A stretch of DNA of 64,000 nucleotides, from positions 20,584,001 to 20,648,000 of the forward strand of contig OZ024755.1 of assembly GCA_964016885.1 (NCBI GenBank), written 5' to 3'. Position 1 is the stretch's first letter. The number at the start of each line of letters is the position of its first letter. Source of the DNA: Eledone cirrhosa. Taxonomy: Eukaryota. Shown in pieces: positions 1 to 64,000 of this stretch. The notes below the pieces were generated by a model. The model was given only the letters and a program-made list of their open reading frames with translations, searched no databases and was not told the origin of the DNA. The position numbers were made by a program, and so were the translations under genes.

Positions 1-382
1 AGTTAACCTCGGTGGGATTTGAACTCAGACCATAAAGGTGCTCCAAAGCATGGTGTCCGACCCTCTACTGGTACTACCAATTTCATGGTATAAACTCTTT
101 ATTTGACACATTGTGTTAGGCCATAAGATGCAGCAGATTTTCCTACATTCAGCTATACATTAGTCCTCAGACTGAATTGCTTAGACTGACTAAAGTCTTG
201 TGAGTATAGCTTTGCTTGGCTGTCATTTTTATGTCCTATTTTGACTATTCTGATAAGCTTCTTAGATATGTATAGGGCTGGGCTTTCACCTGCTGAGGCC
301 CTAAGCTATATGAAATTTGAGGCCCTTATCTAAAAAAATATAATTAATTTTTTTTATATTAATGCTAATGATAAATAATAAA

Positions 383-710
383 GGGTGTGTGGCCCTGAGC
401 TATAGCTTATAGGTGAATCTAGCACTGACTACACTGAGCCCCCCACCAAGGGTGTGAGGCCCTAAGCCATAGCTTATTTAACTTATAAGTCCAGCACTGG
501 CTACAGTGAGTCCCCTCCCGAGAATGTGTGGCCTTAAGCTATCGTTTAATTAGCTTATCGGTAAGTCCAGCACTGGCTACAGTGAGTCCCTCTCCTCACG
601 GTTTGTGGCCCTAAGCTATAGCTTATAGTTAAGTCCAGCACTGGCTACACTGAGGCCCCCACCGAAGGTGAGGGGCCCTAAGCTATAGTTTATAGGTAAG
701 CTAAGCATTG
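383..710. repeat. Minisatellite, about 58-bp unit, 5-6 copies
   Basis: Recurring GGCCCTAAGCTATAGCTTATAGGTAAGTCCAGCACTGGCTACA(C/G)TGAG. Confidence 0.85.
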
Positions 711-2103
711 AATATATGAAGCCATTGACATTTGTAATGAGAGGAACAGGATTGTTTTTAAGGTACTGATGTTAAGACATCTTTACATTAAGTTAAGTAT
801 ATCAGTTTTCTTCTGTAGATGATCTCACCTTAAGAAGACGATTGCTAGGAAACCTGCACAGTTAAGATCATCTAAAATAGAAGAAAATTCTCTCCTGGCT
901 TCCTCTGGCTTTAACTGATGTCATAAACATGGTTTAGGCAATGGTAACTAGGAGGATAGTGAAGAGGATAGGATACAGTTCTGTCGCACACTGGATTCCC
1001 CCGAAAACCATTCAGAGTGTTTCATTATCAAAAAGCACCCAGTCCACCCTGTAAAGTGGTCATGTTGGTGACACAACAAAAAGTACCCTCTCTATGTTGT
1101 AAATGTGATTGGCATGAGGAAGGGCATCCAGCCATAGAAAGCAAGCCAGAAATGGTTCTGTATAAGCAAGGCATAGTCACCTGATCTGAGTTGACTCAGA
1201 ATGTCAGAACGACTTGTCTAACCCATGCTAGCATGTAAAATGGATGTTAAACCATGATGATTCAAATTGCTTAAAGAACAAATTTATCGGAGCAAAAATT
1301 TTCTCAAGGGACTCCATACAATCTTAAGATCTCCCAGTGGATCTCTCTAGGTGTTCTTGTCAGAACCTGTTCCTCAGTCTATAAAACTAATGTTGAAGGT
1401 ACATTTCACTCAAGGTTGATGATGTTTCTTAGTGCCAAGTTCTGATCAAGGAATCATCTTGAGCCAAGGAATAGACAGAATAACCATTCCTGAAGCTAAG
1501 ATATAAAATAAGAGCATGGAATGTATGCACAGTCAATAAGGTATCAAAATCAACCAAAATATTGAGAAAAGTGAAAAAGTAGTAACTAGACATTTTTGGG
1601 GTCAATAAGTGTCATTTGGAGTGAATCTAGATACCAAATGACATACACTTGATCATTTGATCCTTTGGGACCTGAGAGCTAAAGTAGGGGATGACAATCC
1701 TAATTATATGGGGAAACCAGAACACAGATATACAAAGTGGTGAACTGCTAAAGTATTCATTTCTAATTTAGGCACAAGGCTTGTAAATTTTGGGGAAAAG
1801 CAAAGTTGATGAAATCAACCCCAGTTATTTACTGATACTTTAGTTTATTGACCCTTGAAGGGTCAATAAACTAAAGTATCAGTTGACCTTAGTGGGATTT
1901 GACCTCTGAATGTAAGGAGCCAGAACAAATACCATAGTGGACTTTTATAGTATGTGCTGGGTGCTTCTTTGTCATGTTTGCATATATATCATCATCATCA
2001 TCATCATCGTTTAACGTCCATCTTCCACGCTAGCATGGGTTTGGATATATATATATGCATGTATGTATAAATATATATTTATATGTATGTGTGTACATAT
2101 ATG

Positions 2104-2151
<48 letters not shown>

Positions 2152-2388
2152 AAGACAGAGAAAGAGAGATTGTGAGTTACCAGTTTAGACTAGTTAAGAC
2201 CATGTTCAGCGAAGTTCTCAATACTTGAGAAAGTAATATGTATGTACTTTAAATAGTTAGTGCCTGCCAGCTAAGATCACATGGAAACACCTAGAGCTCT
2301 ACTTTAACACAGTTATATATAAAATTTATTATGATCTTAATGTGTATTTTTCACATTTTGAAATAGAATCTTGCAGTTTCACAACACA

Positions 2389-2602
2389 CCAGTGTATCGA
2401 GGTAGTCTGTGGTAACCACTGGCCTAATATAATGCAAATATAAACAGATTCTTGTTCTTTCAGGACACAACCATGTACTGAGGTAGTGTGGTACCCACTG
2501 GCTTAATATAATGTAAGTATAAACAGATTCTTGTTCTTTCAGGACACAACCATATATCAAGATGTGTTTGGTAACCACTGGCCTAATAAAATGTAAATAT
2601 AA
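2389..2602. repeat. Tandem repeat, about 79-bp unit, about 2.5 copies
   Basis: GGTAACCACTGGCCTAATATAATG..ATAAACAGATTCTTGTTCTTTCAGGACACAACCA is repeated. Confidence 0.8.
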
Positions 2603-4525
2603 ATATTTACATCATTTTACTTCCGTTCTTATTCTAACGTTTATGTGTTATCCAATACTAATAGTTATTTATATCATATTCACGGAATGTAATCTATCTA
2701 GGCATCATTTTTTGTAAATTATCCATATCGTTACAACATTTTTCCTTTTCCCTGTTTTTGTCTAATCTATATCAAATATAAGATTTATAAACGATAAAAT
2801 AAGTTATATAAAAAAAAAACCCATCCCATAATTACTTCCTTTAGATTTGTTTCATGTAAAACACTGAGATCTGAAGACACATTTGACGGTTTAAATGTTA
2901 TTAAAATCGGTGTGTCTGATAGTACATATAGTATATATAAGTCAGGAACACTCGAAGAGATAGTTTAAAATCATATGTACACAAGTAATATCTTTTAACT
3001 TTCATCCGTAAACGTATGTTGTCGCTGTACTATTTATTATACATATTGAAATAAAACAAACCCTAGTAGGGTAGGAGAGAGACAGAGGCGATGTCAGTGT
3101 TCGGACCTGGTGTACATGTGTTTGTATTTTTACACCATCGACCCTAATTTACTGTATTTTAAGGTACCAGTCCCAGGAACTATTGTTTACGATATATTTC
3201 CTTCTGTTACTCGTTACTCGACTTAAATATCAAGTATACTTGAAAGAAATATAACAGTTAATTTCTTTTATGACAACCAGTTTATTTAGGGATAATTTAT
3301 GCCACATCCACATTCCCACTCTTTCACAGTACATAACCTGTTCTGCGAGCAGAAAAGCAAATGCGGAATTATGTTGTTTTGAGAAACTTAATACATAACT
3401 GGACATTTTTGAAACGGAAGAATGGACACAATTATCTCCGGTAGTATCTCTCAAGCAAGCATATAACAAGATTTCTAGAAAACAAACTACGTCATGAAAA
3501 TATTGCAGTAGTCGGAGGGGAAATATATATATGATACGTAGTTTACTGCCGCCAAGTTGCGAGTACCTGCACACTAATACATACACATGGGTGCCCGCAA
3601 TTACACACGTACACACAGATTGAAGAAGTAAAAGATTTGTAGCTGTCTATATTGGATGTTGTTCAAATTTTAGTTGTACCCAGTGAAATAGTTAAGTAAT
3701 CTTAAAAATAAGAAATCGTATATTTTGGGACATTTTTCAAGTGTTTATCTGCGTTCTGCGTGTGTATTTAAGTATGTATGAACTAAGATATTTAAACTCC
3801 TGAAACATTTCTAAGATTTTCACGAGGAATATAGAGACTTGAAATAAATACAAGTACTGAACCTTTTAAATTTTACATATGTTATTAATTCAGAATATTT
3901 TTTTTCATAAAAGATAAACAAAACAAGTCAAAGTCAAAATGTCTTCCTCAAAGTTCACAATAAATTCTTACCTAACTCATTTTAAAAAACAAGGGTTTAG
4001 TGATTTATTAATTTCCTTTAAAGTTGTGCTAATCGAAAAAAAGTTTTACAAGTTTTTCTTTTAAATTGCAAGTTAAATAACTTACCTCTTATATTGTAAA
4101 TTGCTTAATGTACAGTTTTGTCCAATCTAATGTCATTAGATAATTAGCGACTATTTTCACTTGTGTGTGTGTGTGTGTTTATTATTTTTTTTTCTCATAC
4201 ATTATTAATATTACTATTCTTTTAGTAATTTTAGAATAATAACTTGAATTTGTTTCTCTTTTGATACAAAGGATTATTAATCACATTTTTTTTAATTATT
4301 TGTTTACAAAAATAAATTTGGCAAACGTCGTTGTGTCCGTTTCTCGAAACTGTTTATCTTTTTTCGTGAGGGATTTCAATATATGTAAGTTTCTTTCTTC
4401 TTTTTTTCCGTTTTCAAATTGTTTTGCATTTTTATTTTGAATTTAATTTTTGTAATTAGTTTGGGATCATAAAAGATTCTTATATCTTCTAAAAACGAAG
4501 ATAAAAATATCAGAAACAGTATGAT

Positions 4526-4903
4526 TCAGTCATCCCAAGTGATGCTGTTATAATGAGGATATGATTCTCGCACCAGCTCTGTTGTGATTGAGTGATCAGC
4601 TTGGCCATATCCTTGCGATCGACCGTATACATGAATTGATCCAACCTCGGGTAAGTGCTCCATCTTACCACCACCAACACAAATACAGTTTAGACCATGG
4701 ATTTCAAGTTCAGCATCCACCAAGTCGAAAATGTCTGCATGAAATTTAGCGATATTAGAACCGCGGACGATGTACTGGAAGTCTTTAGGGTTGTTTCCAT
4801 CGTATACTTTGCATAGGACATACTTGCTGAATCCTTGTTCTCCGATGTCCACTATAGGTACCCCAATTAGTTTAGGGTTTGGTGGAATCGTTTTGGCAGG
4901 CAT
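4526..4903 (-). CDS. PHPT1: 14 kDa phosphohistidine phosphatase (PHPT1 / janus-ocnus family), intronless, 125 aa
   Basis: The ORF carries the family motifs VDI-G-x-KYVL, IVRG, FHADIFD (equivalent to catalytic His53 in human EYHADIYD), C-x-GGG, IHVYGRSQGYGQADH and YP-Y-ITW. Complete ATG to TGA with no introns. Confidence 0.93.
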   Translation of the reverse strand: MPAKTIPPNPKLIGVPIVDIGEQGFSKYVLCKVYDGNNPKDFQYIVRGSNIAKFHADIFDLVDAELEIHGLNCICVGGGKMEHLPEVGSIHVYGRSQGYGQADHSITTELVRESYPHYNSITWDD

Positions 4904-7900
4904 TTGTCAAAAGCTTACGACGGATTACCACGAGCTTGTCACGAACAGAGAATCTGGGCTACTGACGTTTGTTTGAATCTCGTAGCAGTGGTTGTGATAC
5001 AGCAGCTAGTAGCTGTAACAACATAGCCAAATGTTTATTGCTTACACTTGTGGTTGTTGCTTATTGCTAGGAATATAACTTCGTCTCGAGAAATTCTTCG
5101 TACAAGGTCAGACAGCTGAAAGTAATATGGCTTGGGGGTTAGTCTGTATATGAACTGTGAAAATTGAAAAACATAAATAAACCATTGAACGAACATGCTT
5201 AGTTGAATGGACAAGGAAACAACTTGATTACTAATTAATGAATTTAGAATAAAATTGAAACTTGTCACTGGCTTTTTTTTGTTCCTCATATATTTTATTA
5301 CTTTGTCAGCTGAGGAGTAGCAATGTTCCATGACCTCCCGAGCGAATGAGATTGAATGTGGTTGATGTTCGGTTTAGCAAAACCGCCACCCAAAAAAGAC
5401 GTGAACTGGGGATGAGTTCCATTGGACTGCAGTTCTGAGAATTTTAAAAAGTGTTTGAAGCAGGATCAGGCGTCGGAGAAGAAGGGGATGATATATGAAT
5501 GACCAAAAAGATCAGAGACTATTGGGTTTATCATGTGGTGGAACTAAGCTGAAATTGTATTGAGCTTTCATAACATCAGATCAGAGAAGTTCTTGTACTA
5601 GCGGTAAAAGAGAACTGGACGAAGAAACAGAACGTTTATTGTTGTCTATTTGTGAGTATGTCATTAATAATCAACCCAATGGCCTTCTTTGGAGCGTGAT
5701 CTAGGGTGTCTATGTGTGTGTCAAGCAACAGAGCCGTCTTATGTATATGGCCAATGTGTGTCTTGAAGACGGTCTGTCATAAGGTGATTATTGCTGAAGT
5801 ATGTTCTAAATTTGAATAGGATGTTTCATATAAACAGTACAATAACGTAAATAAATTTTAAGTATTCTTTAGCAAAATGTGATCTCATATCTAACAATTA
5901 ATGAACTGCTTTGCAATACCATTTAAATATTTCAAATCAGTGGTGTAACTTTGAACCGCAATATCGCTTTTATCTAATTTCAGTTCAGTATATATTAAAA
6001 CTTAAAAAGGAATTCGATATCTACTATCTTCTCCGAGGAGATGCATCTCTGGCTCATAGATATTAACTAAGTATGTACTTCGACTAATTCGCTACCAATT
6101 GAAACGTTTTCATTGAAACTAATATAGGAGAAATGTTACCGAAAATACATTTTTGAAATGTTGTTAAACAGCAATACAGAAATAGAAAATAGAAAGCGCG
6201 AAAGCTTTCGTTTACTAAAAATGTACAGATTTAATTCATCCGTTTGTTTATGTGATTTCATTTGTCAGTCTAAGGAGGTAGCTAGCATTATCTGTAAACT
6301 TCCTAGGTTCTTGCATTACTGAGAACAGTTGATGTGATTAAGATTTAGTTTGAATTGTATTTTATAATTTGTGGTTGATTGGAGAGGATGGACAGGAATG
6401 GGAATTTATTGAGAGTCAGTTGTGGCAAAACAAAAAGTTGAACAAGGTCTGGAAGGTGAGTAACAATATGCCGAAAAAGAACGATTGCAAATTGAATAAA
6501 CGAACCAATGACACCTGTCTAGCGTAGGGTACGGGTTAGGTTGGTTAGGATTTAAAAAATAACGAGTGCTACCCCCCGCGCTTTCGTGTAACTGAAAAAC
6601 GAATGATATCTGGCAGTTTTAAAGGTCAGATTCGTTCAAAACACACTAAAAAAAAAACGTAAAAAAGATTGTAATGAAATCTCAGAGGGTGGGAAACTCC
6701 GAGGTTCACCATCACCCAGTTTCCTCTCTCCGATATCTGAAAAATAAGTTATTTCCGGTGGGTTTGGAAAGCAAAATCGTTGAAAACACATGGAAAAAAA
6801 CAAAACAATGTCTACCCGAACCCGAGATTTGGGTTCATGTAAAACAATCACCGAAGAAACAAATTTCTAAGAAGAAAAGAAAGGTATAACCTCACAGTCT
6901 TATTACATTACATTAGTTAGCAGAGAACACAACTTGGTCGACAATGAGTAGAAAATAACATTGTATTTTGTTCTCAAAACTGATGTCCTCTTGAAGCTGG
7001 CAAGTGTTAAAATAGTAAGTAGAAAATGTTTTGCTTAAATCCATTTTTTTTTCTTTGACAAGATTAACGAGAGTCACCATAAAAAGAAACTATTATCCTT
7101 GATAGCAGTGATTATAGGACTACGAATAACTGAATCGGCATCTTGCCTAATAAACAGAAATTACAATTTAGTATTGTACTGCAGCATGTTCGCATTTTCA
7201 AAATCTTTTGGGGAGTTGAGCATACACAAAAAATCCTATACGAGGGAGGTTTCAGCTGGAATGTTGGTTCGGGGCTCTCAGAGCAAAAGTTGGGCTCATT
7301 AACATCTAATGCCCAACCCAAAAATAAAACACAGAACCCAGGAATTTTGAGACAAGCTCTCTTTTCTTCAGAACTTGGAGACAGTCATGTTCCGCCTTGC
7401 TCAATTTCTCCCAGAGGTTCTGGCTTCACATTTGATTTTGTTAAGACTTTGGTGCAGATTCACTGAATATCGTTAGGAAGCGCAAACTATAATATTACAT
7501 TCTCTTATACATACATTTATATTTCTGTATACCTGTATTAAAATTAACTACAACGATATATACTAAGAAGAACAATTCAAAAATACCATGCAATAAATTC
7601 TCACAGAAGTTTTTTCTGGTGTCAGATTCCGTTTGGTTTAAAGACAGTCAAGTTTCTGCTATTTGGCAAAGAACCAAAGATTTTAAAAGCTAAGGATAGA
7701 AGAATTGCCAAGCGACATAATGTGAATGGTAAAACAATAGTATTAATGTCTTATCTAGAAGAACGAAAGATGTGTGATGAGAGAAGTTCGATATATATAT
7801 ATATATAAGATTCTAGTAATCTGACTGACTACCAATAATCTCCAGGAATTTTCTGAAAATCTTTAATATGCATAAAAGACGGAATATATAACAATCTTAG

Positions 7901-8730
7901 AGTATCTCAATTAAGTAATATATTCTCGTGTGTAATAGTGAAAACTTGAAACTTCTATACCAGTTGTGGACAACAAAGAAAAAAAACCTTGTAAGTTGTA
8001 ACTGAAGAAAGATAATCAAAATATGGTCACCTGGAAAAATGGTTGACAATCTTTGATATGTATAAAAGATGAAGCATATAACTATCTCAAAAAATCTGTT
8101 CACATTTTATTTCCAAAATATATCCAAGATTTTCGTATATAATAGTAAACAATGGAATATTCTATGCCAGTTGTGGACAACAAATAAAGCAATTTGTAGA
8201 TTCCTTAGGAAAGAAATATTAGTAAAAGTTTTGCCATTTGGACGAACGAATGTTAATCATGTACTAGGTTAACAGTTTAAATAATTATTTTAACTCTTTG
8301 TAGATACGTATAAAAGGGATAAAGATCCCATAACTGGTTGTAGAGGCACCGTCAAACGGTGAGTCTAGGGAACTTTTAAACCTGGCGGAGCCCAATCCTC
8401 TCCAGGTTTGAATACAGCCGATTTTTCTATAGAGGAAGAATGGACACCGGTACTGGACCGGGGTCATTAATTTGGAGTTCAGTATTCAAATTTAGTTCAA
8501 AGAAAGAAATGAACTTAGGATGGGCAAAGAAAAAAAAAAAATCAAGCATCTTAAAATATAAACTTAAAACATTTATGAAAATAAATTTATACCGGGTTCG
8601 TCACCAAGAAATGGGGAGAGGGGAGCCATTGAAAGACACTGCTCTCCCCTACTTTTCAGTGGTGCACCATCAGATTTGCGGTGATATGCTTATTCCGGAA
8701 TGAATGGTTAGGAAATAAATTATATATATA

Positions 8731-9046
8731 TAGGCGCGTGGCTTTGTGATTAGGGTATTAGGGCCACAATCGTAACTTGATGAGTTCGATCCCCGGCGGC
8801 ACGTTGTGTCCTTGAGCAAGACACATTATTTCACGTTCTTCCAGTCCACTTAGCTTGCAAAAATGAGTTGTGCTTGTAATTCGAATTGGCCAGCCTTGTC
8901 ACATTCCGTGTCACGCTGAATCTCCCTGAGGACTACGTTAAGGATACGCATGTCTGTGGAAGCTCAGCCACTTGCACTTTAATTTCAGCAACAGGCTGTT
9001 CCGTTGATGGTATCAACTGGAACACTCGTAGTCGTAACCGACGGGT
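8731..9046 (+). mobile_element. Second tRNA-derived SINE family
   Basis: GGCGCGTGGC..GAGTTCGATCCCCGG head and TGTGTCCTTGAGCAAGACAC core; related copies at 12946-13270 (-), 31140-31420 (+), 23455-23600 (-) and 47840-47985 (-). Confidence 0.7.
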
Positions 9047-9099
9047 GCAATATATATTATAATAATAATAATAATGCAAATAATAAATATGCAAAGTAA

Positions 9100-9535
9100 A
9101 CAATTTTCCACATTCTGAGAAGTGGTATGAGCATAAGCCAGAGTCGGTGATAGAAAACGATCAGGTGAAGGTGCTGTGGGATTTTAGGATACAGACGGAC
9201 AAGAAACTGGAACACAATAGACCTGACCTGGTGGTTTTGGACAAAGAAAAAAGATCGTGCCTGATTGTGGATGTGGCCTGCCCATTCAACACGAGAGTGC
9301 AAGAGAAGGAGAGGGAGAAAATTAACCGATACCAGGACTTAAAGTGGGAGGTAAAAAGGATTTGGAACTGCCATGAACACGCTTCAAAAGGCATGCTTGC
9401 TGGGAACAGCAAGAACCCTCCGATACGTCCTGAATATCTGAGGCTGCAGGTAGTGGCTTGATATTCATTTCAACAAACTTTCCAGTTAATAACATCAATG
9501 ACTGAGACTCAAAGAACAATAATAATAATAATAAT
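9100..9535 (+). mobile_element. 5'-truncated R4/Dong-like non-LTR retrotransposon (restriction-like endonuclease, 3' end)
   Basis: ORF 9147-9461: KVLWDFRIQTDKKLEHNRPDLVVLDKEKRSCLIVDVACP...KINRYQDL (PD-D RLE motif); (AAT)n on both sides. Confidence 0.8.
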
Positions 9536-9736
9536 AATATTTATACTTATATATATATAATAATATTATTTATACTTATATATATTTATATTATTTATAC
9601 TTATACGGTCTGAGTTCAAATCTCGCCGAGGTTAACTTTGCCATTCATCCTTACGGGGTCGATAAAATAAAGTACCAGTAATACACTGGAAGAAATTGCT
9701 GGCCTTGTGCCAAAAGTAGAAACAATTATTTATACT

Positions 9737-9778
<42 letters not shown>

Positions 9779-9779
<1 letters not shown>

Positions 9780-9828
9780 CAGGCTGAATGAGTTGGGGCG
9801 TATAACCCAACGAAACCTAAGTACGTGT
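9779..9828 (+). ncRNA. Hammerhead ribozyme variant (one extra core nucleotide)
   Basis: ACAGG-CTGAATGA-GTTGGGgcgtataaCCCAAC-GAAA-cctaag-TA-CGTGT; perfect 6-bp stem II, one mismatch in stem I, flanked by (TA)n on both sides. Confidence 0.6.
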
Positions 9829-12132
9829 ATATGTCACTGCTGTAAGTAATTATATATATATATATACATCCACACATGTATGGAGACACCCAAAAAATGT
9901 ATACACACTTCAACAGCATTCTAATAAATACTGCCTATACAGGTAATCAAAGTAAATATTTTTGCAGGAAACCCTGTGTGTGTGTGTGTATGTGTATATA
10001 TGAAGTTAACAGATTGTTTTTTGTTTTTAAATTGCTAAAATTCCCCTTTCACGTAGTAAATACATAAAGAAATACGAAAGATATATACAACAAAGGAGAG
10101 ACGTATAAAGTTATTGTATATTAGTAACCAACTGACATTTATATAACTAAATATTAACCTTGTTATTATCCGCGGTAATGAATCGAGGTTTTTGGTTTAC
10201 CTCAATTTTACCCGAGTGGGTACTTGGTTGTTCCAGTGCCTCAGACTCGCTATCACCCGCCGTAATGTTACCAGTGTGTTAGCTTGCTTCAAAATGTATT
10301 AGAGGGAGCTCCGGTATTCCTTGTAGTGTGTGACCGACTGACACATTTAGTGTTTGCTTAATATTTTCTTTTGTTTTGATTGTATATTTTCAAATGAAAT
10401 ATTTATGTAATTACTAGAAATATACGTGTGTGTGTTGATTTTTGACAGCTATAGCATTTGTGTTTGTAATTTTAAACTATCTATATTACCAGCATATTAG
10501 TTGCAGAAAAAATGTGAACTTTGCTATTATGTAATTCCATCTACATCGTTTATTTCGATAAAATAAAATCTATTCCTATAAAATATTTAGTACATTTTGA
10601 TACGCATTCTATATGAAATAGATTACATGCAAAAAGAAATTGAGAGTGACCTACCTTGATATTGATCTCTTACGTTTAAAGTCAAATAAATTTAATCAAC
10701 TTAATGTGAACATGTAAACTTAATATAAACATTTTTCTTTCAGCGACGGAGAGCAAATATCTTTACTAAGCCTCTTGATGTAAGTACTGGTATAAACCAT
10801 CCTAAATATAATTTTCTTGTATCAAAGCAATTTCTACAATCAGGATTTAAAAAAAAAAAAAAAATCCTTTCTATAAACGATGTATATTTTAAATTGTCAG
10901 GCGTAAAGAATCGATCGATATGTCAATAATGAAAGTAAACAACACTAATGAATATAATACTTTCATTATTTAATACTCTGGATCTTTAATAAAGACATAA
11001 CACTGAATTTCCGATGGTTTGGTACCTCTTTTTATCCGGATATAATTATAGGTTCACCTTTAAATTTCCCGCGAGCTGTTGACTGATTCATTCATGTGAG
11101 GCTATTATCGCGTAGCAGCATTAGATTTAATTTTAAACATTTGTGTCGTTATATTGTCGTATTTGAGACGTAAGAAGTCTGTTTCCTATTTCGTAATATC
11201 TTTCTTGTAAAATATATAGTTCGGCATGACGGATAATCCGGCACAGATCTGGAACCAAGTGTGTCGGAAAATCGGTGTTGTATTTTGTACTAATGGAATA
11301 GTTTGTTTTTTGTTTTGTTTTGTTTTTTTTTGCTATTTTTTATACGAATATAATAACTGTTTATTAATATCACTTGAATATATACACACAAATAATATAT
11401 ACGGTACTTAATTACATAAATATTTCACATAGAAATATAAAAATCAAAACGAAAGAAAATTTTAAGTCAAAACTATGTCAATCGGTCACACATCACAAGG
11501 GGTGACGGACCTCTCTCTAATACTTTTTAAGGCAAGCCGACACACTCTCAAGGCACTGGAACAACCAAGCACCCTCATGGACACCACTTAATACCTCGGT
11601 AAGGCGAACCGCCAACGATGACAAGACATTCGTTGTCAGTGGCCCAGCTCCCCTCTCATGTCTCGAACGCCACAGGCTATATAATATATATATATACATA
11701 CTTTGCTGATAATACTCTATATTTTATAATTTTATTCCTTTCGGTTACAGATGCAGTGGAGGATATATCCCAAAGGGACTCTCTTCATACTTAAAATACA
11801 ATATATTTCTGTTAACTTCTATCTACCTTATATTTTTATTATTATTCCGCAACCATGTAGACTATTTATTCATGTAATCCATTTAAACGTCCGTATAGAG
11901 CCATGACAGACGGGAAAGTATCTAGTACTTAAGTGAATATAAACATTTTAAATATTTTCTGCAACCCTCTAGTCTATATATTTGTTTATTTTCTATCTAG
12001 TTTATATATGTAATATTTTTCTGCAACCCTCTAGACTATATATGTATGTTTACTTCTATCTAGCTTATATTTCTTATTGTGTTCTGTCTAGTTTATCTCA
12101 GCCACATCTCATACTATTGCACCTTTAAAGAA

Positions 12133-12290
12133 ATGGATCAACTTACTGAACAATTAGCTGAGACTGTTCAAGTAAAATTTGAACCCAATTCAACTGATGC
12201 GGTACATCCCCGTCTTATGCAATATAAATGTAGGAAGAGTATTCTGGATCAAAATGAACGACGTCGAAGGATATTAAACATACAAAAACA
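12133..12290 (+). CDS. SNUPN: SNUPN coding exon 1 (IBB-like region)
   Basis: MDQLTEQLA...HPRLMQYK...ILNIQK; donor GTAAGT at 12291. Confidence 0.9.
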
Positions 12291-15200
12291 GTAAGTAATG
12301 AATTATTTAATTCATAAAAATGCATTAAACTTGATTAAACTTATAAACGTGAGGTTGTGAGTTCGATTCTTGGACCGGGCTTTAATGAGACTATGCATGT
12401 GTAGGCTGGAGATTAAAGTATATTGGTAAGGAACTGTGTCCCAATAAGTTGGGTGGCATTGTTAAGTGACACCATATTTCAGATTCTTCACAATAACTGT
12501 TAAGTAACCATAGTAACACCTCATCACATTCACAAAGATATATATAGACGATGTTTAGGTAGGATTAGTATTTATATCTAAACCTTCAATACCAACCCAC
12601 CTAAAACTGCCTCCAGGTCTATGGAACAAAACCACCCACTTTAAAAGGGGGGGTCATATTTAAACTAAAATCTTCCAACGTATTTTTTGTTATATTATAA
12701 ATAATTTTAGTAAATTTTTCCAAAATGTTAATGAACTCAAATACAGTGTATTGTATTAGAAATATGGTAATGGAAGTGGTTAATGAAGCACTAATTTGGC
12801 AGATTAATCACTTACCTACTTTATGGTAATGAAAGGGTTAATGGAACACTAATTAAGCAGTTTAACCACTTACTAAGTTTATGGTAATAAAAGGATTAAT
12901 GAGGTACGAATTAGGCAACTTAACTACTTAGTTTATGGTAATAGTAAAGACCCCCTTCGGCCATGAATGACCATGAGATTTGCACCTAAAAAGTTCTCTT
13001 CTGAGGCACAAGTCTGGGCAATGTTGTTTGTGGAAAACCAGCAGTTGCCTATGCATACCAGACTCCCTTCTCCATGCCACTGATGTTGTCTCAGGGAAAG
13101 ACAAATGCTGATACAGTTGACACCAGTGACGTCGCAACTCATTTCTAAAGCTGAGTGAACTGGAGCAACGTGAAATAAAGTGTCTTGATCAAGGACACAA
13201 TGCAAAGCCTGGTCTGAGAATCGAACTCACAACCTCCTGACGCTCTAACCACTAAGCCATGTGCCTTCACTTTATAGTAATGAAAGGTTTAACAAAGCAC
13301 TAATTAAGCAGTTTAACCACTTACCTAGTTTAACAAAGCACTAATTAGGCAGTGAAACCACTTAGTTTATTACTAATTATCAAGTTCTGTCACCATTTTT
13401 TTTCTTTTCTATTTTTCAGAAATCGATTTGATTATCTTAAAAATGTTCGGCAACTTGTTGATAATTATTGGGAATCTGCTGAAACAAAAGAGGAGACTGC
13501 ATTTACAGAAGAGTCCATGGAATGTGATGTATTTAAAAAACCAGGAAGATTTTATCAAAATCAGGTTCTTTGCTGTATTTTATTAAGATATTGATTTTTC
13601 TTTCATTGAAATTATCTTCCATCTCATTAAATGTCCCTACCTAAGCCATTTTTGCTGGCATTTTGACTTTAAATCTAGATTTTTATATTAGTTATTATTA
13701 TTGTTGATAAAATAAAGCACCAGTAATGCACTGGGGTAATTTCTGGTCTTGTGCCAAAAGTAGAAACAATTGTTGTTGTTGTTTAGTCCTAGGTCAAATC
13801 TGATTGAGTGGACTTATGTATGATTCAAGATATTCCAGTTGTAATATCTAGAGCTACATAATACAATGTGTCATTGTTTAATGGTATTGATTTTAGGGAA
13901 ATTTAGCTGCTAATTATAGCAGATCAAAGTGTGACATTGAGGCTCTATGGTTGGCAGCAGTACTTTTACAATGTAGTCTCAGAGCAGCAGTACATCTGAT
14001 CAGTTGTAGAAGTGAAACACTTAATTTTAAAAGGATCTATTGAGGTTGAACATTTAAAAAAAGAAATATAAAAAATAAAACAATGTTTTATTTAACTACA
14101 TTGTTTTAGCTTTCTAATTGATACAAAGTTTCTTTTAGATAAGTTTAGACACTACTTTAAATACTACTAATACTTACATGAATGTACACATATTTATTTG
14201 ATTCACTCTTTAAGGGAAACATCTGCTGTGTTTAGACCTGGAGAGGAGTTGGGCTCCACCAGGCTTAAAATACCCAAGAAATGCTATGTCACTACAGTGA
14301 CCCTGTAACTCCATCAGGAGTTATGGAACCAAACAATACTAGCAAAAGCTTTACTTAACCTTTTAGCATTTAAACCAGCTGTATCTGGCCAGAATTCTCT
14401 CACTTTCTGTTAAAACTGGTTGTAACCAGCCACTCGTGCTGATGTTAAGGTATTCTTCTTAAAATAAATATGGAGTAATGACAACTGGTAATAAAAGATA
14501 TTTTGGTTGTTGCTTTACCTTTAAGCTATTGTTTTCCTAGAGAATCTAATAAAATGCATATCAGACTGTTTTCTTTTAGCTAATCGAATTCTAACAAGAA
14601 AAAATGTCTTTTTTGACTTGTAGCTTATGTTGTCTGAATGGTTAGTAGAAGTACCAAGTGACTTTGAACAAGAATGGTCACTAGTGATATGTCCTATGGG
14701 GAAACGCTGTTTGGTTGTTGCTTCTAAAGTAAGTTATGTTTTTCTTTCTCAATTTGCTTTATGATTTCACACTGCTTCTCAGCCTTTCAAAGTGTATAAT
14801 TGATACTATGGACATGTGGCTAGGATGTATAAGGAAAGAATAGCTGGACAGATTTTTACAGCCAAAAACCAACCGGTAGGAGTCCCAGAGGTAGACTCCT
14901 AGCAATCAATTCTAGCTATGCTACTGATTTATCAACATTACTTTATTATTTTCTACTACAGGGAACCACAGCTGTTTATACAAAAAATGGTTATTTAGTG
15001 AATAGATTTCCATCAATGTTTCCTGGTGGTAACAGAGATCAAGGATCTTATCATGAAGGTATGTATTTCATCATCATCATTGTTTAATGTCCACTTTCCC
15101 TGCTAGCAAGGATTTGACAGGTCTACATAGTCCAAGTCAGTACTGAAGCCTGGCTACTTACCTCCCAGATAGACCAAAGGGATCTGTATCTTACTTACGT

Positions 15201-18200
15201 AAATAATTATTTCTAACACTAGCACTAGGTCAGGAATTTGGAGGAAGGGGTAAGTTGATTATATTGACTCCAGTACTTAACTGGTACTTTATTTTATTGC
15301 TGACCCTGTAAGGATGAAAGGCAAAGTTGAGCTTGGCAACATTTGAACACAGAGTGTAGAACTAAATACTGCCAAATATTTTGTCTACACTGTAATGTGA
15401 TCATGTTGGTGACACAACAAAAAGCACCTACTGTAAATATGGTTGGCATTAGGAAGGACATCAAATTATAACAATATACTATTTCACCTCTTTCATCTGG
15501 TACCATACTCCACTGTATATATTTCACCTCTATATCAGTTAGTACCACACTTCATTATATTTTAACCTTACCATACTAACCTTGCTATACTATATCATCT
15601 CTATTTCAGCTGGTACCATACTTGACTGTATATTTAATGAAGTAGAAAATATTTATTACATCCTTGATGTTATGTGTTGGAATGGTCACCCAGTGTATGA
15701 CTCAGAGGTAAGTACCAATCTCATGTATTAGAGAACCAGTAGAGTCATGTTAGTACATTAAATAATATGCCTTGCCATATTTCTTCTTCCTTTTTGCATT
15801 CTGAGTTCAAATCCCAGTATGGCCTACCTAAATAGTATACAATCATTTGTTTTGTTTCACACTACCACCACCTAGCTCTTGGGTGTCTTCAGTGGAGTTT
15901 ACTTACTTTGTTGTGAGTATTTGGGTCAGATCTTTTAACCAACTGACCATGAGCTATTCTGTATCTATAGCGATCCACTGTTATTGCATTTATTTTTTAC
16001 GTTTGGGACTCTCACATTTTCAAATTTTAAACACTCCCAGCACTTCAATAATTCCTAAGGTTTTTTTTATATCAATATTGTATTAATACTGTTATTTTAT
16101 TGTATTCTTTAGACAGATTTTCGCTTTTATTGGTTACATATGAAATTTAATGAAAGCCCAGAATATTTTGCGAAGCACCATAAATCAAAGGTAACTTTAC
16201 TTGCTGTGTATTTCATCTGGATTTGTACTACAGTTTTTATGTTAATGTTAAAATTTAATAAAAGTAGTAAAGCATTTTTATCATAATGTTGAGTTACTGT
16301 ACATACTTGTGTATAATTCACACCTATTTTTATCATAATGGTGCTGTACTGTACATACTTGTGTATAAGACACCTAATTTTGTCATAATTGTGTATGTCA
16401 CACCTATTGTTATACTGGTAAGGTACTATACATACTTGTGTATAAGATACACCTATTTTTTATCATAATGGTGATGTACTGTATATTATCCAATACACCT
16501 TTCCTTCTTTGCCCACATATTCCGAGAGGGTCATGGAGGCAGAGTCCTCAAACACTCTTTCCAGCAGGTCCTGTCAGAAGCAGCCATCTTGCTCAGGGTC
16601 TCCTACTGGTTGGTTTTGATTGTATACATCCTTCCTTTTTTTCTAAAATTAATGTGATTTCAGGGAAACTTGGTTGCTATTTCTAGTAAATTGTATAATC
16701 ATTTATAGTTCCTATTAGTTCGTTGATTGCAAATTATTTCCCTTGATCTTTTATAAACATAATACACATCATACAGCAAGAGCCAAATTACTGAAGACTA
16801 AATCAACTTTGATCCTTAGCTGAAGCTATTCCATTTCCTGTACAATGCTAACACTCTTGGGAAAGCATGAATGTCACATTTCCCTATTTTTTTTTTGTCC
16901 TCAAAGGAAACTATATATATATTATCATCATTATTTAATGTCCACTTTCCACGCTAGCATGGGTTAGACAGGTTGTCCCAGGTGACCATGTCTTACTCAT
17001 ATGGAACTGTTTCTGGCTAGATTTCTACACCTGGATGCCCTCTATATATATATATATATATATATTATTGTATAAAGTGGGAATCTGGACAGTCAAGAAA
17101 TAACTGTTTCTACTTTAGGCACAAGGCCAGCAATTACCCAGTGCATTACTGGTACTTTATTTTATCGACCCCCGTAAGGATGAAAGGCAAAGTCAACCTC
17201 GGCGGGATTTGAACTCAGATCGTAAAGAGACATAACTATGCTGGAAAGCATGGCGTCCGACCCTCTACCGATACTGCCAATCCACCGCCAAGAAATAACA
17301 TTGATAATTCATATTCTGTCTCTAGTACTTCATATACTTGACTCTCATGAAAAATATGGGTAGACTGGACAGTGAAAGGTCAACAAATAATACTGGTACT
17401 GCATTGGGTTAGTTAGTTGTTATATCTCTTTTAAAGTAAATTTTATTTATGAGGTGGCAAAATGACAGAATTACTAGAATGTTGGATAGAAAGCTTTGCA
17501 GTATTTGTCCCAGCTCTCTGCTCTCTCTCTCTTCAAATTCTACCAAGGTAACTTTACCTTTCATCTTTTCGAGGTGAATAAAAAGTACCAATCCAGTACT
17601 GGGGTTGATTCTTCCTCAATATCTCTTTCCCGTCTCAAGATATTTGTGCGTTCGTTTTTGATTATAAATAAGTTTATGAATCACATTGACTGTAACGGAT
17701 TACTGAGCATATTGACATATGTTTAAATTATACTAATACTACAGTATGTATTATGGTATGATCTCAACTCCTGATAGTCATAGGGCTGCTGTATTGACAT
17801 ATGGCGTTTCTTGGACATTGGTGGAACCTATCCATCTCCAGGCAGATTTCTTCCAGGGAAGGATAGACAGAGAGGAATAATCAACCCCAGTACAAGATTA
17901 GTACTTTTTTATCAACCATGAAAGGCAAAGTTGACTTTAGTGGGATTTGAACTCAGAGAGCTGAAACAAATACCACTCTATCTGACATTCTAACGACTAT
18001 ACCAATTCGCCAGCTTCCGTATAAATTATAGTATTACTACAGTCTTTGTATTATATCTCTGGTCCTAGGCACATAACATTACTTGCCTTAGTTTGCTTCA
18101 TTGACAGAACAAATTCACTCTTACTTTTGTGTCGAGATATATATAATATATTGTCTATATATATTTTACAGTATACCTTTGTGCCATTACCAAATTTTCC

Positions 18201-19176
18201 CTGCACCAAAGATGATATTTCAAATGCCATCCATTTGGCAAATTTCACAGTAAGTTTCTTAATTTGCCAAATTTTATTGTTATATCAATGAATTGTTCAA
18301 ATTCTAAAATACATCTATCTAAATATATTCTTTGTTTAACAGTACGTCCACTATTGCTATAACATTTCTTCATTTATCTGTAAATAGGTATCTAAAGAAA
18401 GTTCAGTTTACTATTATATGTAACAGAGACACTCTATAATAAAGTGGTTTGTTAGTGTCCACTACCAAGTTCAGCTTTTACAATTTAACTGTGGTTGTAT
18501 TGATTATTGATAGATTGTTTATTTACTCAATTTGTACTCAGTCCAAGCTATTGATATAAACCTTGAAGTACTCAATACAGTCCAATTTACTTAAGATACT
18601 CAATACAGTCCTCGCTATTGATATAAACCTTGAAGTACTCAATACAGTCCCGTTTCAATTCTATCACAAAAGTTGATTAATGCCTTATTATTTTACCACT
18701 AATCAATCATTGACTATATTTTCCTAAATTCCTACTTTCAGGTGGATGGAGTGTTATTTTACCACAAAAGAACTCATTACACATTTGGATCTACTCCACT
18801 AGTTGTGTGGCTAAAACCATATATGCTTCCTGAAATTTTGAACATTTCAGTTCCTCAAACAATGTTGGCTAACATGCCACCATCATATTTAAATTATTCC
18901 CAACATTTACTAAATGTTCAGAAAGAAAAAGAAAGAGCATCACAACAGAAAACAAAGGCTGCTAACAAACCTCAAGATCCACCTGCGCTTCCTAATAAAA
19001 CTGCACGAAATAGAGGCAAGAAGAAGAAGAATAAAAAAAAGAAAAACCAAATAGCAGATGAAAATGAAATTGAGATAGATGATAATAACCAACAGACACC
19101 CGATTGTGGAATGGAAACTACTCATGTAAAAGATAAAGTGTCATTAACAGAAGTAACAATGAAAGAAGTTGATTAA
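12133..19176 (+). CDS. SNUPN: Snurportin-1 (m3G-cap snRNP nuclear import adaptor); 8 coding exons, 397 aa
   Basis: Exons 12133-12290, 13420-13564, 14624-14728, 14962-15058, 15610-15707, 16113-16190, 18172-18249 and 18742-19176 are all GT-AG with compatible phases (1194 nt). The translation has the IBB-like N-terminus [24 protein letters not shown], then [51 protein letters not shown] and [27 protein letters not shown]. Confidence 0.95.
12762..13370. repeat. Minisatellite of about 59 bp interrupted by a SINE (12946-13270)
   Basis: TTTATGGTAATGAAAGGGTTAAT..CACTAATTAAGCAGTTTAACCACTTAC units lie on both sides of the SINE. Confidence 0.75.
13420..13564 (+). CDS. SNUPN: SNUPN coding exon 2
   Basis: TTTTTCAG acceptor; [12 protein letters not shown]...PGRFYQNQ; GT donor. 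Confidence 0.9.
14624..14728 (+). CDS. SNUPN: SNUPN coding exon 3
   Basis: [35 protein letters not shown]; AG / GTAAGT. Confidence 0.92.
14962..15058 (+). CDS. SNUPN: SNUPN coding exon 4
   Basis: [24 protein letters not shown]...; CAG / GTATGT. Confidence 0.92.
15610..15707 (+). CDS. SNUPN: SNUPN coding exon 5
   Basis: [32 protein letters not shown]; CAG / GTAAGT. Confidence 0.92.
16113..16190 (+). CDS. SNUPN: SNUPN coding exon 6
   Basis: [26 protein letters not shown]; TAG / GTAACT. Confidence 0.9.
16275..16500. repeat. Intronic minisatellite, about 52-bp unit
   Basis: TTTTTATCATAATGGTG..TACTGTACATACTTGTGTATAAG..CACCTA is repeated. Confidence 0.7.
18172..18249 (+). CDS. SNUPN: SNUPN coding exon 7
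   Basis: [26 protein letters not shown]; CAG / GTAAGT. Confidence 0.88.
18742..19176 (+). CDS. SNUPN: SNUPN coding exon 8 (terminal)
   Basis: [26 protein letters not shown] then a Lys-rich and acidic tail; TAA stop followed at once by AATAAA. Confidence 0.92.
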   Translation: MDGVLFYHKRTHYTFGSTPLVVWLKPYMLPEILNISVPQTMLANMPPSYLNYSQHLLNVQKEKERASQQKTKAANKPQDPPALPNKTARNRGKKKKNKKKKNQIADENEIEIDDNNQQTPDCGMETTHVKDKVSLTEVTMKEVD

Positions 19177-19456
19177 TAAATAAATATTCTACTTTTAATA
19201 TTTCAGTACTGTGTGCATTCTAGCCTTTTAGAGTAGGCACATTGTATTATTGTATGGTGTAAGAGGCAACTAAAAGACTTGGCATTATGAAGGGGCCTCC
19301 TGGTCATAAAAGACTACCTTAAAAAGCTTTGTCCAACTGATGCCAGCATGGAAAATCAAACATGAAAGCGAGGATGAGACGTTTGATGTGAATATGAAAA
19401 ATTTACCTGTTACAGGTCTTTAACACTGTTTGGAAAATATAGGAATGCTGGGTTAA

Positions 19457-19592
19457 CCCTTTAATATTTACATGGTAAACTTTTTATCTCACATAATATT
19501 GAATCAATGAGATTTTAATGTTATTTATTTTGAGAACAATACCTTAACATCAGTATGAGTGGCCGGATACAGCCGGTTTAAATGCTAAAGAG
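19457..19592. mobile_element. piggyBac-type MITE (deleted copy) downstream of SNUPN
   Basis: TTAA|CCCTTTAATATTTA...TAAATGCTAAAGAG|TTAA. Confidence 0.65.
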
Positions 19593-22500
19593 TTAATCTA
19601 ATTATTTGTTTGTAAAACCAACTTTTATTGAACCATTTTACTCCATTTGTGTATGTAATACTTGTGATGTCTGCCTCTTGTCTGTAATTGAGTTGGTTTT
19701 GGAACATCAGGATTGCTTTCCTCTGACACATTACATAAATATGTCTCCTTCATTTACCATTTGTAGGACATTTTCTTTTAAGTCTGGGAAATATTCCTAG
19801 ATTCAGTTATTTTATTTTAAGTGAAATTATACTTTATCTTAAAAATGGTATGATTATAGACCAATAGATAGTGTCAGCAAGTGGAAAGACCAATTAAGGC
19901 ATCGTTTCCTTGTTCCACTCCACTCAGTGAGATAGTGGGGTCTGGAATCTAGTTTAGATTCATTAAAAAAAAAAACTGTAAATAACTTAACATGATATTA
20001 AAAATATCATGTTAGTTTTTTTAAATATATTTTCATTGATTGATGTCATTGATTTAAAAATAGTTATACAAGTATTCATAATAGGATAGAACAAGATGTG
20101 AGCGTGGTTAAGAAGTTTGCTTTATAATCCTAAGGTCTTGGGTTTGATTCTACTCAATATCTTGAGCAAGTGTCTTTACTATAGACAAATCAACTCGATC
20201 CTTTATATCGGGATAGAACCAGATAAAACTAGTTAGCCCATTATTCAACAGAGTACTAAATACTTGGGATAGTAGAGTATGGCTATACTCTATATTTATA
20301 AACAGTCAGAGCACGATGGCTGGGCTCTTGCCATTTCAATGACTGATACAATGCAGTAGAAATATATATAATAGTATGGCAAAGAGTTTAAGTAGTTCAC
20401 TTTGAAATGATAAAGGCTTGAGTTTGACCCTACTTCATAGTAGCTTGAGCAAGTATCTTTATCACAGTCAGTGTTACACTGATTTGGATTTGAGTAAAGA
20501 CATAGCTACTTACATGATTTAATGATTCAGGCATACAATTTATTTTAGTGAATTATATTTTAGTCTAAAGTCTGTCATGAGCCTAGAGGCTCATCAAGCA
20601 ACCGTAAAAAGACACTCCCCTGGACAAGACACCAGTCCATTGCAGATTTTCAGTTAAATATACTGGAATAACATGAAATGAAGTATTTTGCTCAAGAACA
20701 CATCGCACAACCCAGTCTTAAGAATCAAACCCATAACATTATGATTATAAGTTCAACACTCTTACCACTAGGCCACATATTTTAGGATTATTTTAGACTA
20801 ATTATAGATGGACAGTGTCTATAGTAAATAAATATTGTTAATTGTTGTACCAGTTGTGTATTTCACCTTCAGATGGTGAGTTCGAGTCTTCCTAGAGTAG
20901 CACCTTACAGTAAGTTGTCTACTGCCAAGTGATTTGCTCTAAATATACAGACCATTTCTGACAGTGGACCAGTTTTTTTTTTTTTTGTAATATATTTGGA
21001 GGTTTTTTGCTAATACAAATATTAAAATAAGTACTGCTTACAATAACAATAACCCTGTTATCAGAAGGTTTGTGGACAACAGAAAAAAACAAAACCTCAA
21101 AAATAGCAGCCAATGGCAACTTCTTTTTCTGTCATTAAGAGCCTATAAGCTATTTTATACATCTGCACACGTGAGCACACCATTCTATGTAATAAAATTA
21201 TATTTCTACTTGTTTTTAATTTCAATATTTTTATGGTGTCCACAGATATTTTGATGACAGGGTTAATATTAAATTGTTAGAACCAAGATGAATCATCATT
21301 TAATGTCCTCTTTCCCTGTTAGCAAGGGTTGGATGGATATTAACAGTCTATATTGAAGCAGGGCCACTGACCTTGCAGACAGGCTGAGGAGGTTTAGAAT
21401 TTCTCGCTTACATATGGTTCTACGTTCTACCAAGTGCATTTTATTGTGGCACCAGCACCTGGAGGGTCCTTCCAACCCTTTGTTTGGCAAGCTCTCTATG
21501 GCTGGATGCCCAACTACTTTAAAGCATGTACTGGGTGCTTTTGTCACGTCCTTGACAACTAAAGGATCTTCCTAATGAATATTACAATAAATAATTAAAC
21601 ATTTATCTACTTATGAAAGAATATAAAAATACATCTTCACATATTTCCTTATTAACATTTCACTTTTGAAACAAATTCCAGTTTGTTGATGTTATTGTTT
21701 AACCCCAAGTCAGCCCTGATTGAAAAGACCTATCATGAAAAGCTTTTCAACCATTACCATGCCATCTTTTGTCAGGTATTGGCTGTTACTTCTAGTAGGT
21801 CAAGCAAACATGGGGAAACCCTTATCCGTTTTAGCTCTCCCAATTTCCAGTCTGATGACTGAAGTAAATAAGGATAAAGATTTTCTTTAGTAAACAATAT
21901 TGTTGACAATTTGTTGTCTTTTAATAAATAATAAATTTAAATTAACACCTGACACGATTTATGTCAAATGGAATAATTATTCATTTGTATCAAAATTAAA
22001 AGATAAATGTGTTGTGTCACTAATAAGAACTTGACAGTTTCTTTAGCCAAATATCTATTTAGAAAGTGTAAGAAATAAGTTAATGATTTAAAATATTTTT
22101 TATATTGTCCGTGGGGTGCAGCCCAAACACCACCCCACCCAAGGCCCAGAAACCTCTTCCATTCTGTGGCCCAAGAGTCCTTGCTCTTTTCCTCATTTAT
22201 GGCCAGATCTGCCCTTCTTTTTACCCCTTCCCCTTTTTCATATTATCAATGGTTTTTAAGCCAACTTTGTGAATGAAACATGTATTGAGAATAAACATTT
22301 ATTTTACATTTAATAAATAAATAAAAATTATTTAGGCTTTTACTTAAAATAATATTTTGCCCATAAGAAATGTTGCTGCTGCTTAGCAACCATTTGAGTA
22401 CTTCTAAAGCAGATCTATGATCAGAAACATTTGTAATAAATCCATTGGTTTCATTGTTTTGTCACACGTGTCATTTTAGCCAATCAAAGACTAATAGTCT

Positions 22501-24289
22501 CTGGTATGGGTTATATTTTTAGATAAATGACTGATGAGTTTCAGAAAGCTGGTAGAATGTGGTATAAATAAAACAAAGTATTTTTAGATATTTTTAGAAC
22601 ATCTGATGTGTTTTGGGTTCAATTCTCTCTGCACTAAATATGTCTACCAGCTGGTCATCCCAGCTTCTTTTCATAAAGACAAAAGGAACCAACCATACAA
22701 AATGGAATTGAATCTCTTTCAGTTGTGTTAAAAGAAGTATTCTTTGGTGATATTTATTTCTTCCAGTTTAAAAATATGCAGTTTTACTGCAGTCAATTAT
22801 CTATCTGCTCGTAAACATTTTCACTTTACAAACAACATTATGTTCACTTTCCATAACACATTATTCAATTGACTTTGAAAACAAGAAATTATTCATGAAC
22901 ATTTCCAAATACATTGATGTTAACTTTGCCATGATTCATCTTGTGTATTAAAAGCTGTATATTCTATGTCAGAATTCTGTCTATTTTTGTATGTATGTAG
23001 CAAACAAGAAGTGTGTGTGTGTGTATATATATATATATGCCATGTCCAGTCATTTGAGCAAACCTCAAACTGTTTTTTTTAAGACTCTTTGAGCGAAGTT
23101 GATAAAAATTAAAAATATACTAGAAATCTACAATTCTTTTGTACAAATAATTACACCTTCACAACGGGTAAAAAGAACTAAAAATTCACAACATTTAATT
23201 CTAAATGTAATTGTGTAGGCAAGGTATCTAAGATAATCATCACCATTTGACATCCGTTCTTCCACGCTAGCATGGGTTAGACGGGTTCTGATGTGGGCAG
23301 TGTCTGGTCGGCTGACCTTGTCTTGCTCATACGAGAACAGATTTTGGCTCGATTTCTACAGCTGGATGCCCTTCCTAACAGCAACCTCATTTACAGTGAG
23401 GGCTGGGTTCTTTTTTGCCATGGCACCTCCATGACAGGGACCCCAGTCCTATCATCTCATTTCTACAGCTGTGTAAACTGGAGCAATGTGAAATAAAGTG
23501 TCTTGCTCAAGGAAACAACACATCACCCGGTCCGAGAATTGAACTCACAATCTTTCGATTGCAAGCCCAATGCTCTAACCACTAAGCCCTGCACCTTCAC
23601 TGTAATTTCAAAATTTTCTCTTGATTCAACAATGCTTTTAATTCTACTAAGTTCACATATATCCTCTTCATTTGTGCAAATGTATGATAGTATATATTTC
23701 GCTTAAAATTAAGCTTCGCTGAAATAACCATTCGTTCTTAATGTTTCGGTCAAAATAACGTTGCTCAAAATGAATGGAACCATATATATATATTTACACA
23801 TATACATGCATAATTATATATGTGAAAGCGCAAGGCTTAGTAGTAAGAGAGTTGTATTCGCAATCTTGAGGTGTTGTCTCCTTGACGAAGACATTTTATT
23901 TTACATTGCTCTTTCTGCCAGGAGTTGCAACCAGTGGATAGAATCAGCAATGGAAACATTTGTCTGATTTGATATGGTCCACTCCACTCGGCAAGCGAGT
24001 AAGGTCTGGGATCTTGTCGATTGATCAGAGCAATATATATATATTCGTATGAAATTGGAAAAACTCGGTATAAGGAAGCTGTTAAAACAGCGAAACGATG
24101 TTGGGTAAAACATTACCTTGGAGGAAAGAAATCAGCAGCTCGAAGTGAGTTGGCTCAAAGAATTGATAGGAAGGAAGAAATAAAATGCAAGATAGGAGAT
24201 CACAAACATTTAAATACACTCATCAGCTTTCAGACCACCTGCAGTTTTGACGATTTGACCGAAAGGACTGCGATGGATAAGTGGCTCGT

Positions 24290-24945
24290 AACAACGGAGA
24301 AATAAATATCGTTGGTATCGGTTTCTTGTCTTGAAATTCCTCAAGATCCAACCAGCGAGTCGTCTGCACATTGTCACAATGTTCATGAGTGAATAAAACG
24401 ATGCATCGTCGCTCATGTCTATACACAGGTCTCGTATCGATTTTGACACGGGGATTTCGATGCCTCCTGGTCCAGTGTAGCTTTGTTGTGCTGTCCTTTT
24501 GTTATTAGGTTGATATCGTAGGTAGGGCTTGAAATTTTCCAGCATTAAATTGCATGTTGTTGTCCTCAGCCCATTTGTATGACATCCAGATCCTGTTGCA
24601 AAAGAGTAGCATCAGCCATGTTCTTGATTGCCTGTGCTACCTTTGTGTCATCAGCATAGTCAGTGAGGGCATGTCTGAAAGAGCCACCAAAAATAGTAGT
24701 AGTCCCAAGACCGTTCCCTGGGGCACCCGGCTTGTTATTGATGTATCCTTTGATATGGCCTGTCACAGTCTGGCAGCTGTCTTTTAAGAAATCATGTAGC
24801 CACTCACTTCTCCAGTTATGCTGAATCTGTGTAGTTTGTGACGTATCATTCCATGGTCGACCTTGTCGAAAGCCTTCGCAAAGTCAAGATATATCACATC
24901 CACATTTGAGCTGTTCAGCAGTTGTTTCAGTACCCAGTCGAGTGT
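24290..24945 (-). mobile_element. CR1/L2-type LINE reverse transcriptase fragment, frameshifted
   Basis: Minus-strand pieces DVIYLDFAKAFDKVDHG, YADDTK..LQQDLD, IRDL, GWILRNFKTR. Confidence 0.85.
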
Positions 24946-25444
24946 ACATCGAACGAATTCAGTAAATTATTTATTGGAAATGTTGCCTTACCAATGGGTA
25001 GTCGGTTTTATTTTTTATATCATGATTATCGATTGGTCACCTCGAAGAATCAATATTGATTTCGGCTGTATTTTCCACTATTTCTACATAGTATATTTTC
25101 TGAATATTTTAATCGGTCTTACTATAAAAACACTTGTTGATGGCTGAAGACGATGAGATTTCTTTATCGAGAATTCTTTCTTTCTATTCTTGCTTTCAAT
25201 TTTCTATTTGTATATTATTTGGTTTATTGGTTCTATTGAACCGTAATTAATTGTCCGATTTCTTCTCTTTATTTTCTTCAGCACTTAATTGACCAGAAGT
25301 GGATTTCCTTTTAATTCTTCCCCCGTTAAAAATTAGTATTTTTACCATTTTTGTTTTCATATATAACATTTCCATTGTATTATTTATTGTTTTAATAAAA
25401 CAGATTGGAAATGTGAGATTGCCTCATATGCAAACAGTTTCATA

Positions 25445-25655
25445 TTGACATCTTTGGACAACTGCTTATGATGTGGGTGACATCCTCGATGTTTATTCAG
25501 CAGAGTCTGCTAGGTGTTCTTCCAGCATCCCTATCTCTTTTGAACATCAGGTATTTCGTTGTTGTTTCCTGTTCCTGGATTACGAAAGCATATCCTTCGA
25601 AGTGGGAGCCAGTATACTGATTGTTGGTCCAAAATGGACTACTTTGTTTATCTAT
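25445..25655 (-). mobile_element. RLE-clade LINE fragment (CCHC knuckle region), decayed
   Basis: Manual translation: SHFEGYAFVIQEQETTTKYL...RLC*INIEDVTHIISSCPKMS. Confidence 0.7.
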
Positions 25656-28620
25656 ATTACTCTCAGTTTAAAGAGGAGGAACGAATATATTCTATTTAAC
25701 GTTCTAAAGACTCAGCCTATTCACCGCGTTCTGGATATCATAAATATATTATATATTAGTGTATGTGTGTGTATGTATTCTCTCTCTCTCGCTCGTCTGC
25801 AAATCTGTCTGTTTATTTGTTGTGAGTGAGTATTAGTTGAATGAGCGAATAAAAGAAGGGTTTTTTTTTTTTTTTACATGGTCTCAAACCAAATATAGAT
25901 GAGTGTACATTCCCAACAGAGGAAACATTGAACTAGTTAATAAGACCTCACCATACTGTATACTGTATCGAGAAAATCTTTCTAAGAAACCAACGATGTA
26001 ATTTGAACAAACAACTTACTTTGATATGTAAAAATCTGACTCTGGCAGAAAGTGAAGGCCCCAATAATTAACATTAACAACACGTACCAAGGAGCTTGAC
26101 ACTACTTCAGTTATATTGGTATTTCTAGTTAACATCTGTTTGAGAATTTTCATCCAGAATAGAAATAAGAGTCGCGATGTATTTCTCCGTGGAATACGCT
26201 AAGGAAGTGATGCTGTAGTCTCATAGATGCGATGGAAATCATCGGAAAAGATGAACTTTTTGAAGCTATTTTTGTAAATATATATATTTTCTTTTATTTA
26301 GCATTTTTCTTTCAGATTGAGTGAGAAAGAAAATTAAATAAGAGGGGAAAAGATTGAGATAGTAAAAAAATAACCCCACAATATTGGAAAGGGAAGCAAA
26401 TAGTAAAAATGTGATCTGAAACTGTCAAAAGTTGGGTTTTTATTTAATTCTTAGTTTTTAGTATGGCATAAAAACTTAGATGATTTTATATCAGAAACAT
26501 ATATCCTGACTTACACACATACACACAAAACAATGTATAACTATATCGATGTAAATCCAGATAAATATGTCCAACTACACATGGATACAAACTGCATGTA
26601 TGAACTCACACAAATATATATATATACATATATACATACAAGGGCCTTGTTTCGGGGAGGTACCAGGGGACAAGCCCATCTCCTCTCCTTATCTGAATAC
26701 AGCAGATTTCTTCCAGAGAAGGATAGAAAGTGAAAGAAAGGAAGTGAAAAAGAGATGTAAAGGAAGAATCGACCCCAGTACTTGACTGTTACTTTTTTTT
26801 TATCGGTAGGATTTGAACTGAGAAAGTAGAGAGCCAGAACGAATACCCCAAAGCATTCTATTCAACGTTCTAACGATTCTGCCGATTCACCTCGTCCTGG
26901 ATATCATAACCTTCTTCAAGTTGCCAGTTCTGACGTTGTTGCTTTTCTTTTCTCCTCCATTCAGTATATTTGAACTCTTTAGCAATCCTTAAGTTTCCTG
27001 ACTTTCATTTAGAACCAAATGTCAGAAATGTTGAAATCCAAATCAATTTAAATTAATCAAAAAGTTGACAGTTGTTAATTAGGAATTAAGTTGTTGAAAC
27101 AAGTCTAGTATACGTTATTGTGGTCATAGTAGTAGTAGTAGTAGTGGTCAATGTGTCAGGCAGGCACGGCTGGCTGTCTGGCTGTGGCCGATAAGGTGAG
27201 AGACAGTAGGGTCAGGAGAGAGAAAGGGTAAAAGGTCTGATGATACCTACATCGTTATCACTCGCTGACTGTTGCTTCGGGTCTGTGTTGGGTTTCCTTA
27301 TAATAACCCTACAGATAGAAGGATGTGTATATGAGTTGATTTATGGGCAGCCATGTGGATATCGTCTCCCAGGAAGCTGGGGTCACAGGTCAAGTAATAT
27401 GTACGTTAATCATCGTTGTCTTTTGACAAGACAATGGTGGGAACCTCCGACGATAGATGGTCCCAGAGGGGAGAAACCTCAGATTCGGTTTCGAATCTTC
27501 GCCGGTAAAATATAGTATTCCATTATACACTTAATTATTAGCTTCTTATCTGAGTTTATTGAAACATTGGGAAACGAAATTAATAATTGTTTCTACTTTT
27601 GGCACAAGGTCAGCAATTGCCTCAGCGCATTACTGGTGCTTTATTTTATCGACCACGTAAGGATGAAAGACAAAGCTAACCTCGGCGGGATTTGAACTCA
27701 GAACGCAAAGGGCCATAACTAGGCTGCAAAGCATGGCGTCTGACGCGAATGGTTTCTGATTTAGCCACAAGTTCAGTAATTTTGGGGAGAGGGGAAAGTC
27801 AATTAAATCGACCCTAGTGCGTGACAGGTACTTTATTTTATCGACCCCGTATGAATGAAAGGCAAAGCTAACTTCGGCGGGATTTGAACACAGACCGTAA
27901 AGGGTCGTAACTCTGCCGCTAAGCATGTTGTCCGACGCTCTCTCAATTCTCCCTAAATAACTTTGTGGATTGATAAGAATAAAGACAGTTGCAATAAATA
28001 AATCAGTGAAGTTCCCTCAATTGGTGCAGCAAGTCGTTGGGGTGGGGTACTCTAGACGTTTCACTGGGTGCCCATCGTGGCATTTCAGTGAGCCTTAGTC
28101 CAGTTTATATCAAAGTATCTCACTTATTTTAACTTACCCGAGTCTGAGGTGTAATTCAGGTGAGAACCGGTGTATCCGCCCATCCCTAAGTATTCTGTAG
28201 TCGAACATTAAAGTACTGTCTCCACCGAAACACCCCAGTTTTTAGATAATGTTTCATTAAATCCTGACTAACGGTTTGTCCAGTCTTAAAATAATTCTTC
28301 AAACCACTTTACTTTCGTTTCAAAGGGACTGTAACCGAAGCACTTGCTTGACGATGGTGTGGGGGGGTCCTTCTCTGAAGACCTTATGCTGTCCAGCTCC
28401 CGTCAGAGCTGGTTACCACTGCCCAGTATTAAAATAACAATTCTTCAAACAACTTTACTTTGTTTTTAAAGAAACTGTAGCTGAAACACTTACTTGGGGA
28501 AGAGGTGCTTCTTCTCTGAAGACCTTCTGTTGTCCAGCTCTCCTAAGTTTCTTACCACTCTTCTGTTTCGAAATAAAGATTCTTTAAATCCTAGATAACG
28601 AAACGTAGAAATAAACCTTT

Positions 28621-28666
<46 letters not shown>

Positions 28667-30324
28667 CGTTTCGTTACGTTTTCGACCACAGCCGAAATTC
28701 GATCTCGATGAAATTATATATATATATATATATATACTAGTGTTAATAGGTTATCTGTAAGCTAGCTCATTTGAGATGGGCATTGAGCTTTGAATCTGGC
28801 GTTGAATAAGAGTTGATTATTGATTAGTAAAAAGTTCTTTTCAATCTATTTCAATTCCCTTCGCTTCAACTTGTCATTTTACATCATCTTATCTTGAAGT
28901 TTTTTAATCATTTTCGCAAAAATGTTAAATCTTTTTCAAACGTTTGCAATTAATATCCCAAGTCCCTTTAACACCGCCATCCCACCCACTTCCAGAAGTT
29001 GCTCACCAAGTATTACATTAACACACCCACTCACATCAATACACTTTGAACATACAGTTCATACCCTCACAGTACAATATAAGGCCCTCCCACCGTATGC
29101 CCGCTCATATTTCTGATAGACGCAAACATTAGTGAGATTAATTAATTGTCATGTTTATGTGAAGGATTCACTGTGGAATGTAATGAAACATATTTACTAG
29201 TTCCAAACACAAGAAATATAATTTAGACTTGTTCCTGTTTTTGTTTATTTTACCAACTTTATTTACAAGCTGAATCTCGGACAGTAACTTGTGACGAAAA
29301 CTGTTTCGTTCATCAAGATCAATGGATCGTTTCTATCGGTCAACGATAATCTATATATCTAATTAATCCTACTATGTCAACATTTTCAAAAGACACATCA
29401 TGAGCAATAAATCTTATTGGATTCGATCGGTCTTTTCGATGTGTACATAACAACGACTATTGGTTGAGATGACTGATTGTGTAATGCGATCGATTGAAGA
29501 CAACTGATGTTGATTGGTTTGTAGGTTATGAATGATCGATACACATTTAAACAACATAACAGTTTGATATTGATAAGAAATTTTGGTAAATTAACTGAAT
29601 AAGATTTAGCAATATCTCAAATTAAATAAAAATCTTTATTCGAAGTTTTGTCTACAAAATAGAAAAAAGTCTGAATTTCTGTCGTTCATTAGTAATGAAG
29701 AATGAAGTAAAGTTTAATAGAAGCCAGTTAAAATGGTATCAATCTTGATACAAGAGAGGAGTCTTGAGAATTATATAAACTTCTATATTGTTAAATATAT
29801 CTGCTGGAGAATTTAGGATTGCCAGGAATATTTAGTCTTAAATATCATCTACAGTTTATCATTGAATATATGAGTCTCAACCCCAAGGACTCAAAAAGAC
29901 CATTACGCATTGGGGAAGAAAGCACAGCGAGCCAAAAGAGAAATGAGGGAAGAATTTAGGATTGTCAGGAATATTTATTCGTAGAAAAAATCATTTATAA
30001 CTTTCATCAATATATATATATATATATATTTATACCGAACCACTTCACTACATGGCCACCGGCATATCCTAAAGAGTGCATAAATGCACCAATTATTGCG
30101 TAAGAATCTGACGAAGTCACATGAATAACCATTTAACAGAAATATATATAATGCAATGAACAATTATGGTGATTTAATCCCGACTTTACTCTTATTTGAT
30201 AAATGAATACTCCGTCACCTACCTGGGATAAACTACTGATATGTAGTGCTTTGGTTAGCAAGGACCTGCTTATTATCAGGAAGTTACTACGTAACAACTA
30301 AGATAAGCAACACTCTTGTGCAAT

Positions 30325-30379
<55 letters not shown>

Positions 30380-30594
30380 CAATATATTAATTGTTTCTAT
30401 TTTAGGCACAAGGCCAGCAATTACCCAGTACATTACTGGTACTTTATTTTATCGACCCCGTAAGGATGAAAGGCAAAGTTAACCTCGGCGGGATTTGAAC
30501 TCAGATCATAAAGGAACGTAACTCTATGCTTCAAAGCATGGTGTCCAACTCTCTACCGATTAATAAATGGAAACTATATTTATAAAACCATAAT

Positions 30595-30659
30595 TATTTT
30601 ATTATATATATTTCAAGGGCAACCAAGACAATCTTGGTGTGCTTTCATCAGATAAAATA
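30595..30659 (-). ncRNA. Type I hammerhead ribozyme, intact core, palindromic stem III (Penelope-like pLTR type)
   Basis: Minus strand reads TATTTTAT-CTGATGA-aagcacACCAAGAttgTCTTGGTtgccctt-GAAA-tatata-TA-ATAAAATA. Stem I is 8 bp and perfect, stem II is long, stem III is the palindrome ATATATAT. Confidence 0.8.
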
Positions 30660-30738
30660 CAAAATTTGTTTTATAGTGACATAACCATGGACAACAACCT
30701 TGACGGTTGAAAATTCGCTGGATTGAATATAACTTCTG

Positions 30739-30789
<51 letters not shown>

Positions 30790-32063
30790 AAAGCATAGAC
30801 AATGTACATAAAAGTGTAAATTAATTACCAACGATGTAATTTAAAATTTCAACAAATGTACAGAATTTATCACATGACACGTAATTTGACAATCAGTTCC
30901 AGTGTCTTATGTCAGGAGACAATATACGTGTAGCAACGTTTTGTCTGACATCAACAGCAGAATAATTAACAAAAATAATAGGAATTTATTTTATTGTCCT
31001 TCTTTATAGAAATGTCTTCTATGTCTTCTCCGCCTTCGTTGTGTCGTATTTTGTGGTCATTTATAGTTTTACTACAGATCTAGATACCCAACATATACAT
31101 ATTTCGAAGAAAGATTTTTTATTAATTATTAACATAGTGGAGGTGCGTAGCTTAGTGGTAAAGGTGTTGGACTTGAGATCATAATGTCGTGGGTTCGATT
31201 CCTGGGCTGGGTTGTGTGTTGTGTTCTTGAGCAAAACACTTCATTTCTCGTTGCTCCAGTATACTCAGATGAAAATGAGTACCAGCAATAGCTGGGAGTC
31301 TAACCCTGTGATGGACTGGCATCCTTTCCAGTGGAGAGTCATGTACTCTCAGTCGCTTCATGTCACAGAAACCAGAATAATCACCTGCCTAATGAGCAGC
31401 CGGGATTGAGACAAACTTTAACTTTAAACCCCATTGTGGAATCCAACTCGAGACCTTATTCATTCAAAGTGAATTTCTAAACCAGCTGCACATAACTCCT
31501 CCTCCGCCAACTAATGTATTTATTTACATCTCATTAAATGCTAGATTTAGTTCAGATAATACTTTATATTTTGTCGAGCTATGTGCTTCATATTGACAGT
31601 CTGTATAAATTCCAAGCCTGCATAGAATACTAACAAAGACACATCTAGAGGCTCTATAGATTTTAAAATGAAATGATGACCTTTTCCTTAATAATTCATC
31701 TGGTGAGTGCTTCCGGATGAGAGGACTGAAGTATCCTAAGAAGGACAACAACGAGTTGTTGAATTGTTTAGCAAGGTTATAATAGGCGATTGAACAAACA
31801 AAATTTATTTCGTTTTCTCTCCACCCTCCCCTCTCTCTACGTATCTCATGCACACAAACACTCACACCACACAGACATATATACAGGCACTCAAACACAC
31901 ACAAATGTGCATGAGAGAGGATACGCATACATACACACACATTTATAATGTCCAAAATCGATTCATTATGTATAGATAAAAATAGATCTCTCCATCTATA
32001 TATTTAACTGCTTATCTCACACACTCTCTCGCGTTCTATTTATCAATCTATCTCTCTGTATGC

Positions 32064-32119
<56 letters not shown>

Positions 32120-32124
<5 letters not shown>

Positions 32125-32643
32125 GCGGTTGCGCTGGTATGGACATGTGATGCGTATGAAGGATGATAGCTGCATAAAAAGGTGCAGAGCACTAGAAGTT
32201 GATGGAAACCGCGGAGTGGGAGACCCAAGATGACCTGGGATGAGGTGATAAAAGCCGACCTTACCCAATTACACCTCTCAAATGACACACGACCGTGACT
32301 TCTGGCGTCACGCAGTAATACAGAGTACCCGACCTCCCATGGGTACAAGCTGAAGCATATAGACAATATGCCCCCACCGCAAGGTGGTCGTGGAGGTGCC
32401 ACGGAAAAAAAGCACCCAGCCCACACTGTAAAGTGGACGTGTAGCACCACGGAAAAAAAGTACCCAGCACTCACTGTAAATGAGGTTGGTGTTAGGAAGG
32501 GCATCCAGCTGTAGAAATCAAGCCAAATCAGTTCCTGTATGAGCAAGGCATGGTCAGCCGACCAGACACTGCCCACAACAGGACAACCCGTCTAACCCAT
32601 GCTAGCGTGGAAGAACGGACGTAAAACGGTGATGATGATGATG
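32120..32643 (+). mobile_element. RTE-clade LINE 3' end with (GAT)n tail
   Basis: RRLRWYGHVMR..GRP..TW motif; the 3' tail AACCCATGCTAGCGTGGAAG..GATGATG is shared with many short copies in the window. Confidence 0.8.
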
Positions 32644-32989
32644 ATATATATATATATATAATCATTTATGTTACGTTGCTTACCAAGGGTAGAACCGGTG
32701 GTTTGGGTTGGTAAACGATGATGCAACAAATTAATTAAAACAACGTTATGTAAATCCTCCATCGTAGCTGTGGTACCCAGTAGTTGGTGCAGGAACGGAG
32801 TAAAGTATTCATTAAAACAACAACAGGTCTGATTGGAAAATTTACTTTAGAATTTTAAAATGCGTCCTGTTAAAATCTTTCCCCACCCCACCCAACACCC
32901 CCACCCAAATGGAGATTGAACAACCCGATCTCCAGGAAACGAAAAGGTAAGTGCATCTTTTCGTCCTTTTCGTCAACTCTTCTTCACCA

Positions 32990-34075
32990 ACATGGTTAAC
33001 TTACGAGCTGGAAGTGTGAATGTGAGTGGCCTAGGGATGCTGTGGAAACAGGGCCAACTTTTAAACGACCTTAAGTCACACGGTATGGATGTGATAGCCA
33101 TCACCGAGTCCAGGATCCACAACAAGCAGCAACTAACTCCCATCTTCAATGTCTTTGAGATCTACGCATCTCTCTGTCATCCAGGAGGTGGAAGGGGAGT
33201 GGCTGTCATCCAGGAGGTGGAAGGGGAGTGGCTGTCATGTTTCGGAAAAACCTGGACCTCGAATTACATCAAGTACACTTGGACCCGGAGTGTAGACTGG
33301 TAGTCCTAAACGTGAACAGTGTCGGAGCCTTCAGACTGGTGGCCGTTTATGCCTCGACTGGGCAATCGCGGCTCGACCTCTTTAAGCGTCTAGTCTTTTC
33401 TGGGAGCGTCTCGCTCCTTGATTTTAGTAGGGGACTGGAATGGTATCCTAGACGCACGATGGGACTATGTCGGAGCATGTCCCAGTAGAGGGGGTGCAAC
33501 AGCCTCAAAAATTTAATCGGCCAATTTCAACTGGCCGATAGGTATCGACTAGATTTGCCGACTGCACCACAGGGGACGTGGACAAACCACAGCAGGACAT
33601 CTAGATCGTATTTAGATAGATTCTTCATTAGAGAGAGAGACAAGAAGATGTTAAGCTGTCCATAAATGCCTTTCTCTCCGGACAACAACTCATTCCCTTA
33701 TTTAAGTACCACTTTAGAAGGAGAATCAGAGTAGAGAGAGAGAGGCACTGCACCCCAGTATATTTACTGAAAGGTGGGTGAATGCAGAAAAAAATGGTCC
33801 GAGTGACTGGGGGCCTTCTCTGTATATAAACTTGTAGGTTGAAGAAAAGAGCACTTGCACAACACGCTCCTGAAGTTGAGGGCTGTTCTATCGACGGGGT
33901 ATTAAACAACCCATTTGTAACGCCTCTCCCCTATTGGGGATTTCGATTGTTAAATTTGTTTGTTGAAAATATTTTTTTTACACGATTGTATGTAAAATCC
34001 CCGGCATATGTCCTTGTATTGTCCCCTTTTCTTGTGCGCCCTTGTGGCAAATAAAGAAATATATCTATCTATCAA
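32990..34075 (+). mobile_element. Tx1/L1-like LINE remnant (AP-endonuclease N-terminus and deleted 3' end)
   Basis: LRAGSVNVSGL..DVIAITES, RLVVL..FRLVAVYA, GDWN-like motif and SYLDR-like motif in shifted frames; ends AATAAAG plus (ATCT)n. Confidence 0.7.
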
Positions 34076-35074
34076 TCAATATTCCCCTGACCCCCTCTCT
34101 CTGTTTTTATAGACCTGATATCATGCCTGTAAAGAGATTTTTTTAATAACTTGATGGAAATGATCAAATTTATAACTAATCAAATGTATAACTGATTAAT
34201 AGAATGTTTATAAACCTCTCAAAACTGATCAATAATAATAAGCCTTGCCATCTTCTAAACATCTCCATACCATCCTATTGATATCGGAATTTTTATTTCT
34301 CTACTTCAGATTATTTTTTTAAACATATTTTTTTTATTTTAGTTCATATGTACAGTTTTGTTGGTGGGAATAAAAAATATTCAAAATTGTTTTAATAGTG
34401 TTTGCTTTTTAATTCTAATCGATCAGGACAAAGTCCCAAATGTCACGACACTATGTCAGATCTGTTATGAAACGATAGAGGGAAGAAAAAGGTAAAGAGC
34501 AAAGGTGAATTAATCTTCTTTCTAAATCATTAAAGTTGATTAGGTTAAAACAATGAGACATCAGTAGAAACACGTAAACTAATAGAAATACTGGATTTTG
34601 GCCGAAAATTATCTGATTGTTTATTATTCGTAGTTGAGTATGATTGATAATGGCATTTAAATGAGTATAGCTGAAATATTGGTGACAAAATAATTAGTTG
34701 ATATCCAGTCACTTCGGTAGTTCTTTAGTGATGTGATTCTCGGGTTCTCGTCAGAGATTCATAAGAAACTTTGAAGCATTCTATTACTCATTTAAGGTGA
34801 CAAATTGGCAGAGTCGTTAGAACGTCGGATAGAATGCCTTATGGTATTTGTTCCGGCCGGCTCTCTGTTCTCTGAGTTCAAATCCCGCCGAGGTCAACTT
34901 TGCATTTCTTCCTTTCGAGGTCAATAAAAAAAATTACCAGTCTAGTACTGGGTTGATTCTTCCTTTATATCTCGTTTTCATTTCCTTTCTCTCACTTTCT
35001 ATCTTTCTTTGGAAGAAATCTGCTGTAAGCAGGCTTAGATGGGGATGGGCTCCAGGGTTAAAGAATGCCTAAGT

Positions 35075-35600
35075 AACGCCGTATGTCAATACGGTGCCTC
35101 TACAACTATCAGAATAGAGAAGATATTTCTCCGGAGGATGGTGTGGGAGACACGCTGGAAGAGCCATCCCAGTTCGCGAGGCTCACACCTGCGGGTCGCC
35201 AACTCTGTGCCGATGGTGGTGAGCAAGGATGTGGCCCTAAGGCCAAGGACACGAGAAGTCTCCACTGCCACGGACTCGACCGCAAACTTGTCGGAGAGCG
35301 ACCGATATTTGGACCCGATATTTCGACCTGAAGTGCAACAGAGCCTGGGTTAGCCGCAGACAGCACCAGCTTGCCGCTGGAGATTGTGTCGCTGCATGTA
35401 GCATCCCAGATGAGGGGTTTACCACCGCAGAAGAGGAAGCTGGTCATGCCGTATGGCCTTTGGCCGTCCCCTCGGTCCATCCCCGCTGGCTCGAGCTGAG
35501 AGGGAAAGCTTGCAGCATCCAAGCCTTGGTTGATAACCTCGTTGAGAGCAGCATGGTGTAGAAGGCGGCCGATACTGTAATAGCAGGGCAACGGGTGGAG
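35075..35600 (-). mobile_element. CRE-like non-LTR retrotransposon C-terminal RLE fragment
   Basis: HAALNEVI..LEPAGMDRGDGQRPYGMT..GGKPLIWDATCSDT, then in another frame AVETS..LFQRVSHTILRRN; GC-rich relative to flanks. Confidence 0.75.
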
Positions 35601-36297
35601 GCCGAAACTGTTTCCGGTGTATTAACCCGTACATATACACATGTCTACTTTTCAAATAAGAATACATGTTAACCACAACCATAAACATGTATTCTTTTAT
35701 AGTTGGTAGGAACGAAAATGTTCTTTACAGAATTTAGTTTTCTACTGTGAGCCCAAACCACGTCGGAAAGTATTTCAACTGTCGATAAATAAGTAGCAGT
35801 AATACATATACTTCCCAGAAACAAATTGCATTTTGTTTCTAGCAAAAGAAACCATAATAAGGAAATATATATTTATAAATAATATAAATATATAGGTACT
35901 GAATAGATTAGGAACCTGTGACATGCTTCTATGTAGAAAGATAATTGACTTAGTTTCATATTATCATGTTTAAAGGGGGAATGCTAAATGAAACAGCTAA
36001 CACATGCGAATCATCTAACCCATTTATTTAATGTCTACAGTGAAGGTAGCACAGTAGTAACATTTACATATTAATCTCACCTCAAACAGAAAATTGGTTA
36101 AAAGCAACACCAACAAAATACATTTTTTTCTTTTGTATTCTAAATACTATGTCCCAATATTACATTCTAACAATTCCCAATTCCTCCTTTCGCTATTCAA
36201 AATTATATACTTGGCAATAGTTATATCACCCAATTTGGTTTTTAAAAGTATTATGGCTTTCTACAACTTCGTCTTAGTAAATACTAAAACCAGCAAA

Positions 36298-36466
36298 GTG
36301 ATGAGCATTTTAAGCTGGTCAATTTTTACAACGAAACAACCCTGTCATCTATTTCCAGATTACATAAAACCACTGTGAATTTATTAATCAACTACCTTTT
36401 GTTATATATTTTTAATACCAATAAAGTCAGTCCAAGCTGCAAAACTCTTACGTTTCACTGCTAATC

Positions 36467-36504
<38 letters not shown>

Positions 36505-36668
36505 TAAGCAGTGAAACGTAAGAGTTTTGCAGCTTGGTCTGTCTTTATTGGTATTAAAAATATATAGCAAAAGGTAGTTGATTAATAAATTCACAGTGGT
36601 TTTATGTAATCTGGAAATAGATGACAGGGTTGTTTCGTAAAAATTGACCAGCTTAAAATGCTCATCAC
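36298..36668. repeat. Inverted repeat of about 165 bp around a (TA)n spacer
   Basis: 36298-36462 is the reverse complement of 36507-36668 apart from 3 substitutions and one 3-nt indel. Confidence 0.95.
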
Positions 36669-36669
36669 A

Positions 36670-36747
<78 letters not shown>

Positions 36748-36789
36748 TTCATTAATCTTTTGCCAACTTCTCTGCAACTATTATTTTTT

Positions 36790-36980
36790 GGTGGTGGATT
36801 GGCAGTATCGGTAGAGGGTCGGACGCCATGCTTTCCAGCATAGTTACGTCCCTTTACGATCTGAGTTCAAATCCCGCCGAGGTTGACTTTGCCTTTCATC
36901 CTTACGGGGTCGATAAAATAAAGTACCAGTAATGCACTGGGTAATTGCTGGCCTTGTGCCTAAAGTAGAAACAATTATTA
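36790..36980 (+). mobile_element. tRNA-derived SINE, full-length young copy (dominant family in the window)
   Basis: A box TGGCAGTATCGG, B box GAGTTCAAATCC, core GCCTTTCATCCTTACGGGGTCGATAAAATAAAGTACCAG. Near-identical or related copies at about 1-80, 9607-9730, 17105-17250, 27585-27945, 30390-30560, 39095-39275, 42025-42460, 44090-45140, 48128-48313 and 61270-61510. Confidence 0.85.
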
Positions 36981-39900
36981 TTTTTTGGCCTCAATATATT
37001 TTTTATCAGACACAGTATTCCCTCCGTCTCATATAACCCAATATTCTATAGCAACAGTTCAACACTTTAACCGATTCTCATATTTTTTCTTTTTCGTTGA
37101 CTTCAAGTAATGCAACATTATTATTGAATTTTGCATCTAAATTTCTTTATTTTTTTTTTTTACTCAGGAATATATTTTGATATTCTGCCAAAGACTGACA
37201 CTGATTAAATTAAAAATACAAAACACACACACACGCACGCACGCGCGCACGGGATAATTTTCTAATGCTGACAAATAATGGTTTTTGATTTCGAAACAAG
37301 GACAACAATTCTGAGGAAGGAGCGGGGAGTCGATTAAATTGATCCCAGTGCGTTACTGGTATTTTATTTCATTGATCCCATAAGGATGAAAGACAAAGCT
37401 AACATCGCAAGATTTGAACTCATAATGGTTTCTGATTTAGGCACATTGCCAACAATTTTGGGGAAGGGGGCAGTCGATTAAATCGACCCAGTGCGTTACT
37501 GGTACTTTACGTCCGCCGGATAATGCGAACCTCCTATGTCTTAAGATGTTAGAAAGACGAAAGTGTGAGCTCTAGAGAGATTTCTGAGTTATCTACGTCA
37601 TATAATGCTACATCAGATCTGGTGGTTGACTCAGAAAATTGAAATAAGCAGAAATTACAAAGTAACAACTTCAATGAGAAAGTAAAAACATGTACACCGT
37701 AACAGCAGAAGTAAATGCGTAGGCTAACATTTGTTTGATGGATCGACCGACGTGTCAATTGACCTTTTCAAATTGGTGGGAGTTCATCAACAGAAGTGAT
37801 TTGAACGCCCACCTCTCTTAGCTTGGAACACATTTGACGTGGCTTAATTTTACTGCCCCCACATGGAAAATTGTTGTTGTTTGTGTTGGTGGTTCTTGTA
37901 GTAGTAGAAGTAACAAAATTGTAACGTCTATGTAAAATATTATCGTTGCCTAACGATTGTAGCCAATACAAATGTTTGATATGAAAGAAACCTTTTTGGT
38001 GATCTATAGAAACTAGTATTGAATAACTTTATTGATTTCTTACTTTAGGTATAAAGCTAGTAATTTTGATGTAAGAGTAATGAAAGTATGGGGCAATAAT
38101 TCTGAGGGTTTTAACGATATAATTGGAAGGAAAAGACTACAAACGGAAATAAAAAACCAACGAATAGTTATTTGGGAAACCTCTCTATACACTAAAACAT
38201 ATTGAACCAACAAAGAAGGCCTTATGTGATCAGGTGGCCTGTAGAAACAGCAGCTAAATCTTCCTTAAACCATATTCTCAGTTGTGGATTGAACAAAACT
38301 ATTAGAGCATCGGACGAAATACTTTATTTAGTTTCGACCCTTTACATCCTGAGTTCAAATCCTGCATATATTAATACATGAATTGAAAACATAAATAGAA
38401 TAAAAATAAATACAAACAAAACTATCAGATAATGAAATCAAAGAAATATATTGGAATCGGATTATGTTAAACAAACTTTAAAAATAGATCAGAATGCATT
38501 CCAAAAGAATGGCAACGAAAAGAAGATAAAGAGCTAGGCAGAAAGGAAGGGAGGGGTAGACTCTACACGAACGATATGTAGTTATGTAGTAACAAACAAC
38601 AATATTAATGTAAAGTTATAAGAAAATATATTGTACACTTACTTAGCCATACTTAGGTTAAATGTTGCTCAGCTTTACGAAGTAGAAATGCTCTCTGTCC
38701 AAATAATATTATCCTCGTTATTGGTGACTAACAAAGGATGTTTTTTAAACCTTGCTTGGATCCAGCAAATCTATATTTCTACAACATTCGGTTGGTTGAT
38801 GTATATATCTCTCAATAATTTATATATTGTCTTCATCTCTCTGACAAATCATCTAAGTAGATGAGAATTCAAACGTTTCTTTATTCCATAAATGACTTAT
38901 TTATATTATTGATAAGAGATTAAAGTATGTCTATGTAATATCATAATCTTCAATATTATATACTTGAATATCATAATCTTGCTAATACGCCATAATGAAT
39001 ATCTTATCATTCTTGGTGATACAGCACAACTTTTTTTTTTTTGCTCGAAGTGAAAAAAAAAAGGTTTGGAAGAGGCTATTTTACCTGTAAGACACCATGC
39101 TTTGCAACGTAGAGTTGCGGTTCTTTATGGTCTGAGTTCAAATCCCGTCGAGGTTAGCTTTGCCTTTCATCCTTACGTGGGTCGATAAAATAAAATACCA
39201 GTAATGCACTGAGGTCTATGTAATTGACTTTCCCCTCTCCCAAAATTGTTTTACCTTATACCTAAATCAGAAACCACTATGAAGACAGGTAATGTTAAAA
39301 ATAACAACACAGAAGCTTATATATTTTCACCACCAATTATCTAGACCCTAACCCAAACCCTAACACTATATTTACTGGGACCAGTAAAATAAGCTTAAAA
39401 AGCATGTTTGTGTATTTTATCGGGGCCAGTAAAGTAGCCTATTCAAAAAGGTTTATGGACTTCCGTCGGTTCCGATATAAGTATTTAGTATTTTTTTGTT
39501 CAACTGAAATACTTGCTCATTGAAAGAGGTTGAGTATTCCACAGATATGTGTACACACAACGTAATTCTCAGACAGAAACAGATATGACAAGGTTGGACC
39601 TTTAAATGACACGTACAATTCAACCGATAGCCTCTCGCATAGTTTCCCCCTCTACTTTATTTCACTCACAAAGCTTGGGTTGACCCAACATGTCTTGTGT
39701 TTTAAGACAACTATTTTTATTCTGTCAAGGCTAGACTAAGAAGTAACGACTACCAAAAGAGAGAGAGAGACGCACAATCAAAATAATTTGTGCATAGTTG
39801 ATGCTTGGTAAAAATATGGAGAGAGTGAGAGCCGAGTTCCGTCTGCAAAGGCAAAATGGCTGACGTTATGGCTGATCTCTAATTGACCAAAACAAGGCAC

Positions 39901-40740
39901 GTGACAAAATGGTGACACAAAAATGTCCACAGTTGAATTAGCACTCTCTTAGATTTCTGGGGAAAACTGTAATCGATTGAGCTCGATGAACCAATCGATA
40001 AGGCTCAATGTAAAGCAACTGGTTGCGAAAATTGAATGATGATATAAAATTACTGAATGATACAGATGGAAGATAGGCCAAGGGACACACAGAAAATAAC
40101 ATGTACGGGCTGTTGTTTTCTTTGGTTAATATCTCTGGTTATATTTTGATTCTCATTCCTGGTGGCAGTTGTGTTGGAAATAAATGTTTCATGAACAGTA
40201 ATTTCTTTGCAAACTTTTTGTTGTTGGTGGTGTTAATGATGATTATTGTAGTCGTAGAAGTAACAAAACTGTAATGTCTACGTAAAATAAGATGGTTTAG
40301 CTAACTTGGGCTAAGTGAAAGTTCGTTTGTAAGAGTTTCATTTCCAAACTGAAGGATCTCTTTTGTTCGTGCCTATGTGACGTTTTGGTGGAACTGGTCC
40401 AGGATTGCATAAATGCGAATGCATTAATGGCCCATGGAAGAATAACTAAGAAATCTTTCAATGGATGGGGAACAGTTTGCCAAATACCGAATAAGTAAGG
40501 TCATGTGACTTTATAGCCATTGTGATTGCTTTCAAAATTACCCCGTTGGACCCAAGTAAACGCTGGAGGTGTTTGGAACACAACTTAACAAAGGCTCTTA
40601 CATAAAATTGTGATGGAAAGTTTATAAATAAATGTAAATTTTTAAAACCTTTTATTGCTATATTTCTAATGAAAGATGGTGGCTTTGATTTTTAAATAAT
40701 TTTGAAAATAATCAAGAATTTGGAGGAATTTAGTAACATA

Positions 40741-40910
40741 CCGTATTTCCCGGCGTCGAAGATGCTACTTTTTTCCCTAAAATAAGTCCCAAAAATCTAC
40801 CATGCGTCCTGGAGGCCGAAGTTTGTTTATTATTTTTTTTTCAAATTTTTGGTTGTCAAAATTAAGATGGGTCCTAGAAGATGAAGCGACTTCGGCGCCG
40901 GGAAATACGG
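40741..40910. mobile_element. Tc1/mariner-pogo MITE nested in an older TTAA-ended element (about 40600-41074)
   Basis: TA|CCGTATTTCCCGGCGTCGAAG ... CTTCGGCGCCGGGAAATACGG|TA; 21-bp TIR with 1 mismatch. Confidence 0.8.
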
Positions 40911-41275
40911 TAACTAACCTTTTCAATACTAAGTCGGTGTTTGGAGCATAATTTAAAGTTTCTAACATAAAATTATGATGAAAGGTTTCCAAATAAATGT
41001 AAGCCTTTTAAAATAAACAGTATTGTATCATAAACCAGGGTCAGTTGCAGGTGGTTTTGTATCAAAAAGGTTAATGCTCATACCACATACAAATCTCAAC
41101 GTATTTGTTAAATAAAACACAGAGAACGGTATATCTTTATTTATTTTTATTGTAAAATAACAATTCCTGGAGTCTTTATACATTCCAAATACATTTCAAA
41201 AGACAAAAAAATAATCTGGTTAGTTTTATAAATTTTCTTCTATATTAGAGGAAAAGTAACAAAGAGAGAGAGAGG

Positions 41276-41541
41276 ATATATATATGTATACACATATATA
41301 TATATATACATATGTGTATGCATATATATATATATATATATATATACATATGTATATGCATATATATATATATATATATACATATGTATATGCATATATA
41401 TATATATATATATACATTTGTATATATATATATATACATATGTATATATATATATATACATATGTATATATATATATATACATATGTATATATATATATA
41501 TATACATATGTGTATGCATATATATATACATATGTTGTGTA

Positions 41542-41596
<55 letters not shown>

Positions 41597-41628
41597 GTGT
41601 ATGCATATATATATACATATGTTGTGTA

Positions 41629-41677
<49 letters not shown>

Positions 41678-41700
41678 GTTGTGTATGCATATATATACAT
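41276..41700. repeat. Compound (TA)n/(CATATG) microsatellite
   Basis: Long interrupted TA tract; source of the spurious Y/I-rich ORFs. Confidence 0.95.
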
Positions 41701-42024
41701 GATTAATAAAAAAAAAAACAATTATTATGAGAATGATGAGAATGGAAGATGCAATAACATAGACGATAATTATGATAATAATAATAACAATAACAATGAT
41801 AATAATAATGTCCAACATATATGCATAAGGCCACAAATATATTTATTGAAGGACTTAGTCCATTCTATTGACCCCCATTAGTTGACCTTGGAATGTTGAA
41901 AGGCAAAGTCAAGACCAGAAAGACTTGAAATCAGAACATAAAGGGATGTTACTAAATACCATACAGCCTGGCACTCTACCAATTCTGTCATTCCAGTGCC
42001 TTAATGTTTCCTCTGATAATAGTA

Positions 42025-43320
42025 ATAATTGTTTCTACTTTTGGCACAAGGCCAGCAATTACCCAGTACATTACTGGTACTTTATTTTATCGACCCCGTA
42101 AGGATGAAAGGCAAAGTTAACCTCGGCGGGATTTGAACTCAGAATGGCAAGGGCCGTAACTCTATGCTGAAAAGCATGGCGTCCGACCCTCTACCAATAC
42201 GGCCAATCCACTGCCCTAATCTGATAATAGTAATAATGATAATAATAATGGTTTCTGATGTAGGCACAAGGCCAACAATGTTTTGAGAGGGGAATTGATT
42301 AAATCAACCCCAGTGCATTACTGGTATTCTATTTTATCGACCCCGTAAGGATGGAAGGCAAAGCTAACCTTGGCAGGATTTGAACACAGAAAGTAAAGGG
42401 CCGTAAGTCTATGCGTCAAAGCATGGCATCCGACCCTCTACCGATACTGCCAATCCACAGCCCTCATAAAAATATTTATAAAGATTTCTGATTTAGGCAC
42501 AAAGCTAGCAATTTATAGGAAGGTGAAAGTCAATATTTTCCCCCAGTTTTTGACTGGTATTTTATTTTATCAACCCTGGAAGAATCAAGGACATGGACAC
42601 AAAGTTAGCAATTTATAGGTAAGGGAAAGTCGATTACATTAACCCCAGTACTTGACTGGTACTTTATTTTATCAACCCTGGAAGAATCAAAGACATGAAC
42701 ACAAAGTTTGCAATTTATAGGTAAGGGAAAGTCGATTACATTAACCCCAGTACTTGACTGGTACTTTATTTTACTGAGCCCCCAAGGTTGACATCAACTA
42801 GTTTTAAAATCTGAGCATAAAGGGACATAATCAAATATTTCAAGGCACATTGTGTTGTGCAATGCTCTACCGATTCTGTCAATCAACCAGCTCGATGGAG
42901 ATTTACAATATTGATTTCTAACATTTGTAGAAGGCCTCAAAATTAGGGAAAGGAAACAGCTAATTATGTTGACTGGTATTTTATACTATTGACCCCAGGA
43001 GGGTAGAAAATAAACTTGACCTTAGCATAATTGAACTCAGAACATGGAAGGCCATAACTAAATACAAGCAAAGCATTTAGTCCACCGCTCTACTGATTTT
43101 GTCAACCCACCACCCTGATGGAGATTTACAATATTGATAAAACATTTAGTGATTATTCTTTCTAAGTTTGGCACAAGGCCAGCAATTTATTTTATTGACT
43201 TTGGAAGGACGGAAAGCAATGTTGACCTCCCTGGGATTTGAACTCAGAATGTGGAAGGTCATTACTGAATAATGCAAAGCGCTTTGTCCAACTCTCCACC
43301 AATACTACCAATCCAACACT
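42025..43320 (-). mobile_element. Cluster of tandem and degenerate SINE copies
   Basis: Repeated CCCAGT..ACTGGTACTTTATTTTATC..GGATTTGAACTCAGAA units, including a tandem duplication of about 104 bp at about 42495-42760. Confidence 0.75.
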
Positions 43321-45144
43321 CTACACAAGGCATATGAGGGCTAGGTGGTAGAGTTAATTCAGGTGTAAGATTAAGTATACTTGAATATAAGAAACCCCGT
43401 TCCTATTTCATGTCTGAGAAATGGGCAAAAATCCAAACCCCGTTCATAAGTTAAGGCAATTAATCAACACATTATGTTTAGTTGGTGAATATAAACCAAC
43501 GATTTTTTGGTCACATATTCCTCTGCTTATATTCGAGGATATTCAGTATATCACATAAACAGGTGACAAAGGGATTTGAACTCAGAATATAAAGAGTCAG
43601 AACAACTACACCAACACACTACCTGTCCAACACTCTAATGATTTCACTACTTTACCACCTTAGACTGTTATTTTAATTATTGATCCCAGAAAGATCAAAG
43701 GTAGAGTTGACCATGGCAGGATTTGAATTCAAAACTCAAGGGAACATAACAATTAGAGCAAGGCATTTTATCGAAGGTTCAAATGTTTCTGCTAATTTAC
43801 TACCTTGATATGTGTCTTAGCAAAATAAATACTTAGCAAAATAAATTTTTACTTCGAATGTAGCTGTTGTCTGAGCAAGCAGACATATGTTTCAAGACAA
43901 TCTCATCATATTTCCAGACTTGAGATTTCTTTGGTACAAACAAGGCCACATATTTATAGAAAAGGGAAAAGATGGACTGTGATGCTCTTGTTTTTATCAA
44001 AAGCATCTGTGATGTAAGACACTTAGATAGGTTTAACCGGGAATTGAAATGGGGTCATCAGTTTTACTCATTCCAAATAATAATAATAGCTTCTGATTTA
44101 GGCACAAGGCCAACAATTTTGGGGAAGGGTCAAGTCAATTAAATCAACCTCAGTGCATTACTGGTACTTTATTTAATTGACCCTGTAAAAATGAAAAGCA
44201 AAGCTAACCTCGGTGGGATTTGAACTCAGAATGTAAAGAGATGTAACTCTATGCTGCAAAGCATGTTGTCCAACGCTCTACCGATACTGCCAATACACTG
44301 CCCTTCATTTCTGACTTATGTACAAGATCAACAATTTGTGGGGAAGGGAAAAGTCAATTAAATCTATCCCAGTGCATTACTGGTACTTTGTTTTATCAAC
44401 CCCGAAAGGATGAAAGGTAAAGTATACCTAGGCAGGATTTCAACTTAATTAAATACTGCAAAGCATTTTGTCTGATGCTCTACAGAATAATAATTGTTTC
44501 TACTTTTGGCACAAGGCCAGCAATTACCCAGTGTATTACTGGTACTTTATTTTATCGACCCCGTAAGGATGAAAGGCAAAGTTAACCTCAGCGGGATTTG
44601 AACTCAGAATGGCAAGGGCCGTAACTCTATGCATAGCGTCCGACCCTCTACCGATACTGCCAATCCACGAATAATGATTATTAATAATGGTTTCTAAAAT
44701 AGGTGCATGGCTAAAATAATTTGCAGCATGGGGAGAGGGAGGGAATAGTCCATTATATTGCCCCCCCCCCCCCCCCATACTTCATTTTAACTACTTCAGA
44801 AAGTTGGCCTCGGCGGGATTTAAACTTAGGACACAAACAACTGGAACAAACACCACAAGGCATTTTGTCCAATGTTCTAATTATTATGATAAATGATAAT
44901 TATAATAATTATAATGTTAATAATGATTTCTGATATAGGCACAAGCCCAACAATTTTAGGGGAGGGGAAAGTCGATTAAATTGACCCCAGTGCATTACTG
45001 GTACCTTATTAATCGACCCCATAAGGATGAAAGGCAAAGTTAACCTCGGCGAGATTTGAACTCACAACGTAAAGGGCCGTAACTCTACGCTGAAAAACGT
45101 TGTGCGACGGCCAATCGATATGGCCAATCCACCGCCCTTTAATG

Positions 45145-45179
<35 letters not shown>

Positions 45180-45446
45180 GTATTTAAAAATATAAATTCT
45201 TAATATGATTTGATGAGGAATGAATACTGAATATATATATTTATATATTTTTATATATATTTTGTTTGTTTTTTTGTTTTGTTTAATTGATAATGTTAAT
45301 TCTTCGATAACTTTGTTTTTTTTAAAGTTTTTTAGTTGTCAGCAGTGAGGAGATAGAAAATTGATCCAAAATACAGCATAACATGATTCTTCTATACAGT
45401 AAAAGAATCAATGATTTTCAACTCACTATATTACACAGGTACCACA

Positions 45447-45596
<150 letters not shown>

Positions 45597-45703
45597 TTAA
45601 TCTGTTATTTTAATAAATATTTGCTCTACGGTTCTTATATATTTGATATATGTTTATCCTTATCGAGCCCTCTTTGGATTTTAGTCTTCAAATTTATTAT
45701 TAT

Positions 45704-45747
<44 letters not shown>

Positions 45748-45790
45748 CAAGGAAAAATGGTTAAGCCTTCATTATGTTTATTGGTTGGTG

Positions 45791-45887
45791 ACACACATTT
45801 CGCTATTGATCAGCTCAAGGTTTGATCTGACCCGACTCTGGAATCAAAAGCTCGTCAGATCTCTGTTGTAGTAATGACAATGTCTGT
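45791..45887 (-). ncRNA. Putative hammerhead ribozyme (possible type III), sense to the SLC4 downstream region
   Basis: Minus strand reads ACAGACAT-T-GTC..GAT-CTGACGA-GCTtTTGAT..ATCAAtAGC-GAAA-TGTGTGT. The core and 9-bp stem II are clear; stems I and III are weaker. Confidence 0.5.
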
Positions 45888-45904
45888 ATATATATATATA
45901 TATA

Positions 45905-45964
45905 TATACCTGATGATATCACCGGATTCATACTGAACCCGGTCATTGAAATGATCATAGTATA
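45905..45964 (+). ncRNA. Type I hammerhead ribozyme, intact core, palindromic stem III
   Basis: TATAC-CTGATGA-tatcACCGGaTTCAtacTGAAcCCGGTcatt-GAAA-tgatca-TA-GTATA; stem III palindrome ATGATCAT; starts at the end of a (TA)n tract. Confidence 0.75.
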
Positions 45965-46211
45965 ATAAACCTTTCAAGGATTTACACCAGTCCAGCCTCC
46001 TGTTATCTTATAATAATTAACTCCGTACTTGCACCACCAACTACACAAACGAAGACGGGTGAGCTGCATTACGTTGAGTACTCTCCATAATATTACATCG
46101 AGATTGACCATACAGAATGACCAATTCTATCCAGTGGTTAACCAACAAACCTAAATATATATATACATATATATAGATATATATCTATATCTATATATGT
46201 GTGTGTGTGTA

Positions 46212-46327
46212 CCGGGTGGTGCAAAAGTCACGCTCAAGTAAATAACACTTTGACAAAAAAGATATTCATCTCTTATTTAAACAGTTTTGCTCCTGATAGT
46301 CTTGAGCATGACATTTGCACGACCCTG
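46212..46327. mobile_element. Tc1/mariner-type MITE
   Basis: TIRs CCGGGTGGTGCAAAAGTCACGCTCAAG / CTTGAGCATGACATTTGCACGACCCTG, inside (TG)n. Confidence 0.7.
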
Positions 46328-46695
46328 TGTGTGTGTGTATAATGAGTAGAAATATGTACCCAGTGTGTTATGACCCCCTCAAAGAGAAGACGGTCTTATG
46401 AAGTCTAAAGTTTACCCGACAATTTTTTTTAATATGAAACTCTTGTGAGATGAGATCACACCTATGGTTGTAGCCAATCAAAAACACCTGGTTTCTTTAT
46501 CATTTTGATTTTTAATTGTTGTTGTTGTTATATTTGTTGCGGTTTTTGTTGTTGGTATTGACGATCATGATTGTGATTAATAATAACGAGGGTGATGGCG
46601 ATAAAAATAATGATGATGATGATGGTGGTGGTCATGACAAGGACGATGACGATGACAATGATGATGATGATGATGATGATGGTGGTGGTCTCATA

Positions 46696-46834
46696 TTACA
46701 TTTTGCTTTCGTTTTCTGGGTCATCCTCTTCTTGAATATAAAATCCAACTACTTTCGGCTCATGAGGTTTTCCTTCCACACAATCATTTTTATGTCTGTC
46801 TTTGTCTTTTGATTTTCTTTTCCGTCGAGATACC
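46696..46834 (-). CDS. SLC4: SLC4 terminal exon
   Basis: TTACAG acceptor; [18 protein letters not shown]...[13 protein letters not shown]. Confidence 0.75.
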
Positions 46835-46878
46835 CTGTAACACAAATAAATAAAATTATATCACATCTAAAATGAATA

Positions 46879-46914
<36 letters not shown>

Positions 46915-48664
46915 AACCCATACTAAAGTCGACATGTAAAAGACACAGCAAAAAGCACCCAGCCCACACTGTAAAGCAGACGTGTAAAAGACCCGGCAAA
47001 AAGCACCCAGCCCACACTGTAAAGTGGACGTGTAAAAGACCTGGCAGAAAGCACCCAGCCCACACTGTAAAGTGGACGTGGAAAAGACATGGCAAAAATC
47101 ACCCAGCCCACACTGTAAAGTGGACGTGTAAAAGACATGGCAAAAATCACCCAGCACACACCGTCAATGTGGTTGGAGTTAAGAAGGGCATCCAGCCATA
47201 GAAAACCAGCTAGAAACACCCCTATATGAGCAAGACACGGTCACTCGACACAACTTCCTCTAAATAGGACCTGTCTAACCCATGCAAGCGTGGAAGATAG
47301 AAGTTAATCGATGATGATAGAGAGAGAGAGAAAATTATAAAGAAATACTCTGTAATATTATGTTGGTATCACAAAAACACCCAATGATGCATGACATACC
47401 CTGACATAGTAGATGGTTAAGATTCAGTCATTGAATTAATATTAATAACTCTGAAAAACCTTTTTCTGTTGAGTGTTTCCAATCTATTGTAAAACTCATT
47501 CTTTGATGTATTCATTGAACCTTGTTTAACTTTTAAATATATATATATATATACACATACATATACACACACACATATATATACATACATAGATCATAGG
47601 GTCTCATGTGACAGACAGACGAAAAGGCTATACAGATCATTTTTTTTTTCATCATCATTTCATTTTATGTCCGCTTTTCCCTGCTTGCAAGGGTGGGACA
47701 GGAACTGATTCTGGCTTGATTTCTACAGCTGGATGCCCTTCCTAACACCAACCTCATTTACAGTGAGTGCTGGGTACTTTTTTGCCGTGGCACCTGCACG
47801 ACCACTTTGCAATGGAATGATAGGGATCCCAGGCCCTATCATCTCATTTCTTCAGCTGAGTAAACTGGAGCAATGTGAAATAAAGTGCCTTGCTCAAGGA
47901 AACAACACATCGCCCGGTCTAAGAATTGAACACACAACCTTTCGATTGCAAGGCCAATGCTCTAACCACTAAGCCATGTGCCTCCATATATATATATACA
48001 CATACATATACACACACACACATACATATACATACATAGATCATAGGGTCTCATGTGACAGACAGACGAAAAGGCGATACAGGTATTTAATATAAAATAT
48101 ATACATATTAACTGGCTTGCCATATAATTGTTTCTACGTTAGGCACAAGGCCAGCAATTACTCAGTGCATTACTGGTACTTTATTTTATCGACCCCGTAA
48201 GGATGAAAGGCAAAGTCAACCTCGGCGGGATTTGAACTCAGATCGTAAAGGGACGTAACTATGCTGGAAAGCATGGCGTCCGACCCTCTACCGATACTGC
48301 CAATCTACCGCCCTTGCTTGCCATATAATATTGTGTAATACTTGCCTTGTGTTCTCTGAATGTATTGGTATATTTTCTTTCTCATTCCGCACCTGCAGCC
48401 AAATAGCAGTTTTATTTACTTCCTCAGTGATATTCACTCTGTCTAAATCATTATTGGACATGTTATGAATAGCAAATTTTTCGGATGGCTTCTCATGCTG
48501 ACTTCGAACTTCCGTTAATTTATCACTTTCGTCACGACTCAACAATTGCACACCCTGGAAAATAGAAGTTTCTCGTTAATTATTTGTAAAGGTGGTTGGT
48601 GTCAGGAAGACCACCCAGCCAGAAAAACCCTGCCAAAAACATGACCATGATGATAATGATGATA

Positions 48665-48713
<49 letters not shown>

Positions 48714-49034
48714 AATATATATATATATATATGTATATGTATGTATATATTTATATATATATGTGTGTATATAAATATATATATATTTTTATATGTATAT
48801 GTATGTATATATATATGTGTGTGTGTATATATATATATATATGTATATGTATATAAATATATATATATGTATATGTATATAAATATATATATATATATGT
48901 ATATGTATATAAATATATATATATATATATGTATATGTATATAAATATATATATATGTATATGTATATAAATATATATATATATATATGTATATGTATAT
49001 AAATATATATATATATATGTATATAAATATATAT

Positions 49035-49080
<46 letters not shown>

Positions 49081-49213
49081 ATATAAATATATAAATATAT
49101 ATATATATGTATATGTATGTATATATATATATACCTATACACTGGAAAGGTGGTAGGTGCCAGGAAAGGCATCCTGCAAGAAAATCCCTGCCCAGAACAT
49201 GACCATGATGATG

Positions 49214-49273
<60 letters not shown>

Positions 49274-49389
49274 AATGAATATATGATAGGGATAAACACT
49301 GATACAAGTATACATGTGTTTGCATTGCAAATGAAATATTCCTTTCTTTGAGCTATTTAATTGTAAAAGACTATTTGAGTTTATAACTC

Positions 49390-49431
<42 letters not shown>

Positions 49432-52400
49432 TAAAATAAAAGATTAAAATTTAAGCAAAGAATCGCTGCTTTCACCCGAGCCCTCTTTGGATTTTAGTCT
49501 TTAAATTTATTATTATTACTATACACATATATATAGTGTATCAAAAAGAATCATCTGAAAGGAATCAGACTGAAAGGCATATAAAAATTTGATGAATTGT
49601 AGGGCACCTGAGCCCTGTACACAATAATTTTCATTATTATTTTTATTTTTATGAAAATATCATTAAAAAAGAGACCTAATTTCCATAACAAAACAGCAGC
49701 TTACTTCTTCATTTCCTGTATTATCCAGGCTTTCCAGATCTTCTTTTTCCTTGTCTTCTTTTTCCCTGGTTGATGCATCTGGCATAATGTCATCCAACCA
49801 TTTTAGTTCTCGCTGGGTAAATATAAAATCCAGTCCCTTGCGAACAAAACATGTTGCTAACACCTTTTGAATACAAACAAGAAAAAGAAAAGGGTGAGTG
49901 AAAGTTTTAATTTCAAATGTAAAAACAAAAACAGTTCAAAACAAAATGAACGATTGATGTGTTCTTCCTTCAATGGTCTACATGTCTGAAATACGCATGT
50001 GTGGAGCAGTTATAGTAGCCAATCCTCTTCATGCTTTTCTAATCTACTATTCATTTTCGGCTTTTTCTAGTTGAAGATAATAGCCTCTTTGATACTTAAA
50101 TTCACTTCATTCCTTTCTTTATATTTAAACAAATTGAATTATAAAAGCATGTATATTTACCATGATGGGGAAAACTATGGAAACTGATTTGATCGTCTTG
50201 ATCACCCACAACACAACTAAACACATAGTTTGGAATAGAGTGAACAGATGGACAGTTTTAGTAGGTACATGTCGTAGATATATATGATCTGGTTGGTACT
50301 TGTTTGGCATAAACAACAACAGAAATCGATCCACGTACTGAAAATAAAATAAAAATACAGTTATTTTGGTTAAGGTTTTAGCTAAGTAGAAAGGGCCACA
50401 CCCTTGACCTTCCCAGATGTTCTAAAACTGGTAAAATTGACACAATTTATGTCCAGCTTGGACATCAGTAAATTAATAAGTGCAGAGGCAAGACTAGTGC
50501 TATGAACTGGGCACAACTAAGCAATCGTTTAGGGCACTAAAATCGTGAATTGTAGTTTTGGTGGTGGTAGTGTTAGTAGGTGTGGTGGTGGTAGTGCTAG
50601 TAGGGGTGTTGGTGGTGGTAATGGTGGGACACTAATTCTGAACAACCAAGACAATATTTCTTAATATAAAATTAAAAACACAAGAACTTAGTTTATAAAG
50701 AGAACAGATGGGGTTGGTTCTGGAACAAGAAAGAATGGAGAACAGGGTGAAACAAGTAGACTGTGAGGTGTTATGGCTTATCACGTGGTTTAGTGTGAAA
50801 CATTTCAAATTTTGCCAAATAACAGATTTACAGTAAATAATGTAATCTTAGATATCTAAAAAAATAATAGGATGGTCACTGCTGGAATGCTTTTGATCAT
50901 AAGCTTTCTCTATAAGCACTAACCTGGGGTTAAATAACAACAATATAAATAGTACTCAATCCAATGAAACAGCCTCTAAGAAGTCACTTAACCTGCGAGA
51001 AATAACAACCAAATGACCATCAAATCATATTCTACCATCATAAAAAGGGATACATTACACTAGTCATGAGCAAACTGTGGCCTGTTTGGCTTTCTGAATG
51101 GTATATCTGATTTCAAAATTGCCTTGAATTTTTTAATAGTATGCCCTGCCTTATGATGAGCCATATTGCAGGCAGCCCACTACCCATGCCTGGTGTAGAC
51201 AATGAAGTTCTTGGTATCCAATTGGATTGTCATAACTGGGATGTCTTTGATTAATTAAAGCTGACCTAAGTATAACAAGAAAACAGCATGAATATATAAA
51301 AGATGCTATAATTTACCTGCATTCCTTTCAAGGCTGCTACACCCATATATAAGAATACTCCGTACAGTACAGCCATTGGAATCACCTGTGAAGGTAAAAA
51401 TCGGTATAAACTTTCAATGCATATTAAGATAATTAGCTTCTATGCTATTTACATGTAAGGAGTTGATGAAATTAGATTAATAGAAAAATACTCACACTGA
51501 GTACAGAAGTAAAGAGGACAGAGAGACCACTAAGAAGCCCAACCATCAATGCTGTTACACGTTGTTCTCTGTATAAAATCAAACAAACAAACATACAAAC
51601 AGTCAAAAACCTGAATCGAAGAAGATTTCTTTAACCCTTTAGCATTTACATTACTCTATATTTACTATTGTATTTTCACTGTAAATGCTTTACCTCACAT
51701 AATTATCTCACATAATATCGAATCTATGAGATTGTGAGGCTATTTATTTTGAGAACAATAAGTTAACATCAGTTAAGAAAGAGGTGAGAGAATTCTGGCC
51801 AAATACAGCAGGTTTAAATGCTAAAGGTTTAAGCTAATATACATTATAAATTTATAATTTGCTCAATGCTTTGTAAATATGATAGATTCTTTGTTTACAT
51901 CTATTGGCCAATAGAGAAAGGTTTAACCCTTTAGGATTTAAACCAGCCATATCTGGCCAGAATTTTCTCACCCCTTTCTGTTCAAACTGGCCATAACTGT
52001 CTGCTTATACAGTTAAGGTATTGTTCTGAAAATAAATAACATCAACATTTTGTAGATTCGATATTATGTGAGATAATTACGTGAAATAAAGTGTATACCA
52101 AAAGATAAGGCTTAAAAATAACAGAGAAGTGGTCAGCCTTGATCATTATCATCATCATTTAACATCCATTTTTCTACACTAGTATGGGTTACTTTTGTAT
52201 AATGGTAGCAGAGCTATCCAGCATACAGCAGGTGTGAGTTCGAGTCACACAGGCAATACTATCCACTTTTTTCTGTCTTTAGGAGTTTATATGCCATGAG
52301 AAGACTATGTTGGTATGGTCACGTGATGCGCATGAAAGACGACAGATGTATAAAAAAGTGCAGGACAATTAAAATTGATGGAAGTTACAGAGTAGGCAGA

Positions 52401-55400
52401 GCCAGAAAAACCTGGGATGATTTGATAAATTCCAACCTTACACACTTACACCTCTCTAAGACAATGTCACTGGACCGAGATCTTTGGCGCTACACAGTAA
52501 TACAGAAGACCCGCCTTGCCTAAGTACAGAGCGAAACCTACAGTCAGTAGGCACCTTTTAATCAAATATACACCCCCGTCCCACTACCCCCAGCTCCCCC
52601 ACCCCCACCCCCATCAACACCACCCCTTTCTCTGTAAAGCTATGTTGGTACCACAACATCCAGTTTTAAATAAATGAGGTCCTGTAGGTGTCACGACAAA
52701 AAACACAGTCCACGCTGTAATGTGGTTGTGTAGGTAACACGGTAAAAACCTCCCAGTCCACACTGTAAACGTGGTTGGTGTTAGGAAGGGCATTCAGCCA
52801 TAAAAAACCTGCCAGACAGTCCTATACGAGCAAGACGACCAATCTTGTCTCAAGTGGGACAATTCCCATCTAAACCCATGCTAGCGTGGAAGATAGATGT
52901 TAAACGATGATGATGAAAACAATCTATAGAATCACTTCCAAATGATATTTTACCTCACGCCAAGAAATGCAGGTCTTTCACCTGGAGCTGTACATTCTGA
53001 TTCTCGTTTCAAACTCATAATATGTGCCAAAGCTGACACAGTAGCTGCCACATACCAAGGTAGTCCAAGTATAGAACAGATAGCTATACAGATGGCTACT
53101 ATAAATAAATCCAGATGATATCCATTTCCTTTCTGAAATGAGAGAAAAATCAGCTAAAAATTAATGGGTTTGTTTTGACAAAACTTTAAAATTTGGTAAA
53201 TATTAATGGGTGTATATTAACAAAACTTTAAAATTACGTAAAAATTAATTGGTTTATATTGTGTCATAACTATAAGATTAGGTAAATATTAAAGAGTTTA
53301 TATTGTGACAAAACTTTAAAATTAGGTAAATATTAAAGGGTTTATATTCTGACAAAACTTTAAAATTAGTTGAAAATTAATGGTTTATTTGCTGACAAAA
53401 TCTTAAAATTTGATAAATATTAATGGGTTAATATTTTGACAAAACTTTAAAATTCAAGCAAATGAGAATATTATAAGTTGCTATTAAATATCTATAATAT
53501 AATAATTTAGTTTATAATTCCTACGACTTTCTAATCAATATGTACTAAATATCGGTTCAAGGTGTTAGAATGCTAGGGCACTGGAATTGTAAATTCTATT
53601 TAATCTACCAAATAACTTTTCAATCATCATCATCATCATTTGGGCCCCCAAATATTTCTCCACACTATTTATTACTCTAAAGTGGCCCCTCTCATTATAT
53701 CTGATTTAATTTTCTATCACTGAGCCCTCAAACTTTTCTTCCCACCACATATTACTTGATAGAGACCCTCCACTGTATCTGACCTAACTTTCTACCACTG
53801 AGCCCTCAAACATTGCTCCACACCAAATATTACTTCAAAATCATGTCAGTAATTCCTTACCTTTAATTTATTCTCTTTTCTGTTGACAATCACAGCTGTA
53901 ATCTGTTGATCCATGAAAATAAGGATGACTGCCAACAAAGCTGGTATACAACATGCTAAAATCATCCACCAAGGATTTTTTTCACTAATAGGGTTAATGA
54001 ACCAGCCTCTGTCAGATCGCGTGGGCTGTTGATTAAAGAAAACAAACATATAATATGTAAAAATATAAATATAAAAGGCATATAAAAAATCAATATTATT
54101 TATATTTTCATGATTTCAGAATTTGAATTGTGGCCATGATGGGGCACCACTTTTAAGAGCTACTTTGCATAGTACATTTAGTTTTATTGATCTCTATTTA
54201 TCAAATGACTGGAGAGGAGAAAGGTTCTGCCAGGTCTAAAAAATGCCCTAAGAAATGCTATATGTCAATATGGTGTCCCTATGACTCCCTCGGGAGTTAT
54301 GGGTCCATACCATACCATTTATCAAATGGCTGTCTCAGATAAAATGTGATTGCAATATCTATTCTCACTCTTTAGATTCTGAGTTCAAATCCCACTGAGG
54401 TCAACTTAGATTTTCATCCTTCTGGAGTCGATAAAACTAAGTACCAGTCATATACTGTGGTTGATTTAATCAACGTGGCCCTTCCACAAATTTGCTGACT
54501 TTGTGCCAGAATTAGAAACCAACACACAGAGTTCCCCCCAAAATTGACATCATTTTGTAGTCTAACAATTCACCCAATTTTTCATTCAAATGATCTCGAA
54601 GTTCAACAAAATGTGTAAAAACTAACCAAGTTTAATCTATATATATAAAAACGAAAATTTCTATCTGTCTGTCTGTATGCAGGCAATGCATTTCCCCATT
54701 TTCTATCCGTAGGTTATTTAGCTCCCGGAACATGTCAACATCTAGTTTAAATTTTGCTCTTCTCTAAAATAACCGAGTTCTGGGGCTATTTAAAGACTTC
54801 ATGTTGATGAGAGAGAGGGGTCTCTTTATTTACAGTAGTAAAAGGTGTGCCTGGCAACGACAGGCTCTTTTGCTAGTGTTAAATGTTTTCTTTTTTTGTT
54901 ACAGGTTGAAGAATGACGTTCACTACATATTAAAAGGTATTTTGTGTGTTAGAATATGCTTGAACACAGTCAAACAATGATGCCAATGTTTGGCAGACAC
55001 CCTATATAATGAAATAATTTCCTGGTTCTCAATAGAACTAAATGGTAACAGCAACAATCCAAACACTTACTTTGAACTTTTTGGGTACCTCAAGCTTTGG
55101 GGTAGGAATACCAAGAAGCATATCAATGGCGACCATTATTATGATAGAAATGAGAACTGAGAAATCACTGAGATTTTGACGAACCTGGAAATATAAAGAT
55201 TTGAAAACAGTTATAGAAATATTAGAGAAAGTAAGGCAAGGGAAATAACTACAGTTATTCAGTACATCACCACATAACAGGAATACCTGAAATATTTCAG
55301 AGTTTGATTGATTTCTCTTTAAATTAACATAATATTATAGAATAGAGTACAGAGATAATTAATATATTTTTGTGATTCCCTCTACTATACACTACACACA

Positions 55401-55742
55401 CATATACATCACCCACATACTCTCTCTTTCTATCAAACACGTAGCCTAAAGAAACGGAATATACGAGGATGTACCCCTTCCATACACATGCACACATGTG
55501 TGTATCATGACTCGTGCACTGTTCATTTTACTGATGTTTGTGCATTGCCCTATGTACTGTACATGCACTTTTTTGATGAGTTGTGGTGCACCTGGGCACT
55601 GTACACAATATTTCATTATTGTTATTGTTATTATATCATGACTCATACACTGTTTATTTTCCTGACATTTGTACATTATTCTATGTACTATACATGCACC
55701 TTTGATGAGTTGTAGTGCACCTGAGCACTGTACACACTAATT

Positions 55743-55781
<39 letters not shown>

Positions 55782-56156
55782 GAAGCAAGAATTTGGCCAG
55801 AACATTCTGAGAGATGGACAAGAGTGCTATACCTTTACTGCTGGAGATAACAGATTTGCTTCCCTTGATTTTGTAGACACTGACGATCTTAACATTCCTC
55901 CGCTCTATATCTTTCTATCTTTCTATCCATTCATCCATCCATCTCTCTCTATCTATCTATCTTTCTTGCCAGCCACCCATCCATCTATTTAGCCATCCAC
56001 CCATCCATCTAGCTAGCTAGCTATCCATCTATCTAGCCATACATCCATCTATTTAGCCGTCCTTATAAGACAGAAAAAGAAGTTGCCATTTATAACTATG
56101 AGGAATTGAATCCCATGGCTCAGATACCAGCTAGGCACTTTTAACCATATATATAT

Positions 56157-56208
<52 letters not shown>

Positions 56209-57621
56209 TTAGAGATATACTAGTAAATTTGACCACAATTGAATTCGATTTTTCCCAATATATTATAGGGATTAGCAATTTCTAGATGCGTTACCTAACA
56301 TATTAATGAAACTTATGTAAATGTTATGAAATAAATCCCCTTGTACAGTAAACAGAGTATCCATATAAATCTTTATCTAATTATATATTATATATATATA
56401 TATATCATCATCATCATCATCATCGTTTCACGTCCATCTTCCACGCTTGCATGGGTTTGGACGGGAATTTTCCCACTTGAGGTAAGAGTGGTTGTCTTGC
56501 TCGTATAGGACTGTCTGGCGGGTTTTCTACGGCTGGATGCCCTTCCTAACACCAACCACGTTTACAGTGTGGACTGGGAGGTTTTTACCGTGTTACCTAC
56601 ACAGCCACATTACAGCGTGGACTGTCTGGCGGGTTTTCTACGGTTGGATACCCTTCCTAACACCAACCACGTTTACAGTGTGGACTGGGAGGTTTTTACT
56701 GTGTTACCTACACAGCCACATTACAGCGTGGACTGTGTGTGTTTTTTTTTTCGTGACACCTACACGGCCTCATTTATTTCGGACTGGATGTTGTGGTACC
56801 AACATAACTTTACATCGAAAGGGGTGGTGTGGATGGCGTGGGGGTGGTGGGACGGGGGGTGTATTTTTGTTAGAGGTGCCTACTGACTGTAGGTTTCACT
56901 TTGTACTTAGGCAAGCCGGGTCTTCTGTATTACTACGTAGCGCCAAAGATCTCGGTCCAGTGACATTGTCTTGGAGAGGTGTAAGTGTGTGAGGTCGGAA
57001 TTTACCAAGTCATCCCAGGTTTTTCTAGGTCTGCCTACTCCGTGGCTACCGTCTATTTTTATCGCCCTGCACTTTTTTATACAGCTGTCGTCTTTCATGC
57101 GCATCACGTTACCATACCAACGTAGTCTTCTCTCGAGTAAACAACATCTGATTCCTCTTATAACTAATTTCTCCCTTAGTTCATTTATGCTTTGCCGTTC
57201 ACGTATATTACTATTACACACATATATATATATCTAAAATAAACATATGAAACAATCACAGGGAATAATTTGTAAAGTGTGCTTACACACTTTACAAATT
57301 ATTCTCTGTGATTGTTTCATATGTTTATTTTAGATAAATATATATATATGTCAATCAATTACTAGTTGATACAAAATGTTCGGATCTATTGATTGGAATC
57401 TTTGAGCAGATTCTACAGTGGATATGGCGCATATCTCTCGGACATGACACCCTTAATTTAATTTTGGATATATATATATATATATATATTAATTGAAGAA
57501 GTATACTTATCTCTACATGAGTAATGAAACATATGTAAATGTTATGAAATAAATTCCCTTGTACAGTAAACGGAGTATCCATATAAATCTTTATCTAATT
57601 ATATATGTATATATATGTATG

Positions 57622-57675
<54 letters not shown>

Positions 57676-60600
57676 TATATTAAACGAAGAAGTATACATA
57701 TCTCTACACGAGCATAGATACAAGTATAGGTACATACATACAGAGTGTCTAACTTATACTGAGTTTGGCTGTATGAAAGAGTTAATAAAATTAACAGATT
57801 CAGAGCCAAATAAAATCAAAGTCTCCTGATGATTTGGGATTTCTCACGATACTCTACTCGGAGTATCATTATTTTCCCACTGAAACTGTAGTAGGGACAT
57901 TAAAGTGAGTAAGTAAAGATTTTTTTCTTAATTTGTTTGCTTTTCCCATATTTGATTTTATATATAGATATACATATATTATATAAGATCTCAACACATG
58001 CATGCTACCTAAGGTTTCAAACATATATCCTATGCTTGCACATATGGTTATTTCAAGTAAAATGTATCAAAATAGTGGATACATACCCATGTTGGGAAAA
58101 AACGGCTGGTCTTAAAACCCTGCAGGCTATTTGCAATGGTAAATGTTCCAATGAAGAGCAGAATTGATAATAGAAAGGCATCTGGTACAAAGGCACAATC
58201 ACCAGTGATTTTACCAGCAATGTTCGTACAATTCAATTTAGTAAATGTATTATCAATAGGAAATATATCCATTATTTCATCAGTGGACAGAGAGAAATTA
58301 TTTTCTGTGTTGTTTATTATAGGATGTACTTCACACATACATTCAGTACTGTTTATTGGTACTTGTGTATGAAGTGCATAGTCCGAATTAATACCAATTA
58401 TCTTCTTAAAGGCTTCAGCTATAAAAATAATGGCGATCAAGCAAGCAAAACTTTCTTCAGTGAAACGAGTTATGTATCTAACTAAAGCACTCAGATCAAA
58501 AGCCACCACCAAAAGTAGAATAAGGGTTGTCCATAATCCAATCCAGCATCTTAATGGCAGGAAATCCAGTTTTCTTTCTCTGTAAATAAAATGTAGAAAT
58601 GTATAGTTCTAGGGGGGTAACAACAACAACACCTCTCAATATTAAACATAAGTGTATTGCTTCTATCATTTTTGGGAGGTACAGATGTTCATATTTTTCT
58701 GACAAAAATGACTAATTTTCACAGCAAAAATCCTACTCACCCTCTCCAAGATTGGAGACTTCAATGCCATTAATGTTCCCAGAGAGAGAAAGAGATAGAG
58801 AGTTCCAGAGGGAGGAGTTCCAGAGCAAGAAGGATTGGGAATGGTGGTTAGTATGAGGTATAATGGGTTGAACACAACTTGGTGAGATGAAAAGAGATGA
58901 ATGGGTCAGCAGTGTCTGAGTGGAAGTGGCATGAAGCCACAACAAGCTCTGAAGAGCAGAGAGCATTGTAGTAGCTGTAGAAAGGATAGTAGGAGATGAC
59001 AGTATGTCTGTATACCACACTGAGACTAGATAATGTCTTACAGTGATTAACTGTCTAATAACAGATATTCAAACTGGAGCCATGACAATACGCACCCAGT
59101 CCATACTGTAAAGTGATCATATAGGTGACATGACAAAAAGCACCCAGTACACACTGTAAATGTGGTTGGTGTTAGGAAGGGCATCCAGCCATAGAAACCA
59201 AACCAAAATCAGTTCAGTATGAGCAAAACATGGTCCCTCAACCCAGCTTCTCTCACAATGGAACAGCTCATCTAACCCATGATAGCATGGAAAATGGACA
59301 TTAAATGATGATGATGATAATGATGATGATGATGAACAACCCTAGGAATCTCTCCTAATCTAATGTCATGAATGCTGCTATTTTACCTGGCTAAACCACT
59401 AAAAATATTTTGAAAATATAGTCAGAATGTATTAGAATTTATGAAAGCTTACTTGCAGAAAGAATAAAGTATCATTTCCAGAACTAACATAGGACCAGTA
59501 CTCCCTAAAATATTCAGTGGCTGCCCTGCAAATAATGCGTATGCGACTCCAGTAATGGCAGCTGTCAAAATACACTCCATTGTTCCCTAAAAATGAAAAG
59601 AGATTGTTAATAGAGGCTGTATGAAAAAAAGCTATATTTCAAAAGGTTATATTTTTAAACAAATAACTATATAATCAAGCGATAACTTGTTCAATACATG
59701 TCTGAATATAAAGTTTGATTTTTTTTTATAAAGTTATTTATATATTGACCATTTGTAAAAATTATAAATAAAATCAAATGAGTCTTTTTGATAAACCGTG
59801 TATTGCTTTTTAATCATTTTGATACCAAATTCCCTAGAACTAGCCCTGGTCCTATCATACAAAACTGGTTATTTTAAAGTGGTAAAAAACTCTTAGGAGA
59901 GCTGGACATCAGAAGGTTTTCAGAGAAGACCCTCCACTCTCATGCCAGTGTTTCAGCCCTTAACTTTTTATATTCATCTAAAAATTTTCCTTCATAATTT
60001 TATGTAAGAACCTTATTTTAGGTACAAGGGCACTAAGTTTTAGGGGTAATGAAATGGAAACTGTGATTCTTTATGCTTTTCTTGCTGTTCTTTCAAAATA
60101 ATAATGAAAAAATTTTGATTACTTGCAAAATTAATTGGAAATCATCCAACTATCTTTTATTAGTAGTAACAAGACAAAATGTCCCACAGTATTTAGTTGT
60201 GTACCTTTATATTCTGAATTCAAATCTCACTGAGATTGACTTTGAATTTCATTCTTCTAAGGTGGTTGATAAAATATAGTACCAGTTAAATACTAGGGTT
60301 GTTTTCATCAACAACTCATCCCTCAAATTGAAGGTTTTGTGCCAATACTATAGTAGTAAACTGTTCTATTTTGTGGTACTTTATTACAGATAGAAAGGCT
60401 GGACCATTTGAAAGTTAAGTGTCCATAGATAAAAGGCAATACAGATGATAAACAAATTAGATCTGCCTCTCAGCTGAGTGTCCATTAACATATTTCTTAG
60501 CAATCCATACTTTCTATTTTTAGATATAGACAACTATAATAACAGAAATGTGTTTTACAGATCAATACATACACCAGCAGGCCTGGCCTGTACACAGATT

Positions 60601-62644
60601 GTTTCTAAATACTTCAGCATTAATTCATTACAATGGATACATGTTAACATCAGCTAACTCGATGAAAGAATCTTTTTAGATCCAATTTTCTGATTGTCAA
60701 TTGAATAAAATGCATCATTAAAGCGGTAAACATGTAAAAAAAAAATTTGATCAACCGTTTTGATACTAACCCGGCCAAAACCAGCCCTGGATCTATGAAA
60801 GAAAACCACCGATTTCATACGATTCCTATAAATATTTATATCTTCCAACATGAACCATACAAGAACCATATTTTAAGTTATATTAGGAACAAAATAATTA
60901 ATCATTTGAGTAAATCTGTCAAAATTCTGCATTAATTAATTGAAAGAGAGTATATGTCATTATAAATATGGTAAGAAAAGGGTTAAACATGAACTTACCA
61001 TATACTGATCAGTGGCTTGACCCAAAAGTCCACCAAAAGTTACATTCGGAGTTAATGTAGCAAGGTAGAGAAATATTATACTGGCAATACATTGCAGATG
61101 AAGAGCATCTTTAAAGTCACTTGCATACCATTTAACCTTCCGTTTTACGTCTGCTACAAGACCACCAAAAAGTCTACAGAATAAATTACATTTTTGTGGA
61201 ATTATAGAAAACTTGAAAAAAAAAAAAAAAATCAACATGAAAACTACATAATATTATTATAAGTACTTCACCTTTCATTCTTATGGGGTCGATAAAATAA
61301 AGTACCAGTAACACACTGGCGTCAATTTGATAAAAAAAGAAGAAAAGGGTTGGGCACCATGCTTTGCATCATAGAGTTTCGCCACTTTACGGTCTGAGTT
61401 CAAATCCCGCTGAGGTTAACTTTGCCTTTCATCCTTACAGAGTCAATAAAATAAAGTACCAGTAATGCACTGGGATAATTGTTGGCCTTATCCAAAAAAT
61501 AGAAACAATTATTTATAAGTTCTTCATATTATATTGTAGAGACATTGTTATATGAGGGTTGGCTGAAATGTTCATAGGCTGACTATGAATCTGACTTGGA
61601 GCTAAACTACTACATCAACAACGATAACAACATCACATACTTATATATATATACACGTGAGTGAGTGTGTATAAATGTACATGTATGTATAAAACAATAC
61701 ATTGGTTTAGAAGCCAGAACGTCAAAGAGGGTGTAGTGAGTTGAAATTTCAAAATTTATGATGTTTAGTTTTGTGTTTCAGAGTTCATATCTAAATGGAG
61801 TTTAACCCTTTAGCATTTAAACCGGCCATATACAGCCAGAATTCTCTCACCTCTTTCTGTTCAAACCAGCTGTAACCAGTCACTGATACTGATGTTAAGG
61901 TATTGTTCTCAAAATAAATAATATCAAAATCTCATAGATTCAATATTATGTGAGATAAAGCCTTTACTGTGAAAATATAATAGTAAATATAGTGTAATGT
62001 AAATGCTAAAGGATTAATGTTAGTTTTTATGGTTTCAGTATCAACATTAGTTATTGTTTGAATAATTCACTAAGTGACAATTGATATCTGATTATTTGTT
62101 GTCTCATTAATTGTTATACTGAATAATCTACTTATTTAATGGTCAGTAAATATTTACATTTTACTAGCAATTATTTCCTTCAATCTTTCTCTAAATAATA
62201 AGAAAATAAATAATCCATAGTAATAATTGACTACCCATGGAAAAATGGGCATAAAATGGTGAGGATTTATATATATATATATATATATATATTTAAGAGT
62301 TAAACAAGATTCAATGAATACATCAAGGAAAGAGTTTTACAATATATTGGAAGCACTCTACAGAAAATATTTTCCAGAGTTATTAATATTAATTCAAAAT
62401 ATTAACAAAGTAGGTATTCTTTTGATCAATTATATTTTATTATACATATTTCAGAGGCACTGAATTAAGTTCAACAGATAAAATAAAATGATACATGACA
62501 TACCCTGATTAAATCTTAACCATCTGCCACATATATTTCATGACTCGTACACTGTTCACTTTCCTGACATTTGTACATTATTCTATGTACTATACATACA
62601 CCTTTGATGAGTTGTAGTGCACCTGAGCACTGTACACAATAATT

Positions 62645-62679
<35 letters not shown>

Positions 62680-63531
62680 AACAGCAGGTGGTAGATGACT
62701 AATGTCATCCTTTTGTTCGAACGGTAGCTGAGAGAAAACAATCAACAATTGTTGTGGAGTGTTTGCTCTTTATCAAAATTGTATTTCTCATCTCTGCTAG
62801 AGAAAGAGAGAGTGAGAGAGAGAATGGAAGATATCAAAAAGCTTTTAAAAAACTCAATACTTAGTGCTGGATATATGTATGAATTAAATAAGCTACAGTT
62901 TAGAGCCTCGCAATATGCAGGGGCCTCAAAAAAGAAATATTTCCATTTTGTTTTTTAGTGAGACCTTCTGGTGCAATGTTTTAACAAGGTCTCCAAGCTT
63001 TATTTTATATAGTATAAGCCCTTATACAGCATAGAGTCTTATATAGTGTAGGGCCTTATATAGTGTAGAGCCTTATATAGGGTAGAGCCTTATATAGTGT
63101 AGAGCCTTATATAGTGTAGAGTCTTATATAGTGTAGAGTCTTATATAGTGTAGGGCCTTATATAGTGTAGAGCCTTATATAGTGTAGAGTCTTATATAGT
63201 GTAGGGCCTTATATAGTGTAGAGCCTTCTATAGTGTAGAGCCTTATACAGCATAGGGCCTTATATAGTGTAGGGCCTTATACAGCATAGGGCCTTATATA
63301 GTGTAGGGCCTTATATAGTGTAGAGCCTTATATAGCGTAGGGCCTTATATAACATGAGACCTTACTAAGTCTTAATTTTGTACTCTCAGTACTACAGAGG
63401 AAAAAAATAAATAAAATAAACTAAAGAAGATTTGTTTCCTACTTTCCACTTCTAACCAGAGTTGGATCACAGTGAGAAAGTTCCTCTTCTTCTTCCTGTT
63501 TTGGACAAACTGCAGGTGTCTTGCGGTTTAT
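46696..63531 (-). CDS. SLC4: SLC4 Na+-coupled bicarbonate transporter (NBC/NDCBE-like), 3' part: 13 exons, 724 aa; 5' end outside the window
   Basis: Exons 63531-63443, 61173-60999, 59586-59453, 58579-58087, 55184-55071, 54025-53861, 53132-52954, 51568-51496, 51385-51317, 50337-50161, 49863-49705, 48554-48346 and 46834-46696 splice in frame (2175 nt). Motifs: [44 protein letters not shown], four-Cys glycosylated extracellular loop 3, [14 protein letters not shown] (Na+-coupled clade; AE-type has FLESQIT), [41 protein letters not shown]. The paralogue (A4/7/8/10) cannot be assigned by eye. Confidence 0.95.
46940..47170. repeat. 48-bp tandem array expanded inside an RTE-tail element
   Basis: AAAAGCACCCAGCCCACACTGTAAAGTGGACGTGTAAAAGAC x 4-5. 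Confidence 0.85.
48128..48313 (-). mobile_element. tRNA-derived SINE, nearly identical to 36790-36980
   Basis: Reverse complement of the 36.8-kb copy; lies about 30 nt inside the last SLC4 intron. Confidence 0.85.
48346..48554 (-). CDS. SLC4: SLC4 penultimate exon (GC donor)
   Basis: GVQLLSRD...[20 protein letters not shown]...ENT; ends at AG|GCAAGT in phase 2. Confidence 0.78.
48668..49430. repeat. Compound (TA)n/(TATG) microsatellite with a short duplicated RTE-tail fragment
   Basis: Long TA tracts; 48590-48665 and 49148-49215 are related direct copies. Confidence 0.9.
49705..49863 (-). CDS. SLC4: SLC4 exon (end of TM14, C-tail)
   Basis: [28 protein letters not shown]...GNEE. Confidence 0.93.
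50161..50337 (-). CDS. SLC4: SLC4 exon (TM13-14)
   Basis: [25 protein letters not shown]...VSIVFPIM. Confidence 0.95.
51317..51385 (-). CDS. SLC4: SLC4 exon (TM12)
   Basis: [23 protein letters not shown]. Confidence 0.94.
51496..51568 (-). CDS. SLC4: SLC4 exon (TM11)
   Basis: (R)[24 protein letters not shown]. Confidence 0.92.
51635..51828. mobile_element. piggyBac-type MITE
   Basis: TTAA TSDs with CCCTTTAGCATTTA TIRs. Confidence 0.75.
52296..52915 (+). mobile_element. RTE-clade LINE 3' end (SLC4 intron)
   Basis: [33 protein letters not shown]; (GAT)n tail. Confidence 0.85.
52954..53132 (-). CDS. SLC4: SLC4 exon (TM9-10)
   Basis: [12 protein letters not shown]...[37 protein letters not shown]. 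Confidence 0.95.
53155..53455. repeat. AT-rich minisatellite, about 43-bp unit
   Basis: GACAAAACTTTAAAATTAGGTAAATATTAATGGGTTTATATT x about 7. Confidence 0.85.
53861..54025 (-). CDS. SLC4: SLC4 exon (TM8)
   Basis: [12 protein letters not shown]...[22 protein letters not shown]. Confidence 0.95.
54636..54876 (+). mobile_element. Non-autonomous Helitron
   Basis: A|TCTATATATATAAAA 5' end with (TCTG)n, subterminal hairpin GCCTGGCAACGACAGGC and CTAG|T 3' end. Confidence 0.75.
55071..55184 (-). CDS. SLC4: SLC4 exon (TM7)
   Basis: [38 protein letters not shown]. Confidence 0.93.
56405..57200 (-). mobile_element. RTE-clade LINE 3' end, inverted relative to the 52296 copy, with an internal tandem duplication of about 111 bp
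   Basis: ORF 56907-57221 [24 protein letters not shown]; about 56510-56730 is duplicated; (CAT)n tail on the + strand. Confidence 0.85.
57231..57336. repeat. 51-bp hairpin with a 4-nt loop, flanked by (TA)n
   Basis: TATCTAAAAT...GTAAAGTGTG-CTTA-CACACTTTAC...ATTTTAGATA; one G-T pair. Confidence 0.95.
57486..57542 (+). ncRNA. Degenerate hammerhead-like motif in a repeated (TA)n-flanked cassette
   Basis: TTGAAGA..TACTTATctctacATGAGTA..GAAA-catatg-TA-aatgt; palindromic ACATATGT. The 3' half recurs at about 56305-56385 and the 5' half at about 57677-57712. Confidence 0.4.
58087..58579 (-). CDS. SLC4: SLC4 exon (TM4-6, extracellular loop 3)
   Basis: [13 protein letters not shown]...[10 protein letters not shown]...ECMC...LNC...[13 protein letters not shown]...[10 protein letters not shown]. 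Confidence 0.95.
59453..59586 (-). CDS. SLC4: SLC4 exon (TM2-3)
   Basis: [44 protein letters not shown]. Confidence 0.95.
60999..61173 (-). CDS. SLC4: SLC4 exon (TM1)
   Basis: [28 protein letters not shown]...[14 protein letters not shown]. Confidence 0.95.
61806..62013. mobile_element. piggyBac-type MITE
   Basis: TTAA|CCCTTTAGCATTTA ... TAAATGCTAAAGGA|TTAA; same family at 51635-51828, 51927-52095, 19457-19592 and about 14360-14470. Confidence 0.75.
63015..63350. repeat. 18-bp minisatellite
   Basis: GCCTTATATAGTGTAGAG x about 18. Confidence 0.9.
63443..63531 (-). CDS. SLC4: SLC4 exon (linker before TM1)
   Basis: [29 protein letters not shown](K); AG/GT; the phase-2 end matches the next exon (LFGGL). 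Confidence 0.85.
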
Positions 63532-63626
63532 CTTTAATAGACAGTAGAAAAAATATGGGTATATTAATTACATTCAAACATTAACCATTTTGTTACCATA
63601 TTTCCAATGAAAGATACTAATAAAAT

Positions 63627-63679
<53 letters not shown>

Positions 63680-64000
63680 AGGTTTTTAGATAAATATAAA
63701 CAATTTAAAAATTGTATATATGTATGTATGGACACATAACTCCTGATGCAATCGTAGGGGTGCTGTAGTGACAAACAGTATGTTTTAGACCTTTTAAACA
63801 CCAGGTCTGCACAGAACTGATTTCTTCCAGAGAAGGAGAGAGAGTGTGATAGGGAAGAAGTGAGAAAGAGATGAAGAGGAAGAATTGATCCCAATACTAG
63901 ACTGGTACTTTTTTTATCAACCTCGAAAGGATGAAAGGGAGTTAACCTCACTTAGTTTTTAACTAAGTGCTGAAAGTTGGAACAAATACCATACCACAAA

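Follow-up and report, generated by a model that had tools for sequence, protein, structure and literature searches.

Penelope-like elements of metazoans carry type I hammerhead ribozymes in their terminal repeats (PMC4209133). These hammerheads are mostly single genomic copies that vary highly within a genome and have a long helix II, and they typically show a G10.1-C11.1 pair and an extra base after A9. In some lineages helix III is a small palindrome. Pairs of motifs occur on opposite strands 100-700 bases apart, and in the assays reported monomers did not cut and dimers cut weakly (PMC4209133). Penelope-like elements also leave inverted truncated copies and tails of 30-40 bases and have an insertion bias towards microsatellites (PMC8557442). 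In cephalopods, 235 Rfam hammerhead_1 loci are on record for the giant squid (PMC6962438), and recently active Penelope-like families have been described in Octopus vulgaris, in a paper whose main text does not mention ribozymes (PMC13282606).

The motif described here, copy B, lies in a window of 64 kb, by which we mean the whole stretch of DNA analysed. Like the hammerheads of metazoan Penelope terminal repeats (pseudo-LTRs), it is of type I and combines a long helix II with a short, palindromic helix III, and its surroundings resemble the Penelope-type pattern of scattered single copies, several unrelated families and an opposite-strand pair within 100-700 bases. Because the window matches this published picture, copy B is read as a solitary end piece: it is probably the remnant of a Penelope-like terminal repeat, or of a non-coding derivative of one. 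It differs from Penelope-type hammerheads in its closing pair A10.1-U11.1 (A30644-U30615 in place of G10.1-C11.1) with no extra base after A9, in a stem I of 8+8 bp against 4-5 bp, and in that no adjoining element ORF was found. The giant squid loci are likewise type I motifs in a cephalopod; copy B, unlike them, matches no Rfam hammerhead model.

Architecture and predicted folding of copy B

Base-by-base indexing of the motif gave the following features.

30595..30659, minus strand: type I hammerhead motif (copy B), 65 bases
30652..30659, minus strand: stem I, 5' strand, pairing with 30602-30595 (8/8 Watson-Crick, all A-U)
30595..30602, minus strand: stem I, 3' strand
30645..30651, minus strand: core CUGAUGA (C3 to A9)
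30615..30644, minus strand: stem II, with an A10.1-U11.1 closing pair, a weak lower part and a firm 7-bp upper helix
30611..30614, minus strand: core GAAA (G12 to A15.1)
30605..30610, minus strand: short helix III, palindrome UAUAUA
30604 and 30603, minus strand: U16.1 and A17, the last bases 5' of the predicted cut
30581..30675, minus strand: span of an outer 8-bp helix (30675-30668 with 30588-30581) that extends stem I beyond an internal loop

The perfect 8-bp stem I and intact core claimed in the first-pass annotation are both borne out, all eight pairs being Watson-Crick and CUGAUGA and GAAA both present. On re-indexing the AUA site also falls where it had been placed, at U16.1 and A17, so that the cut is predicted between 30603 and 30602 and the 5' cleavage product would end in UAUAUAUA. 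AUA is found in natural hammerheads, but as a site that is slower after transcription (PMC1636495). The defining features of type I, namely a CUGANGA and GAAA core, an NUH at the cut, and helices I and II round the core with the ends in helix I, are all found in copy B. The upper helix of stem II (30638-30632 with 30628-30622, closed by a UUG loop) has predicted pair probabilities of 0.76-1.0, and the lower part of the stem stays below 0.1. The outer helix, absent from the earlier description, has a pair probability of 0.17-0.85 that varies with the stretch folded.

Fold prediction does not favour the active structure in the monomer. The predicted best monomer fold pairs 30661-30653 with 30615-30607, which lays the 5' strand of stem I on the GAAA core; it is preferred to the hammerhead fold by 1.6-2.7 kcal/mol, and stem I forms with a probability of only 0.03-0.18. 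For the earlier suggestion that the TA palindrome supplies a dimerisation helix, the general principle stands, as a palindromic short helix III is a published route to cleavage by dimers (PMC4209133). The emphasis on TA does not, since other helix III palindromes occur in the window (UGAUCA, CUGUAG, UAUGUA and UGUGUG) and the intermolecular helix III of copy B is predicted to be weak (-3.2 kcal/mol, compared with -7.2 in the 45910 copy). Partners for such a dimer are also wanting in the window: no intact same-strand member of the family was found there, the nearest same-strand relative, altered in its core, lies 31.8 kb away, and the nearby motif at 30108 sits on the opposite strand. Given the predicted misfold, the weak helix III, the missing intact same-strand partner and the slower AUA site, copy B alone would be likely to cut poorly or not at all. 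The earlier description of copy B as the best preserved motif holds for stem I only, since copy B departs from most aligned contigs at 30640 and 30593 and its monomer is predicted to misfold. A rod-like circular fold of the cassette at 30562-30741 (180 bases) was considered and rejected, as this stretch folds no better than its shuffles (z -0.89).

Other motifs, repeat family and genomic setting

Three complete and three decayed motifs were found in the 64-kb window, about one complete motif per 21 kb in a stretch that had been picked for having hammerhead motifs. Besides copy B they are the following.

30093..30170, plus strand: copy A, exact core (30108), same palindrome as copy B, facing it, decayed
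45858, minus strand: copy F, exact core, G10.1-C11.1, GUC site, stem I lost
45905..45964, plus strand: copy C, complete motif (core 45910) of a different sequence family, beginning at (TA)11
57821..57898, plus strand: copy D, complete motif (57826) of a different family, long stem II; in an SLC4 intron, antisense
62433..62485, minus strand: copy E, relative of copy B; identical 8-bp stem I, core with a single change, at A6; sense orientation within an SLC4 intron

Copy E is the clearest relative of copy B: the alignment of the two beats 300/300 shuffles and scores above the 99.5th percentile of random segments, and the two also share flanking sequence. Copies A and B stand on opposite strands with their cores 543 bases apart. 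Their kinship is borderline (4/300 shuffles reach the alignment score), and copy A has decayed, with six extra bases between stem I and the core and a poorly paired stem II. Copies C, D and F are unrelated to copy B in sequence and have palindromes other than TA. Copies C (plus) and F (minus) stand head-to-head at 45790-45964, about 50 bases apart around the (TA)11 tract. Copy F shares its strand with SLC4 and follows the stop codon of that gene by about 0.84 kb; it may therefore lie in the 3' untranslated region.

All six motifs lie 0-148 bases from a tract of (TA)7 or longer, under a limit of 150 bases that was chosen afterwards. The same closeness was found for 10.6% of random non-TA spots and for 4/21, 0/6 and 4/10 clusters of three other repeats (8/37 together). 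Related sequence lacking the ribozyme was also found to end at such tracts. The stretch 32666-32857 (minus) has a match of about 60% to the 190-base tail behind copy C, without an upstream ribozyme, and ends at (TA)n. In addition, a relative of the copy E unit lies at 47383-47536 (plus), where an internal gap of 108 bases takes out the ribozyme and an inverted piece of 22 bases stands in front; the part at 47431-47536 terminates at (TA)n. Two similar stretches at 57490-57545 and 57681-57722 (plus) directly follow (TA)n, and the former looks like a decayed hammerhead, with one core change, a 7-bp hairpin, a CAUAUG palindrome and UA. At 36440-36530, about 30 identical bases flank a split (TA)n tract in inverted orientation.

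The unit to which copy B belongs and its immediate flanks are as follows.

30563..30675, minus strand: many-copy repeat unit of about 113 bases, comprising the ribozyme motif and a 3' tail of about 32 bases past stem I
30676..30741, minus strand: 5' leader from the outer helix to the microsatellite, partly common to copy E and some contigs
30743..30786, no strand: (TA)22 tract, 5' of the cassette
30381..30562, minus strand: SINE-like repeat joined to the tail, with 30 BLAST matches in the window

Copy B is one copy of a repeat: variants across the motif are carried by dozens to more than 100 separate contigs of run X1, the sequencing run that best represents this stretch. Four contig sets were aligned to 30400-30741 at 80% likeness; in run X1, with contigs counted up to 128, variants were carried by 124 contigs at 30593, 112 at 30640, 95 at 30639, 80 at 30644 and 73 at 30599. 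The 13 variants listed within 30590-30675 all spare the core and helix III, a count that covers the listed variants only (of 62 variants in all, 22 lie outside the list). Several changes bear on pairing. Those in stem I (30599 and 30600) turn U-A into U-G and keep the pair, and those at 30632 (57% of depth) and 30628 (54%), which are unphased, would jointly replace an A-U pair of stem II by G-C. Changes at 30633, present in 40% and 24% of depth, would disrupt a pair of stem II, with no partner change listed, and position 10.1 is G in 18% of depth. At 30640, 94% of depth has a letter other than that of the window, one able to pair with C30619, so copy B has drifted in the lower part of stem II.

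The cassette had been thought to run to the (TA)n at about 30741, but the common element seems to end near 30675. A contig from a second species (organism D) aligns with 30574-30675, where 8 of 98 letters differ and 4 gaps occur, and continues unlike the window beyond 30675, which points to a 5' edge of the unit where the outer helix begins. Furthermore, the summed depth of run X1 drops about 55-fold near 30675, although one contig of the host species extends to 30708. These sums amount to 2-3 million at 30568-30603, 0.1-1.3 million at 30604-30675, 4,500-8,200 at 30676-30723 and 19 at 30724-30735; they are not copy numbers, and we draw no copy count from them. Runs X4 (organism B), X5 and X7 have little or no cover on most of 30568-30741 and cover the adjoining repeat heavily, a pattern that is not evidence of absence. 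A search of the copy B locus for tandem or direct repeats of the unit found none. Other AT-rich stretches matched the tail in BLAST (16903, 53456-53517, 34310, 19981 and others) and were dropped, as they score like random segments of the window.

On the 3' side, the true end of copy B is masked by the adjoining repeat at 30381..30562, which we take to be of the SINE-like class. This repeat lacks here the first 16 or so bases that are present in five other copies in the window, and is itself followed by (TA)n. A tandem run of pieces of the same repeat, each of about 102 bases, lies at 42498-43750.

The site, described earlier as lying where no gene is annotated, is intergenic as far as tested. 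Exons of Snurportin-1 (12064-19176, plus) end near 19176, and those of an SLC4 bicarbonate transporter (minus; closest match named from Octopus vulgaris) run from 63522 to an end near 46699. The two genes converge, and copy B lies between them on the SLC4 strand, 16 kb past the SLC4 stop. No match to a reverse transcriptase or a GIY-YIG endonuclease was found in 147 of the 194 stop-to-stop frames of at least 65 amino acids in the window; the 47 frames omitted are mostly derived from microsatellites or repeats, and short exons or decayed ORFs could escape such a search. The window also holds a whole 14-kDa phosphohistidine phosphatase of the Ocnus family (4529-4903, minus; 125 amino acids, coding part intronless), 98% identical to a protein named from Argonauta hians, which points to an argonaut, or an octopod closely related to one, as the host. 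A near-perfect palindrome of 100 bases at 57234-57333 has a 94% match to its own reverse complement. A repeat of about 113 bases beside (AAT)n occurs at 55505-55744, where it is in tandem, and at 62534-62646, upstream of copy E.

Origin of the motif

A chance match in AT-rich, microsatellite-rich DNA has been largely refuted, and we give it hardly any credence. The bare core pattern is indeed common and its number not significant (9 matches against 4.25 expected, with 6/100 shuffles reaching 9). Rfam gives no gathering match in the window and no hammerhead there even at E up to 10, and free folding reaches a z of only -1.9. Against this, the full descriptor, which joins the core, a palindromic hexamer, UH and a stem I of at least 5 bp, finds three complete motifs in the 64-kb window against 0/400 block-wise dinucleotide shuffles; it was fixed after motif B had been seen and follows the published layout. 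The exact core with a palindromic hexamer alone gives five motifs in the window and at most two in 300 shuffles. Chance matches proper look different. In viral collections, the core with the same palindrome was accompanied by a stem I of only 0-2 bp in 27/27 loci, and in metagenome collections by one of 2-5 bp in 18/18 loci (the pattern itself forced 2 bp); with no stem I longer than 5 bp, these loci were rejected as relatives and regarded as chance. None of the 45 thus has the 8-bp stem I that copy E shares with copy B, and the exact-family pattern had no match in the metagenomes.

Among the remaining origins, it is unlikely, while still worth serious thought, that copy B is the solo monomer of a non-LTR retrozyme whose family stands elsewhere in head-to-tail arrays and is transcribed, cut as a dimer and circularised, with copy B reinserted. 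This account overlaps with the reading of copy B as a Penelope remnant, because retrozymes have been proposed to derive from Penelope terminal repeats. Copy B resembles animal non-LTR retrozymes such as HHR_Amex1 and the mussel families in being non-coding and low in GC and in its type I fold, in which the palindromic helix III is weak and, by prediction, dimer-dependent; as in axolotl HHR_Amex1, this helix has 1 bp (PMC7229834). A further helix lengthens stem I, dispersed monomers are known in retrozyme families (bioRxiv 10.64898/2026.07.22.740005), and the cassette from (TA)n to the SINE-like repeat measures 180 bases, inside the 150-450 range of retrozymes. Unlike retrozymes, copy B is not in tandem, no head-to-tail repeats of 150-450 bases being found at its locus, its cassette is not highly self-paired (z -0.89), and the six motifs of the window belong mostly to unrelated families where retrozymes form few uniform ones. 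Very little weight is given to a small non-coding mobile element whose cut 3' end of four UA repeats would pair with nicked (TA)n and prime reverse transcription, and equally little to the corollary that the TA palindrome would serve both dimer formation and targeting. The predicted 5' product does end in UAUAUAUA, all six motifs are near (TA)n, and endonuclease-less Penelope elements use telomere-complementary stretches beside the hammerhead (PMC8557442). Such priming, however, would lose the sequence 3' of the cut, which the copies retain; the flanks of 48 TA tracts, inspected by eye, showed no half-motif running into the tract; and copies C, D and F lie near (TA)n without a TA palindrome. 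Moreover, in the only element so far studied in vitro, mutating the ribozyme left insertion unaffected and reverse transcription began internally (PMC11167929). Highly improbable, too, is an active ribozyme recruited by the host to trim a read-through or long 3' transcript of the upstream SLC4 gene. Copy B has an intact core and is on the SLC4 strand, but it lies 16 kb past the stop codon and has many sister copies, most of which differ from it in stem II, and a misfold of its monomer is predicted to be favoured by 1.6-2.7 kcal/mol; the other motifs of the window occur on either strand relative to the gene.

The reading of copy B as a solitary remnant of a Penelope-like terminal repeat, or of a non-coding derivative, thus seems to us the probable one, and its link to a Penelope ORF is one that we infer. 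In the parent element, the palindromic helix III strands of two hammerheads within the same tandem transcript would form a single helix, probably aided by the protein of the element, and cleavage would follow AUA. Short end pieces would have been copied by the reverse transcriptase and GIY-YIG endonuclease of the parent into sites that are AT-rich or consist of (TA)n, and would now be decaying in place. A possible model for such activity is the Poseidon element PAc of Anolis, whose hammerhead cut only with the protein of the element; the ORF of PAc starts at stem II (PMC11167929), whereas no ORF was found after copy B.

Density and meaning for cephalopod repeats

Among the papers listed by searches of the open literature, none pointed to the family of copy B in argonauts or octopuses; the supplement alignments of PMC4209133 and file S1 of PMC8557442 could include cephalopod examples. 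We put forward as a tentative and rather doubtful proposal, resting on one window chosen for such motifs, that the host genome is among the most hammerhead-dense of animal genomes and harbours an undescribed, heavily amplified ribozyme mini-element of about 113 bases that has spread as one unit, carries no ORF and favours (TA)n. The axolotl has about one motif per 220 kb (126,247 motifs, PMC7229834; 28.21 Gb, bioRxiv 10.64898/2026.07.22.740005), counted with descriptors that differ from those used on the window.

The importance of the finding is modest, and what is known of hammerhead chemistry and Penelope biology is unchanged by it. With it, octopod families join the Penelope-type hammerheads in a form missed by Rfam, and this form therefore offers a handle for classifying short unnamed repeats of cephalopods. 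If the density of the window held genome-wide, there would be tens of thousands of motifs in introns and near genes, as with copy E in sense orientation in an SLC4 intron, and this would be a good genome in which to test whether dimer-dependent ribozymes ever cut host transcripts.
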